Assembly (NCBI GenBank): GCA_963805975.1
Contig: CAWDVR010000004.1
Location: 525,069 to 589,068 of the forward strand
Source: an uncultured Acidobacteriota bacterium
GTDB taxonomy: Bacteria > Acidobacteriota > Thermoanaerobaculia > Multivoradales > SZUA-115
Reading direction: 5' to 3'
DNA length: 64,000 bases
Position 1 is the first letter of the stretch; every line of letters begins with the position of its first letter. Both the position numbers and the translations under genes were made by a program. Positions 1 to 64,000 of the stretch are shown here, one piece after another. The notes under the pieces are model-generated. The model saw only the letters and a list, made by a program, of their open reading frames with translations, was not told the DNA's origin and searched no databases.

Positions 1-223
1 CGTCGAGTGCCTGCGGCGAGTCGGTGCGGGCGAGGTCTCACCCGGCGCCTGGACGCCGTCCAAAGCCTTCGGCGCCGATTTCGTCGCTACGCTGCCGGGT
101 GTCCAGGTGGGTGAGGTGGTCCGGAAGGAAGGCTCCCGGTGATGGTGGGGGCCATGGCTTGCCTCGCTCACGCGCTTGTCCGAGCCGGTTGATTCTGTTT
201 GCTGAGTTCGAGAGGATCTGGCC

Positions 224-424
224 ATGAAGCTCAAGGTTGTCGTACATGAGGCAGAAGAGGGCGGTTATTGGGCCGAGGTGCCTGCGATTCCTGGCTGCGC
301 CACCCAGGGAGAGACTTTCGAGGAGCTGCTGCAGAACCTCTACGAGGCGGTCGAGGGTTGTATGGCAGTGGATCTGGAACCATCGGCTACCGATGGCGAG
401 CGGGTCATAGAGATCGCTGTGTGA
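224..424 (+). CDS. hicB: HicB-family antitoxin (UPF0150, RNase H-like fold)
   Basis: 66-aa ORF with the typical HicB N-terminal sequence (KLKVVVHEAEEGGYWAEVPAIPGCATQGETFEEL). Its stop overlaps the GTG start of the downstream HicA-like ORF. Confidence 0.7.
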   Translation: MKLKVVVHEAEEGGYWAEVPAIPGCATQGETFEELLQNLYEAVEGCMAVDLEPSATDGERVIEIAV

Positions 425-627
425 AGCAGCTTTCGGGTCGTGATCTCGCGCGCCTCGTCGAAAGACATGGTTGGGCACTGTTGCGGATCCACGGCAGCCA
501 TCACATCTACGGCAAGACCGGCAGCAAGGCTCGCCTCTCGATCCCGATCCACGGGAGCCACCCGCTCAAGACCGGCCTGCTCCGGTATCTGTTGAAGACA
601 GCCGGAATCAACGAGCAGGATCTGTAA
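421..627 (+). CDS. hicA: HicA-family mRNA interferase toxin (YcfA-like)
   Basis: 68-aa product carrying the HicA signature (LVERHGWALLRIHGSHHIYGKTGSKARLSIPIHGSHPLKTGLL). GTG start overlaps the hicB stop (GTGTGA). Confidence 0.7.
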   Translation: MKQLSGRDLARLVERHGWALLRIHGSHHIYGKTGSKARLSIPIHGSHPLKTGLLRYLLKTAGINEQDL

Positions 628-696
628 CCCGCGCTCCCGAGCCGGGCGACCCACAAGCCCCCTGCTCCAAACCCGACACTAACGCGCCTCTTAAGC

Positions 697-1038
697 TCAC
701 GGGTAGTTCGGGCACTGCATCACGCACTCCCGGTAGCGGTCGTGACAGGCGTCGATGCACTCGTCGTCGAAGGGCGGGCACTGGTGCTGGATACAGCACT
801 TGCGCTCGTTGAAGCAGCTCGCGCAGGGGTTGGGCGAGCAGAAGTAGGGTGGCGGGAGTGTTTTGGCCTCGGCAGCCGGCGCGAGTAGCGCGAGCAGCAC
901 CGGGTCGGCGGCTGGGATCGGCTGGGATTCCGCCAACGGGACTGGTTCTCCGGAAGAGGGCGCCGCCGGCGCGATGTCGGCAGACGCAGTGAGAACCACG
1001 AAAAGGGCGGGGACGAGGGCGAGCAAGGCTTTTTTCAT
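697..1038 (-). CDS. small secreted cysteine-rich protein (hypothetical)
   Basis: ATG with AAGGAAG Shine-Dalgarno about 10 nt upstream. N-terminal signal peptide (MKKALLALVPALFVVLTASA). The C-terminal 50 residues contain 12 Cys (CSPNPCASCFNERKCCIQHQCPPFDDECIDACHDRYRECVMQC). Divergent from the metal ABC transporter operon. Confidence 0.5.
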   Translation of the reverse strand: MKKALLALVPALFVVLTASADIAPAAPSSGEPVPLAESQPIPAADPVLLALLAPAAEAKTLPPPYFCSPNPCASCFNERKCCIQHQCPPFDDECIDACHDRYRECVMQCPNYP

Positions 1039-1203
1039 CAGGACACTTCCTTTGTCCAAGGGGGTGCCGGCGGAGGGCCTCGGGGAGACCGCCCTCGGCC
1101 GCGGTCTGCTCGAGGTGGTGAGCTGCTACGGAAGGGTCTTGCCCTGCTGTGCGTGAGAAGGGAGGGCTTGCGTCTTTTGCCAGGTCGAGAGTATGATTTT
1201 GGC

Positions 1204-2129
1204 ATGTCAAAAAGATGGGTTCTCCTCCCTGCCCTGCTGAGCTTCCTCGCCGCCTGCAGCGGCGATCCTGCTTCCAAGCCCTCCTCCTCCCGCCAGGGGC
1301 CGATCAAGGTCGTCGCCACCACTGGCATGATCGGCGACGCCGCGAAGCGCATCGCCGGGGACCTGGCCCAGGTGGAGGCGCTGATGGGCCCGGGGGTGGA
1401 TCCACACCTCTACAAGGCCAGCGAGAGCGACGTACGCAGGCTCTCGGAGGCCGATCTGATCCTCTACAACGGTCTCCACCTCGAAGGGAAGATGGGCGAC
1501 ATCCTGGTCAAGCTGGCGCGGACGCGCGCGGTGGTGGCGGTGTCCGAGACCATCCCGCAGGGGGAGCTTCGGGAGCCGCCCGAGTTCGCCGGCCAGTACG
1601 ACCCGCACATCTGGTTCGACGTCCGGCTCTGGTCGCGCACGCTCGACCCCATTGCCGAGGCCCTGGCCGGGCTCGACCCGGCGAACGCCGAGGCCTTCCG
1701 CTCCAACGCCGCACGCTACCGGGAAGAGCTCGGCGAGCTCGACACCTGGGTGGCAGGGCGTATCCTCGAGATCCCGGAAGGCCAGCGCGTGCTGGTCACC
1801 GCGCACGACGCCTTCGGCTACTTCGGCCGCCGCTACGGTATGAAGGTGATGGGCCTGCAAGGCATCAGCACGCTCTCCGAGGCGGGGCTCAGGGACGTGG
1901 AGCGCGTGGTCGACGAAGTGGTCGCCAGCGGAATCAAGGCGGTGTTCATCGAATCGTCCGTGCCGCGGCGCTCGATCGAAGCCGTCCAGGGGGCCTGCCG
2001 CGCCCGCGGGCGCGAGGTGGCGATCGGCGGCCAGCTCTTCTCGGACGCCATGGGCGCCCCCGGCACCGACGAGGGCACCTACCCCGGCATGGTGCGGGCC
2101 AACGTCAACACCATCGTGGAGGCCCTGAA

Positions 2130-2133
<4 letters not shown>
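1204..2133 (+). CDS. metal ABC transporter substrate-binding lipoprotein (TroA/ZnuA/MntC cluster-9 family)
   Basis: Lipobox ([10 protein letters not shown]). Family-typical motifs ([29 protein letters not shown]). First gene of a four-gene operon with overlapping stops and starts. Confidence 0.85.
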
Positions 2134-2996
<863 letters not shown>

Positions 2997-2997
2997 G

Positions 2998-4275
2998 GTG
3001 GAGCTGACCTTCTCGGCCCGAAACGTCCTGGTGGGCGCGAGCCTGCTGGGGATCGCCGGCGGCGTGCTGGGCGGCTTCGCGCTGCTGCGGCGGCAGAGCC
3101 TCCTGGGTGACGCGCTCGCCCACGCGGCGCTGCCGGGCGTGTGCGTGGCCTATCTCCTCACCCACAGCAAGAGCCCGGCACCGCTCCTGGCCGGTGCGCT
3201 GGTGGCGGGTCTCCTGGGCGCTCTCCTGATCCTCGCCGTGCGCCGCTTCTCGCGCATCAAGGAGGACGCGGCGATCGGCATCGTGCTGTCGGTCTTCTTC
3301 GGCGCCGGGATCGTGCTCCTCACCCACATCCAGAAGCTGCCGTTCGCCAACCAGAGCGGGCTCGACAAGTTCCTCTTCGGGCAGGCGGCGACTCTCATGC
3401 CGCGCGACATCGTGGTGATGGCCGTGCTGGTGACCCTGGTGCTCGGCACCACCTTCCTGTTCTTCAAGGAGCTCAAGCTGCTGGCCTTCGACCGCGAGTT
3501 CGGCGCCAGCCTGGGCTATCCCATGCGGAGCATCGAGATCCTGCTCACTCTGCTCCTGGTGGTGGTCGTCGTGGTGGGGTTGCAGACCGTGGGCGTGGTG
3601 CTGATGGTGGCGACGCTCGTCACCCCCGCGGCCGCCGCCCGCCAGTGGACGGACCGGCTGGGGCTGATGCTGCTCCTGTCGGCGGCGATCGGCGGCACCT
3701 CGGGCGCCGCCGGGGCGCTGCTCTCGGCGAGCGTCGAGCGCCTGCCGACCGGGCCGACGATCGTGCTGCTGTCGAGCGCGGCGCTGGTCGTCTCGCTGGT
3801 CTTGGCACCCCGTCGCGGGCTCCTGCAAGCGTTCCTGAAAGACCGGCGGGTGGCGACCCGCATCCGGCGCGAGAACCTGCTCAAGGATCTCTATGTCTGG
3901 ACCGAGCGGGGGAGCGGTCAGGGCGACCACTGGCTGCACTGGCCGGACCTCATGGGCACGCGCGGCCAGAGCGGCGGGCAGGTCTCCTCCGTGGCGAGGG
4001 CGCTGGCGAGGAATGGGCTCGCCGAGACCAGCGGACGCGGCGTGCGGTTGACGGCGGAGGGCCTGGCCGCGGCCCAGGCCGTGGTGCGGAGACACCGGCT
4101 GTGGGAGGTGTACCTGACGCGTCGCCTGGAGCTGCCGAGCGACCACGTGCACCGCGACGCCGAGGTAATGGAGCACGCGCTCACCGACGACGACGCGGCC
4201 GAGCTCGAAGAGCTGCTGGGCTCGCCCACCGTCGACCCCCACGGCAGCCCGATCCCGCCGCGGAGGGTGGCATGA
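2998..4275 (+). CDS. metal ABC transporter permease (ABC-3 family) fused to a C-terminal DtxR/MntR-like metalloregulator domain
   Basis: N-terminal ~280 aa form a TroC/ZnuB-like polytopic permease. C-terminal ~140 aa align along the full DtxR N-terminal region: wHTH (QVSSVARALARNGL...GVRLTAEGLAAAQAVVRRHRLWEVYL) plus metal-binding/dimerisation helix (DHVHRDAEVMEHALTDDDAAELEELLGSPTVDPHGSPIP). GTG start. Confidence 0.8.
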   Translation: MELTFSARNVLVGASLLGIAGGVLGGFALLRRQSLLGDALAHAALPGVCVAYLLTHSKSPAPLLAGALVAGLLGALLILAVRRFSRIKEDAAIGIVLSVFFGAGIVLLTHIQKLPFANQSGLDKFLFGQAATLMPRDIVVMAVLVTLVLGTTFLFFKELKLLAFDREFGASLGYPMRSIEILLTLLLVVVVVVGLQTVGVVLMVATLVTPAAAARQWTDRLGLMLLLSAAIGGTSGAAGALLSASVERLPTGPTIVLLSSAALVVSLVLAPRRGLLQAFLKDRRVATRIRRENLLKDLYVWTERGSGQGDHWLHWPDLMGTRGQSGGQVSSVARALARNGLAETSGRGVRLTAEGLAAAQAVVRRHRLWEVYLTRRLELPSDHVHRDAEVMEHALTDDDAAELEELLGSPTVDPHGSPIPPRRVA

Positions 4276-5381
4276 GCCCGACGCTGGTCATCCTCGTGGT
4301 GGGCGCCCTGGTCGCCGCCTCCTGCGCTCTGGTCGGCGCGTTCCTGGTGCTGCGCCAGATGGCCCTCCTGGGCGACGCCATCAGCCACGCCGTGCTGCCC
4401 GGCATCGTCCTCGCCTTTCTCCTGACCGGCGATCGGAGCACGCTTCCGATGGTGCTCGGGGCGGGAGCCTTCGGCGTGCTGACGGTGCTCCTGGTGGAGC
4501 TCTTCAACCGCACGCGCCGGCTGCGCGAGGACGCCTCGATCGGCGTCGTGTTCCCGGCCCTCTTCGCCTTCGGCGTGCTGCTGGTCAGCCGCTACGCGGC
4601 ACAGGTCGACCTCGACCTCGACTGCGTGCTCTACGGCGAGATCGCCTACGCGCCCTGGGACCTGCTCTATGCCGGCGGCCGCTCGCTCGGGCCCAAGGCC
4701 CTGTGGATCAACGGCACGGTGCTGGCCGTGAACGTGGCCATCGTGCTCCTCTTCTACAAGGAGCTCAAGCTCGCCACCTTCGACCGCGAGCTGGCCGCCG
4801 CGCTCGGCTTCCTGCCGGCCGCTCTCCACTACCTCCTGATGAGCATGGTGTCGATCACCGTGGTGGGCGCCTTCGAGAGCGTGGGGGCGATCCTGGTGGT
4901 GGCGATGCTGATCGTGCCGCCGGCCACCGCCTATCTCCTCACCGACCGGCTCTCGCGCATGCTGCTGCTCTCGGCGGCGCTCGGCGTGGCCTCGGCCGGC
5001 GGCGGCTACGCCATGGCGCGCTGGCTCGACGCCTCGATCGCCGGCTCCATGGCCACGGTGGCGGGCGCCATGTTCCTCCTCACCTTCCTGCTCTCGCCGC
5101 GCTACGGCCTCGTGGCGCGGGCCGTCCGCCACCGGCGGCTGACGTTCGCCACCGCCGACCAGCTCGTGATGCTCCACCTCTCCCACGGCAGCGAGGGCCT
5201 GCCGAAGGCCGAGGTCGTCCGCCGCTTCGCCTGGCCGGCGCGGCGCCTCGAAGCGACGGTCCGCCGCCTCGCTGCCCGCGGCTGGATCGAGGCCAACGGC
5301 TCGGGCTTGAAGCTCACCACCACCGGCGCCACGGCTCTCGAAGCCAGCGGCCAGGCGGTGCTGCGGCACCAAGGGACGTAG
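4272..5381 (+). CDS. metal ABC transporter permease (ABC-3 family) with C-terminal winged-helix (DtxR N-terminal-like) extension
   Basis: TroD/ZnuB-like permease with ATG overlapping the upstream stop. C-terminal ~90 aa (LVMLHLSHGSEGLPKAEVVRRFAWPARRLEATVRRLAARGWIEANGSGLKLTTTGATALEASGQAVLRH) resemble the DtxR-family wHTH but lack the metal-binding domain. The track ORF 3141-5381 is an artefactual extension. Confidence 0.75.
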   Translation: MSPTLVILVVGALVAASCALVGAFLVLRQMALLGDAISHAVLPGIVLAFLLTGDRSTLPMVLGAGAFGVLTVLLVELFNRTRRLREDASIGVVFPALFAFGVLLVSRYAAQVDLDLDCVLYGEIAYAPWDLLYAGGRSLGPKALWINGTVLAVNVAIVLLFYKELKLATFDRELAAALGFLPAALHYLLMSMVSITVVGAFESVGAILVVAMLIVPPATAYLLTDRLSRMLLLSAALGVASAGGGYAMARWLDASIAGSMATVAGAMFLLTFLLSPRYGLVARAVRHRRLTFATADQLVMLHLSHGSEGLPKAEVVRRFAWPARRLEATVRRLAARGWIEANGSGLKLTTTGATALEASGQAVLRHQGT

Positions 5382-5382
5382 G

Positions 5383-5565
5383 TCAGGCCGCTGTCTGCTT
5401 CTCGGGCTCGTATGGTGGTGAGACGAGAAATCGGTCGCGATACTGCTCCTGCATCTCCATGTAGTAGGCGACCAAGCGCTCTGGATCGTGATCGAACCGG
5501 GCCGAGATGCGGTGGCGCACCTCACGCACCTCGTCGATCACCGGATCAGCCTTACTCGGGATCAT
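5383..5565 (-). CDS. small hypothetical protein, putative antitoxin-like partner of the upstream PIN-like gene
   Basis: 60-aa ORF overlapping the 3' end of the PIN-like gene by 14 nt. Helical, charged sequence. Function inferred from context only. Confidence 0.4.
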   Translation of the reverse strand: MIPSKADPVIDEVREVRHRISARFDHDPERLVAYYMEMQEQYRDRFLVSPPYEPEKQTAA

Positions 5566-6109
5566 CGGCGCCTCCCAGTAGCTCGAGTGGTGTCACCATC
5601 GCGGGCACGAACAGGCCAAGCATGGTGTTCACACGGCGAATGTGCCCGAACTTGTTGGCGTTGGCAAGATGCTGGCAGTTCCAGGTAACCAGAAAGTCGC
5701 ATTTGTGGTACGAGGCGAGTGCCAGGTGGAGCACGTCTCCGCCAGGATTGGCGGGCATGATCTTGTGGCCGATATAGGCGGTAACGATCTCCGCGATCGC
5801 CGGCTCGATCGGGAGCAGAGGAAGGTCGGCCAGTAGACCGAGCCGGAGTGCACTGCGTTCTTGTGGGGCCGCCGCCAACTCGTCCAGCACGGCAGGGCTC
5901 GTAACGAGGTCATACCGATCGATGGCGCCGCTCCACCACTCGCGAGTCCATTCCCGGCGAACTACGATGTCGGGTGCAGTCCGAGCGTCATGGTAAAAGC
6001 TCGGAATCGTGGTCTCGACGTAGACCCGCGGCTTGCTCACGCGGCCAAGATAGCACCTGCCCCGCAGCTTTCTCCTGTGTTCAGCGGAGACGCAAACGGC
6101 CGAGGTCAC
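5552..6109 (-). CDS. PIN-like domain protein (putative toxin/RNase); start codon uncertain
   Basis: C-terminal motif (ASYHKCDFLVTWNCQHLAN) resembles the VapC/PIN C-terminal region. N-terminus (RVYVETTIPSFY) resembles a PIN-like beta1 strand. An alternative GTG start near 6040 is preceded by AGGTG. Confidence 0.5.
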   Translation of the reverse strand: MTSAVCVSAEHRRKLRGRCYLGRVSKPRVYVETTIPSFYHDARTAPDIVVRREWTREWWSGAIDRYDLVTSPAVLDELAAAPQERSALRLGLLADLPLLPIEPAIAEIVTAYIGHKIMPANPGGDVLHLALASYHKCDFLVTWNCQHLANANKFGHIRRVNTMLGLFVPAMVTPLELLGGADDPE

Positions 6110-6150
6110 CCCCGGCCGTGAGCTGAGTAGGTCACCCTCCGTCTTTTACT

Positions 6151-9100
6151 TCACGGCACCGGCTTGGTGGGCACGGAGTCGTAGTGCTCCTGGGTACGCA
6201 CCGGGTCGGCCGGGCGGACCGGGAGCTTCTTGGGGTTGGCGGCGATGGCCTTCATCACCTCCGCGATGCCGCGCTCGAGCTGCGGGTCGCGGCCGGCGAT
6301 CACCGACTGCGGGTCGTTGGCCACCTCGATGTCCGGCGCCACGCCGTACCCTTCGATGATGTACTGGCCGGAGACCGAGGCCGAGGCGCTCTCCGGCACG
6401 AAGACCTGGCCGCCGTCGACCAGGGGCCCGCGGCCCGAGATGCCGACCACCCCGCCCCAGCTCCGCTTGCCGATCAGGGGACCCAGGCCCGCCTGGCGGA
6501 ACATGTAGGGAAAGATGTCGCCGTCCGAGGCCGAGGTCTCGGAGATCAGGCAGGCCATGGGGCCGTAGAAGGTGGCGACCGGGTAGGTGCCGGCCAGCTC
6601 GTCCGTGCGGCCGAAGTCGGTGCCCAGGAGGCGCCGCGACAGCCGCTCGATGAGCATCGGCGAGACGTTGCCGCCGCCGTTGCCCCGCACGTCGACCACC
6701 AGCCCTTCCTTGCGGATCTGACCGTAGTACCACTTGATGAACTCGCGGATGCCGTCCTCGCCCATATCGGGGATGTGGAGGTAGCCCACCCGGCCGTTGG
6801 TGGCCTTGTCGACGCGCTCGTAGTTCCTGGTCACCCAGTCGAGATAGATGAGCGGCGTCTCGCTCGAAATCGGCCGGAAGGTCACCTTGCGGGAGCCTTC
6901 GAGACTGGGCTTGGAGTGGACCGTCAGCTCCACCGGCCGGTCCGCCTTGTTGCGCAGCAGCCGGTAGGGGTCGTCATTGCCTTTGAGCTCGACGCCGTCG
7001 ATCTCCAGCACGTAGTCGCCTTCCTTCACCTCGACGCCGATCTCGGTGAGCGGCGAGCGGTAACGGTCCTCGCTGTTCTGGCCCGCGAAGATGTGGGCGA
7101 TCTTGTACCTGCCCGCGGCGCGGTCGAGCTCGAAGCGGGCGCCCGGCAGCGCCACGCGCGCCCGTTCCGGCAGGTCGAAGTCGCCGCCGGCGATGTAGGC
7201 GTGGGAGATGTTGAGCTCGGCGATCATCTCGCCGATCACGTAGTTCAGGTCGGAGCGGTGGGCGACGTGCTGGAGGAGCGAGCGGTAGCGCTCGCCGATC
7301 GCCTGCCAGTCGTAGCCGTGCAGGTTGGCGACGTAGAACCAGTCACGGAAGCGCCGCCAGACCTCGTCGAAGATCTGCCGCCACTCCTCCTCGGGCACGC
7401 GGTCCACCATCATCCCGGCGGTCGACACCGTCTTCTTGCTGTCGTCGCCGCCGGGCTTGGCCTCGTAGACGTTCCAGCGCTCACCCTGGTGCACGAGGAC
7501 CTTGGAGCCGTCGGCGGAGAGTGAGTAGCCCGAGGTGTCCTTGGCGAGCACGTGGAACTCGCGGTCCTCGAGCGAGTAGACGTGGAGCGAAGGCTGGTCG
7601 TAGCTGTCGCGGCCGTAGAAGAACGCGCCGCCCTTGACCAGCAGGAGGTGTCCCTCCTTGGCGGCGAGGGCGAAGTAGTTGTCGGCCTCGACCGGCACTC
7701 GGGCGACGCGCTGCTCGATCCCGTCCCAGTCGATCTTCACCGGCTTCCTGGCGGGCTTGGCGTCGCCTTCCTTCTCGTCGTCGCCCTTGCCCTTCTCGTC
7801 CTTCTTGTCCTTGTCTTTCGGGTCCTTCTCGTCGCCGGGTTTCTCGGCGTCCTTCTCTTCTTTCTTGTCGACGGTCACTTCGTCGCTCTCCGGCGGGAAG
7901 GGGTGCGGCGTTCCCTTGGCCAGGGCCACGACGTAGACCTCGGTCGCACGATTGGTGACGAAGTTCCATTCGATGAACGAGATCTGCGGAGCGTTGGCGG
8001 CGTCGGCCAGGTAGTAGAGATACTGGCCCTTGGGATCCCAGACCGGGTTGTACTCGCTGCCGAGAGCGCCCGTCACCTGGCGCTTCTTGCCGTCGGCCAG
8101 GCTCCAGATGTGCACCGAGCGGAAACCGGACGCTTCCGCCAGGCTGAACGCCAGGTAGGCGCTGTCCGGGGACCAGGTGTAGTCGCCCACCTGCCCGCGC
8201 AGGTCGTCGGCGACCTGCACCACTTTGCGGTCGGCGATGGTCAGCACGTAGACCTTGCCGTCCTTGTCGGCGAAGGCGAGGCGCTTGCCGTCCGGCGACC
8301 AGACCGGCTGGTAGCGCATCGCCTTGCCGCCGGTGGTTAGCTGTACCGGCTTGCCCTTGCCGCTCTGGTCGAGGAGATAGATCTCCTCTTCACCCGAGGC
8401 GTCGGAGATGTAGGCGAGCTGCGAGCCGTCCGGCGACCAGTTGGCGGCCTTCTCGTGCGATTTCGGTGACTGCGTCAGGTTGCGGGTCGGGCCCTTCTCG
8501 ATCGGCGCCGTGAACAGGTCGCCGCGCGAGGCGAAGGCGACGCGCTCGGCCTTGGGAGAGAGATCGAAGCTCTCGATGTCCTCGCCGGCCGGTACCCGGG
8601 ACGGCCGCTTGTAGACGCCGTCGTCCGGCACGAAGATCGAGATCGCCTTGGCCTGTCGCGCCTTGGTGTCGTAGACCGAGAGCTCGCCGCCCAGCTCGTA
8701 GACGATCTTGCCGGTAGCCTCGTCGGCGCTCGCCCAGCGCACGTCCCAGGAGGTGCTCTTGGTGAGCTGCTCGGCCTCGCCGGGCTTCAGGTCCTGCGCG
8801 TAGAGGTTGAGCGTGCCGTCGCGGTCGGAGACGAAGTAGAACTTGTCGCCGATCCACATCGGGTCGCGGTCGGTGCGTGGAGTGTTGGTGAGGTTGGTGG
8901 CCTGACTGCTCGCCAGGTCGTAGAGGTAGAGATCCTGCGCCCAACCGCCCTGGTACCGCTTCCAGGTGCGGAAGTCGCGCGCCAGCGGCGAGTAGACCAG
9001 TTTCTTGCCGTCCGCCGAGAAGGCGCCGGCACCCGAGGTGGGCATCGGCAGGGGCTCGGCCAGGCCACCGGTCGCGGGCACGGTGTAGAGGCGGCTGTCC

Positions 9101-9543
9101 GAGATGTCCCAGGTGTCCGAGAAAGCGCGGAACAGCACGCTCTTGCCGTCCGGCGTCCAGCCGTAGACCTGGTGATCGTAGCCCCAGCGCGGGGGCAGGG
9201 GGCCCACGGCGGGGTAGAACGTGAGCTGCTTGGGCACGCCGCCGGCGGTCGGCACCACGTACACCTGCTCGTCGCCGTCGTACTGGCCGGTGAAGGCGAT
9301 CCACTGGCCGTCGGGCGAGAACCTGGGGAAGATCTCGAGGCCGGGATGGGCGGTGAGACGCCGGGCCGCGCCGCCGCCGGCGGGAGCCAGCCAGAGGTCG
9401 CCCGCGTAGACGAAGGCCACGGTGTCGCCATGGATGTCGGGGAAGCGCAGCAACTTCGTCTGCGCGGCCGCCGGGGCGGTCAGGCCGAGGCTCAAGCCCA
9501 AGCCCAGGGCCGCGCTGATCGAGATCGATCGAAATCGGGACAT
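6151..9543 (-). CDS. tricorn protease homolog (peptidase S41B) with N-terminal signal peptide
   Basis: 1130 aa. Signal peptide, then TolB/WD40-like beta-propeller repeats, a PDZ-like region and a C-terminal S41 peptidase domain (motifs [21 protein letters not shown]). Contains a K/D/E-rich low-complexity insert. Confidence 0.85.
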
Positions 9544-9744
9544 GCTTTATCTCCAGGTTAGGTCGTCGAGCTTACTACGATTGTCGGCGGAGAAGGTTGC
9601 CGGCGGGTTTGCGGCCCCCCGGCTTATACCCTATGCTTGCAGCCGCTTGCGGCTCCCCGAGCACCACGGAAGCTAGCGTCTAAGACTACACAGCTCCTAA
9701 GGCTATAAATCCCGCCGCTCCACGCTGGGAGAAGGGCTCTCTCG

Positions 9745-10725
9745 ATGGAGATTCACGACCACATCCTGCAAACGCTCGGCAACACGCCGCTCGTCCGACT
9801 GTCGCGGTTCTCGCGCCACGGCGCGCCGCTCGCCGCCAAGATCGAGTCCTTCAACCCCGGCTCGAGCGTCAAGGACCGCATCGGTCTGGCGATGATCGAG
9901 GCGGCCGAAGAGGCCGGCCAGCTCCAGCCGGGCGGCCTGATCGTCGAGCCCACCTCCGGCAACACCGGCGTGGGGCTGGTCATGGCGGCGATCCTCAAAG
10001 GCTACCGGCTGATCTGCACCGCGGCCGAGAAGATCCCCAAGGAGAAGGTGGCGCTGCTCGAGGCCTACGGCGCCAAGGTCATCATCTGCCCCTTGGACGT
10101 CGAGCCCGACGACCCGCGGTCCTACTACAAGGTCGCCGAGCGCATCCGCGACGAGGAAGGCGCCTTCCTGCCCTACCAGTACTACAACCAGGCCAACCCC
10201 GGGGCCCACTACAAGACCACCGGCCCCGAGATCTGGCGCCAGACCGACGGCAAGATCACGCACTGGGTGGCCGGCATCGGCACCGGCGGCACCCTGACCG
10301 GCTCGGCCAAGTTCTTGAAGGAGCAGAACCCCGCGATCCGCGTCATCGGCGTCGATCCGGTGGGCAGCATCTACGCCTACTACCAGCACCACGGCGTGAT
10401 GCCGCCGCCCGAGGAGCAGGGCACCTATCTGACCGACGGCATCGGCGGCTCGATCAAGGCCGAGTCCGCCTGGCTCGAGTACGTGGACGACATCATCTCG
10501 ATGGACGACAAGACCGCGTACCAGACGACGCTCGAGCTGGCGCGCACCGAGGCCATCTTCGGCGGCTCCTCGAGCGGCGCCGCCGCGGCGGGAGCGCGCC
10601 GCATCGCCGCGGAGCTGCCGCCGGAGGCCCTGGTGGTGACGCTCTTCCCGGACTCGGGCGAGCGCTATCTGTCTCGCCTCAACGAGGAATGGATGCGCGC
10701 CAAGGGACTCCTCGACGAGCCCTAG
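9745..10725 (+). CDS. cysK: PLP-dependent cysteine synthase / cystathionine beta-synthase family enzyme
   Basis: PLP-lysine motif (SSVKDRIG), glycine-rich loop (GIGTGGTLTG) and fold-type II PLP enzyme architecture. 326 aa. Assignment as CysK versus CysM versus CBS is not resolvable from sequence alone. Confidence 0.8.
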   Translation: MEIHDHILQTLGNTPLVRLSRFSRHGAPLAAKIESFNPGSSVKDRIGLAMIEAAEEAGQLQPGGLIVEPTSGNTGVGLVMAAILKGYRLICTAAEKIPKEKVALLEAYGAKVIICPLDVEPDDPRSYYKVAERIRDEEGAFLPYQYYNQANPGAHYKTTGPEIWRQTDGKITHWVAGIGTGGTLTGSAKFLKEQNPAIRVIGVDPVGSIYAYYQHHGVMPPPEEQGTYLTDGIGGSIKAESAWLEYVDDIISMDDKTAYQTTLELARTEAIFGGSSSGAAAAGARRIAAELPPEALVVTLFPDSGERYLSRLNEEWMRAKGLLDEP

Positions 10726-10743
10726 CTCACGAAGGACGAAGGA

Positions 10744-11226
10744 ATGGCGATCTCAGCCGAAGACTACCGGGACGCCTTGCGCCACTTTCCCGCCGGGGTC
10801 ACCATCCTGACAGTGCGGGTCGGCGAGGAGATCCACGGCCTGACCGTCTCCGCCTTCGCCTCGGTGTCGCCCGCGCCGCCACTCGTCGCCGTGATCATCG
10901 ACCTCCGCCACCACGCGCACGAGCTGCTCGAAACGGAAGGGGCGGCCTTCGCCGTCAACGTGCTCGCCCACGACCAGCAGGAGCTCTCCAACCGCTTCGC
11001 CTGGACGCCCAGCGAGGAGCGCTTCGGCGCCGGCCGCTGGACGACGGCCGTCACCGGCGCGCCGATCCTCGAAGATGCCCTCGCCTGGCTCGACTGCCGG
11101 ATCTACGGCCGTCACCCGGCGGGCAGCCATTCCATCTACGTCGGCGAGGTGCTGGCGAGCGGCGTGCCGAGGAACGAAGTGCAGCCGCTCGTGTACTGGA
11201 ACCGCGACTACCGAAACCTGGCCTGA
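10744..11226 (+). CDS. flavin reductase family protein (NAD(P)H:flavin oxidoreductase, HpaC/RutF-like)
   Basis: 160 aa with family-typical motifs (FPAGVTILTV, GLTVSAFASVSPAPPLV, HSIYVGEV). Confidence 0.75.
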   Translation: MAISAEDYRDALRHFPAGVTILTVRVGEEIHGLTVSAFASVSPAPPLVAVIIDLRHHAHELLETEGAAFAVNVLAHDQQELSNRFAWTPSEERFGAGRWTTAVTGAPILEDALAWLDCRIYGRHPAGSHSIYVGEVLASGVPRNEVQPLVYWNRDYRNLA

Positions 11227-11235
11227 GGAGGCCCC

Positions 11236-12513
11236 ATGCGGCGAGCGATCGGCACCTTGGCAACGTGGACGGCGCTCGCTTGCGCCGCGGGTGCCGCAGC
11301 CGGAGAGGACCAGGGCTCGACCATGGAGCGATTCCGTTCGCTGTTGCGCGAAGCGCCGCTCACCGACGGCCACAACGACCTGCCCTGGGCCTTGCGCGAC
11401 AAGTACGGCGGCAAGCTCGACACCGTCGACCTGCGCCAGGATCTCTCCTCCGGCGAGAAGGCCCTCCAGACCGACATCCCCCGCCTCGCTCGAGGCGGTG
11501 TCGGCGCGCAATTCTGGTCGGTCTACGTGCCGGTCGATCTCGCGGGTGCAGCGGCTGTCGCGGCGGTGTTCGAGCAGATCGACCTCGTCCACCGGCTGTG
11601 CGCCCGCTACCCCGAAACCTTCGAGCTGGCGCTCACCGCCGCGGACGTCGAGCGGATCGCCAAGACCGGGAAAATCGCCTCGCTGATCGGTATGGAAGGC
11701 GGGCACTCGATCCACGAGTCTCTCGCCCTGCTGCGCCGCGCCTACGACGCCGGCGCCCGCTACATGACGCTCACTCACTGGGCGGCGACCGGCTGGGCCG
11801 ACTCGGCCACGGACGCGCCCAAGCACGGCGGCCTGACGCGCTTCGGCGAAGAGGTGGTGCGCGAGATGAACCGGCTCGGCATGCTGGTCGACCTCTCGCA
11901 CGTCTCGGCCGAGACGATGCACGACGCGCTCGCCGTGGCGGCTGCGCCGGTCATCTTTTCGCACTCCTCGGCACGGGCTTTGACCGCACATCCCCGCAAC
12001 GTGCCGGATGACGTCCTGGCGAAGCTCCGGGACAACGGCGGCCTGGTGATGGTGACCTTCGTGCCGGCCTTCGTCAGCGAGGAGGTGCGCGCCTGGGAAG
12101 CGGACGAGGCGGCGGAGAAGGCGCGGCTCGACGTGCTGCATGTGGGCGACCCCGACGGAAACAAGCAAGCCCTCGCGGCCTGGACAGGATCGCACCCGGC
12201 GCCCCAGGCCACGCTCGCGCAGGTCGCGGACCACCTGGACCACGTGCGCAAAGTGGCGGGCAGCGATCACGTGGGCGTCGGCTCGGACTTCGACGGCATC
12301 GAGCGCGGACCGGTCGGGCTGGAGGACGTCTCGACCTACCCGGCGCTCTTCGCCGAGCTCTCCCGGCGCGGCTGGTCCGACGAGGATCTGCGCAAGGCGG
12401 CCGGCGGCAACCTCCTGCGGGTCCTCCACGAGGCCGAGCGCACCGCGGCCCGCCTGCGCGCCGAGCGGCCGGCCTCGGAGGCGAAGATCGGGGATCTGGA
12501 CAAGAGCGAGTAG
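11236..12513 (+). CDS. membrane dipeptidase (peptidase M19 family), secreted
   Basis: Signal peptide followed by M19 motifs ([28 protein letters not shown]). Confidence 0.85.
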
Positions 12514-12531
12514 GGGCCGAGGCGGGCTGCT

Positions 12532-13911
12532 TCAGCGCCGGCTGCCGGGCTCGATTCGTTGGCTGCCGGATTGGGCTGCCAGGTCGAGTGCCAGGATCTT
12601 TTCCTTGTCGCGTACGAAGAGAGTGGTCGAGACCAGGGTGGGGAGCGTCCAGGCGTGTGGCGCCGCGATCTTGGTGGCGGCCAGGAACTCGAACTCTTGC
12701 GGGGAGACCCGGGCGAGTGCCAGCCTGCCGTCCTCGGTGAGGAAGAGGAGCTTGCCGTCGGCCCACAGGGCCTGCGCCTTGTGAAAGCCCGCCTCCTGCC
12801 AGGTGACCTCGCCGGTCTTCCAGCGGACGGCGGCGAGCCGCGAGGTGTCGTTGCCGCCGATCGAGCCGTAGAGGAAGTCGCCGCGACAGTGGAGTGTCCA
12901 GTGCGACGTCCTGAGCTTTGGGCTGAACCAGAGCTCCTTGACCCCGAGACCGCCCTTCCCCGGCTGGATCTCGAGGAGGCGCCCCCCTCCGGTGTCGAAC
13001 TGGCTGCTGATCCAGAGGTGGTTTTCGTCACACCGGACCGCCGGCGTCAGGTGGTTGCCGTTGTTGAAGGGGATCGCGTGCTTCCAGAGCGTCTTGCCGG
13101 TGACGGGATCGAGAGCGACGACGCCCTCGGGCTCGAAGTAGATGTAGTGCTCGCGACCCGCGATGCGAGTGAGGGTCGGCTGCGCGTAGCTGACGCCGCC
13201 GGGCCCGCTCTTCCACACCACCGAGCCGTCGGCCGGGTCGAAGGCGACGACGGCGGCCTCGTCTCCTCCGACCAGGGTGAGGATGGTGCCGTTGTAGGAG
13301 AGTGGGCTGCCCGAGTATCCGTACTCCTCGACTCGCTTGCGCCGGCCGAGCTCACGCGGCAGATCGTGTTTCCAGGCCACCGCACCCGTGCGCGCGTCGA
13401 GCGCCCGCATCCTGCCCGAGATGCCGATGCCGACGACCTTGTTGGCGACGAACAGGGGAGTCGAGTTGGGGCCCAGGCCGAAGCTGTGCTCCATTTCCGG
13501 CCAGTAGCTCGGCGTGTCGCGTTGCTCCCATAGAGTCGAGCCGGTCCGGGCGTCGAGCGCCACGATCACGTCCTCGGTGCCGTCGCGAAACATGGTGAAG
13601 AGCCGTCCGCCCTCGTAGAGGATCGAGGAGTAGCCACCCCCCAAGGACCGTTGCCAGAGCCGCCGCGGGCCGTCCGCGGGCCACTCCTCGGCAAGCGCGC
13701 CCGCACCCGCGGTGAAGTCGCCTCCGGGGCCCGCCCAGCTCAGCCAGCCTTCGGGTCCGCCGCCCGGTGCCACGGGCTGGCCGGGAGCAGCGCCGCGCTC
13801 CCGGCCGCCGGCGATCAGGGACACGAGGAGAACGAGGGCCACCGCCACTGCCAGGCGGACTAAGCGAACACCCCGGGACACCTGCGCGCGAGCCGGAATC
13901 ACAGCGTGCAT
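12532..13911 (-). CDS. PQQ-like beta-propeller repeat protein (BamB-like), membrane-anchored
   Basis: Start at MHAVIPARAQ followed by a hydrophobic anchor, then repeated ALDARTG...W/LWK PQQ-type blades. The track ORF extends falsely to 14670 through the antisense strand of the next gene. Confidence 0.75.
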   Translation of the reverse strand: MHAVIPARAQVSRGVRLVRLAVAVALVLLVSLIAGGRERGAAPGQPVAPGGGPEGWLSWAGPGGDFTAGAGALAEEWPADGPRRLWQRSLGGGYSSILYEGGRLFTMFRDGTEDVIVALDARTGSTLWEQRDTPSYWPEMEHSFGLGPNSTPLFVANKVVGIGISGRMRALDARTGAVAWKHDLPRELGRRKRVEEYGYSGSPLSYNGTILTLVGGDEAAVVAFDPADGSVVWKSGPGGVSYAQPTLTRIAGREHYIYFEPEGVVALDPVTGKTLWKHAIPFNNGNHLTPAVRCDENHLWISSQFDTGGGRLLEIQPGKGGLGVKELWFSPKLRTSHWTLHCRGDFLYGSIGGNDTSRLAAVRWKTGEVTWQEAGFHKAQALWADGKLLFLTEDGRLALARVSPQEFEFLAATKIAAPHAWTLPTLVSTTLFVRDKEKILALDLAAQSGSQRIEPGSRR

Positions 13912-13928
13912 CTCCTGAGCCTCCAGCA

Positions 13929-14945
13929 CTATCCGTCGACCTGCAGCACGATCTTCCCGAAGTGCTTCCCCGCGGCCATGCGGTCGAGAGCGGCGCGCGC
14001 TTCGGTCCACGGCAGCGCCGAGTCGACGACCGGCCGCAGGCCCTGGGCCGAGAGCGCGCGGTTCATGGCCTCGAAGGACTCCCGGTCGCCCACCAGGATG
14101 CCCTGGAGGCGCACCCGCTGCATGAAGATCGGCACGATCGACAGCTCTGCCGCGCCGCCGGCCAGCACGCCGATCAGCGCAATGGTGCCGCCGAACCGCA
14201 CGGCGGCGAGCGACTGCGCGAGCGTGCCGGCACCGCCGACCTCGAGCACCAGGTCGGCTCCCCGGCCTTCGGTCAGCTCCTTGACCCGCACGCCCCATTT
14301 CGGGGTCGAGCGGTAGTTGATCGTCTCCCAGGCGCCCAGCGCTCGGGCCCGATCCAGCTTCTCGTCGCTTCCCGAGGTGACGATCACCCGCGCCCCGGCG
14401 AGCTGGGCGAGCTGCAACGCGAAGATCGAGACGCCGCCGGTGCCCTGCACCACCACGGTCTCTCCGGGCTGTACGCGGCCCTCGGTCGAGAGCGCGTTCC
14501 AGGCCGTGACCGCGGCGCAGGGCAGGGTCGAAGCCTCCTCGTAGCTCAGGTGCTCCGGGATCGCCACGCAGCCCTGCTCGGAGAGCACGATCTCCTGGGC
14601 CAGCGTGCCGTCGAGCGGCCCGCCGAGCGTGGCGCGCACCTTCTCGCGGCTGGGCTCCCCGGCGATCCACGGCGGCGCGAAGATCGGCATCACCCGGTCT
14701 CCGAGCTCGAAGCGCTCCACGCCTGGCCCCACCGCCACCACCTCGCCGGCGCCGTCCGAGCAGGGGATGAACGGCAGCGGCTGGCGCGGGTTGTAGAGGC
14801 CCTGGATCATCATCAAATCGCGGTAGTTGAGCGACACGGCGCGGATCGCCACCCGCACCTGCCCGGGCCCGGGCTCCACTTGCGGGCGCTCGGTGAGCAC
14901 CAGGTGGTCGAGCCCGAAGGCTCCTTGAACCTCGAAGGCTCTCAT
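13929..14945 (-). CDS. zinc-binding alcohol dehydrogenase / NADPH:quinone oxidoreductase (MDR family)
   Basis: Start at MRAFEVQGAFG. MDR-family motifs (cofactor loop VQGTGGVSIFALQLAQLAGARVIVT). ATG overlaps the downstream VapC stop region. Confidence 0.8.
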   Translation of the reverse strand: MRAFEVQGAFGLDHLVLTERPQVEPGPGQVRVAIRAVSLNYRDLMMIQGLYNPRQPLPFIPCSDGAGEVVAVGPGVERFELGDRVMPIFAPPWIAGEPSREKVRATLGGPLDGTLAQEIVLSEQGCVAIPEHLSYEEASTLPCAAVTAWNALSTEGRVQPGETVVVQGTGGVSIFALQLAQLAGARVIVTSGSDEKLDRARALGAWETINYRSTPKWGVRVKELTEGRGADLVLEVGGAGTLAQSLAAVRFGGTIALIGVLAGGAAELSIVPIFMQRVRLQGILVGDRESFEAMNRALSAQGLRPVVDSALPWTEARAALDRMAAGKHFGKIVLQVDG

Positions 14946-15424
14946 TCGGGCTCGTGGACGAAGTGGGTGGGCGGGCCGCCGGTGGGGTAGAGGTCGGAAG
15001 CCAGGAGAGTGAAGCCCTCGTGGAGACTCAGCTTCCTGTCGAACGTCACGGTGTCGGAGCAACCGGCCAGCCTGCCGATCTCTCCCACGAGGTAGTCGGA
15101 GAACCCGGCTTTCCCGTCTCGGTACAAGACGAGAGCGTTTCTCACGGCATCATGGCTCTCGAGCAGGAAGACGCGGCTCTCGAGGATGCCTTCGATCAGC
15201 TCCGTGATCGACGACCGCTCGAAAGCATAGCGCCCACGTTCGAGCGTCCAGACCAGCTCGCATAGCGCGACCGAAGTGATGAACCCACCTTCACGCTGGA
15301 TCTCCAGGTCGTAGAAGAAGTCCCTGACCAGCGGGAACTGTGCCGGGTCGTCAGCCGTGAAGTACCGGACGAGTAGGTTGGTATCGATCCCGCGCAATTC
15401 AGTGGCCTCGCCGGATACGGTCAT
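14942..15424 (-). CDS. vapC: PIN-domain toxin VapC
   Basis: PIN-domain motif (GIDTNLLVRYF) with conserved acidic residues, immediately downstream of an AbrB/SpoVT-type antitoxin. The ATG start overlaps vapB by 26 nt; an in-frame TTG nine codons downstream of the ATG (about 15397) would remove the overlap. Confidence 0.75.
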   Translation of the reverse strand: MTVSGEATELRGIDTNLLVRYFTADDPAQFPLVRDFFYDLEIQREGGFITSVALCELVWTLERGRYAFERSSITELIEGILESRVFLLESHDAVRNALVLYRDGKAGFSDYLVGEIGRLAGCSDTVTFDRKLSLHEGFTLLASDLYPTGGPPTHFVHEPE

Positions 15425-15665
15425 CCTCGGAGGTCACGTAGTCGATGATCACCTGGTCCAACTCCTCCTGCGTCATCGGCTTCATCCCCGGCCGGTGAAG
15501 CAGGCCGGCCAGTTCCCTGACCGAGCGACCCAGACGCCGCAGCCGGACCCGGCCGTCTTTCTCCATGGTGAACTCCAGCCGGTCGCCGTCCCTGGCACCG
15601 AGGAAGTCCCGGACCTCTTTGGGGATCGTGATCTGGCCCTTGCTACTAACAGTTGCGGTTGGCAT
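15399..15665 (-). CDS. vapB: AbrB/SpoVT/MazE-family antitoxin VapB
   Basis: Swapped-hairpin barrel motif (SSKGQITIPKEVRDFLG). 88 aa. Confidence 0.8.
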   Translation of the reverse strand: MPTATVSSKGQITIPKEVRDFLGARDGDRLEFTMEKDGRVRLRRLGRSVRELAGLLHRPGMKPMTQEELDQVIIDYVTSEDDRIRRGH

Positions 15666-15702
15666 ACCCTCTCCTTACTCAGGGTAAGGAGAGGGTACCA
15701 CG

Positions 15703-17151
15703 CTATTGCCCGTCTTTGGGAGCCCGTGCCCGGCCGAAGCCGGGTTCCATTTCGGCTGCGGCGTAGGCGAAGACGGCGTGGGCGGCCACGTTCTGTTGGA
15801 GGCCGGCCTGGTCGACCTGCGCCAGCGTGTCGTTGACCGTGTGGTGGACGTCGAAATAGAGAGTGGTGTCCTGCCAGAGGCCGAAGAGCGGGACGCGGGC
15901 AGCCGTCATGGGGGAGAGGTCGGCGCCGCCCTGGCCGTCGTTGTTGCCGCGGGCGATGCCCAGGGGCGCCAGCAGCCGCGCCACCGTCTCGACCGCCGGG
16001 AGGGCCGCTTCCTCGACCCCCGAGGTGAAGGACCACAAGGCCCCCGAGCCGAGGTCTGCCTCGACGGCCGCCACGTGCCGGGCGAGCTCCGCTTCGTGCG
16101 CCGCGGCGTAGGCTCGGGCGCCGGAGAGCCCGAACTCCTCGTTGGCGAAGAGCACCACGCGCACCGTGCGGCGCGGGCGGACGGGCAGCTCCGCGATCAG
16201 CTTGGCGGTGGCCATGACGATCGCACAGCCGGCGCCGTCGTCGAGGGCGCCTTGGCCCAGGTCCCAGGAGTCGAGATGGGCGCCGAGGAGCACGATCTCC
16301 TCCGGCTTCTCGCGGCCACGGATCTCGCCGATCACGTTGGCGGACTGGGCATCGGGGAGCACGCGGGTGGTGAGGCGCAGGCGGAAGCGCACGGTCTTGC
16401 CGCTCTTCGCCTGGGCGGCAACGAGGTCCGCGTCCGGGTTCGAGAGCGCTGCGGCCGGGATTCTCCGGACCCCCTCCTGCTCGCGGGTGGCGCCGGTGTG
16501 GGCGATGCGGTTGTCGGAGGTGCCGGCGGAGCGGATCAGCAGGGCCACGGCCCCCTTCTTCGAGGCCTCGGAAGGGCCGGCACCGCGCTTGGCGACCGCG
16601 CGTCCGTAGCCCGAGGCGTCGCGCGTCGGCTCCATCCTGCCGTCGATGAACACGATCTTGCCGGCGGCCCCGCCTTCCGGCAGAGCCCGGAGCGCGTCGA
16701 GCGAATCGACGTACAGAACCTCGGCTTCGATTCCCGCCGGCGGGGTGGCGACGCTGCCGCCCAGCGCCGCGAGCACCACGGGCTGCGGGTAGGGCGCGAC
16801 GATCTCGCCGCTCCCTTCGCCGCGCTCCCAGTGCGGCACGGTCACCGGCTCGGAGCGCACCTGCTCGAAGCCCAGCTCGCGGAGCTTGGCGAGCGCCCAC
16901 TGAACGGCCCGTGCGTCGCCGGGCGAGCCGGCCAGCCGGGGGCCGACCTCGACCGAGAGCGAGCTCACGAGCTGGTAGGCGAGATCGCTCGTCCCGGCTC
17001 GTTCGCGCAGGGCTTCGGCTGTACGCGCCAGCTCGTCGGCAGTGGGCGGGGCCACCTCGGCGGCGCCGGAGAGCGACCAGGCCGCGGCGAGCGCCGACGC
17101 CACGGCGAGGACGGCACCGGTCCGCCACGGGCGATTGCGCAACGCTCTCAT
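15703..17151 (-). CDS. M28 family aminopeptidase with PA domain, secreted
   Basis: Signal peptide. PA-domain-like region and M28 metal ligands (HLDSW, DDGAGCA, NEEFGLSG). Confidence 0.8.
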   Translation of the reverse strand: MRALRNRPWRTGAVLAVASALAAAWSLSGAAEVAPPTADELARTAEALRERAGTSDLAYQLVSSLSVEVGPRLAGSPGDARAVQWALAKLRELGFEQVRSEPVTVPHWERGEGSGEIVAPYPQPVVLAALGGSVATPPAGIEAEVLYVDSLDALRALPEGGAAGKIVFIDGRMEPTRDASGYGRAVAKRGAGPSEASKKGAVALLIRSAGTSDNRIAHTGATREQEGVRRIPAAALSNPDADLVAAQAKSGKTVRFRLRLTTRVLPDAQSANVIGEIRGREKPEEIVLLGAHLDSWDLGQGALDDGAGCAIVMATAKLIAELPVRPRRTVRVVLFANEEFGLSGARAYAAAHEAELARHVAAVEADLGSGALWSFTSGVEEAALPAVETVARLLAPLGIARGNNDGQGGADLSPMTAARVPLFGLWQDTTLYFDVHHTVNDTLAQVDQAGLQQNVAAHAVFAYAAAEMEPGFGRARAPKDGQ

Positions 17152-17582
17152 GTTCCCTCCTGGACGAGCGCGGAGACGAGCTTTGCCGCCAGCTCCTGGC
17201 CGGCCTCCGCCTCCAGCCGCCCGGCCCGCCAGTCGATGTCGAGGCCGCTGCCGGCGAACTTGGGGATCAGGTGGAAGTGGACGTGCATCACCACCTGGTG
17301 CGCGGCGCTGCCGTTGTTCTGCAGCACGTTGTAGGCCGTGGCACCGGTCACCCGCTTCACGGCCCGCGCGAGGCGCGGCAGCACGCGGCCGATGGCGGCC
17401 CCGGCCTCGTCGGAGAGCTCGTCGAGCTGCGCCCGGCGCTCTTTTGGGATCACCAGCAGGTGGCCCCGCGACAGCGGGTTGATGTCCAGGAAGGCGAGCA
17501 CGTGCTCGTCCTCGTAGACGCGGTGGCAGGGGATCTCGCCGTCGAGGATGCGGTCGAAAATGGTGCGTTCGCGGTCGCTCAT
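17148..17582 (-). CDS. HIT family protein (histidine triad nucleotide hydrolase)
   Basis: Histidine triad (HVHFHLIP) plus family motifs (IFDRIL, CHRVYEDEHVLAFLDINP). Confidence 0.9.
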   Translation of the reverse strand: MSDRERTIFDRILDGEIPCHRVYEDEHVLAFLDINPLSRGHLLVIPKERRAQLDELSDEAGAAIGRVLPRLARAVKRVTGATAYNVLQNNGSAAHQVVMHVHFHLIPKFAGSGLDIDWRAGRLEAEAGQELAAKLVSALVQEGT

Positions 17583-17704
17583 AGAGATTTCTGGCGGTGG
17601 TTTTGGTGTCCGCTCGTCCGTGCGCCTATGATAGTAGTAATTCGCGCCCGGCAGCCCCCGGACTGAATCACGCGGGCCGAATCAATGCGGGCCGGAAGCT
17701 CGGC

Positions 17705-18082
17705 ATGACCTCAATCCCCCAGGATCGCAGCGCCCTGCCGCGAGCTCGCTCGCTGGTCGCTCTCCTCCTCGCGCTGCTCTGCCTGCTGAGCACGGCCGAG
17801 CTGCACCGCGACCACTCGCTGCTCGACGATCACTCGTCGGCCGATCTCGGGTCCGCCGGTTGCCACCCGACGCTCGCGACGCACCTCGAGCCACCTCACG
17901 AGCCCGGTTCCCGGGAGTGTCCGGCCTGTCTGCTCCGTCTCGTCACCCGGGGCGCGATGCTGCCCACCGAGATGGCGTTCGACGCCTCGCTCGCGCCTCT
18001 CGGGAGAGTGGCGGAGCAGGGTTTCGCCGCTCGCTTCGCGCCGCCTGTCGCGAGCCTCTCCCGCGGTCCTCCCTCCGCCTAG
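17705..18082 (+). CDS. small membrane-anchored Cys/His-rich protein (DUF2946-like?), upstream of a TonB-dependent receptor
   Basis: N-terminal hydrophobic segment (LVALLLALLCLLSTA), then His-rich region (HRDHSLLDDHSSADLGSAGCHP...HLEPPHEPGSRECPAC) containing a CxxC. Co-oriented with the TBDR 100 nt downstream. Family assignment is tentative. Confidence 0.4.
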   Translation: MTSIPQDRSALPRARSLVALLLALLCLLSTAELHRDHSLLDDHSSADLGSAGCHPTLATHLEPPHEPGSRECPACLLRLVTRGAMLPTEMAFDASLAPLGRVAEQGFAARFAPPVASLSRGPPSA

Positions 18083-18181
18083 ATCCTTCCCTTGCAGTCG
18101 CAGCCCTGTCCGGTTCCGCCGGTCGGGGTCTCCTTCGACGTCGCAAGCTCGCTCCGTCCACCGGGGCCGGGAGAAGTGATC

Positions 18182-20476
18182 ATGGCGAAGAGCCTTCAAC
18201 ACGCGCGTGTTCCGCGAGGCGTCCTGCTCGTTCTGACATCGTGGCTTGGTTTGGCCGGCGTGCTGCCGGCAGCGGCCCAGACGGCCACCGCTTCCGAGGC
18301 CCCGTCTTTCGGCGCCCTCACCGGCGAGGTCACCACCGCCTCCGGCGAGCCGGTCGAGGGTGCCGAGGTGAGCCTGGTCGATCTCAGGCGCCGCACCCGC
18401 ACCTCCGCGGACGGCAGCTTCCGCCTCGAAGGCCTGCCCGCCGGAAGCTATCTGCTCGAAGCCAGGAGCCTGGAGCACGGCGAAGGCTCGGCGCGGGTGG
18501 AGGTGCGTCCGGGAGCGGAGGCGAGCGTCCAGATCCTCGTCGACCTCGCCCGGCTGCACGACGAGGTGGTGGTGACCGCCGGCGCCTCGGCCCGGCAGCA
18601 GCTCGAGCTCGCGCAGGCGTCGACCGTGCTCTCCGGTGACGACCTCGACCAGCGCCGCGACTCGACCCTGGGCGAGACCCTGGCGCAACAGCCGGGAATC
18701 AGCTCGACCTACTTCGGTCCTGGTGCCAGCCGGCCGGTGATCCGGGGCCTGGGAGGGGACCGCGTGCGCATGCTCTCGGACGGCCTGGGGAGCGCCGACG
18801 CCTCGAACGTGAGCCCGGACCACGCGGTGTCGGTCGACCCGGCGTCGGCCGAGCGCATCGAGGTGCTGCGCGGACCTTCGACGCTGCTCTACGGCTCGAC
18901 CGCCATCGGCGGCGTGGTCAACGTGCTCGACAACCGCATCCCCGGCTACGCGCCCGAGAAGCCGTTGACCGGCAGCGTGGAGCTCTCGGCCGGCACGGTG
19001 GCCGGCGAGCGGCAGGGCTCCCTGATGCTCGAAGGCGGCGCGGGCCGTTTCGCCTGGCATGCCGACTACCTGCAGCGCGAGACCGACGATTACGAGATCC
19101 CCGGCTTCGCCGAGGCGGACCCGCAAGAGGACGAGGAGATGACCGGCGAGCTCGACAACAGCGCGCTCGACAGCGAGGCCGGGAGCATCGGCTTCTCGCT
19201 GGTGGGCGATACCGGGCTGATCGGCCTCTCGGTCAGCGGCTTCGACACTCTCTACGGCGTTCCCGGACACGAGCATGAGCACGAGGAAAAAGAGGAGGGC
19301 GGACCGGTGCGCATCGACCTCGAGCAGCGCCGGGTGGATCTCAAGGGCGAGCTCCGCCGCCCCTTCGGCCTCTGGAGCGGCGCCAGGCTGCGTCTCGGCT
19401 CGGCGGACTACGAGCATCGCGAGCTCGAAGGCGCCGAGGTCGGCACCACCTTCCTGAACGAATCGCTCGAGGGCCGCTTCGAGCTGGTGCAGCAGCGCAC
19501 CCGCGGCGGCCTCTCCGGTTCCGTGGGTGTGCAGTACTCGACGAGCGACTTCGCGGCGATCGGTGCGGAGGCTTTCGTGCCGCCCTCGACCACGGATCTC
19601 GCAGCCGTCTTCGCCTTCGAGGAGATCCAGCGCGGCAAGCTCCGCTATCAATTCGGTGGCCGTTTCGAGAACCAGCAGGTGGACGTCGACTCCGAGCTGC
19701 CGGACCGCGACCTCTCCGGCCTCTCCGGCTCGCTGGGCCTGGTCTGGGAGCCCGCGGACGACTACTCGCTCTCCGTGTCCGTGGCCCGCTCCGTGCGCCT
19801 GCCCACCGCGACCGAGCTCTACGCCAACGGCCCGCACATCGCGACCGACGCCTTCGAAGTGGGCGACCCGGACCTCGACCAGGAGACCAGCCTGGGGGTG
19901 GACGTGTCGCTGCGCAAACGCACGGGCCGCTTCACGGCGACGCTCAACCTGTTCGCCAACCGCTTCGACGACTACGTGTTCGAGCGCTTCAACGGCGAGG
20001 AGCAGGACGGGCTCGCGGTGATCGTCTTCGACCAGCAGGACGCGGAGTTCGTGGGCGGCGAGATCGAGGGCCTGGTCAACCTCTATCAGGGCGACCACGC
20101 GCATTTCGACCTGCTGTTGGGAACGGACTACGTGCGGGCCGAGCTGTCAGGCACCGGCGAGCCCCTGCCGCGCATCCCGCCGCGGCGCCACAAGCTGGGC
20201 GTGAGCTACCGCTACGACCGCCTGCGGGCCTTCGCCGAGGCGATCCGCGCCGAGAGCCAGGACCGGGCGAGCGACGAGGAGACGACGACCGCCGGCTACA
20301 CGCTGCTCAACGCCGGCATCTCGTACCGGCTCTTCCTGGGCCCCACGGTGCTCGACCTGATGCTGCGTGGCCGCAACCTGGGCGACGAGGAGGCGCGCAA
20401 CCACGTCTCGTTCCTCAAAGATGTAGCGCCGCTGCCGGGCCGGGACGTCAACCTCGGCGTGCGGCTGGCGTTCTAG
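18182..20476 (+). CDS. TonB-dependent outer-membrane receptor with N-terminal carboxypeptidase-regulatory-like domain and His/Glu-rich loop
   Basis: Signal peptide. CarbopepD_reg-like domain (GEVTTASGEPVEGAEVSLVD...). Plug-domain motifs (ETLAQQPGI, RGLGGDRVRMLSDG, TAIGGVVNV). 22-strand barrel ending in an aromatic residue. Loop sequence GHEHEHEEKEEGG. Confidence 0.85.
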   Translation: MAKSLQHARVPRGVLLVLTSWLGLAGVLPAAAQTATASEAPSFGALTGEVTTASGEPVEGAEVSLVDLRRRTRTSADGSFRLEGLPAGSYLLEARSLEHGEGSARVEVRPGAEASVQILVDLARLHDEVVVTAGASARQQLELAQASTVLSGDDLDQRRDSTLGETLAQQPGISSTYFGPGASRPVIRGLGGDRVRMLSDGLGSADASNVSPDHAVSVDPASAERIEVLRGPSTLLYGSTAIGGVVNVLDNRIPGYAPEKPLTGSVELSAGTVAGERQGSLMLEGGAGRFAWHADYLQRETDDYEIPGFAEADPQEDEEMTGELDNSALDSEAGSIGFSLVGDTGLIGLSVSGFDTLYGVPGHEHEHEEKEEGGPVRIDLEQRRVDLKGELRRPFGLWSGARLRLGSADYEHRELEGAEVGTTFLNESLEGRFELVQQRTRGGLSGSVGVQYSTSDFAAIGAEAFVPPSTTDLAAVFAFEEIQRGKLRYQFGGRFENQQVDVDSELPDRDLSGLSGSLGLVWEPADDYSLSVSVARSVRLPTATELYANGPHIATDAFEVGDPDLDQETSLGVDVSLRKRTGRFTATLNLFANRFDDYVFERFNGEEQDGLAVIVFDQQDAEFVGGEIEGLVNLYQGDHAHFDLLLGTDYVRAELSGTGEPLPRIPPRRHKLGVSYRYDRLRAFAEAIRAESQDRASDEETTTAGYTLLNAGISYRLFLGPTVLDLMLRGRNLGDEEARNHVSFLKDVAPLPGRDVNLGVRLAF

Positions 20477-20480
20477 GGCA

Positions 20481-21077
20481 TCAACCCCTGCCCGGCTGCG
20501 GTTGGGGAAAGCCGTGCTCCAGTCGGAGGCGGTGGAAGGTGGTGAGAGCCACCACCGGGGCTCCCCGGTCGGGCACCACGTCCACGGCGCCGGCCGCGAG
20601 CGCGGCGGCGAACAGCGGCCGGAGGGCCCGTTCCATGGTGTTGACGCCGGGGCGGAGCGGGCTGATCTCGAGGCGCGTGGTGAGCCCCTCTCGCGCCAGG
20701 CTCGCCAGGGCAGAGAGAACGGACCTGGGGTCGGCGGCTCGCGGGTCCAGCCGGCGGGCGAGCTCGAGGTCAGCCGCCGGCAGGGAGAAGGTGAGGGTCA
20801 CGGCATGGTGCTGGTCGAGCTCGCGGAGCAGGGCGAGGTCGGCAAGCACCCGGGGCGAGCCGGTCAGCAGAGAGATCTCGCGGCCCTCGAAGGCGAGCAG
20901 GCCTTCGAGACGCCTGTGGGTTGCCTCCGCGAGCTCGGCCGTGCCGTAGTCGTCGGGCCGCAGGGCGGCGGGCCGACGTGCACTGGCCGGCGCCCGGAGG
21001 ACGGACCAGCGGGAGCTGAAGGGTGGAGCATCGAGGGGCAGCGCCGAAGAGTGAGACCAGAAGCCGACATCCGTCAT
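20481..21077 (-). CDS. hypothetical protein (possibly a truncated remnant)
   Basis: 198-aa ORF convergent with the TBDR. Loosely resembles C-terminal parts of larger enzymes and lacks recognisable N-terminal catalytic motifs. Low confidence that it is an intact gene. Confidence 0.3.
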   Translation of the reverse strand: MTDVGFWSHSSALPLDAPPFSSRWSVLRAPASARRPAALRPDDYGTAELAEATHRRLEGLLAFEGREISLLTGSPRVLADLALLRELDQHHAVTLTFSLPAADLELARRLDPRAADPRSVLSALASLAREGLTTRLEISPLRPGVNTMERALRPLFAAALAAGAVDVVPDRGAPVVALTTFHRLRLEHGFPQPQPGRG

Positions 21078-21165
21078 CTTACGCCTCGTTTCTATCTTTG
21101 TAGCGCTCTATTTACGCCCATCTCTCGAGCTTGTCAAGCTCCTCCCATGGATTAGGATCGTGCCC

Positions 21166-21990
21166 ATGCCCGAGCTGCCGGAGATCGAGGTTCTGAAGCG
21201 GAGCCTGGCGCCGCGCCTGACCGGGGAGGTGATCGAGCGCGTCGAGGTGCGCGACCGGCGGCTGCGGGAAGCGGTCCGCGGCGCCCACCTCGCCCGGACC
21301 ACCGCCGGGCGTGAGGTCGTCGGCCTGCGCCGGCGGGCCAAGTACCTGTTGATCGACCTCGCGGGCGGCCAGACCCTCGTCATCCACCTCGGCATGAGCG
21401 GGCGGCTGACACTGGTCGATGCCGGCGAGCCCCTCGAGCCCCACGAGCACCTGGCCTTCTTCCTCGCCTCCGGCCAGCGCCTGCGTTTCCGCGATCCGCG
21501 GCGCTTTGGGCTCGCCCTGGTAGTGCCCACGGAGAAGCTCACGAGCGACCGCAGGTTCCGGGGCCTGGGCATCGAGCCGCTCGAGGAAGGCTTCTCCGGG
21601 GAGACGCTGGCCGCGGCGGCCCGCCGCCGTCGCGGACCGGTCAAGAGCTTCCTGATGGACGGCAGGATCGTGGTAGGCGTCGGGAACATCTACGCCAGCG
21701 AGTCGCTCCACCTGGCGGGGATCCACCCGACGCGTTCCGTGGCCCGGATCTCGCTCCCGAGCTGGGGGCGTCTGGCCGAGGCGGTGAAGGCGATCCTGAA
21801 CCGGGCGATCGAGCAGGGCGGTACGACCTTGAACGACTTCGCGGACGGCGAGGGCAACTCCGGCTACTTCCAGGTCTCGCTCGGCGTCTACGACCGCGAG
21901 GGCGCGGCCTGCACGCGCTGTGGCCGGCTCGTGCGGCGCATCGTCCAGGCGGGCCGCAGCACGTACTACTGTCCCGGCTGCCAGCGCTAG
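21166..21990 (+). CDS. mutM: formamidopyrimidine-DNA glycosylase (Fpg/MutM)
   Basis: N-terminal MPELPEIE with catalytic Pro2. H2TH region. C-terminal zinc finger (CTRCG...YYCPGCQ). Confidence 0.9.
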   Translation: MPELPEIEVLKRSLAPRLTGEVIERVEVRDRRLREAVRGAHLARTTAGREVVGLRRRAKYLLIDLAGGQTLVIHLGMSGRLTLVDAGEPLEPHEHLAFFLASGQRLRFRDPRRFGLALVVPTEKLTSDRRFRGLGIEPLEEGFSGETLAAAARRRRGPVKSFLMDGRIVVGVGNIYASESLHLAGIHPTRSVARISLPSWGRLAEAVKAILNRAIEQGGTTLNDFADGEGNSGYFQVSLGVYDREGAACTRCGRLVRRIVQAGRSTYYCPGCQR

Positions 21991-22028
21991 TCGCAATACC
22001 GTTCACTGAAGCCTCTTTGCTCGTCATT

Positions 22029-22056
22029 CCCGCGAAAGCGGGGATGACGGCAGGAA
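22029..22056. terminator. GC-rich hairpin with GAAA tetraloop downstream of mutM (REP-like)
   Basis: CGTCATTCCCGC-GAAA-GCGGGGATGACG forms 12-bp arms with one U-G pair. Shares a GTCATYC motif with the repeat element at about 34.2 kb. Confidence 0.5.
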
Positions 22057-22143
22057 GCGAAGAGCTCGATTGGAGGACAGTCGCTCAGTGAACAGTGTTG
22101 GCGCTAGCCACGGGTACGGAAGGCCGGCGTACAATCCCTGGCC

Positions 22144-22791
22144 GTGAGCGCTTCCCCGGAAACCACCATGCGCCCCGTCGTCCTCGGCGTCGCCGGCGGC
22201 ACCGGCTCGGGCAAGACCACGGTGGTGCGGGAGATTCTCGCCGCGGTGGGCGCGGAGCGCATCGCCTTCCTCGAGCAGGACAGCTACTACCTCGACGTCG
22301 TGTGGGGGAGCGCCCAGGAGCTCAAGGCGCACAACTTCGATCACCCGGACTCGCTCGACAGCCCGCTGCTCACCGAGCACGTGCGTGCCTTGAAGGCGGG
22401 CCAGGCGGTCGAAGTGCCGATCTACGACTTCGTGATCCATCGCCGGCGGCAGGAAGCCCGCCGCGTGGAGCCGCGGCCGGTGGTGCTGCTCGAGGGCATT
22501 CTGCTCTTCGTGGAACGCGAGCTGCGCGACCTCCTGGACTTCAAGATCTACGTCGACACTGACTCGGACCTGCGGCTGATCCGGCGCCTGAAGCGCGACA
22601 TGCAGGAGCGCGGGCGGACGTCGGACGACATCCTGCGCCAGTACCTGGAGACCGTGCGGCCCATGCACCTCGAGTTCGTCGAGCCCTCGAAGCGCTGGGC
22701 GGACGTCATCATCCCCGAGGGCGGCGAGAACCAGGTCGCCCTCGACATGGTGGTGGCCCGGGTCGAGCAGCTGTTGGGCGCGGGGATGTAG
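22144..22791 (+). CDS. udk: uridine kinase
   Basis: P-loop (GVAGGTGSGKTT) plus uridine/cytidine kinase motifs (FDHPDSLD, DFKIYVDTDSDLRLIRRLKRD). The true start may be the internal Met MRPVVLGV. Confidence 0.9.
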   Translation: MSASPETTMRPVVLGVAGGTGSGKTTVVREILAAVGAERIAFLEQDSYYLDVVWGSAQELKAHNFDHPDSLDSPLLTEHVRALKAGQAVEVPIYDFVIHRRRQEARRVEPRPVVLLEGILLFVERELRDLLDFKIYVDTDSDLRLIRRLKRDMQERGRTSDDILRQYLETVRPMHLEFVEPSKRWADVIIPEGGENQVALDMVVARVEQLLGAGM

Positions 22792-22798
22792 CTTCCGG

Positions 22799-22828
22799 CC
22801 CCCTCGCCCCGCTTGCGGGGAGAGGGTT
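22799..22828. terminator. bidirectional intrinsic-terminator-like hairpin between convergent udk and a secreted-protein gene
   Basis: CCCTCGCCCCG-CTTG-CGGGGAGAGGG: 11-bp arms, 10 of 11 paired. No U-tract, consistent with a high-GC genome. Confidence 0.45.
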
Positions 22829-22846
22829 GGGGTGAGGGGCCTTCAG

Positions 22847-23353
22847 CTACTTCTTGAGCGCCACTGTGAGGCTCTTCGCGAGCGGCAGGCCCGGCACGGC
22901 CTCGAGCGGCTCCCAGGTCTCGACCCCCGCGGCATCCGGCCCGACTTTCATCCACCGCGCCTCGGCGAGCGTCACCTCGACTGTCATCTTGCCGTCCGCC
23001 GGCGCCGGCCGGCCGGTCTCGCTCGCCCAGAAGTTGTACAGCTTGAGCTCCGTGACCTGGCCCGGTGCGAGGGCTTGCAGGAACATCTGGTTGCGGTAGA
23101 CGGGGAGCTCGTGGCCGGCGGCCGTGACCTTGAAACGCAGCATCGAAGCCGGCTTGTCGCCCGCGTTCCGGAGCTTCAGGCGCAGGCGGCAGAGCGTCGT
23201 CGCGGTCGGCGCCGCGGGCTCGAGCACGATCTCCTCGATCGCCAGCGCCGAGACGGGCGGGGGCGGGGCCTGTGCCGCGCCCTGCGAGGTCCCGAAAAAG
23301 GCCAGCAGCACGGTGGCGAGCAGGACGGCGACGGCGGGTCGGTGGGCGTGCAT
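22847..23353 (-). CDS. secreted hypothetical protein (CARDB-like beta-sandwich?)
   Basis: Starts at MHAHRP with signal peptide (AVAVLLATVLLAFFGTSQGAAQA). 168 aa. The track ORF is extended upstream through antisense sequence. Confidence 0.55.
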   Translation of the reverse strand: MHAHRPAVAVLLATVLLAFFGTSQGAAQAPPPPVSALAIEEIVLEPAAPTATTLCRLRLKLRNAGDKPASMLRFKVTAAGHELPVYRNQMFLQALAPGQVTELKLYNFWASETGRPAPADGKMTVEVTLAEARWMKVGPDAAGVETWEPLEAVPGLPLAKSLTVALKK

Positions 23354-23404
23354 CGGTGGGATCTTACCCGCTTTGAGAGGCGCCGCGGCTGCTAGCATGG
23401 CGCG

Positions 23405-24085
23405 ATGAAGGAAGGCATCGGATCGATCCTCCGCCCCGCGCAGGAGCGCTACCTGGAGCGGCTGCTGCCGCCTCGCCAGGCGCTCCTGGCCGAGATGGAG
23501 GCGCACGCGGCCCGCGAGGAGGTGCCGATCTCCGACCCGGAGGTCGGGCGCCTCCTCGAGGTGCTGGCCCGCGGCCGCGGCGCGAGGCGCATCGTCGAGG
23601 TCGGCACGGCGATCGGCTACGGCACGCTCTGCCTGGCCCGGGGCGCGCCCGAGGCGAGAGTGCTGTCGATCGACAACGATCCGGCGCGCCTCGCCCTGGC
23701 GCGCGGCTATCTGGAACGAGCCGGAGTGATGGAGCGGGTCGAGCTGGTCGAGGGCACGGCGCTCGAGGTACTGCCGAACCTGGCACCGGGGATCGACCTC
23801 GCCTACGTGGACGCGGTCAAGACCGAGTACCGGCGCTACCTCGACCTGCTCCTGCCGAACCTCGCGGTGGGCGGGCTGATCGTCTTCGACAACCTGCTGT
23901 GGAAGGGCTGGATCGCCGAGCCGCCGGACGAGGAGGAAGACGACTCGACCCGCGCGCTCCGCGCCTTCAACGGCTACTTGATGTCGCATCCGCAGCTCGC
24001 GGCGGTGCTGCTGCCTCTGGGCGATGGTGTGGGCCTCGCCACCAAGACCCGCCCGCTCATGACCGAGCTGGGCGGCCCCTGGTAG
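23405..24085 (+). CDS. class I SAM-dependent O-methyltransferase (caffeoyl-CoA OMT family 3)
   Basis: SAM-binding motifs (IVEVGTAIGYGTL, LSIDNDP, DLAYVDAVKTEY, GGLIVFDN). Confidence 0.85.
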   Translation: MKEGIGSILRPAQERYLERLLPPRQALLAEMEAHAAREEVPISDPEVGRLLEVLARGRGARRIVEVGTAIGYGTLCLARGAPEARVLSIDNDPARLALARGYLERAGVMERVELVEGTALEVLPNLAPGIDLAYVDAVKTEYRRYLDLLLPNLAVGGLIVFDNLLWKGWIAEPPDEEEDDSTRALRAFNGYLMSHPQLAAVLLPLGDGVGLATKTRPLMTELGGPW

Positions 24086-24150
24086 CGCGCCTGAGATCTG
24101 CTGCGTGGTCGAACTGCTGCGCTGCTGGTTTCCTGCACTAGCTCGCTACG

Positions 24151-25527
24151 CTAGCGCGGCGAGTCGGCGCGGGCGCCGACGTCGCTCGCCCGCATGCGGT
24201 GCGTGACCTCGCGCATCAGCGCCACCGTGACCTGCTCGGCGACGGCGGCCTCGCGGAACAGCAGCACGGCGGCCAAGGCCTCGCGCTCGATGTCCAGCGC
24301 CTGGAAGATCGGCAGCACCTCTTCGGCGATCTGCCGGATCTCGGCGCTCCTGCCCTGGCGGGCGTAGACCTCGGCAAGGTCGAGCGACACCGCGGCCGCC
24401 TGGGCGCTGAGGCCCTGCGCCACGAAGCCGCTGCGTGCGCGTTCCAGGCAAGCCTCGGCCTGCTGTTCCTGGCCCAGGCCGCCGGCGATGATCCCCTGCA
24501 CCCAGAGGCGCTTCTGCCGGAGTAGAGGGTCGGCGTAGATCTCGTAGAGCTCGCGGCTCTTGCTGAACAAGGCCCGCGCTTCCATGAAGCGTCCGGCGTC
24601 GGCAAGGTATTGGATGAGGTTGTGCGCGGTGCCGAGCGCCAGCCGGGGCTCGCGTTCCAAGTCCAGGAGCTTCATCGCCCCTTGCAGGGTGGAGATCGCG
24701 CGCTCGGGATCGCAGCGCTCGCGGTGGAGGTTGGCGAGGACCACCATGGCCCGGCCTGCGAGGTGGGGGTCGCCTACCCTGCGAAACGAGGCGATGGCGC
24801 GCCGCAGCAGCGGCTCCACCTCGTCCAGGCGCCGCTGGTAGAGATGGAGAGTGGCACGGCGCTGGAGATAGAGCGCCCACTCCACCGGGTCCTCGGTGCC
24901 GGTTGCCAGCAGCTCGCCGGCGCGATCGAAGGCTTCCTCGGCCCCTTGGAGGTCGGTCGCGAGACGCCGGCAGTTGCCGATGTGGACCCAGCAGCGCCCC
25001 AGGAGATCGTTGAGGATCGGCGCCTGGTAGAGCGGCGGCTCGAACCGCTCGGCGATGGCGAGGGCCAAGGTGGCGAGATCCTCGGCATGGCGGGGGTCCG
25101 TGGACCAGGCCTGAGAGCAGCGCTCGATCAGGTGCTGGGCAAGTCCCCAGCTCTGGTAACGCCGGGTGTTGCGAACCAAGACCTGCTGCCGCGCCGGAGG
25201 GTGCCGCACGAGGTCGGTGTAGAGGAAGGGAGCTTGCTCGCGCTCGCGCTCCAGGCTCTCTTGCCGCTCCGCCAGCATCTCGAGGCTCTTGGCGATCGCC
25301 GACTCGTAGATGTGGCTCTCGGCAACCGGATTTTCCGCCGGCGCCTCGTTGCCGAGCCGGGAGAGGAGGTCCGCGGTCACGGCGCGCCCCTGCGCCGTCG
25401 CCTCCACCTGCTCGCGGCACGTGGGGCAGTGGAACAGGTGCCAGCCCACCTGCACCTTCTCGCGGCGGCCGAGCCGGCCGGAGGCGAAGCGATCCAGGAA
25501 GTCCGGGTCAGGGTGTTCCCTGGGCAT
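24151..25527 (-). CDS. zf-HC2 (anti-sigma-like zinc finger) plus TPR-like repeat protein
   Basis: N-terminal HCPTCREQ putative zinc-finger motif, then about 400 aa of helical TPR-like repeats. No adjacent ECF sigma gene. Confidence 0.55.
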   Translation of the reverse strand: MPREHPDPDFLDRFASGRLGRREKVQVGWHLFHCPTCREQVEATAQGRAVTADLLSRLGNEAPAENPVAESHIYESAIAKSLEMLAERQESLEREREQAPFLYTDLVRHPPARQQVLVRNTRRYQSWGLAQHLIERCSQAWSTDPRHAEDLATLALAIAERFEPPLYQAPILNDLLGRCWVHIGNCRRLATDLQGAEEAFDRAGELLATGTEDPVEWALYLQRRATLHLYQRRLDEVEPLLRRAIASFRRVGDPHLAGRAMVVLANLHRERCDPERAISTLQGAMKLLDLEREPRLALGTAHNLIQYLADAGRFMEARALFSKSRELYEIYADPLLRQKRLWVQGIIAGGLGQEQQAEACLERARSGFVAQGLSAQAAAVSLDLAEVYARQGRSAEIRQIAEEVLPIFQALDIEREALAAVLLFREAAVAEQVTVALMREVTHRMRASDVGARADSPR

Positions 25528-25697
25528 TCAGGCTCCGTATCATCGCTTCAGGATACATCTTCTCCCTCGCGATTGAGAAGGCCGCGATGCAAAGGCATCA
25601 CGCACCGAGATCCATCGTGTTCGACGGCGCATTATACGCGCCTTCCCATTTTAAGCCAGCCGCAACTGCTTGCTGGGCTGAAGCACTGCTCTTCTTC

Positions 25698-25985
25698 TTA
25701 CGGTGCAACCCCTCCGAAGTTGGGGCTGACAGTCTGCCTCTCGACGTCGTCGGGGTGCAGGGGCACCGAGTCGTCCGGGTTCCAGGTGCTCCCGATCTTC
25801 GAGCGGTCGTCCTGGAGCCAGCGTCCGACGGGCGACTCGAGCACCCAGGCCATCACGAGCTCCCAGAGGCCGGACTCGAAGGCCGGCCGGCGGGGGGCGG
25901 CCCAGGCCGGTGCGGCCACTGCGACGCAAAGCGCGATCACCAGCGAACCGGCGATCAGTTGACGAGTCGACGAATGCATGGACAT
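25698..25985 (-). CDS. small secreted hypothetical protein
   Basis: Starts at MSMHSS with signal peptide (LIAGSLVIALCVAVAAPAWA). 95 aa. Confidence 0.4.
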   Translation of the reverse strand: MSMHSSTRQLIAGSLVIALCVAVAAPAWAAPRRPAFESGLWELVMAWVLESPVGRWLQDDRSKIGSTWNPDDSVPLHPDDVERQTVSPNFGGVAP

Positions 25986-26243
25986 CGGTGCTCTCCTCAG
26001 GTTCGGGCCCAGATTGGGCGAGTAGGTCTGTCCCACTGCCATTCTCCCCTTTTGAGCCGCTCCGAGCCCTCGGTGGGCCTGACGGCATTGCTGGGCGCAG
26101 ACATTCTCGGGCGGCAACCACTCGGAGGAGTATAAATCTTTCAGTTACTGCAGAAAGAGCAGAAGCCAACTGAGACATGATGAGCCCTCAACTAGTGAGG
26201 AGACACCAAGGGGCCAATTAGTGACAAACCGGGATCGATTAGC

Positions 26244-26924
26244 GTGTTTCATCGCGATGATAGACTGCGCCGTCTAATGCTCGTCACCGCTCCCGCCAAG
26301 ACCCGGATCTCCGAAAGCCTCGCCCGGGCGCCGGTCATCGGCGTCGTCCGCGCTGCCTCGTTCGAGGAAGGGCGGGCCCAGGCGGAGGCATTTCTCGATT
26401 CCGGCCTCGAGCTCGTGGAGATCACTTTCACGGTGCCGCGGGCGACCGCCTTGGTGGCCGAGCTCTTGGCCAGGCGGGTCGAAGGCCCCCCCTGGATCGG
26501 GATGGGGACGGTGACCAACCCGAGCCGGGTCGCCGCGGCCGTGGCTGCGGGCGCGGAGTTCCTGGTGAGCCCCAACGCGGGCCGGGAGCTGCTCGCGGCG
26601 GCGCGGGAGAGCGAGCTGTTTCTGGTCGCCGGGGCGCTGACCCCCACCGAGATCGTGGCGGCGAGCGAGGGCGGCGCCGACCTGGTCAAGGTCTACCCAC
26701 TGCCGCCGGTGGGCGGGGCCGGCTATCTGGCGACGATCCGCCAGCCGCTGGGAGATATCGCGATGCTGGCCGCCGGCGGCTTCGGAGTGGACGAGATCCC
26801 CGCCTACCGCCGGGCGGGTGCCGTTGCCTTCGGTCTGGGCTCGCCGCTCCTCGGGGCCGATCGGGAGGAGACGCGGCGGCGCGTCTCGCGCGCCCTCGAG
26901 CTGGCGCGCGGAGAGGAGGCTTGA
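26244..26924 (+). CDS. eda: KDPG/KHG aldolase (2-dehydro-3-deoxyphosphogluconate / 4-hydroxy-2-oxoglutarate aldolase)
   Basis: Family motifs (PVIGVVR, VEITFTVP, GAEFLVSPN, DLVKVYPLPPVGGAGYL). About 215-226 aa. Confidence 0.8.
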   Translation: MFHRDDRLRRLMLVTAPAKTRISESLARAPVIGVVRAASFEEGRAQAEAFLDSGLELVEITFTVPRATALVAELLARRVEGPPWIGMGTVTNPSRVAAAVAAGAEFLVSPNAGRELLAAARESELFLVAGALTPTEIVAASEGGADLVKVYPLPPVGGAGYLATIRQPLGDIAMLAAGGFGVDEIPAYRRAGAVAFGLGSPLLGADREETRRRVSRALELARGEEA

Positions 26925-27343
26925 TGAGCACGACGACACCCCCTCGGCACGTGGTCTTCGACGCCACGCCCGAGATCTTTGCCAGCGACAGCAACGGCAG
27001 CTTCTCGTTTCCGCTGGTGGTGAGCGGCAACGCCGTGATCCCTTCCAGCGACTATGACGAGGCCCGCTTCGTGGTCTCGATCTGGCATCCTTCCGGCCAG
27101 CGCTCGATCGATCTCGACCGCGCCTACGTCGAGCTGCGCGCCTGCTTCGATCAGGAAGACCAGCATTGGATCAAGCTCGCCGAGATCGAGCCGGTGGTCC
27201 CTCCCTACTCCGGCGGCGAGAGCTTCGACGGCTGGGTGGTGCTGCCGGTGATGGCGGCCGAGAGTTCCTTCGCCGTGGTCGGCAGCGGCTTCGACTCGCG
27301 GGCGCGGGTCCAGGTGCGGGCGAGCGTCTACCTCGTGGCGTAA
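26921..27343 (+). CDS. hypothetical protein
   Basis: 140-aa ORF with start overlapping the eda stop (ATGA). No recognisable family. Confidence 0.45.
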   Translation: MMSTTTPPRHVVFDATPEIFASDSNGSFSFPLVVSGNAVIPSSDYDEARFVVSIWHPSGQRSIDLDRAYVELRACFDQEDQHWIKLAEIEPVVPPYSGGESFDGWVVLPVMAAESSFAVVGSGFDSRARVQVRASVYLVA

Positions 27344-27366
27344 GGCGCGGCGGGGACGAGCGGCGA

Positions 27367-28590
27367 ATGGACCACCTGCAGCTCCTCTCCCGCCTGGCGC
27401 AGCCGGCCGGGACCAAGCTCGTCCTGCTGATCCTGGACGGCGTCGGCGACATCCGTACCGAAGAGCAGCCAGAGACCGCGCTCGAGCAGGCGCACCTCCC
27501 CAACCTCGACGCGCTCGCGGCGCGTTCCGCCTTGGGCCGCATCGTGCCCGTGGCCACCGGCATCACGCCGGGAAGCGGCCCCGGGCACCTGGCGCTCTTC
27601 GGCTACGACCCTCTCTCCACCACAGCCGACATCGGCCGCGGGGTGCTCGAGGCCCTGGGCTCGGGCCTGTTCCTCGGACCGGGCGAGGTCGCGGTGCGCG
27701 GCAACTTCGCCACCGCGGACGCCGCCGGGAACCTCACCGACCGGCGCGCCGGTCGCATCCCCACCGCGGAGTGCGTTCGCCTGGTGGAGCGGATGCGGGA
27801 GGCGATCGCCGCCCGGCCGGTCCCCGGCCTCGATGTCCTGATCGAGCCCGGTGAAGGGCACCGCTTCGTGCTCGTGCTCCGCGGGACCGGGCTCTCGGCC
27901 GAGGTCTCCGATACCGATCCGCAGCAGCTCGGGGTGCCGCCGCTCCCGCCGGAGCCGCTGGTGCCCGAGGCCGCCTCCACGGTCGAGCGGCTGCGCCAGG
28001 CCCTGCCGGTGCTCGAGGCGGCGATCGCCGGCGAGCCCAGGGCCAACCGGTTGCTGCTGCGCGGCTTCTCGGTCCTCCCTCACCTGCCGCAGATGAACGA
28101 GCTCTACCAGATGCGGCTGGGGGCGTTTGCCGGCTACCCGCTCTACCGCGGAGTGGCCGGCGCCTGCGGCATGGCGGTGGTGCCCTGCGGCAAGCGTATC
28201 GGCGAGATCCTGGACACGGTGGCCGAGCACTGGGACGGCTTCGATTTCTTCTTCCTGCACGTCAAGCAGACGGATCAGGCCGGCGAGGACGGTAACCTGG
28301 CGGCCAAGGTCGAGGTGCTGGAGGAGGTCGACGCCGCCTTGCCGCGCCTCCTCGCCCTGGGGCCGGACGTCCTCGCGGTGACCGGCGACCATTCGACGCC
28401 GGCGCCGCTCAAAGCGCATAGCTGGCACCCGGTGCCGCTCCTCCTTTTTTCGGCCGTCTGCTTTCGCGACGACGTGAGCGACTTTTCGGAGCGGACCTGT
28501 GCCGCAGGCCACCTGGGCACCTTCCCTTCGCGCGAGCTGGTGGGCCTGATGCTGGCCAACGGGGGACGGCTCAAGAAGTTCGGCGCCTGA
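27367..28590 (+). CDS. apgM: cofactor-independent phosphoglycerate mutase, archaeal type
   Basis: COG3635-type motifs (LVLLILDGVGD, GITPGSGPGHLALFGYDP, HVKQTDQAGEDGN, TGDHSTP). Start at MDHLQLL. The track ORF 27166-28590 is extended upstream. Confidence 0.8.
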   Translation: MDHLQLLSRLAQPAGTKLVLLILDGVGDIRTEEQPETALEQAHLPNLDALAARSALGRIVPVATGITPGSGPGHLALFGYDPLSTTADIGRGVLEALGSGLFLGPGEVAVRGNFATADAAGNLTDRRAGRIPTAECVRLVERMREAIAARPVPGLDVLIEPGEGHRFVLVLRGTGLSAEVSDTDPQQLGVPPLPPEPLVPEAASTVERLRQALPVLEAAIAGEPRANRLLLRGFSVLPHLPQMNELYQMRLGAFAGYPLYRGVAGACGMAVVPCGKRIGEILDTVAEHWDGFDFFFLHVKQTDQAGEDGNLAAKVEVLEEVDAALPRLLALGPDVLAVTGDHSTPAPLKAHSWHPVPLLLFSAVCFRDDVSDFSERTCAAGHLGTFPSRELVGLMLANGGRLKKFGA

Positions 28591-28640
28591 GGCTTGGTAT
28601 CATTGACTTCCTGGACCGTCTTGGCCCCCTGGAGGGCTTC

Positions 28641-29201
28641 TTGGCAGAAATGAGTGAGGCTACGGAGAAGAAGCTGTCTCTCGATCTCGACGGCACCGTC
28701 CTGGAGCTGGTCGAGGGGGACATCAGCGACCTCGACATCGAGGCCGTGGTCAACCCTGCCAACGAGTCGCTGAAGCTCGGCACGGGGGTGGCCGGGGCGA
28801 TCAAGAAGCGCGGCGGCCCCTCCATCCAGGAAGAGTGCGACCGCATCGGCGGCACGCCGGTCGGCACCGCGGTGATGACCGGCGCCGGCAAGCTCAAGGC
28901 CAAGCGGGTGATCCACGCCGTGGGCCCGCGCATAGGAGACGGCGACGAGGATCGGAAGCTCGCCGCGGCGGTGCGCGCCTCCCTGGCCCTCGCGGACCGC
29001 AACGGTCTGCGCTCGATCGCCCTGCCGGCGATCTCCGCGGGCAACTTCGGTTTCCCCATCGACCGCGCCGCCCGCATCATGCTGACCGAGATCCACCGTT
29101 ACCTCCAGGGCGGCACCAAGCTCGAGCGGGTCGTGGTCTGCCTGTGGGGCGACGAGGCTTTCGACACCTTCCGCCGCGAGCTGCGGCGGGGGTTCCGTTG
29201 A
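28641..29201 (+). CDS. macro-domain protein (ADP-ribose binding / O-acetyl-ADP-ribose deacetylase-like)
   Basis: Macro-domain motifs (VVNPANESLKLGTGVAGAI, IALPAISAGNFGFP). 186 aa. Confidence 0.85.
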   Translation: MAEMSEATEKKLSLDLDGTVLELVEGDISDLDIEAVVNPANESLKLGTGVAGAIKKRGGPSIQEECDRIGGTPVGTAVMTGAGKLKAKRVIHAVGPRIGDGDEDRKLAAAVRASLALADRNGLRSIALPAISAGNFGFPIDRAARIMLTEIHRYLQGGTKLERVVVCLWGDEAFDTFRRELRRGFR

Positions 29202-29220
29202 AGCTCTCCGGGCCCGGCTC

Positions 29221-31143
29221 ATGCTCCGCGAGCTGAAGGGCGATCTCGCCGGCCGCCTCGCGGCCCGCATCCGGGACCTCTACGGCCTGGAGCAGCAGGC
29301 GTCGCTCGAGGTGCCCCCGCGGCGTGACCTGGGCGACCTCTCTTTTCCCGGCGCCCTGCAGCTCGCCCGTGCGCTCAAGAAGAACCCGCGGGCCATCGCC
29401 ACGGAGCTGGCCGCTGGGCTCGAGCTGCCGCCGGCGGTGGCCGAGCTCAAGGTCGAGGGCGCCGGCTACCTCAATTTCTACCTGCACCGTGGCCCGGCCA
29501 TCGCGCGCCTGCTGACCGACGAGGTGGTCGCCCCGGCGCCGCGTGGCGGCAAGGTCGTGGTCGAGCACACCAACATCAACCCCAACAAGGCGGCGCACAT
29601 CGGCCACCTGCGAAACGCCGTGCTCGGTGACGTGCTGGTGCGCTGCCTCTCCGCGCTCGGCTATCCCGTCGAGACCCAGAACTACGTCGACGACACCGGC
29701 GTGCAGCTCGCCGACGTGGTGGTGGGCTTCATGGATCTGCGGGGCCTGGGCGCCGCCGCGGTCGAGGTCCTGCCCGAGCCCTTCGACTTCTACTGCTGGG
29801 ACCTCTACGGCGAGGTCGGCCGCTGGTACGAGGAGGACCCCGGCCGTCGCGGTCTCCGGCAGGCCACCCTCCACGGCCTCGAGTCCGGCCAGGGCGAGCG
29901 GGCCGAGCTCGGCCGCCTGGTGGCACGCCGGGTGCTCTCCCGTCACCTCGCCACCATGCGCCGGTTGGGCATCGGCTACGACCTCTTGACGCGGGAGAGC
30001 GAGGTCCTGGCACGCCAGTTCTTCACCCGCGCCTTCGAGCTGCTGCAAGCCTCCGGCGCGGTGCGGCTCGAGGCAGAGGGCAAGAACCAGGGCTGCTGGG
30101 TGATGCCGCTCGCCGGCAGCGAGGAGTTCGCCGGCCTCGAGGACCCGGACAAGGTGATCGTGCGCTCGGACGGCACGGTGACCTACGTGGGCAAGGACAT
30201 CGCCTACCAGCTCTGGAAGTTCGGCCTCCTGGGCCGCGACTTCAACTATCAGTTCTGGGACGAGGAGCAGGTCTGGGAGACCGCCGCGGACGGCGCCGCA
30301 GACCACCCGACCTTCGGCGGCGCCAGCCGGGTGATCAACGTCATCGACGCGCGGCAGAGCTATCTCCAGAAGATCGTCCGCGCCGGCCTCGAGTCCCTGG
30401 GCCACGAGACGCAGGCGGCGGCCTCCGTGCACTTCGCCTACGAGATGGTGGCGCTCTCGCCGGCCACCGCCCGCCAGCTCGGCTTCGCGAGCGAGGAAGA
30501 AGGCGAGGCCGGCAAGACGCTCGAGATGTCCGGCAGGAAGGGCATCGGCGTCAAGGCCGACGACCTCCTCGACCAGTTGATCGCCAAGAGCCGTGAGGAG
30601 ATTGCCCAGCGCAACCGCGAGCTCGGCGAGGAGGAGCTGGCGGACCTCGCGCGCCAGATCGCCACCGCCGCGATGCGCTTCTTCATGGTCAAGGCCACCA
30701 CCACGCGCATCATCGCCTTCGACTTCGACGAGGCCCTGGCTTTCGAGGGCGAGACCGGGCCGTACCTCCAGTACTCCTCGGTGCGGGTGCGCAACATCAA
30801 GCGCAAGCTCGGCGAGGCGGGCCTCGCCTCGCGGGTGACGGCAGCCGAGGCCGCGGTCTTGCCGGCCGCCTGCTGGCAAGACGACCTCTGGGACCTGGCG
30901 CTCGGCGTGGCGCAGTCGGCCGAGGTGGTGGAGCGGGCGGCCGACACGCTCGAGCTATCCGCCGTGGCCCGCCATGCCCTGGATCTCGCCCAGCGCTTCA
31001 ACGCGGTCTACCACCGCCATCCGATCCTGCAAGAAGAAGACGCCGAGATCCGCACCGCCCGCCTGGCCGCGGTCGAGGTCTTCGCGCGCGGCTTGCAGGC
31101 GCTGACCGGCCTTCTCGGCGTGCCGCTCCCAGAGCGGATGTAG
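29221..31143 (+). CDS. argS: arginine--tRNA ligase
   Basis: Class I HIGH motif (HTNINPNKAAHIGHLRN), anticodon-binding C-terminal DALR-type region. 640 aa. Confidence 0.9.
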   Translation: MLRELKGDLAGRLAARIRDLYGLEQQASLEVPPRRDLGDLSFPGALQLARALKKNPRAIATELAAGLELPPAVAELKVEGAGYLNFYLHRGPAIARLLTDEVVAPAPRGGKVVVEHTNINPNKAAHIGHLRNAVLGDVLVRCLSALGYPVETQNYVDDTGVQLADVVVGFMDLRGLGAAAVEVLPEPFDFYCWDLYGEVGRWYEEDPGRRGLRQATLHGLESGQGERAELGRLVARRVLSRHLATMRRLGIGYDLLTRESEVLARQFFTRAFELLQASGAVRLEAEGKNQGCWVMPLAGSEEFAGLEDPDKVIVRSDGTVTYVGKDIAYQLWKFGLLGRDFNYQFWDEEQVWETAADGAADHPTFGGASRVINVIDARQSYLQKIVRAGLESLGHETQAAASVHFAYEMVALSPATARQLGFASEEEGEAGKTLEMSGRKGIGVKADDLLDQLIAKSREEIAQRNRELGEEELADLARQIATAAMRFFMVKATTTRIIAFDFDEALAFEGETGPYLQYSSVRVRNIKRKLGEAGLASRVTAAEAAVLPAACWQDDLWDLALGVAQSAEVVERAADTLELSAVARHALDLAQRFNAVYHRHPILQEEDAEIRTARLAAVEVFARGLQALTGLLGVPLPERM

Positions 31144-31152
31144 AGTCCGCGC

Positions 31153-31683
31153 GTGGATGTTCCGCGCGTGACGAGCACCATCGCCCGCTTCTTCGAGCAG
31201 CGAGAGATCCCTTTCGCCGTGATCGGCGGCCTGGCGCTCCATGCCTACGGTCTGCCGCGTGCCACCTTCGATGCGGACTTTGCTGCCGACGCAGCCAGCC
31301 AGGTTGCGTTGATCGCGTTCCTGGAAGCCCTGGGTTACAGGACCCTTCATCAGTCAGCCGGCTACTCCAACCATCTGCATGAAGATTCCGCCTGGGGCCG
31401 GGTCGACATGGTCTATGTCCGAGACGCGACCAGCCGGCGGCTCTTCTCCGAGGTTCGCCACCTGGAGCTGCTTCCCGGATTGACCGCGCCGGTGCCTCGC
31501 CCCGAGCACCTGATCGCGATGAAGGTCCAGGCCATGGCCAATGACCCGGAGCGGGCCTTGCAGGACCTCGCCGACATCCGGCACCTGGCCGCGGTGCCGG
31601 GCGTGGACCAGGCCCAGGTGCGAGAGGCCTTCGCGAAACGGGGTCTCGAGGAGCGGTACGATGAGCTACGACCCAAAGGCTGA
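31153..31683 (+). CDS. nucleotidyltransferase-fold protein (minimal NTase / AbiEii-like)
   Basis: GG...D.D NTase signature (FAVIGGLALHAYGLPRATFDADF). C-terminal helical region (HLIAMKVQAMANDPERALQDLADIRHL). GTG start. Confidence 0.55.
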   Translation: MDVPRVTSTIARFFEQREIPFAVIGGLALHAYGLPRATFDADFAADAASQVALIAFLEALGYRTLHQSAGYSNHLHEDSAWGRVDMVYVRDATSRRLFSEVRHLELLPGLTAPVPRPEHLIAMKVQAMANDPERALQDLADIRHLAAVPGVDQAQVREAFAKRGLEERYDELRPKG

Positions 31684-31864
31684 GGCGCTCGATCTCGAGC
31701 GCGACCTGCCAACGACCCCCGAGGACGTCGCTGCTCTCCGGGCGGTCCGCCGGCTTCCGGTCTCGGCCGCTGCGTACGAGCAGTTCCTGAGATCGCTGGG
31801 CGATCTTCCCTACGAGGTGCTGCTGGCGCGGCGCGGCCCGCACGGGGAGCCGTTCGACCTCTAA
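31661..31864 (+). CDS. small hypothetical ORF overlapping the 3' end of the NTase-fold gene
   Basis: 67-aa ATG-initiated ORF overlapping the upstream gene by 23 nt. No recognisable family. Confidence 0.25.
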   Translation: MSYDPKAEALDLERDLPTTPEDVAALRAVRRLPVSAAAYEQFLRSLGDLPYEVLLARRGPHGEPFDL

Positions 31865-33135
31865 GCGCCGGGTTTCTTCTCGAACCTCGCCAGCCCGAAG
31901 AACGGGTCCACGGCACGGTCGCCGAGCACGGTGGCTGCCACCCTCTCGCCCCAGGCGGGGGCGAACTTGAAGCCGTGGCCGGAGCCGCCGCCCACCAGCC
32001 AGCAGTTTTCCGCCCGCGGGTGGCGGTCGAGGATGAAATGCGAGTCCGGCGAGCTCTCGTACTGGCAGACGCGGGTTTCGAGGAGCGGCGCCGCGGCGAG
32101 GGCGGGAAAGCGCCGGGCGAGGAGGTCGCGCGCCAGCCGGAGCGCCTCCGCCGAGGCCACGCGCTCGCCGGCGGTGGGGTCGAAGGCCTCGCCGCGGGTG
32201 TCGTCCGCTACCTTGAAGCCGCGGTGCTCGTTGCCGGGGATGCCGTAGAACAGCCGCTCGCCAACCTCGATCCAGATCGGGAACGACCCCTCCTCGAAGC
32301 GCCGGTCGCCGGCCGGCGAGCCGAAGTAGAAGACCTCCTGTCGCGTGGGACGCACCCGCTCGCCCACGACGTCGGGGAAGAGCCGGCCGAGCCAGGGACC
32401 GCAGCAGAAGACGTAGGCGTCGGCTCCGAGCCGTGAGCCGTCGCCCAGCTCGATCCCTTCCATGCCGCCGCCATTCGCACGGCCGGGCCTCACCTCGGCC
32501 TGGCGGTACTCGCCACCCGCGGCTACCAGCGCCTCGACCGCGCCGGCGCAGGCGCGGCGGGCGAGCAAGTACCCGGCCTTGGGCTCGTAGAGCGCCCAGC
32601 CGATGCCCTCGAAGCGGATCTGCGGGAAGCGGCGCGCCGCTTCCGCCGTCGAAAGCTCCTCGAAGGGAAACCCCAGCTCCTGGAGGTGCGGCCGCGCGGC
32701 GCGTACGAACTCGGCCGGGCCGCTCGCCATCCAGAGGGCGCCGGTCGGATGGTACAGGCGGCGCTGCCACCGCTCCTCGAGCTCCTGCCAGAGGGTCAGG
32801 GCCTGGGCGGCCAGCTCGACGTACACCCGGTCGCCGTAGACGCCGCGGATCACCCGCGTCTCGCCGCCGGAGCTCGACCGCGAGTTGCCCGGCCCCCAGG
32901 CGTCGACCAGGGTGACCCGCGCGCCCCGGCGCGCGAGCGCCAGCGCCGTGAAGCTGCCGAAGGCGCCGGCCCCCACCACGACCACGTGACGGCGCGGAGC
33001 GTGGGGCGTTTCGTCGTCGTCGGCCGTCTCCCTGGCAGCCGGCGAAGCCCCACTCCTGCTGGCCACCGCGGCAGGCACCGCTGCGAGCGTGGTCAGGAAG
33101 GCACGGCGCGAGAAGCCCAGCTTGTGTATTCCCAT
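31861..33135 (-). CDS. FAD-dependent oxidoreductase (DAO family; sarcosine/glycine oxidase-like) with Tat signal
   Basis: Tat motif (SRRAFLTTLAAVP). FAD-binding GxGxxG (VVVVGAGAFG). DAO-family C-terminal motifs (GGGSGHGFKFAP). Confidence 0.8.
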   Translation of the reverse strand: MGIHKLGFSRRAFLTTLAAVPAAVASRSGASPAARETADDDETPHAPRRHVVVVGAGAFGSFTALALARRGARVTLVDAWGPGNSRSSSGGETRVIRGVYGDRVYVELAAQALTLWQELEERWQRRLYHPTGALWMASGPAEFVRAARPHLQELGFPFEELSTAEAARRFPQIRFEGIGWALYEPKAGYLLARRACAGAVEALVAAGGEYRQAEVRPGRANGGGMEGIELGDGSRLGADAYVFCCGPWLGRLFPDVVGERVRPTRQEVFYFGSPAGDRRFEEGSFPIWIEVGERLFYGIPGNEHRGFKVADDTRGEAFDPTAGERVASAEALRLARDLLARRFPALAAAPLLETRVCQYESSPDSHFILDRHPRAENCWLVGGGSGHGFKFAPAWGERVAATVLGDRAVDPFFGLARFEKKPGA

Positions 33136-33325
33136 CGTGCCCGCACCCAGGTTCTCGCTGCCCTCAGAACGACAGTCGTAGTCGTCGTTTGTCGTCCGTG
33201 TCCCCGCGAGGCCCGATAGAGTCTAGCTTCAACTCGACTGCCGGACGGAGCCCGCGCGGAACATCCACCGCCGGGCCGCGTAAGGAAATGCAAAAGTCTC
33301 GCGGACGCCCGAGAGGAGAGTCCCC

Positions 33326-34054
33326 ATGCCTCAGCCCACGAAATCCACCTCCCCTTGGGTCTGGGTCGCCGCCGGCTGCGGCTGCGCCGTGCTGGTCGCG
33401 GTGCTGGCCGTCGGCGGCATGGGCTTTTTCGGCTATCGCTGGGCCAAGCAGGTCGAGAGCGAGATCAAGGACCCCGAGCAGCGCCGGGCCAAGGTGCTGG
33501 AGGTGCTCGGCGTCGAGCAGGTGCCCGCGGGCTACTTCCCGGTGATGGGAATCTCCATCCCCTTCATCATGGAGATGGCGATCCTCTCCGACCGCGAGCC
33601 CTCACCTGGCGACGCGGACACGGATCGCAACTCCTTCGACGAGCGCGGGCTCTTCTACATCGCGACCATCCAGAGCGGGCGGGACCGCCAGCGGATCCAG
33701 GACTACTTCGACGGCAAGACCAACGACCTCGAGGGCTTGCAGCAGGCGGGCCTCTCCTTCGGCCGCGGCGAAGTCGTGCGCCGGGGATCGCTCGCGCTGC
33801 CCGGCGCCGAAACGCGTTACCTCGCCGAGCGCGGCGAGGTCTCGAACCGCCACTCCTCCGGCAAGCGCAGCATCACCGCCCTCGCGCTGATCGACTGCGC
33901 CAAGGACTCCAGGATGCGGCTGGCGATCTGGTTCGGACCGGACCCGGCTCCCGATGCACCCGTGGAGAGCCTGGACCTCGCCGGCACGCCGGCCGACGAG
34001 GCGGCCCTCACCGCCTTCCTCGGCCAGTTCCGGCTCTGCGGGGCGGCTTCGTAG
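33326..34054 (+). CDS. hypothetical membrane-anchored protein
   Basis: N-terminal transmembrane segment (WVWVAAGCGCAVLVAVLAVGGMGFFGY). 242 aa. No recognisable family. Confidence 0.5.
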   Translation: MPQPTKSTSPWVWVAAGCGCAVLVAVLAVGGMGFFGYRWAKQVESEIKDPEQRRAKVLEVLGVEQVPAGYFPVMGISIPFIMEMAILSDREPSPGDADTDRNSFDERGLFYIATIQSGRDRQRIQDYFDGKTNDLEGLQQAGLSFGRGEVVRRGSLALPGAETRYLAERGEVSNRHSSGKRSITALALIDCAKDSRMRLAIWFGPDPAPDAPVESLDLAGTPADEAALTAFLGQFRLCGAAS

Positions 34055-34189
34055 ACTTGACCACGAAACCGTCGCGAGCGGTCCACATGCAAGGAGACGG
34101 AGGACCCGGCAACCGGAGCATTCTGGTGCGCCGCACTGAGAAGTTGAGAGCTTCTCCAGCCTCGCCCTTCCCGACGCGAGGCTGGAGCT

Positions 34190-34370
34190 CGACACCCCCG
34201 GTCGTCATCCGGAGCTCTCCCGCCCCACCGTCATCCTGAGCGTAGCGAAGGATCTGGGGGGTGGGAGCTGAGGTTCCAGCACGGCGATCGTCTCTCGGGT
34301 CAGAGCATCGGCGCGCCGCCCTTCCCCCCAGATCCCTCGCTCTCGCTCGGGATGACATCGGGGGTGGGTG
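34190..34370. repeat. composite inverted-repeat element (MITE/REP-like) built on a GTCATCC-GAGCG-AGCGAAGGATCTGGGGGG motif
   Basis: GTCATCCTGAGCGTAGCGAAGGATCTGGGGGG (about 34229-34260) and its imperfect inverse CCCCCCAGATCCCTCGCTCTCGCTCGGGATGAC (about 34321-34353) flank a ~60-nt spacer. A further partial copy (GTCATCCGGAGC) precedes it. Non-coding region between convergent genes. Confidence 0.5.
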
Positions 34371-34529
34371 GTGAAATCGCCAACACTCGAGGCCTGGATA
34401 CAGAATGGCACTAAATCAAGGCACGCTAAGGAGTTGATACCGCCAAGGCAGGAGTTCCCGGCACACAACGCGGCTTGCGCTTAACGAGCCCGCGGCACGA
34501 TGTCGCGGCATGGAGAAGCAGTAGGTTCC

Positions 34530-35420
34530 TCAGTCGTCGCCGTAGTCGATCTCCATCCTCTGGATCCGCCAGCCGGAGAGCACCAGCGCCACGGCGGAGA
34601 GGAGGAGCAGGCCGAGGACGGCGAGCCACGCCGGGGTGGGGTCGGTGGGCAGCGCGAAGAGCCCCTCGGAGACCGGCACCGGTGACAGCGATTTCAGGTA
34701 GTGGGTCACGGAGAGCTTCTTCAAGACGGGCGGCAGCAGGAAGTTGAACCACTCCCAGAAGTAGATCAGGGCCGCCGGCAGGATCGGGTTCTTGAGATAG
34801 AGGCCGAGCAGCAGGAAGATGGCGCCGTAGCCCAGGCAGCCGAGCGCCGTGACGGTCACGTAGGCCAGCAGGTGCCCGAACCCCGGCCCGTCGAAGAAGT
34901 GCTGGCGGATCGCCTCGCCCCCGAAAGGCAGCCGGAACAGCAGGTAGGAGACCACCGTCGAGCCGCCGAAGAGCAGCACCGTGGCGAGCAGGCCGGAGAG
35001 GAACTTCCCGGCCACCAGCACGTGACGCCGCACGGGCGAGAGCAGGTAGTAGTGGAGGCTCCGGTCCAGCACCTCGCCGCGGAACAGGTTGGTGAACACC
35101 CACACGCAGCCGAAGTAGGTCACCGTGCGCAACAGCAGGCCCTGGTAGAAGCCGGCGTAGATCCCACCTGCCCATTGCACTGTCTCGAACGGCCGGCTGT
35201 GGTACAGCGTGGCGACGGCGAACACCGCGGCGCCGGCCAGCGGCAGCAGCGCCAGCAGATAGAGCAGCAGGGCGCGCCGGCCGAGGAAGCTCTTGCGCGC
35301 CTCGAGGCGCAGGATGCCTGCCACCTGGCGCCGCCACAGGGCCCAGGGCCTCGGCACGGAGGGGGGCCGCGGCGCGGCGGGGGGCTTGGCCGCGGCCGTG
35401 GTCGTGTCCGGGGTCGTCAT
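34530..35420 (-). CDS. ABC-2 type transporter permease
   Basis: Six predicted transmembrane segments. Start overlaps the upstream ATPase stop. Last gene of the sigma-controlled operon. Confidence 0.75.
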
Positions 35421-36361
35421 GCGCGCCCTCCGTCGCCGCCGATCAGATAGTCGTACACCGCCTGCACGTCCTCGTCCTCCGGCCCCACCGCCTCGACCGT
35501 CAGGCCCTCCTCGAGCACCACGCGGTTGAGCAGCAGGTGGAAGCGGTCGGCGTCACGCGTGCGTGCGGAGAGGCCCTGCCCGTCGTCGTGGATCTTCACC
35601 TCCACCACCTCGGCCAGGCCGAACAGCCGCGCCGCCAGCACCTGCGGCCGGTCGCAGCGCACGAAGACCTGGACGGGGTGCTCGTGCATCTCGGTGCGCA
35701 CGCCCTCGATCACGCCCTCGGCCACCACGTAGCCGCTGTTCAGGAGGATCACGCGGTCCGAGATCAAATCCACCTCGTGCAGGATGTGGCTCGAGATGAT
35801 GACGTGCTGGCCCTGGGCGGCGAAGCTCTGGAAGAGGGCGATCACCTCGGCGCGGGCCATGGGGTCGAGGCCGTTCAAAGGCTCGTCGAGTACCAGCACG
35901 GAGGGCTTGTGGGCGAGGGCCTGGGCGAGCCGGATGCGCTGCCGCATGCCCTTGCTGTAGGCCGCGACCTTGCGGTGCGCGGCATCGGCGAGGTTGACGC
36001 GCTCGATCGCTTCTTCGGTGAGCGCCCGCGCCTCGGCGCTGAGGTAGCCGTGGACCTTCAGGAACGAGTAGATGAGCTGGTAGCCGGTCATGCCGCGCGG
36101 GAAGGAGTCGACCTGGGTCGCGTAGCCCACGCGGCGGAACATCTCCTCGGGATCGTCGGGCGTCAGGCCCAGCACGCTCACGCGGCCGTCGGTGGGCCGC
36201 AGGAGGCCGGTCATCAGGTTCATCAGCGTGCTCTTGCCCGCGCCGTTCGGCCCCACCAGGCCGGTGATGCCCGGCGCGATGGTGAGGTGCACCCGGTTGA
36301 CGCCGAGCACGTCGCCGTAGAACTTGGAGACGTTGTCGAAGACGATGGCGCCCTCGTTCAT
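35417..36361 (-). CDS. ABC transporter ATP-binding protein
   Basis: Walker A (GPNGAGKST), signature (YSKGMRQR), Walker B ([12 protein letters not shown]). Start at MNEGAIVF. The track ORF is extended upstream. Confidence 0.85.
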
Positions 36362-37233
36362 CGCTCCACCTCGTAGGCGCGGACCCGGCGCGTGAGCACC
36401 GCGACCGAGGCGAGCGAGACCAGGGCGAAGACCACCCAGGCCGTCACCGGCGAGGGATGCCCGTCGGGGAGCGGCAGGCCGAAGAGGCCCGCCCACACCG
36501 AGCGCAGCAGGGCCCCCACCTGGATCAGCGAGGCCCAGTCGGTCGAGAAGCTCAGGTTGAGCACCGCACCCATCGCCTGCAGCACGAAGGGCGCCGCGAA
36601 GAAGAAGAGCCGCGCCACCGGTTTCCACTTGACGGTCGCCGACACGGCGAGCGAGGTGAGCGACAGCACCAGGATCCACAGGACGGAGGACATGAAGATC
36701 GAGCCGGCGAGCCAGTAGTGCTCCCAGAACCAGTCGAAGCCGGCGAGGAAGCTCTGGAAGGAGAAGAGCAGCAGGCCCGGCACCCAGGTGACGGCGGAGA
36801 GCAGCACCGCGAGCACCACCAGCTTGCCCAGCACGTAGTCGCGGCGGGTGATGGGTCGCGCGAGATAGAGGGGCATGGCGTTGTTGCGCAGATCGGGCGA
36901 GATCAGGGCCGGGCCCACCACCATCGCCACGAAGAAGGCGAGGAAGCTCTGCGGCGCCATCACCCAGTTCCGGAAGAAGGCGGCGTCGATGCCCAGCAGA
37001 GCCTCGATCAGGGCCGCGGGCAGCTTCAGGACGTTGATCGCCTCGGCGTTGTGGGCGAGGTAGATGCGGACGCTGCCGACCAGCGGCGCCACGAAGCTGA
37101 GCACGAAGAGGGCGAGGAAGAGCCGCGAGTTGAACAGGTCCCGGAGCGCGTAGCGGGGGATGACGAAGAGCCGCGAGCGCTCGGGCGTCAGCGCGCCGGC
37201 GTAGGAGCGGTAGGTACGTCCGTACACGGCCAC
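36358..37233 (-). CDS. ABC-2 type transporter permease (start codon approximate, probable GTG)
   Basis: Polytopic membrane protein in frame with ...[16 protein letters not shown].... No in-frame ATG; a GTG overlaps the upstream ATPase stop. Confidence 0.65.
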
Positions 37234-37235
37234 GA

Positions 37236-38159
37236 TCAGCTCTCCATGGCCTTCAGGAAAATGTCCTGCAGCGAGTCGCGCTTGTAGTCGAGGCGGCGGA
37301 TCTGGATCTCCTTTTCGGCGGCGATCTGGAACAGCTCGCGGATCTCGAGGCCCTGGGGCAGCACCATCTTGAGCCGCCGCTGGCCGGAGAGCGCCACTTC
37401 CGCGCCGGCGGCCTCGGCCGCGGCGGCGAAGGCGTCGCGGTCGCCGCCGCGGGTCTCGACCAGCAGGAACTTGCGGTTGGTGCGCCGCTCCTCCTCGAGG
37501 TTCGCGTAGGTGGCGATGCGGCCCGCCTTGAGCACCAGCACCTCGTCGCAGCACTCCTCCACGTCGCGCAGCAGGTGCGAGGAGAGGATGACGTGGGCCG
37601 TGCCGCTGTCGCGCACCTCACGGATCAGCTTCAACATTCGATTGCGGTGCGGCGGGTCGAGGCCGTTGGTGGGCTCGTCGAGCAGCAGGAGCTTCGGCCC
37701 GTGGACGATCGCCTGCGCGAACTTGGCGAGCTGCTTCATGCCGAAGGAGTAGGTCTCGAGCTTTCTGTAGCGGGCCTCGCCCAGGCCGACGTAGAAGAAG
37801 GCCTCGTGCGTGCGCTCCATGGCCTCGGCGGTGGGCAGGCCGGAGAGCTCGGCCATCATGCGCACGAAGCGCACGCCGGAGAGGCCGGCGATGAACGAGT
37901 CGCGCTCCGGCATGTAGCCGATCATCCGCCGCACCTCGCGGCCATCGTCGGTGATGCTCTTGCCGAACACCCGCGCCGCGCCCGCGGACGGCGGATGGAA
38001 ACCGAGCAGGGTGTGGAGCAGCGTGGTCTTGCCGGCGCCATTCGGCCCCAGGAGGCCGATCGCCCGGCCGCCCACCTTGGCGGTGAGCTGATCCAGGATC
38101 TGGCGCGAGCCGAAGCGGACAGAAAGCCCCTCGAGCTCCAGGACGGATGGTTGGGTCAT
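37236..38159 (-). CDS. ABC transporter ATP-binding protein
   Basis: Walker A (GPNGAGKTT), signature (FSFGMKQL), Walker B ([12 protein letters not shown]). 307 aa. Confidence 0.85.
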
Positions 38160-38295
38160 GAGTGGAGAACGTCCCCCGCGCGGCCAGGTAGTGTTTCGGA
38201 GTGCCGTGTTTCGAAGTGCTGTGAAACGAAAGTGCTGTGTACCGAAGTGAGGCCCCGGAGCTTACACGAGCTTGGCTCCGGGGCCTCGTGCGGTC

Positions 38296-40983
38296 TCAAT
38301 GCTCTACGAGCTCGGCCGCCACCGGGTTTCGCGGGCCACCCAGGAGCGCCCCCAGGCCGAGGAAGCTTCCCAGGCGCGAGCCCAGGAGGCCGCCCTGGGC
38401 CGTCGACACCAGCCGGATGCGGTTCGCCTCGCCGTAGGCGCAGGTGAGGAACGGCGCCCCGAGGTCGAGGTCGGACATCGCCTGCCGCTGCTCCGGGCTC
38501 ATCCCCGGCTCGACCATCGACAGCACCTGGTTGCCGAGCGACCCCAGGTTGCCGTAGACCACGGCCGAGAAGTCCAGGTAGCCGTCCGCCGGCAGGAGCG
38601 CCTTGAAGCTCGGGGCGTCGGGCAGTGAGTACTGCGAATCGCGTACCGCGAGCGCCCGGTCGAGGAGCGCCCGGCTGGGGGCGGCGATGAAGTAGCCGCC
38701 GTCGAAGGTGTAGCTCACCTCCACCAGGGCGATCGGCGTCGAGACGCGGTAGTAGGTGCGCCCGCCGACGGTCTCCTCGCCGAGGGTCACCCCCGGCTTG
38801 CCGGCGGCGGTCGCCGCCCGGTTGGCCTCGGCCACGGCCCAGACGATCGCCTGCTGCATGCGGGCGGCGTCGTAGACCTCGGCCACCACCTTCCAGGCTG
38901 GCGTCGGCAGGGCCGGGCCGTCGAGCGCGAAGGCGATCTCGCCGCCCAGCGGCGCCGCCAGGTCGTCCACCACGCTCACCCCGTGCTCGCGCTCGAAGCT
39001 GGCCAGGTGCTCGCGGAAGCCGGGCTCGGCGGCCTCGACGAAGCGGAAGGTCTCGCCGAGGATGGTCGCCGGGTTCTCCACCACGAAGGCGGCGGCGAAG
39101 TTGGCGTCGGCCGAGATGAAGTCCAGGGTCCCCATCGCCGCCGGCGCCGCCAGCCAGGACAGCGCGCCGCTCCTCGGGCCGTCGAAGTCGAGCACGCCGC
39201 CGGTGTGGGCCACGTCCTCGTTGACCTTGCGCTCGACGATCAGGTGCTGGACGTGGTCGAGGCCGGTGAAGGCCAGGGCGCCGCGGTCGCCGTGCGTGCT
39301 TTCCGCGGCCTCGCGGTCGAGGATGCGGCCGAGGTCGATGCCCGCCAGCCATTGCGCGCCGTGCGAGTAGGACTCTTCCAGGCGCTCGCCCAGGCCGGAG
39401 CCGGCGAAGCCGCTGGCGCCGGGAGCGGCCAGCCGTGCCGCCAGGGCCTGGAGCGAGGCGAGATCCGGGGCCGCGGCGAAGAGGTCGCCCGCCGGCCACA
39501 GCAGCAGCTCGTGATGAGCGGCCGGGGCCGCAGTCGCCGGGTCGGTGACGACGCGCAGCGTGATGCCGGCCCCGCCCTCGCCGTTCAGCCGCTCGACCTC
39601 GCTCGCCAGCACGGCCGCGAACGACGCCGGGTTGGCCACCTCGGCGAGGAGCAGCGGCGCGCGCGGCTCGCGGTCCGCCGCCAGGTCCATCGCCACCACG
39701 ATCTCCTCGCCCAAGTGCTGGCCCAGGCCGGCCAGCCGCCGGATCATCTCGGCCACCTGGCGGTCGGCGCCGGAGGCGCCCACCCGCTCCTGCCACCACT
39801 CGGCCAGCACTTCGTTTCCGGCCAGGCGCTGTTCGAAGATCTGGTAGGCGTCGGCCAGCTCGGTGGTCACGTTCGGCAGTCCGAGATAGATCGCCGTCTC
39901 CGGCGGCGCCAGCGGCAGCAGGCGGCTGTCGTAGCGCAGGCCGGTCGCGGCGAGCACGCGGCTCACCTCGCGGTCCAGGGCCTTGAGCTCGGAGAGGAGA
40001 GCCAGGTAGCGCTCGCGGTTCCGGCTCCAGGAGACCTCCTGCTCGACCGAGGCCGCGGTGTTGCCCTCGCGGGTCGCCGCCTGGTCGCCGGAGTGGAGCA
40101 CCCGCTCGTCGTCGCCCTGCTCGACCCGGACCTCGCCCTCGACCACTGCCACCCGCGAGCCCTTGGTGCCGTGGTTGACCGAGAAGATCGTGCCGGTGAC
40201 CGAGACCAGGCAGTCGTCGGTGGCGACGAAGAGGTGCCCGTGCTGCTTGGCCGCCTCGACGATGATGCCGCCGCGCGCCACCCGGATCGTGGTCTCGCCG
40301 CCGCGCTCGGCCACCGAGAGGGCGGATCGCTCGCGCAGCTCCACCTTGGAGCCGTCGCCCAGGCGCACCACGGCGCCCGAGTCCTTGCCGGTGCGGATCT
40401 CCTGGCCCTCGGCGATCGACTCGCCCGGCGCCAGGGGCTTCGTCTCGTCGCCCACCAGGCGGAAGAGCTGGCCTTCGACGGCCGCCACCTGGGCGATCGA
40501 GGAGCTACGGCCCAGGAAGTCGCCCCACTGCAGCACCGCAGTGGTGCCCACGGCCACCAGCACGGCGGCGGCGAGCGCCAGCCAGCCGCGGGAGATCAAC
40601 GGCCGCGCGGCGGTCCGGCGAAAGCCCGGCTCCGCGGCGCCGCTCCGGGCCACCTTCAGAGCGCGGCGGCAGGCGATGCACTCACGGCCGTGGTCCTCGA
40701 GCAGCAGCGCCTTGGCCGGGGCGAGCGCACCCTGGAGGTAAGCGGGGACCAGCGCCTGGTAGTCGGCGCAGGCGGCGAGCTGTGCGCCGGCCTGGGCAGC
40801 GACGGCGGCCTGGGCGGGGGCGAAGGCAGGCGCCGCGACGGACTCGCGGGCCAGCCGCTCGCGCACGCGGTGGGCCGCGGCGCGCTCCAGCTCGGGGGCC
40901 AGCTCGGCGGAGGCCACGGCGGCGATGGCCGCGTCGAGCGCGGCGTCGGTCGTCTGGGGAAGATCGCGGTCACGGTCGTTCAT
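38296..40983 (-). CDS. anti-sigma factor: zf-HC2 + transmembrane + FecR domain + ~600-aa uncharacterised C-terminal domain
   Basis: N-terminal HGRECIACRR zinc-finger motif; transmembrane helix (LALAAAVLVAVGTTAVL); FecR-like region (RLGDGSKVELRERSALSV...); long uncharacterised C-terminal region. Start overlaps the stop of the upstream ECF sigma gene. Confidence 0.75.
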   Translation of the reverse strand: MNDRDRDLPQTTDAALDAAIAAVASAELAPELERAAAHRVRERLARESVAAPAFAPAQAAVAAQAGAQLAACADYQALVPAYLQGALAPAKALLLEDHGRECIACRRALKVARSGAAEPGFRRTAARPLISRGWLALAAAVLVAVGTTAVLQWGDFLGRSSSIAQVAAVEGQLFRLVGDETKPLAPGESIAEGQEIRTGKDSGAVVRLGDGSKVELRERSALSVAERGGETTIRVARGGIIVEAAKQHGHLFVATDDCLVSVTGTIFSVNHGTKGSRVAVVEGEVRVEQGDDERVLHSGDQAATREGNTAASVEQEVSWSRNRERYLALLSELKALDREVSRVLAATGLRYDSRLLPLAPPETAIYLGLPNVTTELADAYQIFEQRLAGNEVLAEWWQERVGASGADRQVAEMIRRLAGLGQHLGEEIVVAMDLAADREPRAPLLLAEVANPASFAAVLASEVERLNGEGGAGITLRVVTDPATAAPAAHHELLLWPAGDLFAAAPDLASLQALAARLAAPGASGFAGSGLGERLEESYSHGAQWLAGIDLGRILDREAAESTHGDRGALAFTGLDHVQHLIVERKVNEDVAHTGGVLDFDGPRSGALSWLAAPAAMGTLDFISADANFAAAFVVENPATILGETFRFVEAAEPGFREHLASFEREHGVSVVDDLAAPLGGEIAFALDGPALPTPAWKVVAEVYDAARMQQAIVWAVAEANRAATAAGKPGVTLGEETVGGRTYYRVSTPIALVEVSYTFDGGYFIAAPSRALLDRALAVRDSQYSLPDAPSFKALLPADGYLDFSAVVYGNLGSLGNQVLSMVEPGMSPEQRQAMSDLDLGAPFLTCAYGEANRIRLVSTAQGGLLGSRLGSFLGLGALLGGPRNPVAAELVEH

Positions 40984-41585
40984 AGCGTGGTACCTCCGAG
41001 GAGCGGTTCGAGCTCACGGCCCAGCCGGTGCCGGGTGCGGTGTAGGATGACGGCGACCGCGGTCTGCGAGGTGCCGAGCATCTCGGCGATCTCGCGGTTG
41101 CCGTGGCCTTCGAAGTAACGGAGCGAAAAGATCTCGGCGGCGCGCGGGGAGAGGGCCGCCACCTTCGAGCGCAGCCAGCCGGCGAGCTCGCGGCGGCGGC
41201 GGTCTCCCTCGGGCCCGGCCTCCGGGGCCTCGGCCAGGTCCGCGGCCACCTCGTCCAGGTCCACCGCCCGGGCGCGTTTCCTGGCCCTAAGGAGGTCGAG
41301 GGCGGCGTTGACCGCTGCCCGGTAGAGATAGCTGGCGGCGCCGGAGGAGAGGTCGATCTCCTCCTCCCGCCGGATCAGCCGCGTGAACACGGTCTGCAGC
41401 ACGTCCTCGGCGTCGGTCGCATTGCCCGTCACGCGGTAGGCGATGCGCAGGATGCGGGAGTGGTGCTGCTCGAAGAGCTCGCCCACCGCGGACTCTCCGG
41501 GAGCCTCGAAAGGCCCGGGAGGCGCGTGGGTGGGTTGGTGGACGGCGGCGATCAAGGGCTCCTCCTTCTTCGGGTCTCTAGCCAT
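40980..41585 (-). CDS. ECF (sigma-70 family group IV) RNA polymerase sigma factor
   Basis: Region 2 (ELFEQHHSRILRIAYRVTGNATDAEDVLQTVFTRL) and region 4 (SLRYFEGHGNREIAEMLGTSQTAVAVILHRTRHRL). Start at MARDPKKE, preceded by GGAGG. Confidence 0.85.
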   Translation of the reverse strand: MARDPKKEEPLIAAVHQPTHAPPGPFEAPGESAVGELFEQHHSRILRIAYRVTGNATDAEDVLQTVFTRLIRREEEIDLSSGAASYLYRAAVNAALDLLRARKRARAVDLDEVAADLAEAPEAGPEGDRRRRELAGWLRSKVAALSPRAAEIFSLRYFEGHGNREIAEMLGTSQTAVAVILHRTRHRLGRELEPLLGGTTL

Positions 41586-41855
41586 AGAACGCCTCCAGTC
41601 GCGGATTCTTACCAGGCATACGAAGATGGGGACTGGTTCGGTTCGAGCTCGCAATGCCCTGGGAGGCGCGCAGCGTTACACACGAGTAGGTACCTGGAAC
41701 TCCCACGAAATCCCTTAAATCACTGCCACTGTTGACTTTGGAGTCGGACTGAGTATGTTCTTGTCCCATGAGCTACGCCCGAGTTGCGCGCCCACTGCAT
41801 GCCCCTCGCATGCCGTGGAGCGTGCCCGAAGGCGGCCTCGAACAGGGAGGAGAGC

Positions 41856-43088
41856 ATGCGAGTCAAGTTCAGTAAAGCCACTCTTGCCAACGCGAAGCCG
41901 GGTCCGACGCGATACCTTCTTCGAGATACCCGCACCGTGGGGCTCGCACTCAAGGTTGAGCCCTCGGGCACGCGGACCTTCGTCTTCGAGTACCGAGTCC
42001 CCGGCAAGCCGTCGCAGCGCTACAACATCGGCCGCTACGGCGAGCCCTGGACTCTGGAGCAGGCCCGGGCCGAAGCCGGACGATTGCGCTCACTCGTGGA
42101 CCGTGGCCTCGATCCGCTGACCGAGCGGCGGAAAGAGGCCAGCGAGGGCCGCAGTCTGGCAGAGCTTGGCGAGATGTTCCTCGCTCACGTCGAGAAGTGT
42201 GGGCGCCGGCCTGCCACGCTCTACCGCTATCGCCGGCTCCTGAGGCAGTTCATCCTTCCGCGCCTGGGTCTGCTGCGAGTGGATCAGATCGGCGTCGAGC
42301 ACGTCGAGCGCCTCCATGGGGCTCTTCAGAAGACTCCCGTCCAGGCCAACCTGGTCTTGGTGGTCCTGGGTTGCTGCTTGACGCTGGCGGAGCGTTGGGG
42401 GTGGATCCCTCGGGGCTCGAACCCGGTGCGGTGGGTGGAGCGCTATCCGAGGCGCAGGCGCGGGGAGAAGAAGGGCGTGATGCTCAAGCCCGAGCAGATG
42501 GCTCGGCTCTTGGCGGTACTGGACGAGGAGGAGCGAGCCGGGCGTGATCCGCTCGCGATCGGTGCGATGCGGCTTGCCTTCTGGACGGGGTGGCGAGCGA
42601 AGAGCGAGATTCTGCCTCTCCAATGGGCGAACCTCGATCTCGAGGGCGGCGAGGCGAGGCTTCTCGGCACGAAACGGGCCGAGGAGGAGTACCGGATGCT
42701 CTGCGATGAAGCGGTCGCGGTGCTGCGGTCCCTGCCGCGCATCGACGGCAGCCCGTGGGTTTTCCCTGGGATCGATCCTGCGAGGCCGCGTCGAAACCTC
42801 CAGTGGTTCTGGGAGCGGGTGCGCAGGAAGGCCGGCCTGGTGGGCTTGGAGGAGCTAGGTAACTTCCGGCTCCATGACCTGCGTCACAACGTCGTCAGTT
42901 GGGACGTATCGCGCGGGGTGAGCTTGAAGGTGGCGGGCGCCAACGTCGGCCACAAGTGCCAACAGTCCACCGAGGTCTACGCCCACTTCCTGCCGGCTCA
43001 TCTAAGAGACGCGGCCAACGCGCGCTCCCAGGCCATGCGGCAGGCCCTGGAGGCCGCGCAAGGCCGCAGCGAGCAGGAGGAGGTGTGA
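41856..43088 (+). CDS. int: tyrosine-type site-specific integrase (phage integrase family, P4-like with N-terminal arm-binding domain)
   Basis: GGGAGG Shine-Dalgarno before ATG. N-terminal DUF4102-like arm-binding region. Catalytic-domain motifs (LRLHDLRHNVVS, HKCQQSTEVYAHF with the catalytic Tyr). Confidence 0.85.
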   Translation: MRVKFSKATLANAKPGPTRYLLRDTRTVGLALKVEPSGTRTFVFEYRVPGKPSQRYNIGRYGEPWTLEQARAEAGRLRSLVDRGLDPLTERRKEASEGRSLAELGEMFLAHVEKCGRRPATLYRYRRLLRQFILPRLGLLRVDQIGVEHVERLHGALQKTPVQANLVLVVLGCCLTLAERWGWIPRGSNPVRWVERYPRRRRGEKKGVMLKPEQMARLLAVLDEEERAGRDPLAIGAMRLAFWTGWRAKSEILPLQWANLDLEGGEARLLGTKRAEEEYRMLCDEAVAVLRSLPRIDGSPWVFPGIDPARPRRNLQWFWERVRRKAGLVGLEELGNFRLHDLRHNVVSWDVSRGVSLKVAGANVGHKCQQSTEVYAHFLPAHLRDAANARSQAMRQALEAAQGRSEQEEV

Positions 43089-43250
43089 GGATGCCCAGGT
43101 CCAACCAACGCGCTCTAGCAGCCCGTGGGCCGCCTGGAAGCGATGTCTGCTTCGAAGACCGCGGCCCCCAAGCCGCACCCAGAAACCAAGCGGGCCGACC
43201 GAGTGCGTGAACACCCGGCCGACCCTAGCCGACCATGGAGCCGTAACCCC

Positions 43251-43688
43251 ATGACCGACCGAGAGCAGTCTACCGCTGCCGCAATACCTCTACCCGATCC
43301 CCCTCCACCCCCCGAGGAGCCGCCCTCGCCGCCTTCGCCCTTGGATGCCTGGGAGGAGCTCCAGCCCATCCGAGAGACGTTCCTCCACCACGTGGGCAAC
43401 GCCGAGACTCAGCAGGCTCTCCGCGCGATTGGCGATTACTTCTACCAGGCCGTTCTCGAATGGCGGAACTTCCCCGACGCGGAAACACCGATCATCCTGC
43501 TGGAGCTCGAAGCCGTGGCCAAGGACGTGCGCTATCTCCAGGGCTTTCTGCACCACACGGTGGCCGACGACGGCCGGGGCACTCTGGCCGATGCCCGGTA
43601 CGAGCGCTGGCTCAAGGTGAAGGCCGAGGAGTGGGCCGACACCCTCGGCGAGGTCGCCACCGAGATCGAGAAGGCGGTGGCGGAATGA
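43251..43688 (+). CDS. hypothetical island protein (Pro-rich N-terminus, helical C-terminus)
   Basis: ORF with PLPDPPPPPEEPPSPPSP followed by a helical region. An alternative GTG start at 43125 is possible. Confidence 0.4.
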   Translation: MTDREQSTAAAIPLPDPPPPPEEPPSPPSPLDAWEELQPIRETFLHHVGNAETQQALRAIGDYFYQAVLEWRNFPDAETPIILLELEAVAKDVRYLQGFLHHTVADDGRGTLADARYERWLKVKAEEWADTLGEVATEIEKAVAE

Positions 43689-44511
43689 AGCCCGCCTGCC
43701 GGAGGTCCGAGCGCCTCCAGCGACCCACCTAGAAACACTCTCTACGCCGCCCGGGCCTCCAGGAAACAGGAGAGCCCGGCGGCTTCCCCCAGCTCTCCGA
43801 AACACGACCTGTCGGACCACTGGAGGCCACCTGAGGACGCGCTGCCGGAGGGAGGGGACTCGCGAGGCCCGCCCCAAGCTGCGGCTGGAGTGGCCGTCCC
43901 TCGCAGACTCGGGTACGCGCCAGGCGCTCCGCACGCCCCACGCCGGCGGCCCCCCTCACCTCGGCCCTGCCGCCGTCCTGGGGCGTGCTGTGGGTCGCTG
44001 TCCGGGAATGGCCATTCCCGGACCTGTCGCTCGGCCAGCCTAGCCTTGGCCCTCGCTGTGCGAGGGCTTGGACATAACGCGTGGCGCTATGTCAACTTGG
44101 GCGGGGTGTCAGGGCCTGCGGCCGGCCCCGGCTTCGGCATCTCGCCGGACACTCTATGTCAGTGTTTGTTCGCGGATTCTGAGTCAGGATCAGCAGAGTC
44201 GCTCTAAGCTCAAAGGATCTATTTACGCCGGCTTGATCGAGTGGCCTATCGGGCCTAGATTGACGGCATACGCTTAGCATGCGGTCTGGCGGACGACAGA
44301 AGGCTAGTTAGCGGACTAGCCCGACAGGGCGATCCTGACTCGCGGCGGGGCGAAGATGTCAGGGGGCGAGAACTATCCTCGCCCGAACTCGGTCCGTGTC
44401 GCAGTCACCCAACGGGTTAGCATCAGTAGCGGAACGCGCGTTCTGCGGTTCTGTCTGCTGCAGGCCCCGAGTTGGCCGACCTTTGCGATTCGAGACGATC
44501 GAACGATTCCC

Positions 44512-44703
44512 CTACCGGTCCTTGTTGCCCTTGCGGTACTTGTCGCCAGCCGCCTTATCTGCCCCATCCTTACTGACGCCTTTTCCAGAGTAGGTTGCGC
44601 CCCCTTTGTGGATCGTAGTCTTGTGAGCTTCGCCGATTCCCGTCCCGAGGAACGACGCGCTCATACGGCTGACCTTGTCCGGGCGACTACCCTTTTTGCT
44701 CAT
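44512..44703 (-). CDS. small basic Gly/Lys-rich protein (KGG-repeat stress-protein-like?)
   Basis: 63-aa ORF with a strong AAGGAGG Shine-Dalgarno 7 nt upstream of ATG. Sequence is rich in K/G/D with HKGGATYSGKG. Confidence 0.45.
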   Translation of the reverse strand: MSKKGSRPDKVSRMSASFLGTGIGEAHKTTIHKGGATYSGKGVSKDGADKAAGDKYRKGNKDR

Positions 44704-44790
44704 GGAATCCTCCTTTGATCACCGGCCGAGGGTATCACCCTCTCTGAGGCTGTGGCTTGCTGGCCACCGCTTTCTTAGACCGCTCACTTC

Positions 44791-45366
44791 TCATCGCAGT
44801 ATGGCAATTCGGGCTACAGACGCGACCAAGCTGCCGGCGCCAACCGCGATGGGTACCCACCGCTCAAGAACGGCACGCACTGAAAGAACTCGGAAGTGCT
44901 GATCGATCTCGGCACGAAAGAGCCGTGTGAACTCAGCGCGCTTCCCGCCCAGCCAGACCTCGAACTCTTCAGGATTCTCGTCTGGTTCCGGCGCGAGATT
45001 CGTGTACTGAGCGGCTAGCCTTGCGGCGGAACTTGAAAAGACACGCTCGCGGTCCATGGCCCAAGCCTTTAGATCGGCCGTGCTGTAGATCCAGAATGCC
45101 GTCAGTAAGTAGATCTGCACCGCGCAGAGAACTCCAAGCAGTCTGCCGGTATCACCGGCCGAGAGTTCGACGCCCAATGCATCGATCCTGGAGGGGATCA
45201 CCCCTCCAACCGCGACCACGAGTTGCGTAACGCTGACGGTTAGCAATGCCCGCCTCTCTTTGCGCGACTCCTCTGACAGAGGATCTACGAGGGCCCTCGC
45301 CTCAGTGATTTCGGCCCGTTCTTCCTTTTCCCAGATCTTCGGCATCGGTTCCTCATTGCCGGCCAA
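44791..45366 (-). CDS. hypothetical membrane protein (two predicted transmembrane helices), island cargo
   Basis: 191 aa. Transmembrane segments LLTVSVTQLVVAVGGVI and LLGVLCAVQIYLLTAFWIY. Lies 25 nt downstream of the preceding cargo gene on the same strand. Confidence 0.5.
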   Translation of the reverse strand: MAGNEEPMPKIWEKEERAEITEARALVDPLSEESRKERRALLTVSVTQLVVAVGGVIPSRIDALGVELSAGDTGRLLGVLCAVQIYLLTAFWIYSTADLKAWAMDRERVFSSSAARLAAQYTNLAPEPDENPEEFEVWLGGKRAEFTRLFRAEIDQHFRVLSVRAVLERWVPIAVGAGSLVASVARIAILR

Positions 45367-45391
45367 CGGCTACCCGTCTGATCGCGTGGCG

Positions 45392-46246
45392 TCAGCCGCT
45401 CGCTCCAGCCGGTTGATTGGGCATCTTTAGGGCGCCCTTCTCTTCAGGCCAAGCTCGCTCAAACCAAGAATAGTGAGCTCCGTCCGGATCCTCGAAGTCT
45501 TCGCACGCCACCCAGATCTCCGCCTCGGGCCTCCTCGCTAGGCTCGCGACCAAGGCTCTCCACCAGGCTTCCCCGGCGTGTGCAACGGAGCCTTGCGGAT
45601 CAAGCAGCACGACTTGGCGATCGTTGCTGTACGCCGCAAACTTTTTCATGGCCGAGGCAAGGAGTCTCTCGAGCTCAGCTGTGAGCTCCGCGGGAATCGG
45701 CCTCGGCGCCTGCCACATCTCCAGCGGCAGCAGGAATCTCACGCTGGTCTCGTGGGCGTACTCATCAAGATCTGATTCGCGAAGGTGCCGCAGACTCCAG
45801 TTCGGCTGGCCCCTCTTCTCGATCCCCTGGCCAGCCTCCAGAACCGACCAGTGCTCTGCAACGATTCGTGCCATCTGCCCCACCGTCTCCTCAATCTCCG
45901 CTCTCCGAGTAGGCCGATCGCCGGATATTGCGAGCTCATAAGGGCCATCGAGCACGGCAGTTGGGAGAGCTGCACGAAGGGCACCAATCAGGGCATGATC
46001 TGACGAATGTCGGACTACGTACTCGGCCGGCCACACAAGGCACTTCCGCTCGATAACCATCCGACCCCTGCATCGGTCGCAGTACAGTGCTTCAGGCTGG
46101 GGCGTATCCCGGATCCGTATGTCGAGACAAGTGACGTGCTCATACGCAGAGCCCTCGACATCGTTAAGCTGTTCGACTAAGGGCTGAACGCGCCAGAACT
46201 CGCAACCGCCACTCTCGGGTAAACAGCTCATTAGTCCCCCACGCAC
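45392..46246 (-). CDS. hypothetical protein with N-terminal Cys cluster, island cargo
   Basis: 284-aa ORF in the lower-GC region. N-terminal C...C / CxxC arrangement (CLPESGGCEFW...CDRCRGRMVIERKC). No recognisable family. Confidence 0.45.
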   Translation of the reverse strand: MRGGLMSCLPESGGCEFWRVQPLVEQLNDVEGSAYEHVTCLDIRIRDTPQPEALYCDRCRGRMVIERKCLVWPAEYVVRHSSDHALIGALRAALPTAVLDGPYELAISGDRPTRRAEIEETVGQMARIVAEHWSVLEAGQGIEKRGQPNWSLRHLRESDLDEYAHETSVRFLLPLEMWQAPRPIPAELTAELERLLASAMKKFAAYSNDRQVVLLDPQGSVAHAGEAWWRALVASLARRPEAEIWVACEDFEDPDGAHYSWFERAWPEEKGALKMPNQPAGASG

Positions 46247-46821
46247 GTCGCGCCCAAATCAGTGCTCTGCATTGGACGGTCCAGGCCTCCAGGATCCTTG
46301 AGATCCTCACTTGTTCGTCGAGGTCCTAGAGGGGTTAGGGCTATGTCCATGCGAATCGATTTCGGATGCCAGTACTTAGCAGCATTCTACGCCTACTTGA
46401 ATAAGAGTCAACGAGGCCGAGAGCCCTGGCTTGGTGCCTCGCCCCAAGACCCCGCCTGAGCTCGCTATCGCTCGGCTCTTCCGGCTGCATGAAGAGCGAC
46501 TGAAATACGGTTCACATTTGAACCTTGGTCTCTCTGTCTCACCTCTGGTACCTCTTTGCCCCATGCGCGGAGCCTGGATACCCAACCTCTCGGAGCTTGT
46601 CCGTTCAGCCCTCTTGGAGCGTCCCTCTCAGCGACCGCGGGGGGCCGAGGACGAATCTCGCCCCCTACAGCAAGCTCCTGCGTCCAGCCTCCTCGCCGTC
46701 GGTCGGTCGCTGCGAGTCAACTTCTTGCCGCCGCCTGGGCTCCGAAGAGGAGCCACCGGCAGCAAAGCATTGCCTTGGAGGGTAAGCGACGGATTTCTCC
46801 TCTGGCTCGGGCTCACCGTTC

Positions 46822-46953
46822 CTGACGACGAAGCAAGCCGCCGCGTACCTGCGCCTGGAGCCCAGCACGCTCGAGAGCTGGCGTTCCGTCGGAGGCGGCC
46901 CTGTGTTCCACAAGCTCGGCGGGCGCATCTACTACACCCGCGCCGACCTCTAG
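46822..46953 (+). pseudogene. AlpA/excisionase-family HTH (MerR-like) ORF lacking a canonical start; possibly degenerate xis
   Basis: Translation (F)LTTKQAAAYLRLEPSTLESWRSVGGGPVFHKLGGRIYYTRADL matches the excisionase/AlpA HTH_17 pattern. An in-frame TAA lies about 13 codons upstream of the HTH with no ATG/GTG/TTG between (only a CTG at 46822). The ORF stops right after the conserved RADL. Confidence 0.45.
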
Positions 46954-47116
46954 GCTTGGATTGAGTCCCGGCGTTGCCGATCGACTGCCGAGCACTGGGC
47001 GAGAAGGTCAAGGGATCGTCCTACCGAGCGCTCCGGCTTCCTCGGTCGAACCTCGAAACCGTAACGGTCGGGTGCTGCCGGCCGGTGCCGCTCCGAAGGA
47101 CTCGGAGGAGTCGGCC

Positions 47117-50100
47117 TCACCGCCGCAGGCGTACGCGGGCCTCCTCGCCTTCTGCCAGCACGTCTCGAATCCAGTGACCTGCCCGCTGCGCGATGCTGCG
47201 CCCGAGAGACAAGCTCCAGGTCACGGCGATGTCGAAGGCACGGGGAGCAGCTTCCGCCGAAGCGCGAGCCAGGTTGCCCAAGTGGGAGGCTGCCGCATCG
47301 GGTGGCAATCCACGACTGGAGGCGACCTCGACCCAGGCCGCTCGCCAGGCCAGCTCTGAGACGTCCCGTGGCGGCCGGCCGGGCTCGGGAAGCTCTGCGA
47401 AGGCACGCTGTTGGCCGTCGAGGTGCCGGAGCCAGGTCACGGCCTCGGCCGAGTTGGCGAAGAGCCTGACGGCCTCCTCTGGCCGCAGAGCCTCGCCTCC
47501 GGCGAGCCGCTTCGCCCGTTCCAGGATCTCGGGGGTCAACCGCGCCAGCGCGTCGAGGCCGGCGCGCGGGTCCTCGGTCGGCCTGGCCATGGGCAGTGTG
47601 ATTCGGTGAGCGGGGATCTCGATCAGGAGAGCCGCATTCAGCCGGCGCAGGGCCTCGGGGGAGAGGTCCCCGGCAGCAACCCGCGAGGTGATCTCCGCCA
47701 ACCGCTCGCGGGCCGTGGCCGATTGGATGGCGAGGGCCTCTTCCACGGCTGCCCGCTCCGAAGACTCGACCCGCCACCAGCCGTAGCCGCGAAGCGCCTC
47801 GGCAGGCTCCTGGCGCGTGAGCTCACGGAGCTTCTGCTCCGCACTCGCCGGCCGGGCCTCTCGCGCTTCCGCGCGCTCCAGTAGGAGCTGGGCGACGGTT
47901 CGCTCCTGCAACGACTCCACGGCTTCCGGCCAGCGCTGGGCAAGCCCTCCTTCTGCGCGCAGCCTCGTCCAGTGCGCCTCCAGCTCGCCGAGGTGGGCGC
48001 GACACTCGGCGACGGAAGTCGAGGCGCCTGCCGGCGCCTGGGGCGAAAGCCCAAGCTGGATCAAGAGCCGCGCTTCCCGCCGAATCAATCGCTCGTAAGC
48101 GTTCCAGGTCTCGTCGGGCCGCTCGCGTTCCAGGAGTGCCCAGCCGAAGCGCTCTCGATGGAGGGAGAGCTGTACCAAGGCCAGCCGCGAGTACGCATGC
48201 TCGGCCTGCTCCATCTCTCCCCGAGCGAGACTGTAGGTGTGAGCGAGCGCCTGATAGGCGGAGATCCTCTCCAGTGACGGGGCCGCTTCGATGCTCGCCG
48301 CGGCCGTCTCCACCCGCTGCCAAGCCGAAAACATCTTCCCGCGCGCATCCTCGAAGGCTTGCCGAGCCTCGCGAAGCCTGCCGGCAAGCTCGCCCTCGAC
48401 TACCAGCAACCGGTCTCCAGCCTCCCGCGATCCTCCTGGCTCCCGGGCCAGTGCTTCGGCGATCACCTCCCGATTGACCCTCTGGGCTCGTGCGAGAAAG
48501 TCGTCCACGGGCTCGTAGGTCCCAGCGGCGCCTGGGTCGTGAGGAGACCGCCGCTCTGGAAGTGACAAACGAGCTTCGATGCCGCCCAGACGGCCCGGAG
48601 ATGGAAAGTCAACGCGGGAGTAGTGGAGCGGGATCTCCGCGCGAGCGAGAGGCGCTTCGAGGCGTGGAGTGTCCAAACGTCGTAGCCGCTCGTGTAGATC
48701 CTCGCGGCGTTCGCTGCGCAGCCCGTCGAGCCAGGGCCGCGACGCCGAGAACGGCTCCTCCCGTACCTCGGCAAGCCTCACTCGGACCCGCTCGCCAGCC
48801 GCTTCGAACGAGGTTCCGGGGAGTCGGATGGCATCTCGGAATATGCCCCGCGGCTCTGCGATGCCGAAGCGGTCCGCGAGGCCCTGGCGCAACGCCTGCT
48901 CCTCGTCCTGCGAGAGGGCCTGATGGCTTCGTAGCCACAGGTCATAGCGCTCGCCCGCACGAACCAGGACGGCCGGCTCGAAGCCATGATGGCGCAGAGT
49001 GACCACCTGCTCGGCGGTCAAGTCGCGAAAGGCCACCCTGCGGGACCGGTCCTCGCCGATCCGCCGCGCCAGAATCGCAGCCGCTCCCGAGCGCTCTGCC
49101 CGGCGGGCCTCGGTGAGCGCCTGTTGGAGGGTCAGGCTGCCCCGCGATGGGTCGAGCAAGCGAGCCTCGACCCGCTGCAAACCCTCTGCGGCCTCCTTGG
49201 GGCTCAAGGGCAGCACGATGTAGCTTCCTCCCGGCATGGAGCGGTCCGTGCGAAGCCAGTCGAGCGAGACGAGCTGCCGGGCCGGCAGCTCCGGCCGTTG
49301 GTTGAGCTGCCGCAGATCCTCGGCGCCGTCCGGCTCGTGTTGCAGAGCCTTGCGAAGCCTCCGAGGGCGGGAGCCCTGCTCGGGTGAGCCTTGGGAGGGA
49401 GCACTACCTGCCAGACGAAGCACCTGCTCCCGGTCGCGACCGGGATCGTAGGCGAGCTGGAAGGTGGAGACGAGCTTGCCTGCGCGGAAGGCTCGACCGA
49501 GCTGCGACCCCTTGAAGGCTATGCCATCGCGCGAGAAGGAGATCCCTCTTAGCTCACCATCCTTGTCCAAGAGTACGTGCGTCGAAAACCCTCGGGCTCG
49601 TAACGTCGCCAGAAACTCAGCAAGGGTCCGTGCGTCCCTCGCCACCTGGGCCACTTCCACCTGAAACACGGCCCGCATCGACTCCTCACCCTGCGCGGCG
49701 CGCTTCATCTCGCCTTGGCTGGGACTCTTGAGGAACGCCGCCTCGGGCGGTTCGACTCGCACGAGGTTCCATCGGTTCTCGATCTCGCGGGCGATCCGTA
49801 CACAGCGCAGCTTGTCGAAAGCCTCGGAGATTGGCTGGCCCTCCCAGGTCGTCGGTGTGGTCACGAGGTGCACGTGGTCGTTGTCGGTGTCCTTGTGGAG
49901 GAAGGCCACGTAGGGCGCTTCGCCGTAGCCCATCCTTTGGAGGAAGAAACGCACCGCCTCTCGCATCTCGTCGTCCGGCCGATGCTCGCCGGTCGCGTAC
50001 GAGAGGACGAAATGCTTCACGAACTGCTTCTTCCTGGACCGATAGGTACTGTTGACATCCGTGATCCAGCTCGCCCACTCGCTGGGGGTGGAGCCTGGGA

Positions 50101-50200
50101 TGTTGGCGTCCAAGAGAAAGGCGTTGGGTCGTGCCGTGCGCCCAAGGTAGTCGATCAGCCGCCGAGGCTGCGAGCCCACCTTGCACAGCTTCACGATCAC
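47117..50200 (-). CDS. MobA/VirD2-family relaxase (mobilisation nuclease) with ~700-aa C-terminal extension
   Basis: N-terminal relaxase domain (FVKHFVLSYATGEHRPDDEM...APYVAFLHKDTDNDHVHLVTT) including the His-rich metal-binding motif. 1027 aa. Start overlaps the mobC stop. Confidence 0.8.
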   Translation of the reverse strand: MIVKLCKVGSQPRRLIDYLGRTARPNAFLLDANIPGSTPSEWASWITDVNSTYRSRKKQFVKHFVLSYATGEHRPDDEMREAVRFFLQRMGYGEAPYVAFLHKDTDNDHVHLVTTPTTWEGQPISEAFDKLRCVRIAREIENRWNLVRVEPPEAAFLKSPSQGEMKRAAQGEESMRAVFQVEVAQVARDARTLAEFLATLRARGFSTHVLLDKDGELRGISFSRDGIAFKGSQLGRAFRAGKLVSTFQLAYDPGRDREQVLRLAGSAPSQGSPEQGSRPRRLRKALQHEPDGAEDLRQLNQRPELPARQLVSLDWLRTDRSMPGGSYIVLPLSPKEAAEGLQRVEARLLDPSRGSLTLQQALTEARRAERSGAAAILARRIGEDRSRRVAFRDLTAEQVVTLRHHGFEPAVLVRAGERYDLWLRSHQALSQDEEQALRQGLADRFGIAEPRGIFRDAIRLPGTSFEAAGERVRVRLAEVREEPFSASRPWLDGLRSERREDLHERLRRLDTPRLEAPLARAEIPLHYSRVDFPSPGRLGGIEARLSLPERRSPHDPGAAGTYEPVDDFLARAQRVNREVIAEALAREPGGSREAGDRLLVVEGELAGRLREARQAFEDARGKMFSAWQRVETAAASIEAAPSLERISAYQALAHTYSLARGEMEQAEHAYSRLALVQLSLHRERFGWALLERERPDETWNAYERLIRREARLLIQLGLSPQAPAGASTSVAECRAHLGELEAHWTRLRAEGGLAQRWPEAVESLQERTVAQLLLERAEAREARPASAEQKLRELTRQEPAEALRGYGWWRVESSERAAVEEALAIQSATARERLAEITSRVAAGDLSPEALRRLNAALLIEIPAHRITLPMARPTEDPRAGLDALARLTPEILERAKRLAGGEALRPEEAVRLFANSAEAVTWLRHLDGQQRAFAELPEPGRPPRDVSELAWRAAWVEVASSRGLPPDAAASHLGNLARASAEAAPRAFDIAVTWSLSLGRSIAQRAGHWIRDVLAEGEEARVRLRR

Positions 50201-50598
50201 GGCGACTCTCCAGCCGCCCTCTCGCCACCCAGCACGGCGAAGATTGTCTCCAGGAGCAGCCGAAGCCTCTCGAGGGTCGGAGCCAGGGCCTCCGGCGCCC
50301 GATGGGTGTAGGTGAGGACGAGAAGTTGGTTGAGATTGTTGCCCAGCCGGTTGAGCTCCCCGATCAGGCGCAGGTCGACCGCGGAGCGTGCGGGGCGCAC
50401 TCGGTGTCGCAGTCCTAGCTCTCGGAGGTAGGAGGAGACCGCCAACCCTGCCGCAGTAGCCGACTCCTCAAGCGTAGCGAGCTCCGTGGGTGAGAGCCGA
50501 ACTCGACAACCGAGGTTGCGCCGCTCAGGCTCGGGCAACTGGGGCCGGCCTCGCTGGCGAGGTCGGACACCCGATCCTTGGCGCAGTGTGTCGCTCAA
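50197..50598 (-). CDS. mobC: MobC-family relaxosome accessory protein
   Basis: Signature (LIGELNRLGNNLNQLLVLTY) plus N-terminal RHH-like region (VRLSPTELATLEESA). 133 aa. Confidence 0.8.
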   Translation of the reverse strand: MSDTLRQGSGVRPRQRGRPQLPEPERRNLGCRVRLSPTELATLEESATAAGLAVSSYLRELGLRHRVRPARSAVDLRLIGELNRLGNNLNQLLVLTYTHRAPEALAPTLERLRLLLETIFAVLGGERAAGESP

Positions 50599-50639
50599 CT
50601 CGTCGCCACTCCGGGACCGGGGCAGGAGCGCTCCTCACT

Positions 50640-50830
50640 TTGCGGCTGGTCAAATTTACGGCCGTAAACGCGGCCCGATAGTCGAGGGGTCCAGCCTGAA
50701 AAATTTTGGCCCCAAAATTCGCACAAGTACCTCAGCGAGAGCTGTTCGGTTAGGACTCGCCGGCGTGAAGTTGAAATCGGTCCGCTTCCGTTTACGGTTC
50801 GTAAATCTGCGCCATCGTCTCGGCGAGCGC
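50640..50830. promoter_or_regulatory. candidate oriT / mob promoter region with two related palindromes
   Basis: Perfect 14-bp palindrome TTTACGGCCGTAAA (50664-50677) and related GTTTACGGTTCGTAAAT (50790-50807) immediately upstream of mobC, the usual oriT position. Confidence 0.45.
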
Positions 50831-51255
50831 GGTGGGTCAGAACTCGCCGCAGAAGCCTCTTCCCGAGCGGAGCGAGCGCTTCCGGGGGTCCAGGGGCTCG
50901 CCCCTGGCAAGCGGCCCGTGAGCTTGCGAGCGGGGGTTTTTCGTGCAACGAAAAAACAGCTTGCTCGTCTGCTCCGGATGCGCTCACGAAGGCAGGCTAC
51001 GGTGGCTTCGACAAACCGCGCAACTGTCGGACCGAGGAAGAAAGAAGAGGTTGTATCGAGCTCCTGGAAACCTGATGAATTTCACTCCGTCGAGGAAGCG
51101 GCAGGCACCTCGCTCCAAGGATGCTTACGGGCGCTGAAGACCAATTGAGAGGAGACGGTGGCCCCCAGGCCCGACCCTTGGTGTGTAACTAATGGGCAGC
51201 AATGCAGCACGCACGTGGAGGTGGGTTGGTTTGGATTTGCTAGCATGCGGCAATC

Positions 51256-54200
51256 GTGAACAACCTGGCGGCGGCAGAGAGGCGGGTCGAAGATGCGTTG
51301 CGCACCAGACTGGAACATCTGGACCTCGGAGACCTAGCCCTAGAGCGCTTACCCACGCGCCTGCGAGAGCTCACTCATCTCCGAGTCTTGGCTCTGGGAT
51401 GCCTCCGACTGAGAGACGATGGGACTTTCGAGTGGGACAGCGATAGACAGCCTCCGTCCTTTTCCGACCTGTCAGCCTTGGCCGGGCTCCAAGGACTTCA
51501 GAGTCTGAACCTCAGCTACTGCGGGGGCGTGACGGACCTGTCTGCCTTGGCCGGGCTCCAAGGCCTCCAGAGGGTGGACCTCAGCTACTGCGGGGGCGTG
51601 ACGGACCTGTCTGTCTTGGCCGGGCTCCAGGGCCTCCAGAGCCTGAACCTCAGCTTCTGCAAGGGCGTGACGGACCTGTCTGTCTTGGCCGGGCTCCCAG
51701 GCCTCCAGAGCCTGTACCTCAGCGGCTGCGAGGGCGTGACGGACCTGTCTGTCTTGGCCGGGCTCCCAGGCCTCCAGAGCCTGTACCTCAGCGGCTGCGA
51801 GGGCGTGACGGACCTGTCTGTCTTGGCCGGGCTCCCAGGCCTCCAGAGCCTGGACCTCAGCGGCTGCGAGGGCGTGACGGACCTGTCTGTCTTGGCCGGG
51901 CTCCAAGGCCTCCAGAGCCTGAACCTCAGCGGCTGCGAGGGCGTGACGGACCTGTCTGTCTTGGCCGGGCTCCAAGGCCTCCAGAGCCTGTACCTCAGCG
52001 GCTGCGCGGGCGTGACGGACCTGTCTGTCTTGGCCGGGCTCCAAGGACTCCAGAGCCTGAACCTCAGCTCCTGCGCGGGCGTGACGGACCTGTCTGTCTT
52101 GGCCGGGCTCCAAGGACTCCAGAGCCTGAACCTCAGCTTCTGCAAGGGCGTGACGGACCTGTCTGTCTTGGCCGGGCTCCCAGGCCTCCAGAGCCTGTAC
52201 CTCAGCGGCTGCGAGGGCGTGACGGACCTGTCTGTCTTGGCCGGGCTCCCAGGCCTCCAGAGCCTGTACCTCAGCGGCTGCGAGGGCGTGACGGACCTGT
52301 CTGTCTTGGCCGGGCTCCCAGGCCTCCAGAGCCTGGACCTCAGCGGCTGCGAGGGCGTGACGGACCTGTCTGTCTTGGCCGGGCTCCAAGGCCTCCAGAG
52401 CCTGAACCTCAGCGGCTGCGAGGGCGTGACGGACCTGTCTGTCTTGGCCGGGCTCCAAGGCCTCCAGAGCCTGTACCTCAGCGGCTGCGCGGGCGTGACG
52501 GACCTGTCTGTCTTGGCCGGGCTCCAAGGACTCCAGAGCCTGAACCTCAGCTCCTGCGCGGGCGTGACGGACCTGTCTGTCTTGGCCGGGCTCCAAGGAC
52601 TCCAGAGCCTGAACCTCAGCTTCTGCAAGGGCGTGACGGACCTGTCTGTCTTGGCCGGGCTCCAAGGCCTCCAGAGCCTGGACCTCAGCTACTGCCGGGG
52701 CGTGACGGACCTGCCTGGCTTGGCCGGGCTCCAAGGCCTCCAGAACCTGGATCTCAGCTTCTGCCGGGGCGTGACGGACCTGTCTGTCTTGGCCGGGCTC
52801 CAAGGCCTCCAGAGCCTGGACCTCAGCTACTGCCGGGGCGTGACGGACCTGTCTGCCTTGGCCGGGCTCCAAGGCCTCCAGAGCCTGAACCTCAGCTCCT
52901 GCCCGGGCGTGGCGGACCTGTCTGCCTTGGCCGGGCTCCAAGGCGTCCAGAGCCTGAACCTCAGCGGCTGCGAGGGCGTGACGGACCTGTCTGCCTTGGC
53001 CGGGCTCCAAGGCGTCCAGAGCCTGAACCTCAGCGGCTGCGAGGGCGTGACGGACCTGTCTGCCTTGGCCGGGCTCCAAGGCCTCCAGAGCCTGAACCTC
53101 CGTAACTGTAAGGGCGTGACGGACCTGTCTGGCTTGGCCGGGCTCCAAGGCCTCCAGAACCTGAACCTCAGCTCCTGCCCGGGCCTGATGGACCTGTCTG
53201 CCTTGGCTGGGCTCCAAGGCCTCCAGAGCCTCGACTTCAGCGACCGCCAGGGTGTGACGGACCTGTCTGCCTTGGCCGGGCTCCAAGGCCTCCAGAGCCT
53301 GAACCTCAGCGACTGCCTGGCCGTGACGGACCTGTCTGCCTTGGCTGGGCTCCAAGGCCTCCGGAGCCTGAACCTCTACTCCTGTCGGCCGCCGATCGAA
53401 AACACCGTTCTTCGGAACCTGGTGGCAAGCCCTCGGCTAGCGAGCCTCATCTGCGACGAGGGGGAGAGCATGCCGCGAGAGGTTCTCTCGCATGAGTCCG
53501 ATGAAGACTGTCTCCCACGTCTCCGTAGCTTCTTCGCTGAGATCGACCGAGGCGCAGAGGCGGAGCGGGAAGTGAAAGTGATCCTGCTAGGCAACGGCTG
53601 TGTTGGGAAGACTCAGCTCTGTCGTCGGTTTCGCGATCAGCCTTTCGACGAAGCGATTGGATCGACTCACGGAGTCCAGATCTGGCGGGACGAGCTCCGA
53701 CTCCCATCGCGTGGCGAGCCAGAGAATGCATTTCAGGTGAACTGGTGGGACTTCGGCGGACAGGACATCTACCACGGCACGCATGCGCTTTTCCTACGCA
53801 GTCGCGCCGTGTTCCTGCTTCTCTGGACCCCACAGCTCGAGAACCGCGACGAATACACGGAGCAGGGCATCCCGCTACGCAACCAACCCCTTGCCTACTG
53901 GCTGGACTACGTCCGTACTCTGGCTGGCGACGGCAGCCCCGTGATTGTGGTGCAAAGCAAGTGCGACACCTTCAAGCACGAGCTCTCAGCTCCGAATAGG
54001 CCCGAGGGACTCGAATTCTTCCGCTGTTGCGCCTACAGTGCCGTCACGGATTTTGGCAGAGAAGTTCTCGAAGTCCAGCTCCGCGAAGCGGTGCGCTTCC
54101 AGCTTGAGAAAACCGGCTCTCTAGCCATCGGACACGCTCGCGCTGAGGTTCGCCGCCGGCTCTATCAGATGCGCAGCGAGGACCAGGAACAAAGACCAGA

Positions 54201-55743
54201 GGATCGTCGGCACCGCACTCTAACTCTGGACGAGTTCCGCAGCCTCTGCGAGGAGGTGGGCGGCATTGCCTCGTGGGAGCATGCCCTCGACTACTTCCAC
54301 CACACCGGCGTGGTCTTCTATCGCCCGGATCTCTTCTCCAATCGCATTCTCCTCGATCAGGACTGGGCGCTCGAAGCGATCTACACCGTATTTCATCGCG
54401 GCCGAGCCGCGCGCTGGCTGCGGGACTCTGGGCGCTTCAGCCGCGAGGATCTCTCGATGATGGCCTGGCAACAGCATTCGGTGGAGGAGCAGAAGCTCTT
54501 CCTCGGGCTGATGGAGAGCTGCGGCGTGTGCTTCGCATGCGGTACCGCTTCCCTGGGGGAGACGATCTATGCGGCGCCGGACCTGTTACCACTGTTTTCG
54601 GCTGTGCAAGGGCGGCTCTTCGGCTGGAAGGACGACCCCCAAGCACCGTCCTTGTGGCTCGAGTATCAGTTTTTTCACCCCGCAGTGATTCGCGGCCTGA
54701 TGAGCGCGATCGGCCGCCAGGCGGGAGAGGCCGCCGAGTATTGGAAGTATGGGTTCCGGCTCTGGGATCGCAAGCGAGATGCTCAGATCCTGATCCAGCA
54801 GCATGACACGAGCACCAACGAGACACCGGGACAGGGAGCCCTGGAGCTGACGGCGCAGGGCCGTGATGCACTCGGCCTTCTCCGCGGGATCTGGAAGGAG
54901 ATCCGGCAACGTCAGATTGGCGAGCCGCCCGAGGAGTTCCTGAGCCTGGAGGGCGTGACCGTTTCGCGCAGCGCCATGGCCAACGCCATGGAGGGCCAGA
55001 CGCACGCGACGGATGGACGAGTGGTGCCTGTTGCGCCGTTCGCAGCCTTCTTCGAGGACCGCGAGCCCGAAGCCACCGGCGGGAGACGGCCCACCGAACT
55101 CCGGCTCGACTTCGATCCCGGTATCCCTCCAGCGGGGGAGAAACTGCCGGAGGTGTTCATCTCCTACGCTTGGGGGGACGACAGCATGGAAGGACGTGTG
55201 CGGACCGAGGTGGTTGAGCGTCTGTGCGCGGCGTTGAAGATGGATGGCTTTGCACCGGTGCGGGACCGAGAGGCTCTGCGGCCGGGCGAGCTCATCTCTG
55301 CCTTCATGAAGCAAGCGGCAAGAGCCAACCACGTCGTGGCCGTGATCAGCGACAAGTACCTGCGCTCACCGTACTGCATGTTCGAGATCCACAGGATCTA
55401 CCAGCAGTGCGAAGCCGAGGCGGAGAGGCTGGCAAGGCGCGTCCTGCCGATCGTCTTACCCGACGTTCGGCTGGCGACTTTCGAGGAGCGAGCCCCGTAT
55501 CTGCGCCTGTGGTCTCGGCGTGAGAAGACGCTCGGGAAGCTCATCCGCGACCCGGAGCTGCATCCCAGTGAGGCCTCCTGGACCGAGTACCGCCTTGTTC
55601 ATGACTTCGCCCACCACGTCGACTCAATCCTCGGCTTCATCCAAGATGTTCTGATGCCCCGGAGGCTTGAGGTTCAGCTCGAGAATGGCTTCGAAGCCGT
55701 GAGGGAGGCCCTACGAAGGCGGATCGCGAGGGATGGAGCGTAA
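51256..55743 (+). CDS. ROCO-family protein: N-terminal LRR array - Roc GTPase - COR - C-terminal TIR domain
   Basis: 1495 aa. About 27 tandem 23-aa LRRs (consensus DLSVLAGLQGLQSLNLSGCEGVT). Roc GTPase with P-loop GNGCVGKT, switch II WDFGGQ and G4 SKCD. About 350-aa COR-like region. TIR domain (EVFISYAWGDD...VAVISDKYLRSPYCMFEIHRIY) with the Glu at the position of the catalytic Glu of TIR NADases. Confidence 0.85.
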   Translation: MNNLAAAERRVEDALRTRLEHLDLGDLALERLPTRLRELTHLRVLALGCLRLRDDGTFEWDSDRQPPSFSDLSALAGLQGLQSLNLSYCGGVTDLSALAGLQGLQRVDLSYCGGVTDLSVLAGLQGLQSLNLSFCKGVTDLSVLAGLPGLQSLYLSGCEGVTDLSVLAGLPGLQSLYLSGCEGVTDLSVLAGLPGLQSLDLSGCEGVTDLSVLAGLQGLQSLNLSGCEGVTDLSVLAGLQGLQSLYLSGCAGVTDLSVLAGLQGLQSLNLSSCAGVTDLSVLAGLQGLQSLNLSFCKGVTDLSVLAGLPGLQSLYLSGCEGVTDLSVLAGLPGLQSLYLSGCEGVTDLSVLAGLPGLQSLDLSGCEGVTDLSVLAGLQGLQSLNLSGCEGVTDLSVLAGLQGLQSLYLSGCAGVTDLSVLAGLQGLQSLNLSSCAGVTDLSVLAGLQGLQSLNLSFCKGVTDLSVLAGLQGLQSLDLSYCRGVTDLPGLAGLQGLQNLDLSFCRGVTDLSVLAGLQGLQSLDLSYCRGVTDLSALAGLQGLQSLNLSSCPGVADLSALAGLQGVQSLNLSGCEGVTDLSALAGLQGVQSLNLSGCEGVTDLSALAGLQGLQSLNLRNCKGVTDLSGLAGLQGLQNLNLSSCPGLMDLSALAGLQGLQSLDFSDRQGVTDLSALAGLQGLQSLNLSDCLAVTDLSALAGLQGLRSLNLYSCRPPIENTVLRNLVASPRLASLICDEGESMPREVLSHESDEDCLPRLRSFFAEIDRGAEAEREVKVILLGNGCVGKTQLCRRFRDQPFDEAIGSTHGVQIWRDELRLPSRGEPENAFQVNWWDFGGQDIYHGTHALFLRSRAVFLLLWTPQLENRDEYTEQGIPLRNQPLAYWLDYVRTLAGDGSPVIVVQSKCDTFKHELSAPNRPEGLEFFRCCAYSAVTDFGREVLEVQLREAVRFQLEKTGSLAIGHARAEVRRRLYQMRSEDQEQRPEDRRHRTLTLDEFRSLCEEVGGIASWEHALDYFHHTGVVFYRPDLFSNRILLDQDWALEAIYTVFHRGRAARWLRDSGRFSREDLSMMAWQQHSVEEQKLFLGLMESCGVCFACGTASLGETIYAAPDLLPLFSAVQGRLFGWKDDPQAPSLWLEYQFFHPAVIRGLMSAIGRQAGEAAEYWKYGFRLWDRKRDAQILIQQHDTSTNETPGQGALELTAQGRDALGLLRGIWKEIRQRQIGEPPEEFLSLEGVTVSRSAMANAMEGQTHATDGRVVPVAPFAAFFEDREPEATGGRRPTELRLDFDPGIPPAGEKLPEVFISYAWGDDSMEGRVRTEVVERLCAALKMDGFAPVRDREALRPGELISAFMKQAARANHVVAVISDKYLRSPYCMFEIHRIYQQCEAEAERLARRVLPIVLPDVRLATFEERAPYLRLWSRREKTLGKLIRDPELHPSEASWTEYRLVHDFAHHVDSILGFIQDVLMPRRLEVQLENGFEAVREALRRRIARDGA
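51472..53360 (+). repeat. tandem 69-bp coding repeats (LRR units) organised in a 483-bp higher-order unit
   Basis: Marker CAGCTTCTGCAAGGGCGTGACGG recurs at 51651, 52134 and 52617 (483-bp spacing, 7 LRRs per unit), with near-identical DNA between copies. The antisense ORFs 51472-53355 and 51585-52628 are artefacts of this repeat. Confidence 0.9.
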
Positions 55744-56157
55744 GTTCACCTTCCGCCGGACGCGATGAGAACGGGCCTTGATGACACCCTGCTGCCCTAC
55801 TGAAGGGTCGCCAGAGAAGTAGACATCGACCGCGACTTGAGAACCCTCAAGATCGCATGCTGAGCGCATGCCGATGTCGCGCGGCAAGAGAATGCCTTCG
55901 CCGCCATCTCAGGAAGTTATAGATTCGATGGGGGCTTAGCGTGGCCCTCATCCGAGCCGTTCATCTCATACTGAGATCGCAGCGTTACCCGAAGGGGGCG
56001 TCGAGCACCGCATCAGGGCCTTGCGAGCTCGAACCGAACCGCCAGACCGGGTGTGCTTGGTTCCCGCGCCGGCCCTCGTGTACGCTTTCCATGCATGGCC
56101 GTGCATGAACGTTTTTCTTTCCCTCTTTGCCGTCTATCTACCCTGGAGGCCCTCACC

Positions 56158-57033
56158 TTGAGACGGACCCACACCGCTTGGCAAGTGCTCCGCCTGCTCG
56201 TCCCCGCTCTCGTCCTGGTCGCTGCCTCGGCCGCCCAGGCCCAGGAAGAAAAGAAGCTCGGCTGGTCCGACACCGCCGAGCTGGCGCTGGTGGCCACCGC
56301 CGGCAACTCGGAATCGTCCACCCTCGGCCTCAAGGACACCCTCTTCCACGGCTGGGAGAACGCCCGCTTCCAGCTCGACCTGGGAGCGCTGCGGGCCAAG
56401 ACCAGCACCTTCAGCCGGACGGCGATCGGCACCGGCGCCGGGGACTTCGTGCTGATCGAGGACGAGGAGAGCAAGCTCACGGCCGAGCACTACTTCCTGC
56501 GCGGCCGGTATGAGAGGGACCTCTCCGCGGCCTTCTACTGGTTCGGGGGCGCCGGCTGGGAGCGCAACGAGCTCGCCGGCTTCAGGAGCCGCACCTCGGC
56601 CGTCGGCGGCGTGGGCCGGGTGTGGCTCGCCGGCGAGACGGCGCGCTTCAAGACCGACGCCGGTCTCACCTTCACCGACCAGGACGATGTCACGGACAAT
56701 CCCGCCGCCGACTCCCAGTTCCTGGGCGTTCGCCTCTCCTACGACTACTGGCGCAGGCTCACTGCCTCGACCGAGTACGCGAGCGTGCTGATCGTGGACC
56801 TGAACGCGGACGAGACCGACGACCTGCGCGCCGACTTCACCAATTCGGTGGCAGTGTCGATGTCCGAGCGCCTGGCTCTCAAGGCAGGCCTGCAGCTCCT
56901 GTTCGACCACCAGCCGGCCCTGGCCGCGGTGCCGATCATCCGCCCCGACGGCACCCCGACCGGTGCCGTGGCCTTCGCCGAGCTCGACGACCTGGACTCG
57001 ATCTTCACCGTCTCCCTGGTCGCCAGCTTCTAG
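56158..57033 (+). CDS. outer-membrane beta-barrel protein, DUF481 (YdiY-like); start TTG (or ATG at 56095)
   Basis: GGAGG 10 nt upstream of TTG gives a typical signal peptide (RRTHTAWQVLRLLVPALVLVAASAAQA). DUF481-like alternating beta-strands, ending in F. Confidence 0.7.
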   Translation: MRRTHTAWQVLRLLVPALVLVAASAAQAQEEKKLGWSDTAELALVATAGNSESSTLGLKDTLFHGWENARFQLDLGALRAKTSTFSRTAIGTGAGDFVLIEDEESKLTAEHYFLRGRYERDLSAAFYWFGGAGWERNELAGFRSRTSAVGGVGRVWLAGETARFKTDAGLTFTDQDDVTDNPAADSQFLGVRLSYDYWRRLTASTEYASVLIVDLNADETDDLRADFTNSVAVSMSERLALKAGLQLLFDHQPALAAVPIIRPDGTPTGAVAFAELDDLDSIFTVSLVASF

Positions 57034-57038
57034 ATCTC

Positions 57039-59495
57039 TTACTCGCGGCCCAAGGCGTCCACCGGCTCCACTGCCGCGGCGCGGCGCGCCGGCAGGTAGG
57101 TGGCGGCCACGGAAACCGCCAGCAGCACCACGGCGACCGCGGCCAGGGTCGGCGGGTCGGTGGGCTGGACCTCGAAGAGCAGGCTCTTCATCCAGCGCAT
57201 CAGGACGAAGGAGGCGGCGAGGCCCAGGGCCACGCCCGCCGCCGCCACGCCGAGACCCTGGGCGAGCACCATCCTCACCACCTGCTGCCGCGCGGCGCCG
57301 AGCGCCATGCGCACGCCGATCTCCCGCGTGCGCTGCGAGACGAGATAGGAGATCACGCCGTAGATCCCCACCGCGCCCAGCAGCAGGGCGGCGCCGGCGG
57401 CGATCGACAGCAGCAGCATCGTGAAGCGGGTGCGGGCCATGGAGGCCGCGGTGACTGCGTCCATGGTGCGCAGGTTGGCGATCGGCACCTTGGGATCGAC
57501 TGCCCACACCGCCTGGCGCGCGGCGGCGGCGAGGCTCTCGGGCGCTACACGGGCCTTGACGGCGATCGACATCACGCGCGGCAGCCAGCCGACCGCGCCG
57601 CCGTCCCGGCCGGTGACCGGGTAGTAGAGGAGGTCCACCGGCGCCTTGGTGAGCGCTTCGTGCCGCACGTCGGCCACCACTCCGACGATGGTCAGCCAGT
57701 TCTCGCCGTCGCCCAGGCCGGGCTGCATCCGCTTGCCCAGGGCGCTCTTGCCGGGAAAGAACTTCTTGGCGAAGGTCTCGCTCACCACCAGGGCGCCGCT
57801 CTTGTCCACGGCGTCGGACGGTGCCAGCAAGCGGCCCTCGATCGCCTCGATGCCCATCGCCTCGAAGTAGCCGGGAGTGGCGCGCAGGTTGGGGACGATG
57901 GGCGGCAGGTCGTTCGGCGCCCGCGGATAGTCCTCGAACGCCATGCCGGACCAGGAGCTGCCGTTGGTGAGCGGCACCGAGGAGGCGGCGCCGGCGTGGG
58001 TGACGCCGGGGAGCGCGCGCAGGCCGTCCAGCACCTGGGTGTAGAAGCGCTCGACCGACGCCGCGTCCCGGTACTCCACGTCGTTGAGCGCCACGCGGAA
58101 GGTCAGCACGCCGGCGGGGTCGAAGCCGGGATCGACCTGGGCGAGCCGGGTGAAGCTCTTGAGCATCAGGGCCGAGCCCGCGGCGAGCACCAGCGCCAGC
58201 GCGAGCTGCGAGGCGACCAGCACGTTCCTCGCGCGGTGCCGCTCGCGGCCCACGGTGGCGCCGCGCGAGCCGTCGCGCAGCGTCGAGTTGATGCGCGCGT
58301 CGCCCTGGCGGAGAGCGGGGAAGACGCCGAACACCAGGCCGCAGGCGAGCGACAGCGCCGCCGTGAAGGCGAGGGCCCGGCCGTCGATCCCGATCTCGTC
58401 CAGGCGCGGAATGCTGCCGGGGTCGAGGGCGACCAACGCTTCGAGGCCGAGGCGGGCCAGGAGGAGGCCGAGGAGGCCGGCCGCCACGGTCAGCACCAGG
58501 CTCTCGAGAAGGGAAGACAGCGCGATCTGCCGCCGGCCGGCGCCGAGCGCGGTGCGCACCGCCACTTCCTTGGCGCGGCCCTCGGCGCGCACCAGGAAGA
58601 GGTTGGCCACGTTGGCGCAGGCGATAAGCAGGATGAGGCCGACGCTGCCCAGGAGGATCCACAGCAGCGTGCCCACGTCGCCCACCACGTCGTCGGCCAG
58701 CGGGCGCACCAGGGTCTTCATCTGCGCCTTCTCGAGCAGCTCGCGCGAGAGGTCGCCGGGGAAGAGCTCGGGGAGCCGCAAGAGCAGCGGGTCGAGCTCG
58801 GCCTTCGCCGCCGCCACCGTCACGCCGGGCTTCAGCCGGGCGATGCCGGAATAGTTGAAGTCGTCGTCGTCGGCCTTGGCGGGGTCGATCTCGAGCGGCA
58901 GCCAGAGCTCGACGTCCTTGGCCGGAAAGCGGAAGTCGGCCGGCAGCACACCGATCACCCGCCGGGCAACGCCGTCCACCTGGAGGGTGCTCTCGAGCAC
59001 GGCCGGGGCGCCGCCGAAGCGCTGCTTCCAGGCGCGTTCCGAGATCAGCACCACCGGCTCGGCCCCCGGCAGCTCCTCGTCCTCGCGGTAGAGGCGGCCG
59101 AGCATCGGCTGCACCCCGAGCACCGGGAAGAGCGATGCCGACGTGGCCGCGGAGGGGATGCGCGCCGGCTCGCCCTCGCCGGTGACGTTCGAGCTCTGCT
59201 CGGCGTAGACGGCGAGATCGTCGAAGGAATGGTTGTTCTGGCGGTAGAGAAGGTAGGTGGCCTCGCTGTGCTCGAACTGCGGCATGTTGAGGCCGGGCGC
59301 CGTGTGCCAGACGCTCACCAGCCGCTCCGCGTCGCGGTAGGGCAAGGGCTCGAGCAGCACCGAGCTCACGACGCTGAAAATGGCGCTGTTGGCGCCCAGC
59401 CCCAAGGCCAGCGTCAGGATGGTGACGACGGTGAAGCCCGGGGTCTTCCACAGGCGGCGGAGGACGGGCTTGAGTGACGGCAGGGCGTGGTCCAT
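57039..59495 (-). CDS. FtsX-like ABC transporter permease with duplicated FtsX domains (MacB-like, acidobacterial duplicated orphan permease type)
   Basis: 818 aa. N-terminal MacB-like periplasmic region followed by two FtsX 4-transmembrane modules. No adjacent ATPase gene. Confidence 0.8.
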   Translation of the reverse strand: MDHALPSLKPVLRRLWKTPGFTVVTILTLALGLGANSAIFSVVSSVLLEPLPYRDAERLVSVWHTAPGLNMPQFEHSEATYLLYRQNNHSFDDLAVYAEQSSNVTGEGEPARIPSAATSASLFPVLGVQPMLGRLYREDEELPGAEPVVLISERAWKQRFGGAPAVLESTLQVDGVARRVIGVLPADFRFPAKDVELWLPLEIDPAKADDDDFNYSGIARLKPGVTVAAAKAELDPLLLRLPELFPGDLSRELLEKAQMKTLVRPLADDVVGDVGTLLWILLGSVGLILLIACANVANLFLVRAEGRAKEVAVRTALGAGRRQIALSSLLESLVLTVAAGLLGLLLARLGLEALVALDPGSIPRLDEIGIDGRALAFTAALSLACGLVFGVFPALRQGDARINSTLRDGSRGATVGRERHRARNVLVASQLALALVLAAGSALMLKSFTRLAQVDPGFDPAGVLTFRVALNDVEYRDAASVERFYTQVLDGLRALPGVTHAGAASSVPLTNGSSWSGMAFEDYPRAPNDLPPIVPNLRATPGYFEAMGIEAIEGRLLAPSDAVDKSGALVVSETFAKKFFPGKSALGKRMQPGLGDGENWLTIVGVVADVRHEALTKAPVDLLYYPVTGRDGGAVGWLPRVMSIAVKARVAPESLAAAARQAVWAVDPKVPIANLRTMDAVTAASMARTRFTMLLLSIAAGAALLLGAVGIYGVISYLVSQRTREIGVRMALGAARQQVVRMVLAQGLGVAAAGVALGLAASFVLMRWMKSLLFEVQPTDPPTLAAVAVVLLAVSVAATYLPARRAAAVEPVDALGRE

Positions 59496-60053
59496 GGTCG
59501 GGCTCCTCGAAGCGTCGCGCGGCGGCGCTGCGGACTAGAACGAGCGGTGGGAGTGCGCCGTGAAAAGGCGGCGGTTTTCAGTGGGTGCGAAACCCACCCG
59601 GCAACTGGTCGCTCCAGCCGGTAGCAATCGGAGCGGTGGTGGAGGCAACGAAGCCATCGAAGCCTTCGATGAAGAGGGTCGCCTTGGGCGATCCGGCGAC
59701 CCTGCAGGCCGAAACGTGAGTGAACGCCGAGCAAGCCTCGAAACGTTCGATGTGGGAGCCGACCCGTTTTCCATTCGGGGAAGGCCGTGGTTCCTGGACG
59801 GGATGAGCGACAGCATCCAGGGGTCCCACCGGGGTACTGGCGTCGGCATGCAGGGAAGAGGGAACCGAGCGCAACACGGGAAGCCCCAGCGGTGCCGGAG
59901 CGTGTCCGGCAACCGACAGCCCGCGAGGGTCGGGTTGGGCCGTCTGGGGTGGCGGGGAGGCCCGTAGTAGCGAGGAAGCCGGGTAATGCCGGTGGAGCGA
60001 AGGGGCCTCAGGGCAGGGTCAACGCAGGACGTAGCGAGAGCCGGAGATTGGCG

Positions 60054-61379
60054 GTGAGCCTACAACCTCCACCCAAGGTTCGGAAGCTACAGGCGGCGTT
60101 GCACGCCAAAGCGAAGGGAGCGCCCGGCTACCGCTTCTACGCGTTGTACGACAAGGTGCACCGCGAGGACATCCTGGAGCTCGCCTACCGGAGTTGCGCC
60201 GCCTCGGGCGGCGCGCCGGGGGTGGACGGGGTGACCTTCGAGGCCATCGAGACGTACGGGGTGGCGAGGTGGCTGGGGGAATTGGCGCAGGAACTCAGGA
60301 AGAAGGAGTACCGACCGCAGGCCGTACGGCGGGTCTTGATCCCCAAGCCGGACGGCAGGCAGAGGCCGTTGGGCATCCCGACCGTCCGGGACCGCGTGGT
60401 GCAGACGGCTGTAGTGTTGGTCTTGGAGCCGATCTTCGAGGCCGACCTCCAGCCCGAGCAGTACGCCTACCGGGAGGGACGGAGCGCGCTGGATGCGGTC
60501 CGCCGAGTCCACTCGCTGCTCAACACCGGACATCGAGAGGTGGTCAACGCGGATCTGAGCGGCTACTTCGACAGCATCCCGCACGCCGAGCTGATGACCT
60601 CGGTGGCCCGCCGCATCAGCGACCGGTGGATGCTCCACCTGATCAAGATGTGGCTCCAGGCGCCGGTGGAAGAGGCCGACGGGCGGGGGCGCAAGTGTCG
60701 GACGACCCGCAACCAGGACGAGGGCCGGGGCATTCCGCAAGGGGCTCCCATCTCGCCGCTTTTGTCCAACCTCTACATGCGCCGGTTCGTCCTCGGCTGG
60801 AAGGTGCTCGGCCACGAGGGCCGGCTCGACGCGCACATCGTCAACTATGCCGACGACTTCGTGATCTGCTGCCGCGGCAACGCCCAGGAGGCGATGGCTG
60901 CGATGCGGGGCATGACGGAGCGGCTGAAGCTGGCGATCAACGAGTCGAAGACCCGGCTCGCACGGCTCCCCGAGGAATCGGTGGACTTCCTGGGCTACAC
61001 CATCGGTCGCTGCTGGTCGCCGAAGACAGGCCGGGCCTACATCGGCACGCGCCCGTCGAAGGCGCGGGTCCAGCGGGTCTGCCGCGAGATCAGCGAATTG
61101 ACCAGCAGCCGGTGGCAGCTGCTCGACGTCCAGGACCGGGTAGCGCGTCTGAACCACCTGATGGTGGGGTGGGCGAACTACTTCCGCCTGGGCCCGGTCA
61201 GCAGGGCCTACAACACCGTGGACACCCACGCCTGTCGTAGGCTGCGCCAATGGCTGCGGCGCAAGCACAAAGTGCGGGGTCCGGGCTACGCACGCTTCTC
61301 GGACAAGTACCTGCACGAGGATCTCGGCCTCGAGCGCCTCACCGTGCGCACCCGCAGCTTCCCGTGGGCGACCGCGTGA
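60054..61379 (+). CDS. ltrA: group II intron reverse transcriptase/maturase (intron-encoded protein)
   Basis: RT0-RT7 motifs (PKPDGRQRPLGIPTVRDRVVQ, DLSGYFDSIPH, YADDFVICC with the YADD catalytic motif). Maturase X domain (GWANYFRLG). No HNH/En domain. GTG start with GGAG 8 nt upstream. Confidence 0.85.
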   Translation: MSLQPPPKVRKLQAALHAKAKGAPGYRFYALYDKVHREDILELAYRSCAASGGAPGVDGVTFEAIETYGVARWLGELAQELRKKEYRPQAVRRVLIPKPDGRQRPLGIPTVRDRVVQTAVVLVLEPIFEADLQPEQYAYREGRSALDAVRRVHSLLNTGHREVVNADLSGYFDSIPHAELMTSVARRISDRWMLHLIKMWLQAPVEEADGRGRKCRTTRNQDEGRGIPQGAPISPLLSNLYMRRFVLGWKVLGHEGRLDAHIVNYADDFVICCRGNAQEAMAAMRGMTERLKLAINESKTRLARLPEESVDFLGYTIGRCWSPKTGRAYIGTRPSKARVQRVCREISELTSSRWQLLDVQDRVARLNHLMVGWANYFRLGPVSRAYNTVDTHACRRLRQWLRRKHKVRGPGYARFSDKYLHEDLGLERLTVRTRSFPWATA

Positions 61380-61391
61380 TGTCCTGTCCGA

Positions 61392-61424
61392 GAGCCGGAT
61401 GCGGGAGATCCGCACGTCCGGTTC
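61392..61424 (+). ncRNA. group II intron domain V (catalytic hairpin)
   Basis: GAGCCGGAUGCGG-GAGA-UCCGCACGUCCGGUUC: AGC triad, 2-nt bulge and GNRA-like loop as in canonical domain V. Confidence 0.8.
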
Positions 61425-61627
61425 GACGAGCGGGGAAGAGGAGACGGAGCTATGGCGGAGACTGAGGCACCGGCACTACGGCGAAAGCCGCCGGCAACAG
61501 CTACTCCCTCGGCCTGGAGCTACCGCGCCTCTCCTCGACTCTACGGCCTGGGTTTCGTCGCCGCCGGGCTTGACGCTTGCGCATTGCGTTGATAGAGGTC
61601 CGTCAAATAGGCGGAGGTCTGACAGCC

Positions 61628-63973
61628 ATGGAAGCCATGCGGGCGCGAATCGCCCATATCTCGGACCTGCATTTCGGCGTCGGTGTCGAGGAAACCACTC
61701 TGGCGATGCTGCGCCAGATCCTCCTCGACCAGGCCCCGGACGTCCTGATCGTCTCCGGCGATCAGGCGCACCAGCCCTTTCCCTGGCAGATGCGCAAGGC
61801 GGCGAAGTTCCTGGAAGACCTGACCCGCGACCTGCCATGGCGGGTGCCGCGGGTGGTGGTGATCCCCGGCAACCACGACTACAAGCTCTGGGGCAACGTC
61901 GGCCTGCGGCGGCTGACCCGTGTTCCCTATGCCGTGTACTTCGAGCAGCAAGGCTTGGCCAAACGATGGTGGCAGCGGTTGGGGGACTACCTCTCCCTGT
62001 CGGCGAACGCCTTGTGGCCGGGCGGCCGGCGGCTTCGGGATGGGCTCGAGGTGCAGGAGTACGCCGACCTCGGGGTGATCGTGACGGCCTTCAACTCCAA
62101 CACCCTGGCGGAGATGATGGCGGCCGGGCGGGTGGAGCGCGAGATCCTGCGCCAGTTCGCCGAGTACGCGACCTGGCGGCAGTCCCGCCTCTCCTTCGAC
62201 TTCCAGTTCAAGATCGCCGTTGTGCACCATCATCCGGCGCCCATCGCCTTCATGCCGGACGGCGCGCTCGGCCGGCTGCAAGAAAGCTTCATGGTCTTCT
62301 ACAACGCCGGCACTTTCCTCTACCTGGTGGACTTGCACGGGTTCCACCTCGTCCTTCACGGGCACAAGCACTTGGCGGGGCTGAGCCGGGTCAGTCACCC
62401 GGCGAGCAGCGGGCCGGGCGAAGTGGCGGTGGCGGCGGCGGGGTCGGCGGCCCATCCTCACCCGGACGACAGCCGGGGCAATCACCTGAACCTCATCGAC
62501 CTCTTCGAGGACGACACCGCCCGGCTGACCTCCTGGTTCTTTTCATCGGCGGTGCTGAAAAAGGTGCCGGAGACCCTCAACGTCTCACTGCACGACCTCA
62601 CAGAAGTGCAGCGCCGGCGGCATGCGATCTACAGCAAGCGCCGCGGGTACTCCTTCTCCCGCCTCGAGAAACGGGTGGCGATCACGGTGGACGGCTATAG
62701 CCTGACCCAGGAGTCGTTCCACGGCCTGCGCGTCACGATCGAGACGGGGATCTCCGACCTTCCTCTCGACCGGCGCACCTCGAGCCCCTGCTACCTGCGC
62801 GGCGCAAGCCTGCTCTCCAGCTCGCTTCCCTTGCTGGAGATCTCCCTCCCGCCCGGCCAGAGCGGCTTGCGCAGTTTGGTGGGCCGCTTCGAGCTGGGAC
62901 GGCGATGCCTGCCGAACCGGGAGCCGTTCGACTTTGCCTTTCAATATCTTCTAATGAACGGCCATGCCTTGAGCGCTCAGGAGTTCCAGCGGCGCTACGT
63001 CGACGCTCCCCTGTCGGCCGAGTACTCGACCATCACCTGCGAGCACGCCTGCGAGGAGCTGACGCTGTTCGTCGAATTTCCGAACGAGGGCCACCTCGAG
63101 GGCCTCCGGTATAGCGCTGCGGCCCTCTACCTCCCGGCTCCGCTGCGCGAGCTCGACGTCGACCCCGACGATGACCTCAAGCTGCACGCCACTGAATCCG
63201 AGCGGGCCGCGACCGGCTTGCGAAAGGAGGGCCGCTGCCTGGTGCTGCGGGTGGTCCGTCCGGTGCCTGGCTTTATGTACCGCCTCAGTTGGAAGTTCCG
63301 GGCCGAGCAGAACCCGAAGCGGCCGCCGCTCGAGATCGAGACCACGGCCTTTGCCGGCCAGAGGAAGCTCCTCGAAGCGGCCAGGGGCGCCGCTACTCGC
63401 GACCCCGTGGCCCAGGCTCACTACGCTCAGATCTGCGGGTTGGTCGACGTGCTGGCCAAAGAGCTCCAGCAGCAGCTCGGTGCGCGGGAGGAGCTCGAGG
63501 CGAGCGTCATGGTCTTCGACGAAGCCGCGTTGAAGCTTCGCATCGTCGCCGCCAACTTTGGACACATCGACGAGCTGGCGCGGGTCGAGCTGATCTCGGG
63601 CGAGGGCTGCGGAGGTTTCTCTTTCGAGAAGGTGCGGACGCTCCTCTTCCACCCGAGCCGCGACTCGATCGGCTACTACATCCGAGCCGCCGAGTATGCC
63701 GCGGTCAAGCCAGGGGCCGGAGCGCTGGTGGACCAGGACTACCTGGTCACCATCCCGTGGCTCTATCCGGCCGAGTGGCCGGCGGACCCGTCGCTGCAGA
63801 AGCTCGTCGTTGGCGTCGTGAGCATCGGATCGCGCAAAGTGGACTCGCGCCTGGCCCGGCTTTTCGACCTGGGCAACGACGAATGGATGAAACTGAACCG
63901 AACGCTGCTGGATTTGACCGCCCGGTGGGGCGCTGCTATGTTGCGGTTCGTGAGAGAGGAACCAAACCCATGA
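61628..63973 (+). CDS. calcineurin-like metallophosphoesterase fused to a large (~480 aa) uncharacterised C-terminal domain
   Basis: GGAGG then ATG. N-terminal MPE motifs (IAHISDLHFG, VSGDQ, GNHD, VVHHHP, HGHKH). The C-terminal ~480 aa has no recognisable family. 782 aa. Confidence 0.7.
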   Translation: MEAMRARIAHISDLHFGVGVEETTLAMLRQILLDQAPDVLIVSGDQAHQPFPWQMRKAAKFLEDLTRDLPWRVPRVVVIPGNHDYKLWGNVGLRRLTRVPYAVYFEQQGLAKRWWQRLGDYLSLSANALWPGGRRLRDGLEVQEYADLGVIVTAFNSNTLAEMMAAGRVEREILRQFAEYATWRQSRLSFDFQFKIAVVHHHPAPIAFMPDGALGRLQESFMVFYNAGTFLYLVDLHGFHLVLHGHKHLAGLSRVSHPASSGPGEVAVAAAGSAAHPHPDDSRGNHLNLIDLFEDDTARLTSWFFSSAVLKKVPETLNVSLHDLTEVQRRRHAIYSKRRGYSFSRLEKRVAITVDGYSLTQESFHGLRVTIETGISDLPLDRRTSSPCYLRGASLLSSSLPLLEISLPPGQSGLRSLVGRFELGRRCLPNREPFDFAFQYLLMNGHALSAQEFQRRYVDAPLSAEYSTITCEHACEELTLFVEFPNEGHLEGLRYSAAALYLPAPLRELDVDPDDDLKLHATESERAATGLRKEGRCLVLRVVRPVPGFMYRLSWKFRAEQNPKRPPLEIETTAFAGQRKLLEAARGAATRDPVAQAHYAQICGLVDVLAKELQQQLGAREELEASVMVFDEAALKLRIVAANFGHIDELARVELISGEGCGGFSFEKVRTLLFHPSRDSIGYYIRAAEYAAVKPGAGALVDQDYLVTIPWLYPAEWPADPSLQKLVVGVVSIGSRKVDSRLARLFDLGNDEWMKLNRTLLDLTARWGAAMLRFVREEPNP

Positions 63974-64000
63974 ACCCCACCTGGGACCCAGCCGAAGCAG

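Follow-up and report, generated by a model that had tools for sequence, protein, structure and literature searches.

For more than fifteen years, structural work has used prokaryotic Roco proteins in place of LRRK2, the Parkinson's-disease kinase, and we know of none with an established cellular role. In a 2019 review they appear as plain LRR-Roc-COR proteins, to which the classical literature assigns no function. Kaur, Iyer, Burroughs, and Aravind (eLife 2021, PMC8195603) predicted that prokaryotic proteins combining an AP-GTPase (that is, Roc) with COR are counter-invader systems; in these, the LRRs at the N-terminus evolve rapidly and the effector at the C-terminus varies, TIR being one of those explicitly named. 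Their source data contain the string "AP-GTPase+COR+TIR" 567 times, one instance being Npun_F6039 of Nostoc punctiforme, which together with a Sphaerotilus natans protein exemplifies the architecture in their Fig. 6D and source data. The systems were linked to bacteria of multicellular habit. Acidobacteria are mentioned 17 times in the tables, which hold no entry named Thermoanaerobaculia. Our search of the full-text literature returned no experimental study of any prokaryotic ROCO-TIR protein.

We analyzed a gene of this kind in a 64,000-nt window of DNA from an uncultured acidobacterium. A preliminary description had placed a single 1495-aa ORF at 51256 to 55743 on the positive strand, and a complete gene was found exactly there, running from a GTG start to a TAA stop. 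An in-frame stop lies four codons upstream of the GTG, and the alignment with the N-termini of 15 homologues begins at residue 3. LRR, Roc, COR, and TIR had been claimed to share one chain, and a Pfam search matched LRR_4 (21 stretches, E = 1.8e-108), Roc (aa 774 to 904, 3e-20), COR-A (aa 982 to 1110, 4.4e-15), and TIR_2 (aa 1300 to 1429, 1.2e-14). The Roc and COR-A matches were above the cutoff, and COR-B was matched weakly at aa 1135 to 1217 (E = 0.12). Roc is followed directly by COR in one polypeptide, which makes the protein a member of the ROCO family. With N-terminal LRRs, an AP-GTPase, COR, and a C-terminal TIR, it also fits the definition of the AP-GTPase conflict systems of Kaur et al., who had already catalogued this very combination. 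The system can therefore no longer be called undescribed, as it was in the preliminary description. It resembles the published systems in being encoded by a single gene and in its rapidly evolving LRRs; related MAGs carry paralogues. It differs from them in its membership of a Thermoanaerobaculia-type clade, in its position on an island, and in an LRR array that is the longest and most homogenised among its closest relatives.

The reading of these domains as a sensor, a GTPase switch, and a TIR effector was borne out by the Pfam, profile, and structure matches. The accompanying analogy with NLRs is reasonable as regards the logic of a repeat sensor, an NTP switch, and an effector, which is shared with plant TIR-NLRs (RPS4, RUN1, L6, RPP1, and Roq1), Avs, and bNACHT proteins. 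It does not extend to the domain order, which is reversed: here the LRRs are N-terminal and the TIR is C-terminal. The switch differs as well, being a Ras-like GTPase with COR rather than a STAND ATPase. Pfam gave no match to NB-ARC, NACHT, or AAA at E ≤ 1 anywhere in the protein. Because the central module is Roc-COR and neither NB-ARC nor NACHT is matched, the protein falls outside the STAND NLRs, although it works in the manner of an NLR.

The Roc GTPase is encoded at 53575 to 53967. The P-loop GNGCVGKT (residue 779; 53590 to 53613) and the G3 motif DFGGQ (residue 832; 53749 to 53763) were located where they had been claimed, and neither varies among the 121 homologues compared (105 close and 16 distant). 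SKCD (residue 901; 53956 to 53967), which had been proposed as an NKxD-like G4, aligned with the NKID of MbRoco2 from Methanosarcina barkeri (4wnr) and CtRoco from Chlorobium tepidum (3dpu). Throughout the family this motif reads S-[QRK]-C-D, the Asp being kept and the Asn replaced by Ser or Thr. Since G4 departs from NKxD, the nucleotide preference of the switch is not certain. COR-A (aa 982 to 1110) and COR-B (about aa 1132 to 1259 from Pfam, profile, and AF2 evidence) occupy 54199 to 55032. A family profile matched CtRoco (3dpu, 6hlu, and 8r4b) and MbRoco2 (4wnr) at 1e-24 to 1e-27 over positions 30 to 456, spanning Roc and COR. When the AF2 model was compared with known structures by Foldseek, LRRK2 and LRRK1 were the top matches, with 550 to 620 aligned columns, and MbRoco2 was also returned; the inter-domain geometry of this model is unreliable (pTM 0.44). 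The protein thus shares the LRR-Roc-COR core, with alignable P-loop, G3, and G4, with CtRoco and MbRoco2, but these two carry no TIR effector and have NKID at G4. Human LRRK2, LRRK1, and DAPK1, eukaryotic ROCO proteins that rank among the top Foldseek matches, likewise share the Roc-COR-A-COR-B fold and an output domain C-terminal to COR. In the LRRK proteins that output is a kinase (plus WD40) instead of a TIR, and identity is only 14 to 16%.

The TIR domain (aa 1300 to 1429; 55153 to 55542) contains FISYAW (residue 1301) and MFEIH (residue 1375), again as claimed. The Glu of the latter motif had been equated with the catalytic Glu of NADase TIRs. This Glu1377 (55384 to 55386) aligned with RUN1 Glu100, and in structure 7s2z, an E100A mutant of RUN1, it faces the substituted Ala. 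It is kept in 99 of 102 close and all 16 distant homologues (about 115 of 118). The AF2 model of the domain (207 aa) had a pLDDT of 91.5, and its best Foldseek matches were the TIRs of RPS4, RUN1, L6, RPP1, Roq1, SPARTA, and AbTir. For RPS4, RUN1, L6, AbTir, and SPARTA, the match probability was 1.00 and the target-normalised TM score was 0.45 to 0.65. The family profile matched the plant TIRs of L6 and RUN1 at 1e-7 to 1e-8, and the TIRs of plant TNLs are structurally the closest, with the catalytic Glu aligned. Judged from the model and the alignments, the domain has the fold of NADase-type TIRs and the Glu at the start of helix alpha-C, and we regard its activity as putative. The invariance of the P-loop and DFGGQ and the conservation of Glu1377 argue that the motifs of the protein are functional.

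Past the TIR core lies a C-terminal helical extension (55543 to 55740), whose helices reach residue 206 of the 207-aa model. Library matches spanned query positions of about 160 to 360, covering the TIR and the extension, which relatives conserve together. The effector module is shuffled among proteins: in others, this TIR subtype is joined to CHAT, iSTAND, or VMAP-C domains or to LRRs alone. Exchange of the effector among close relatives was considered and rejected. Six matches at 62 to 67% identity that gave no TIR match in Pfam were truncations or sequencing errors: at least four (P0102, P0106, P0112, and P0117) have a C-terminal tail that reads as frameshifted TIR, and P0103 and P0113 simply end early. 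PADLOC matched only the TIR region, to bSEFIR (a weak 2.8e-9) and SAVED_TIR (1.3e-3); PADLOC-DB v2 has no system model for LRR-Roc-COR-TIR, and the whole protein went unmatched. Thoeris ThsB, SPARTA TIR-APAZ, AbTir, and bSEFIR share the TIR fold with its conserved Glu. They differ in that their matches cover the TIR portion alone, and the ThsA, Argonaute, and SAVED partners were not found here.

The LRR array consists of 28 tandem units of 69 nt (23 aa; consensus LSVLAGLQGLQSLNLSGCEGVTD) at 51469 to 53400, for which TRF reported a period of 69, 27.7 copies, and 93% matches. Relative to the majority codon, the units hold 75 nonsynonymous and 13 synonymous variants, counted by unit and not as independent events, and the variants cluster at 5 of the 23 positions (3, 8, 14, 17, and 19). 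A segment of seven units (483 nt) is duplicated in tandem at 51634 to 52663: positions 51634 to 52180 are identical to 52117 to 52663 over 547 nt. This duplication is very recent. The N-terminal region is 778 aa long, compared with a median of 360 aa (range, 199 to 581) in homologues, and the array is the longest and most homogenised among the 120 closest relatives. The nonsynonymous excess, the exact 547-nt duplication, and the spread of N-terminal lengths from 199 to 778 aa among relatives identify the LRR sensor as rapidly evolving. The uniformity of the units (93% nucleotide identity) is a point against a sensor, because so regular an array might form a structural solenoid and bind nothing specifically.

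The gene had been described as the cargo of a mobile element in a lower-GC context, and both observations held. The proposed integrative mobilizable island spans about 14.3 kb (41669 to 55988), with a GC content of 0.61 to 0.66 compared with about 0.70 in the flanks and a GC3 of 0.66 to 0.82 in its genes compared with 0.85 to 0.96 in neighboring chromosomal genes. Its ends are marked by an 11-bp direct repeat, CGCAGCGTTAC, at 41669 to 41679 and 55978 to 55988; scores of at least 11 were reached in 5 of 200 shuffles. The direct repeat is nested in a 20/27-bp inverted repeat at the island ends (41635 to 41661 and 56014 to 56040), of which 20 nt, GGTTCGGTTCGAGCTCGCAA, are perfect and 27 nt match with one mismatch. 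The reconstructed empty site folds into a hairpin of -39.4 kcal/mol (z = -7.7). Homology to syntenic relatives stops at 41612 to 41617. The island is an insertion relative to the related contigs L060, L062, and L063, and in L060 the sigma and DUF481 genes are only one gene apart. L063, the closest relative at 95% identity, continues for 45 nt after homology is lost and then ends, and this stretch has no match at the right junction. Since L063 ends too early, the empty site was derived only from the more distant L060. An alternative boundary between nikA and the ROCO-TIR gene was rejected, as no repeat scoring at least 9 joins the left junction to 50590 to 51270. The flanking repeats and synteny put the gene inside an insertion missing from syntenic relatives, and it was acquired horizontally. 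Integration at a tRNA was also rejected: the window holds no tRNA or tmRNA genes, and Rfam gave no match between 40 and 57 kb.

The island encodes a tyrosine integrase (41784 to 43088, positive strand; Arm-DNA-bind_3 plus Phage_integrase in Pfam, PHROG integrase at 4.8e-48), a 1027-aa MobA/VirD2-type relaxase (47117 to 50200, negative strand; Pfam Relaxase, 1.2e-19), and a NikA-like relaxosome accessory protein (50197 to 50598, negative strand; 2.2e-19). The relaxase had only eight relatives in a large protein library, four of them at 68 to 75% identity. A candidate oriT/operator region lies at 50653 to 51085. It contains the palindromic box TTTACGGCCGTAAA at 50655 to 50668, with a second copy at 50791 to 50805, and a block with two hairpins at 50855 to 51081. 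The block is 83% identical to that of a related element, L059, compared with 76.5% for the adjacent genes. Within the window the box occurs only at the candidate oriT (0 expected by chance), and it is also found at the homologous place in L059. With a recombinase, a relaxase, a candidate oriT, att repeats, and absence from related genomes, the island has the makeup of an integrative mobilizable element (IME). Pfam, PADLOC, and PHROG gave no match for the ORFs at 43.1 to 46.9 kb. The remaining island ORFs, with no match of any kind, revealed neither a T4SS nor a coupling-protein domain. PADLOC found no further recognizable defense gene among the other ORFs of the island. A promoter and terminator scan of 50.5 to 56.2 kb gave nothing above chance.

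We consider it slightly more probable than not that the protein is a single-chain, cytoplasmic, NLR-like conflict sensor of the AP-GTPase type, in which the Roc-COR switch gates an NAD-consuming TIR. The N-terminal LRR solenoid would be the ligand-sensing module, the Roc-COR tandem a nucleotide-dependent switch and dimerization module, and the C-terminal TIR the NAD+-consuming effector. Binding of an invader-derived ligand, such as a phage or other mobile-element protein, to the LRRs would lift autoinhibition, whereupon the nucleotide state of Roc and the COR-mediated oligomeric state would shift. The TIRs, tethered just past COR-B, could then meet and build the composite active site on which TIR NADases depend; NAD+ would be degraded or turned into a signal, and growth of the infected cell would stop. 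The gene reached the source genome as cargo of the 14.3-kb island. The analysis establishes the domains, their intact motifs, the breadth of the family, the carriage on the island, and the rapid turnover of the LRRs; we infer the trigger, the gating by GTP, the action of the TIR as an NADase, and abortive infection as the outcome. The independent prediction of the same logic by Kaur et al. lends support to this explanation.

We next consider the homologues and their surroundings. Clusters with the same architecture number more than 100 in Acidobacteriota, and relatives also occur in Planctomycetota, Verrucomicrobiota, and Proteobacteria. Identity to the proteobacterial and planctomycete members, as to the 16 distant homologues, is 33 to 44%. 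The close and distant homologues together come from four phyla, and two ROCO-TIR loci were found in each of five MAGs. The 150 neighbors within two genes of 47 homologue loci fell into 171 Pfam families, none of them dominant, and the 25 commonest included no integrase or transposase. Toxin-antitoxin-like and PADLOC matches were few and scattered, and three annotated neighborhoods were of housekeeping type (pst transporter, polysaccharide synthesis, and IMPDH). The mobile context asserted in the preliminary description applies to this copy; the enrichment of homologues near defense or mobile genes that it had expected was not seen, in raw counts of the 150 neighbors taken with no background set. 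In these counts the expectation was largely not borne out. The idea that the island is a recurrent vehicle of the family was rejected as well: in a tblastn search, 12 proteins from the island and its flanks had no match at 1e-5 in any of 58 homologue loci. The present copy is the only one on a mobile element, with the island integrase, relaxase, or a NikA relative at 0 of the 58 loci.

These observations bear on the alternative that the protein is directed at something other than phages. It could be a cell-death or self/nonself module in social or multicellular settings, or it could serve the island itself, in exclusion or addiction against plasmids and ICEs or in stabilization. The multicellular habit noted by Kaur et al. 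is consistent with the former, and the direct contact of the gene with the relaxosome/oriT module of the IME would suit the latter. The scatter of homologues in housekeeping regions instead of defense islands also speaks for this alternative. However, carriage on a mobile element is peculiar to this copy. The related relaxase element L059 has a different gene at the ROCO-TIR position, which puts the gene outside the core biology of the element. Sequence alone does not discriminate among triggers, and we regard this alternative as unlikely.

A somewhat smaller chance attaches to the view that the TIR generates a signal (a cADPR isomer or similar) or acts as a protein-protein scaffold, while a separate protein kills or responds. 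Its closest structural matches, the plant TNL TIRs and AbTir, make signaling nucleotides, and the conserved helical extension behind the TIR would accord with such a role. Against this, all-against-all BLAST of the 583 neighboring ORFs at 48 loci gave no family that recurs in a set position, and a conserved partner gene was rejected. The one apparent cluster, at position -1, turned out to be pieces of LRRs from split genes or paralogues. Neither the island nor the commonest neighbor families yielded a ThsA-, SLOG-, or SAVED-type receptor. Single-gene TIR systems, moreover, generally act by depletion.

It is very improbable that the protein works outside immunity, as a housekeeping signaling ROCO GTPase or as a secreted internalin-like or TcpB-like effector. 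Homologues are named "internalin A" in source databases, NCBIfam internalin and Xop LRR-effector models gave subthreshold matches, and the classical literature, as noted, leaves LRR-Roc-COR proteins without an assigned function. Those matches, however, were confined to the LRRs and scored far under their cutoffs (202 versus 1050 bits and similar), and by inspection the N-terminus, MNNLAAAERRVEDAL, has no hydrophobic stretch resembling a signal peptide. The catalytic Glu is strongly conserved. The gene is also patchy, multicopy, and horizontally acquired, which fits a housekeeping role poorly. That the copy is nonfunctional or its array partly an assembly artefact is hardly credible: a 547-nt exact tandem duplication in a 93%-identical array is a typical region of assembler error and several close MAG homologues are frameshifted in the TIR, but the 4.5-kb frame is open with all motifs intact, a GC3 of 0.81 indicates coding bias throughout, and the number of units would leave the domain conclusion unchanged.

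Starting again from the gated conflict sensor, we tentatively extend it to a mobile single-gene immune receptor in which an LRRK2-type Roc-COR GTPase fills the place of the NLR STAND ATPase and gates a TIR NADase directly, the LRRs diversifying by ongoing unequal recombination. This fuller version may hold, and we put it somewhat short of an even chance. The features specific to this copy are its carriage on the island and its very recently expanded LRR array.

Because Kaur et al. have already published the idea as a prediction, the value of this locus is that of a well-documented candidate and not of a new concept. Its merits are intact catalytic motifs, a clear horizontal move on a small island, and an LRR array caught in the course of expansion. 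Relatives occur in the culturable hosts Defluviicoccus vanus Ben 114, Rhabdochromatium marinum DSM 5261, and Nostoc punctiforme, and in a ROCO protein with a TIR output, loss of NAD+ would be an easy enzymatic readout of the Roc-COR switch. If it is confirmed to be a mobile receptor whose TIR is gated by Roc-COR, a prokaryotic Roco protein would for the first time have a demonstrated biological function, and the innate-immune logic of sensor, switch, and effector would have been built at least twice, around STAND ATPases and around Ras-like GTPases.

The ROCO-TIR gene is a single open reading frame of 1495 codons on the plus strand (51256..55743) with a GTG start. An in-frame stop lies four codons 5' of the GTG, and residues 3-75 of the protein align with residues 4-76 in many homologues, so the assigned start is right. 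Pfam matches comprised LRR_4 in 21 stretches (E=1.8e-108), Roc at aa 774-904 (3e-20), COR-A at aa 982-1110 (4.4e-15), COR-B, weakly, at aa 1135-1217 (E=0.12) and TIR_2 at aa 1300-1429 (1.2e-14). A Roc-COR-TIR profile matched CtRoco (3dpu, 6hlu and 8r4b) and MbRoco2 (4wnr) at 1e-24 to 1e-27, spanning Roc and COR, and the L6 and RUN1 TIRs of plants at about 1e-8 to 1e-7. Modelled with AlphaFold, aa 720-1495 (pLDDT 74.8) had LRRK2, LRRK1 and MbRoco2 as top PDB matches over 550-620 columns, which supports a complete COR-A/COR-B despite the weak COR-B score. A TIR-only model (pLDDT 91.5) matched the TIR domains of RPS4, RUN1, L6, RPP1, Roq1, SPARTA and AbTir; Glu1377 (MFEIH) lies opposite RUN1 Glu100 and, in entry 7s2z (the E100A mutant), faces Ala. 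The product is cytoplasmic and joins a repeat solenoid to a GTPase whose nucleotide-binding motifs are intact, a dimerisation module (COR) and a TIR domain. The preliminary description of one frame joining LRR, Roc, COR and TIR was exact in its coordinates and in the position of every motif cited, and both the Pfam searches and the structural models agree with its Roc and TIR assignments.

Relatives of the Roc-COR-TIR part numbered 569 at E<1e-5. All of the top 120 clusters show the LRR-Roc-COR-TIR layout, at 50-67% identity; most derive from metagenome bins of Thermoanaerobaculia/Acidobacteriota, and their only names are 'COR domain-containing protein' or 'internalin A'. One-genome-per-species data held 55 related loci, with full-length relatives (33-44% identity) in Planctomycetota, Verrucomicrobiota, Alpha- and Gammaproteobacteria; two belong to cultured strains, Defluviicoccus vanus Ben 114 and Rhabdochromatium marinum DSM 5261, and five bins contain two loci each. 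The P-loop GNGxVGKTQ and DFGGQ did not vary across 105 close relatives. The TIR glutamate, rightly aligned in the preliminary description with the catalytic residue of TIR NADases, is conserved over large evolutionary distances: Glu1377 is retained in 99 of 102 close relatives, and all 16 distant relatives having a TIR keep the P-loop, DFGGQ and Glu motifs. Four close homologues on long contigs (P0102, P0106, P0112 and P0117) lose the reading frame where the TIR domain begins, reflecting either MAG consensus errors or repeated effector loss by pseudogenisation.

The Roc G4 (53956-53967) reads SKCD and aligns with NKID in both solved Roco GTPases. Throughout close and distant relatives (P0001-P0120 and L029-L052) this motif is S/T-[QRK]-C-D/E, departing from NKxD at the first position, with S-Q-C-D in 95 of 105 close relatives and T-R-C-D in many distant ones. 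Since Ser or Thr replaces Asn, nucleotide affinity or specificity in the family may differ from that of classical NKxD GTPases.

The LRR array (51469-53400, plus strand) consists of 28 tandem 69-nt units with 93% nucleotide identity. A seven-unit (483-nt) segment is duplicated, 51634-52180 being the same as 52117-52663; because these 547 nt are identical, the duplication appears to be very recent. The exact repeat reflects either a very recent unequal crossover or an assembly problem in so homogeneous an array. Departures from the majority codon in 27 units, counted by unit and not as independent events, were non-synonymous in 75 cases versus 13 synonymous, and variation fell mainly at positions 3, 8, 14, 17 and 19. 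The region preceding the P-loop is 778 aa long, compared with 199-581 aa (median 360 aa) across 53 full-length homologues, and a strict 23-aa pattern occurs 23 times versus 0-11 times in homologues. By these measures the array is unusually expanded and homogenised, with variation focused on few positions; this focus fits a fast-evolving binding surface but is no proof of one.

The window is chromosomal: it carries ArgRS, a tricorn protease, a TonB receptor and an ECF sigma gene paired with FecR. This sigma gene (40980-41654, minus strand) and a DUF481 gene (56053-57033, plus strand) enclose a block that has, as first reported, lower GC; GC3 of its genes is 0.66-0.82 versus 0.85-0.96 in neighboring chromosomal genes, with 0.81 for the ROCO-TIR gene (Roc-COR part, 0.74; TIR part, 0.77). 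The block encodes a P4-type tyrosine integrase (41784-43088), a MobA/VirD2 relaxase (47117-50200, minus strand) and NikA (50197-50598, minus strand), followed by a non-coding region and the ROCO-TIR gene. The remaining ORFs (43125-46964; e.g., 43125-43688 on the plus and 44791-45366 and 45392-46246 on the minus strand) show the window's lowest GC3 (0.66-0.79) and gave no match in Pfam, PADLOC or PHROGs. Conjugation genes were not recognised among the island ORFs, several of which have no matches.

In three syntenic relatives (L060, L062 and L063; nucleotide identity over the shared region 95% for L063, and 82% and 70% for the other two), homology to the window stops at 41612-41617. Because all three diverge at the same point, where at least two carry a different gene, this intergenic site upstream of the ECF sigma gene looks like an insertion hot spot. 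L060, the longest, has one 283-aa gene between sigma and DUF481 versus 14.4 kb in the window. The island junctions carry an 11-bp direct repeat, CGCAGCGTTAC (41669-41679 and 55978-55988), with an equally good match in 5 of 200 shuffles; just outside it lies an inverted repeat, perfect over 20 bp and 27 bp long with one mismatch (41635-41661 and 56014-56040). The joined flanks, a reconstruction of the empty site, fold as a strong hairpin (-39.4 kcal/mol, z = -7.7). The block thus reads as a 14.3-kb integrative mobilizable element integrated into a hairpin loop, and the inverted repeat and hairpin suggest that its integrase targets this loop and not a tRNA gene. The window also holds a complete-looking group II intron (59579-61544, plus strand): Rfam group-II-D1D4-4 matches 59579-59719 (103.6 bits), the ORF at 59787-61379 encodes a reverse transcriptase/maturase, and 61390-61544 matches Intron_gpII domain V-VI.

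L059, a related relaxase element, is 76.5% identical to the window over the relaxase and nikA, and 83% identical, more than in the adjacent genes, over a non-coding block with two hairpins (50855-51081). The palindrome TTTACGGCCGTAAA is common to both elements. The box TTTACGG(N0-1)CGTAAA occurs twice in 50653-51085, nowhere else in the window, and again at the homologous place in L059. This non-coding stretch between nikA and the ROCO-TIR gene (50653-51085) is a candidate oriT or NikA operator. Homology to L059 stops just past the 50855-51081 block, and L059 has an HTH_17 gene at the ROCO-TIR position; the ROCO-TIR gene is therefore variable cargo of this element type. Its early description as mobile-element cargo is upheld by the integrase, relaxase and NikA, by the insertion relative to L060 and by the different gene in L059. 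A remnant or short version of HTH_17 (excisionase/AlpA-like) lies at about 46783-46953 on the plus strand, with 78% DNA identity to the L059 gene; it runs into a stop codon after '...YYTRADL' and lacks an obvious start. The L059 gene lies across the relaxase module from this position, which means that the two elements are rearranged.

Searching the whole library by HMMER with COR-B plus TIR (aa 1130-1495) brought up 167 representatives at E<=1e-30, a number that rose to 1491 at E<=1e-10. This TIR subtype, C-terminal helical extension included, also occurs in tandem TIRs, fused to CHAT, iSTAND and VMAP-C, and joined straight to LRRs without Roc-COR. P0252, P0255, P0312 and P0359 are examples (LRR-only, CHAT protease, inactive STAND module, VMAP-C). 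All these fusions are predicted conflict-system architectures, and the TIR-plus-extension effector moves between different predicted conflict systems.

TIR NADase activity requires TIR-TIR assembly. CtRoco and LRRK2 undergo a nucleotide-dependent monomer-dimer cycle (classical Roco literature), which underlies the mechanism proposed here. By analogy with these proteins and with TIR NADases, ligand binding to the LRRs would relieve autoinhibition, Roc-COR would then change its nucleotide and oligomeric state, the TIR domains tethered past COR-B would pair up, and the paired TIRs would consume NAD+. On balance, the ROCO-TIR protein is probably a single-chain, NLR-like conflict sensor with a NAD-consuming output.

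The island setting is not typical of the family: around 58 homologue loci (+/-10 kb each), no relatives of island proteins were found, and three annotated homologue neighborhoods are housekeeping (phosphate transporter, polysaccharide synthesis, IMPDH). The 150 nearest (+/-2) neighbors at 47 loci represented 171 Pfam families, the commonest non-LRR ones being LysR, ABC transporters and methyltransferases (3 each), and raw counts without a background set, in which an enrichment may go unseen, revealed no obvious defence-island signal. A few toxin-antitoxin-like matches appeared among these neighbors, along with only scattered PADLOC matches, several of them generic. Variable locations, multiple copies per genome and one clear island carriage fit a horizontally moving gene. 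It is unlikely, if worth keeping in mind, that the same machine serves another conflict or the island's own benefit. Somewhat less likely still, the TIR would be a signalling or scaffold domain needing an unseen partner; the absence of a conserved partner gene among 48 homologue loci counts against this. A non-immune or secreted role for the protein is improbable. That this copy is an artefact or a dead gene is barely credible.

The sensor architecture favored here is not, as first supposed, undescribed: proteins combining LRR, AP-GTPase (Roc), COR and TIR were put forward as predicted counter-invader systems by Kaur, Iyer, Burroughs and Aravind (eLife 2021; PMC8195603). The string 'AP-GTPase+COR+TIR' occurs 567 times in their source data, where the displayed rows contain it in two columns, and entries include Nostoc punctiforme Npun_F6039 and Sphaerotilus natans. 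The classical Roco literature treats all known prokaryotic Roco proteins as simple LRR-Roc-COR, without mention of TIR. No experimental work on ROCO-TIR proteins was found in the full-text literature searched, and PADLOC v2 has no model for them. The architecture and its immune hypothesis are thus a published prediction. The NLR-like antiphage reading is sensible and matches that independent prediction; it is not new, and the homologue context leans against it. Every checkable detail of the preliminary observation holds, and the interpretation given with it is partly supported. Specific to the window copy are its freshly expanded LRR array and the small integrative mobilizable island that carries the gene. 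Experiments aimed at a function for prokaryotic Roco proteins would have a good candidate in the ROCO-TIR gene, which is not a new type of system.

What the first reader, a model, noticed from the sequence alone, without database searches (positions are those of the whole stretch)
51472..53360. LRR sensor region is a near-identical 69-bp tandem array with a duplicated 483-bp (7-LRR) higher-order unit
At the DNA level the LRR array is almost perfectly periodic. The motif CAGCTTCTGCAAGGGCGTGACGG recurs at 51651, 52134 and 52617, exactly 483 bp apart. The intervening 7-repeat blocks are essentially identical (FCK/GCE/GCE/GCE/GCE/GCA/SCA order repeated). Variation is concentrated at a few positions (L/P, Y/N/D, E/A/K, S/F/G). 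Such nucleotide identity implies very recent unequal-crossover expansion or ongoing concerted evolution. Repeat number is likely to vary between strains, which would be a cheap way to diversify a sensor surface. The region is also prone to assembly collapse, so the true repeat count may differ from what is shown.
Basis: seen in the sequence. Interest (0 to 1): 0.6.

Follow-up and report, generated by a model that had tools for sequence, protein, structure and literature searches.

The report
Freshly duplicated LRR array in ROCO-TIR gene
The repeat is real: 28 nearly identical 69-bp leucine-rich repeats, including an error-free 483-bp block duplication, form the probable ligand-binding arm of a bacterial GTPase–TIR protein. 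The whole family looks like a fast-evolving, untested immune-type receptor.

Summary
Window 51466-53397 holds 28 head-to-tail 69-bp units (93% match, no indels), in frame inside one 1495-aa ORF (51256-55743, +). Units 4-10 and 11-17 are identical: 51634-52180 equals 52117-52663 with no mismatch. The ORF reads N-cap, 28 LRRs, Roc GTPase, COR, then a TIR domain with its catalytic Glu. It is a ROCO protein with a TIR effector, carried on an integrase/relaxase island.

In 80 related loci from at least six phyla, 66/69/72-bp LRR arrays sit directly upstream of Roc-COR-TIR. They have 2-21 copies at 62-98% match; the window's array is the longest. Repeat number differs even between relatives 85-92% identical in Roc-COR-TIR.

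Variation falls on the concave-face positions of LxxLxLxx. In 21 of 22 arrays, non-synonymous diversity is higher there than elsewhere, and it usually exceeds synonymous diversity.

Best reading: unequal recombination or slippage, plus diversifying selection, acting on the sensor arm of an NLR-like single-protein receptor. The immune function is inferred, not shown. Strain-level copy-number variation and assembly correctness could not be tested. This is a new variant of a known kind, of moderate interest.

The parts
51256..55743 (+). Single ORF of 1495 aa (GTG start): N-cap, 28 LRRs, Roc, COR, TIR.
   Evidence: ORF list and translation. Pfam: LRR_4 1.8e-108, Roc 3e-20, COR-A 4.4e-15, TIR_2 1.2e-14. 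The N-terminus aligns with those of homologues, which read MQENLREAERRIE....
51256..51465 (+). N-terminal cap: a helix plus irregular, degenerate LRR-like units (aa 1-70).
   Evidence: The sequence is conserved in homologues. The 69-bp register is still detectable at 62-76% identity. AF2 confidence here is low.
51466..53397 (+). Tandem array of 28 x 69 bp, giving 28 LRRs of 23 aa with consensus LQSLNLSGCEGVTDLSVLAGLQG.
   Evidence: TRF; unit table and distance matrix; AF2 solenoid with one 3-residue strand and one 5-residue helix per unit, pLDDT 80-92; best structural matches are the CtRoco LRR 5il7 and internalin A.
51634..52663 (+). Exact period-483 region, 2.13 copies of a 7-unit higher-order repeat. 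Copy A is units 4-10 (51673-52155) and copy B is units 11-17 (52156-52638).
   Evidence: Longest exact lag-483 match is 547 bp starting at 51634. There are zero differences between units 4-10 and 11-17.
51634..51697 (+). 64-bp stretch identical to 52600-52663: the interval within which the duplication junction must lie.
   Evidence: Derived from the lag-483 mismatch positions that flank it, 51630/51633 and 52181. This is an inference.
53374..53574 (+). C-terminal LRR cap (LYSCRPPI...) and the linker to Roc.
   Evidence: The motif LxLYxCRPxxP and the following PREVLSH..CLPRLR are conserved in homologues.
53575..53967 (+). Roc G-domain: P-loop GNGCVGKT (53590-53613), switch II DFGGQ (53746-53763), G4-like QSKCD (53953-53967).
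   Evidence: Pfam Roc and Ras; PDB sequence hits 4wnr 7e-22 and 3dpu/6hlu about 1e-14; motif coordinates.
54199..55150 (+). COR domain: COR-A at 54199-54585, followed by the COR-B-like region.
   Evidence: Pfam COR-A. The alignment to CtRoco Roc-COR covers query residues 57-459. Foldseek hits 6hlu_B at 1.6e-18, and LRRK1/LRRK2.
55153..55542 (+). TIR domain. The putative catalytic Glu1377 (55384-55386) lies in SPYCMFEI.
   Evidence: Pfam TIR_2 and TIR; PADLOC bSEFIR 2.8e-9. In the alignment to the RUN1 TIR 6o0w, the Glu sits opposite the residue that is Ala in the second-ranked RUN1 chain 7s2z; I take this to be the E100A catalytic mutant, from my own knowledge of RUN1. The Glu is invariant in 21 homologues.
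41669..55988 (.). Lower-GC integrated mobilisable island that carries the gene. It contains an integrase (41784-43088 +), a relaxase (47117-50200 -) and a NikA-like protein (50197-50598 -), and is bounded by the 11-bp direct repeat CGCAGCGTTAC (41669-41679 and 55978-55988).
   Evidence: Pfam; GC profile; repeat search.

Best explanation
The array is a genuine product of very recent intragenic unequal homologous recombination or replication slippage. It lies in the LRR arm of a cytoplasmic LRR-Roc-COR-TIR (ROCO-TIR) protein.

Duplication history (inferred). An ancestral array of Cys-type 23-residue LRRs grew by nested duplications of 1, 2 and finally 7 units. The last event joined two stretches across 64 bp of perfect homology and has collected no substitution since.

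What the array does (inferred). The LRR solenoid is about the size of a Toll-like-receptor ectodomain, and it is the ligand-binding arm. Homogenisation keeps the scaffold codons identical, even at synonymous sites. Residues on the concave face and the ascending loop (x5, x8 and x10 here; x3, x5, x7 and x8 across the family) stay different between units. Gain, loss and reshuffling of units therefore re-tile the binding surface cheaply.

How the protein would work (inferred by analogy). The analogies are the GTP-driven dimer/monomer cycle of CtRoco/LRRK2 and the known enzyme chemistry of TIR domains. Ligand binding on the LRR would relieve its inhibition of Roc-COR. The GTPase would change oligomeric state and bring the TIR domains together. 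They would then cleave NAD+ or make an ADP-ribose-derived signal, arresting or killing the cell. This is NLR-like, abortive-infection-type immunity with a ROCO GTPase in place of a STAND ATPase.

Shown here: the repeat anatomy, the domain identities, conservation of the catalytic Glu, the family-wide array behaviour and the island context.

Inferred: the recombination mechanism, ligand sensing, NADase output and the immune role.
For: Recency. The exact 547-bp lag-483 identity and the nested exact duplicates.

Realness. The array is in frame, has no indels, and sits in a 4.5-kb intact ORF.

Domains. Pfam. The Roc-COR region matches CtRoco and MbRoco2 by sequence and CtRoco/LRRK1/LRRK2 by fold. 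The LRR model matches the CtRoco LRR and internalin A best; TLR7/8/9 ectodomains match over the whole length at TM about 0.6. The TIR domain aligns with the catalytic Glu.

Family behaviour.
- Most of the 80 loci carry 66/69/72-bp arrays directly upstream of Roc, with 2-21 copies at 62-98% match. Several show higher-order periods of 198-270 bp.
- Long exact intra-array repeats also occur in a closed genome: Defluviicoccus vanus has 270 bp exact.
- LRR counts are 4-20 in 85 homologues against 28-29 here.
- N-terminal length differs between pairs 85-92% identical in Roc-COR-TIR.

Surface diversification.
- Entropy peaks at positions 5, 8, 7 and 3 in 23 arrays.
- Using positions fixed in advance (x2, x3, x5, x7, x8), pN on the face exceeds pN elsewhere in 21 of 22 arrays (Wilcoxon p about 1e-6).
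- pN on the face exceeds array-wide pS in 20 of 22 arrays. The window gives 2.48, against 1.14 for the rest of the unit.
- Within the window, pN/pS is 1.58 over all units and 2.78 for units 3-23.

Mobility and receptor-like distribution.
- The gene is cargo of an integrase/NikA/relaxase island.
- In five relatives it is solitary, in five different neighbourhoods.
- Six assemblies carry two paralogues.
Against: - No experiment exists for any bacterial ROCO-TIR in the literature I could search.
- PADLOC matches only the TIR part, so no known defence system is recognised.
- None of the five related neighbourhoods examined looks like a defence island.
- Counted as distinct variant codons rather than as pairs, the window's array has about 34 non-synonymous and about 10 synonymous variants. 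The site ratio is 2.8, so overall omega is only about 1.2 (my count). High variability at LRR 'x' positions is also what relaxed constraint would give.
- pN/pS between repeats of one gene is not a standard allelic test.
- Many homologues have quite divergent repeats (mean unit identity 0.40-0.6), so homogenisation is not universal in the family.
- The copy number in this assembly cannot be verified.
Confidence: 0.6

Rival explanations
1. Assembly artefact. The exact 483-bp duplication, and possibly the total count of 28 units, was created or distorted by the assembler. The true array may be shorter or longer.
For: The repeat is exact for 547 bp, longer than short reads. In relatives, 12 of 80 loci break inside the array at a contig end, so such arrays do defeat assemblers. 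The window's array is an outlier in length and in exact-repeat length.
Against: Collapse, not expansion, is the usual artefact. The array keeps frame with no indel inside an intact 1495-aa ORF. The block sits in a graded series of 0-, 1- and 2-nt-different neighbouring units that looks like real duplication history. Comparable exact repeats exist in a closed isolate genome (L062, 270 bp) and in a long MAG chromosome (L043, 186 bp at lag 726).
Confidence: 0.12
2. Neutral repeat dynamics in a scaffold. The LRR is a generic protein-interaction or autoinhibitory arm, as in CtRoco. Slippage expands it without selective consequence, and the variable positions are simply the unconstrained 'x' residues of any LRR. 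On this view there is no sensing of foreign ligands and no diversifying selection.
For: The variant-codon count gives an overall omega of about 1.2, not clearly above 1. LRR x positions are variable in all LRR proteins (general knowledge). Many homologues have divergent, apparently stable repeats. No defence-island context was seen.
Against: Face-position pN exceeds array-wide pS in 20 of 22 independent arrays, while the remaining codons are under purifying selection in most arrays. Arrays were independently homogenised and expanded in several phyla. A catalytically competent-looking TIR effector is invariantly fused. Several genomes carry paralogues.
Confidence: 0.2
3. Self/non-self or developmental cell-death switch rather than anti-phage defence. 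The protein would act like fungal HET/NWD allorecognition NLRs, or like the conflict systems of multicellular bacteria, with the LRR recognising a polymorphic bacterial or mobile-element protein.
For: The repeat regime matches that described for fungal NLRs: high internal conservation, variable unit number and hypervariable surface sites (PMC4986451). Roc-COR GTPases were noted in conflict systems of multicellular prokaryotes (PMC7159879). The gene rides on a mobilisable island, where it could also serve the element.
Against: There is no partner gene and no polymorphic neighbour in any locus examined. Nothing distinguishes this reading from anti-phage sensing with the present data.
Confidence: 0.12
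4. Secreted or surface internalin-like adhesin, or a TIR effector aimed at a eukaryotic host. This is what the 'internalin A' database labels suggest.
For: JGI labels many homologues 'internalin A'. The LRR model superposes on InlA.
Against: The N-terminus is polar, with no hydrophobic signal-like segment. Pfam finds no internalin cap, Ig-like or anchoring domains. The LRR is fused to a cytoplasmic-type GTPase and a TIR domain. The hosts are free-living soil and water phyla.
Confidence: 0.03

Closest known systems
Chlorobium tepidum Roco (CtRoco; PDB 5il7, 3dpu, 6hlu, 8r4b) and other prokaryotic LRR-Roc-COR proteins
   Same: The order is the same: N-terminal LRR, then Roc, then COR. There are sequence and fold matches, so the GTP-controlled dimer/monomer switch is probably shared.
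   Different: CtRoco has no TIR effector. A 2019 review states that all prokaryotic Rocos then identified have only an LRR in front of RocCOR (PMC6337361). CtRoco is not described as having near-identical DNA-level repeats. The physiological function of prokaryotic Rocos is unknown.
Brown-algal LRR-ROCO candidate immune receptors (Zambounis 2012; Teng 2024, PMC11378527)
   Same: These are LRR-Roc-COR proteins with LRR units of 23 aa. The units are shuffled or duplicated one at a time and are under diversifying selection. They are interpreted as a way to generate binding diversity.
   Different: There the unit of shuffling is a 72-bp exon, helped by alternative splicing, and no TIR is present. 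Here it is an intron-less tandem array shaped by recombination or slippage, with a C-terminal TIR. The same paper lists TPR-ROCO-TIR in the red alga Chondrus.
Fungal NLRs with highly internally conserved repeats (Podospora NWD/HET-E/HET-D; Dyrka 2014, PMC4986451)
   Same: Repeats are about 85% identical within a gene. There is concerted evolution by unit reshuffling, repeat-number polymorphism, and a few hypervariable positions on the binding surface. They are also hard to assemble without long reads (PMC12222747, listed).
   Different: Those repeats are WD40, ANK or TPR; the paper found no LRR. The NTPase is a STAND type (NACHT/NB-ARC), not Roc-COR, and the organisms are eukaryotes.
Plant TIR-NB-LRR (TNL) receptors such as RUN1/RPV1
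   Same: The logic is the same three-part one: LRR sensor, NTPase switch, TIR enzyme. The TIR domain is most similar by sequence to the RUN1 TIR among solved structures, with the catalytic Glu aligned.
   Different: The domain order is reversed (TIR at the C-terminus), and the switch is a Roc-COR GTPase instead of NB-ARC. Homology is limited to the TIR and, generically, to the LRR.
Bacterial NLR-like anti-phage proteins (Avs, bNACHT)
   Same: These are single large proteins with a repeat sensor, an NTPase and an effector. They are often on mobile elements and patchily distributed.
   Different: They use STAND ATPases. The sensors I recall for them are not LRRs, but I did not check this. No PADLOC model matches this protein beyond its TIR.

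Membership tests
ROCO (Roc-COR GTPase) family | Roc G-domain of the Ras superfamily with a P-loop and switch II | tested here: met
   Pfam Roc 3e-20 and Ras 6.6e-10. Motifs GNGCVGKT, DFGGQ and QSKCD are present. PDB hits are 4wnr, 3dpu, 6hlu and the LRRK2 Roc domain.
ROCO (Roc-COR GTPase) family | COR domain immediately C-terminal to Roc | tested here: met
   Pfam COR-A 4.4e-15 at aa 982-1110. The alignment to CtRoco Roc-COR 3dpu spans query residues 57-459. Foldseek hits 6hlu_B at 1.6e-18.
ROCO (Roc-COR GTPase) family | GTP binding and hydrolysis coupled to a dimer/monomer cycle | not testable with these tools
   This needs biochemistry.
TIR-domain NAD+-processing enzymes | TIR fold | tested here: met
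   Pfam TIR_2 1.2e-14 and TIR 1.4e-4; PADLOC bSEFIR 2.8e-9; RUN1 TIR 1.4e-3.
TIR-domain NAD+-processing enzymes | Catalytic glutamate in the (S)xWCxxE-type motif | tested here: met
   SPYCMFE(1377)I aligns with SRWCLDE(100)L of RUN1. The second-ranked RUN1 chain (7s2z) has Ala at this column; I take it to be the E100A mutant, from my own knowledge. The Glu is invariant in 21 homologues.
TIR-domain NAD+-processing enzymes | NADase or signal-synthase activity | not testable with these tools
   This needs an enzyme assay.
NLR / STAND receptors | Central STAND NTPase (NACHT or NB-ARC) | tested here: not met
   Pfam finds Roc/Ras and COR and no NACHT or NB-ARC. The protein works like an NLR but is not one.
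Sensor arrays with high internal repeat conservation (as in fungal NLRs) | Repeats of one gene about 85% or more identical to each other | tested here: met
   Mean unit identity is 0.82 and nearest-neighbour identity 0.95, rank 3 of 69 homologues. DNA match is 93%.
Sensor arrays with high internal repeat conservation (as in fungal NLRs) | Repeat-number polymorphism between alleles or strains | not testable with these tools
   No relative closer than 65% identity was found. Between homologues the number varies from 4 to 29.
Sensor arrays with high internal repeat conservation (as in fungal NLRs) | Positive selection at a few surface positions | tested here: inconclusive
   Face-position pN exceeds array-wide pS in 20 of 22 arrays. 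But these are comparisons between repeats of one gene, and the window's variant-codon count gives an overall omega of about 1.2.
Known anti-phage defence systems (PADLOC-DB 2.0) | Match of the whole protein to a system model | tested here: not met
   There are only partial hits on the TIR region (bSEFIR, SAVED_TIR, PDC-S66).
Internalins (the label given by JGI) | Signal peptide, internalin cap, inter-repeat Ig-like domain, cell-wall anchor | tested here: not met
   The N-terminus is polar. Pfam finds no such domains. Only the LRR geometry resembles InlA.
Diversity-generating retroelement target | Template/variable repeat pair with adenine-specific changes and a DGR-type reverse transcriptase | tested here: not met
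   The nearby RT (59787-61379) is a group II intron maturase with Rfam intron domains on both sides. Variable codons differ at all four bases. No dedicated search for a template repeat was made.

The most novel reading that the evidence does not exclude
LRR-Roc-COR-TIR proteins could be a widespread, so far unrecognised class of single-protein bacterial immune or cell-death receptors. In them a ROCO GTPase (the LRRK2-type switch) replaces the STAND ATPase of NLRs. Specificity would be renewed by tandem-unit gain, loss and reshuffling plus diversifying selection on the LRR concave face. That is the bacterial counterpart of brown-algal LRR-ROCO exon shuffling and of fungal repeat-shuffling NLRs. 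It would give prokaryotic Roco proteins, long used only as LRRK2 models, a physiological function.
Probability: 0.4. Interest if true: 0.72.

Novelty: new variant of a known kind. Interest (0 to 1): 0.5.

Why it matters
Prokaryotic Roco proteins are the structural models for the Parkinson's-disease kinase LRRK2, yet their own function is unknown. This survey shows a large clade, spanning at least six phyla, that couples LRR-Roc-COR to a TIR domain with an intact catalytic Glu. Its LRR arrays expand, homogenise and diversify at ligand-face positions. That is an immune-receptor signature, and it yields a directly testable hypothesis: ligand-gated, GTPase-controlled NAD+ cleavage. It would also extend the repeat-shuffling mode of receptor diversification, known from fungi and brown algae, to bacteria and to LRRs. 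On the practical side, such genes are systematically broken or truncated in short-read MAGs, so they are under-annotated.

Tried and rejected
- Strain-level comparison failed. The protein search gave at best 65% identity. The exact protein is not on record. Two metagenome DNA scans, one with a lineage-specific wobble-degenerate pattern and one with the array's own junction sequence, returned nothing. The genome scan's best hit was 66-71% identical.
- The repeat finder output only restated the 69-bp register and did not resolve the higher-order unit. I computed lag identities instead.
- My first regex for LRR units found nothing, and a fixed-frame extraction mis-framed several arrays. Both were replaced by HMM-delimited units and motif-scored framing.
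- DGR-type mutagenesis was rejected. The nearby RT belongs to a group II intron, and the variable codons are not adenine-specific.
- Phase variation by frameshift was rejected, because every unit is 69 bp (a multiple of 3) and the array has no indels.
- The minus-strand ORFs inside the array (51472-53355 and 51585-52628) were rejected as periodic stop-free by-products.
- I looked for a conserved operon partner or defence-island context in five relatives and found none.
- Rfam finds nothing at the island's hairpin target site.
- Literature searches for bacterial ROCO-TIR or Roc-COR in phage defence found no dedicated study.
Full report
1. THE OBSERVATION

Tandem Repeats Finder reports a single array at 51466-53376: period 69, 27.7 copies, 93% matches, no indels, score 3038. 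In register it is 28 units from 51466 to 53397.

It has 20 matches at up to 3 mismatches, against none in shuffles.

At a lag of 483 bp the longest error-free run is 547 bp: 51634-52180 equals 52117-52663. The distance matrix shows units 4-10 identical to units 11-17. Unit 3 is 2 synonymous bases away from units 10 and 17. Further exact pairs are 4=5, 11=12, 18=20 and 22=23.

So the array carries nested duplications of one, two and seven units. The last event has no substitution since it happened. Its junction must lie in a 64-bp stretch (51634-51697, identical to 52600-52663) of perfect identity, which fits unequal homologous exchange or slippage. That last point is an inference.

- The 'L/P' site is Q/P.
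- There is a fifth variable site, A/V/G.
- The two most variable sites carry 6 and 8 different residues.

2. WHAT THE ARRAY BELONGS TO

The array lies in frame inside one ORF, 51256-55743 (+), of 1495 aa. Pfam finds LRRs, Roc (aa 774-904), COR-A (982-1110) and TIR_2 (1300-1429).

The non-repeat part matches solved structures as follows:
- By sequence: Methanosarcina Roco2 (4wnr, 7e-22) and Chlorobium tepidum Roco (3dpu, 6hlu, 8r4b, about 1e-14).
- By fold: an AF2 model (pLDDT 75) hits 6hlu_B at 1.6e-18, followed by LRRK1 and LRRK2.

The G-motifs are present. The TIR part aligns best with the plant RUN1 TIR. SPYCMFE(1377)I lies opposite SRWCLDEL, and the Glu column is the one that is Ala in the second-ranked RUN1 chain (7s2z). 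I take that chain to be the E100A catalytic mutant, from my own knowledge of RUN1. The Glu is invariant in 21 homologues.

The LRR half folds, even from a single sequence, as a regular solenoid (pLDDT 80-92 across the repeats), with one 3-residue strand and one 5-residue helix per unit. Its best structural matches are the CtRoco LRR (5il7) and internalin A. TLR7/8/9 ectodomains match over the whole length at TM about 0.6.

The protein is therefore a ROCO protein with a C-terminal TIR. It is not an NLR, because it has no STAND NTPase. It is not an internalin, despite database labels: the N-terminus is polar and there are no cap or anchor domains. PADLOC recognises only the TIR portion.

3. WHERE THE VARIATION SITS

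In the LRR register L1xxL4xL6xxC9x, the entropy of the 28 units is concentrated at x5 (N/D/Y), x8 (G/S/Y/F/D/N) and x10 (8 residues). Position 17 (V/A/G, in the short helix) and position 22 (Q/P) also vary. Synonymous variants are very few.

In the model, x3-L4-x5 is the β-strand and x8/x10 are in the loop that follows it. From general LRR geometry, that is the concave, ligand-facing side.

Pairwise pN/pS between units is 1.58 over all units and 2.78 for units 3-23. It is 6.6 at the five variable codons and 0.44 at the other eighteen. The last two figures are circular, because those codons were chosen for their variability.

Counting distinct variant codons gives about 34 non-synonymous against about 10 synonymous variants. 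The site ratio is 2.8, so overall omega is about 1.2 (my count). The window alone does not prove positive selection.

4. THE FAMILY

The Roc-COR-TIR part has hundreds of relatives. The best are 65% identical and come from Thermoanaerobaculia/Acidobacteriota MAGs. No near-identical sequence was found.

A genome scan with a 21-sequence alignment returned 80 loci. They come from Acidobacteriota, Planctomycetota, Alpha-, Beta- and Gammaproteobacteria, Verrucomicrobiota, Myxococcota and others.

TRF on all 80 loci shows the following:
- 66- or 69-bp arrays, or 72-bp arrays in some Alphaproteobacteria, lie directly upstream of Roc in most loci.
- They have 2-21 copies at 62-98% match.
- Several have higher-order periods, for example 198, 204, 207, 267 and 270 bp.
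- The window has the longest array.

The window also has the longest exact internal repeat. Long exact repeats do occur elsewhere: the closed Defluviicoccus vanus genome has 270 bp exact, and L043 has 186 bp exact at a lag of 726.

HMM-delimited unit counts are 4-20 in 85 homologues against 28-29 here. Mean unit identity within a protein ranges from 0.40 to 0.85, with a median of 0.61. The window is at 0.82, rank 3 of 69. Homogenisation is therefore frequent but not universal.

The window's units resemble most closely the first, Cys-containing 23-residue unit of homologues. Many homologues fill their interior with a 22-residue Thr-type unit instead. This points to a lineage-specific amplification. 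The N-cap and the C-cap (LxLYxCRP) are conserved across the family.

Pairs 85-92% identical in Roc-COR-TIR still differ in N-terminal length by 5-143 aa. Some of these differences may be truncations.

5. A NON-CIRCULAR TEST OF SURFACE DIVERSIFICATION

Across 23 well-framed arrays, the highest-entropy positions are 5, 8, 7 and 3, plus 10 in the 23-mers and 12 in the 22-mers.

I then fixed the face positions in advance from LRR geometry (x2, x3, x5, x7, x8) and obtained:
- pN on the face exceeds pN elsewhere in 21 of 22 arrays (Wilcoxon p about 1e-6).
- pN on the face exceeds array-wide pS in 20 of 22 arrays.
- The remaining codons have pN below pS in 17 of 22 arrays.
- For the window, face pN over array-wide pS is 2.48, against 1.14 for the rest of the unit.

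These are comparisons between repeats of one gene, not between alleles. They are strong evidence for position-specific diversification and only suggestive evidence for positive selection.

6. GENOMIC CONTEXT

The gene lies at the right end of a lower-GC block (about 0.58-0.69, against 0.72-0.76 in the flanks). The block begins with a tyrosine integrase (41784-43088) and contains a MobA/VirD2 relaxase (47117-50200, -) and a NikA-like protein (50197-50598, -).

An 11-bp direct repeat (41669 and 55978) bounds the block. Just outside the two copies lies a 27-bp inverted repeat. When the island is removed in silico, the joined flanks fold into a 117-nt hairpin of -73.9 kcal/mol.

In five relatives the gene is solitary, with unrelated neighbours and no obvious defence island. 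Six assemblies hold two paralogues.

7. MECHANISM

Shown:
- The repeat anatomy.
- The domain identities.
- The conserved catalytic Glu.
- The family-wide behaviour of the arrays.
- Carriage on a mobile island.

Inferred:
- The array grows and is homogenised by unequal recombination or slippage.
- The LRR concave face binds a ligand.
- Binding releases the Roc-COR switch. CtRoco is known to cycle between dimer and monomer with GTP (PMC6337361).
- The TIR domains then assemble and consume NAD+ or make a signal.

This is NLR-like logic with a ROCO GTPase as the switch. I put the whole chain at about 0.6 for the evolutionary part plus the sensor reading, and at about 0.4 for an immune or cell-death function specifically.

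8. COMPARISON WITH WHAT IS KNOWN

- A 2019 review states that all prokaryotic Rocos identified then have only an LRR in front of RocCOR (PMC6337361).
- Roc-COR GTPases are mentioned as rare components of bacterial conflict systems (PMC7159879).
- Brown-algal LRR-ROCO genes shuffle single-LRR exons under diversifying selection and are proposed as immune receptors. TPR-ROCO-TIR is listed for a red alga (PMC11378527).
- Fungal NLRs show the same regime: high internal repeat conservation, repeat-number polymorphism and a few selected surface positions. Their repeats are WD, ANK or TPR, and explicitly not LRR (PMC4986451).
- I found no paper on bacterial ROCO-TIR proteins or on their LRR dynamics.

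The finding is therefore a new variant of a known kind.

9. WHAT REMAINS OPEN

- The assembly cannot be checked without reads. An artefact is unlikely but not excluded. The fact that 12 of 80 related loci end inside their array shows how fragile these regions are.
- Strain-level copy-number variation could not be tested.
- Function is untested.

Noticed in passing
window 41600-56050: There is an integrated mobilisable island of about 14.3 kb with lower GC than its flanks. It contains a tyrosine integrase (41784-43088 +), a NikA-like protein (50197-50598 -), a MobA/VirD2 relaxase (47117-50200 -), several ORFs with no Pfam match (43.1-47.0 kb), and the ROCO-TIR gene as cargo. It is bounded by the 11-bp direct repeat CGCAGCGTTAC at 41669 and 55978.
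   Followed up: partly
window 41636-41662 and 56014-56040: A 27-bp inverted repeat (one mismatch) lies just outside the island's two direct repeats. Joining the flanks without the island gives a 117-nt hairpin of -73.9 kcal/mol. The island therefore seems to have inserted into the loop of a long hairpin. No tRNA and no Rfam family is found there.
   Followed up: partly
window 59579-61544: A complete-looking group II intron. Rfam finds group-II-D1D4-4 at 59579-59719 and Intron_gpII (domains V/VI) at 61390-61544. These flank an RT/maturase ORF at 59787-61379 (RVT_1 + GIIM).
   Followed up: no
window 51472-53355 and 51585-52628, minus strand: Long antisense ORFs (627 and 347 aa) lie entirely within the array. 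They are stop-free by-products of the 69-bp periodicity, not genes.
   Followed up: yes
L010, L029, L033, L037, L041, L046, L047, L050, L052, L054, L071, L078 (position 1-3 of each locus): In 12 of 80 related loci the LRR array runs into the contig end. Many 'Roc-COR-TIR only' database proteins of about 750-770 aa begin just after the array (for example P0003, matched in L003 at position 238). Short-read assemblies break here, so the family's LRR arms are under-recorded.
   Followed up: partly
L053 4918-5859, L057 4957-5900, L061 4987-5776, L078 1-472: Some alphaproteobacterial members carry 72-bp (24-residue) arrays of a different LRR class in front of the same Roc-COR-TIR module. From the TRF consensus I read them as ribonuclease-inhibitor-like (G-N-x-I-G-x-E-G-A-R-A-L). 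This suggests the sensor arm has been exchanged between LRR classes.
   Followed up: no
L061 9983-12197: About 1.8 kb downstream of the ROCO-TIR match in a Rhodomicrobiaceae MAG lies a second large tandem array: period 126 bp (42 aa) with 17.5 copies, and higher-order periods of 252 and 378 bp. From the period I guess it is TPR-like. It may be another repeat-sensor gene next door.
   Followed up: no
L002 7732-7905, L005 1468-1699, L008 8406-8628, L009 2530-2707, L012 9316-9472, L017 8269-8505: Short tandem repeats of period 84 bp (2-3 copies, 73-86% match) recur in intergenic DNA near the ROCO-TIR genes of several Acidobacteriota, often just downstream of the stop codon. Their nature is unknown, and no counterpart is seen in the window.
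   Followed up: no
Assemblies DIHE01 (L010, L015), DASYKS01 (L016, L026), JAXDKG01 (L020, L022), JASLEW01 (L021, L025), JAYTAK01 (L048, L051), JBNKIW01 (L061, L078): Six assemblies carry two ROCO-TIR paralogues with different arrays. In addition, P0071 and P0097 both list a longest contig of 1,124,388 bp, so they are probably on the same contig. The 64-kb window holds only one copy.
   Followed up: partly
window 51466-53397 compared with 53398-55740: GC3 is 0.89 in the array against 0.75 in the rest of the gene. The repeat units use a narrower, more GC-rich codon set than the non-repeat part.
   Followed up: no
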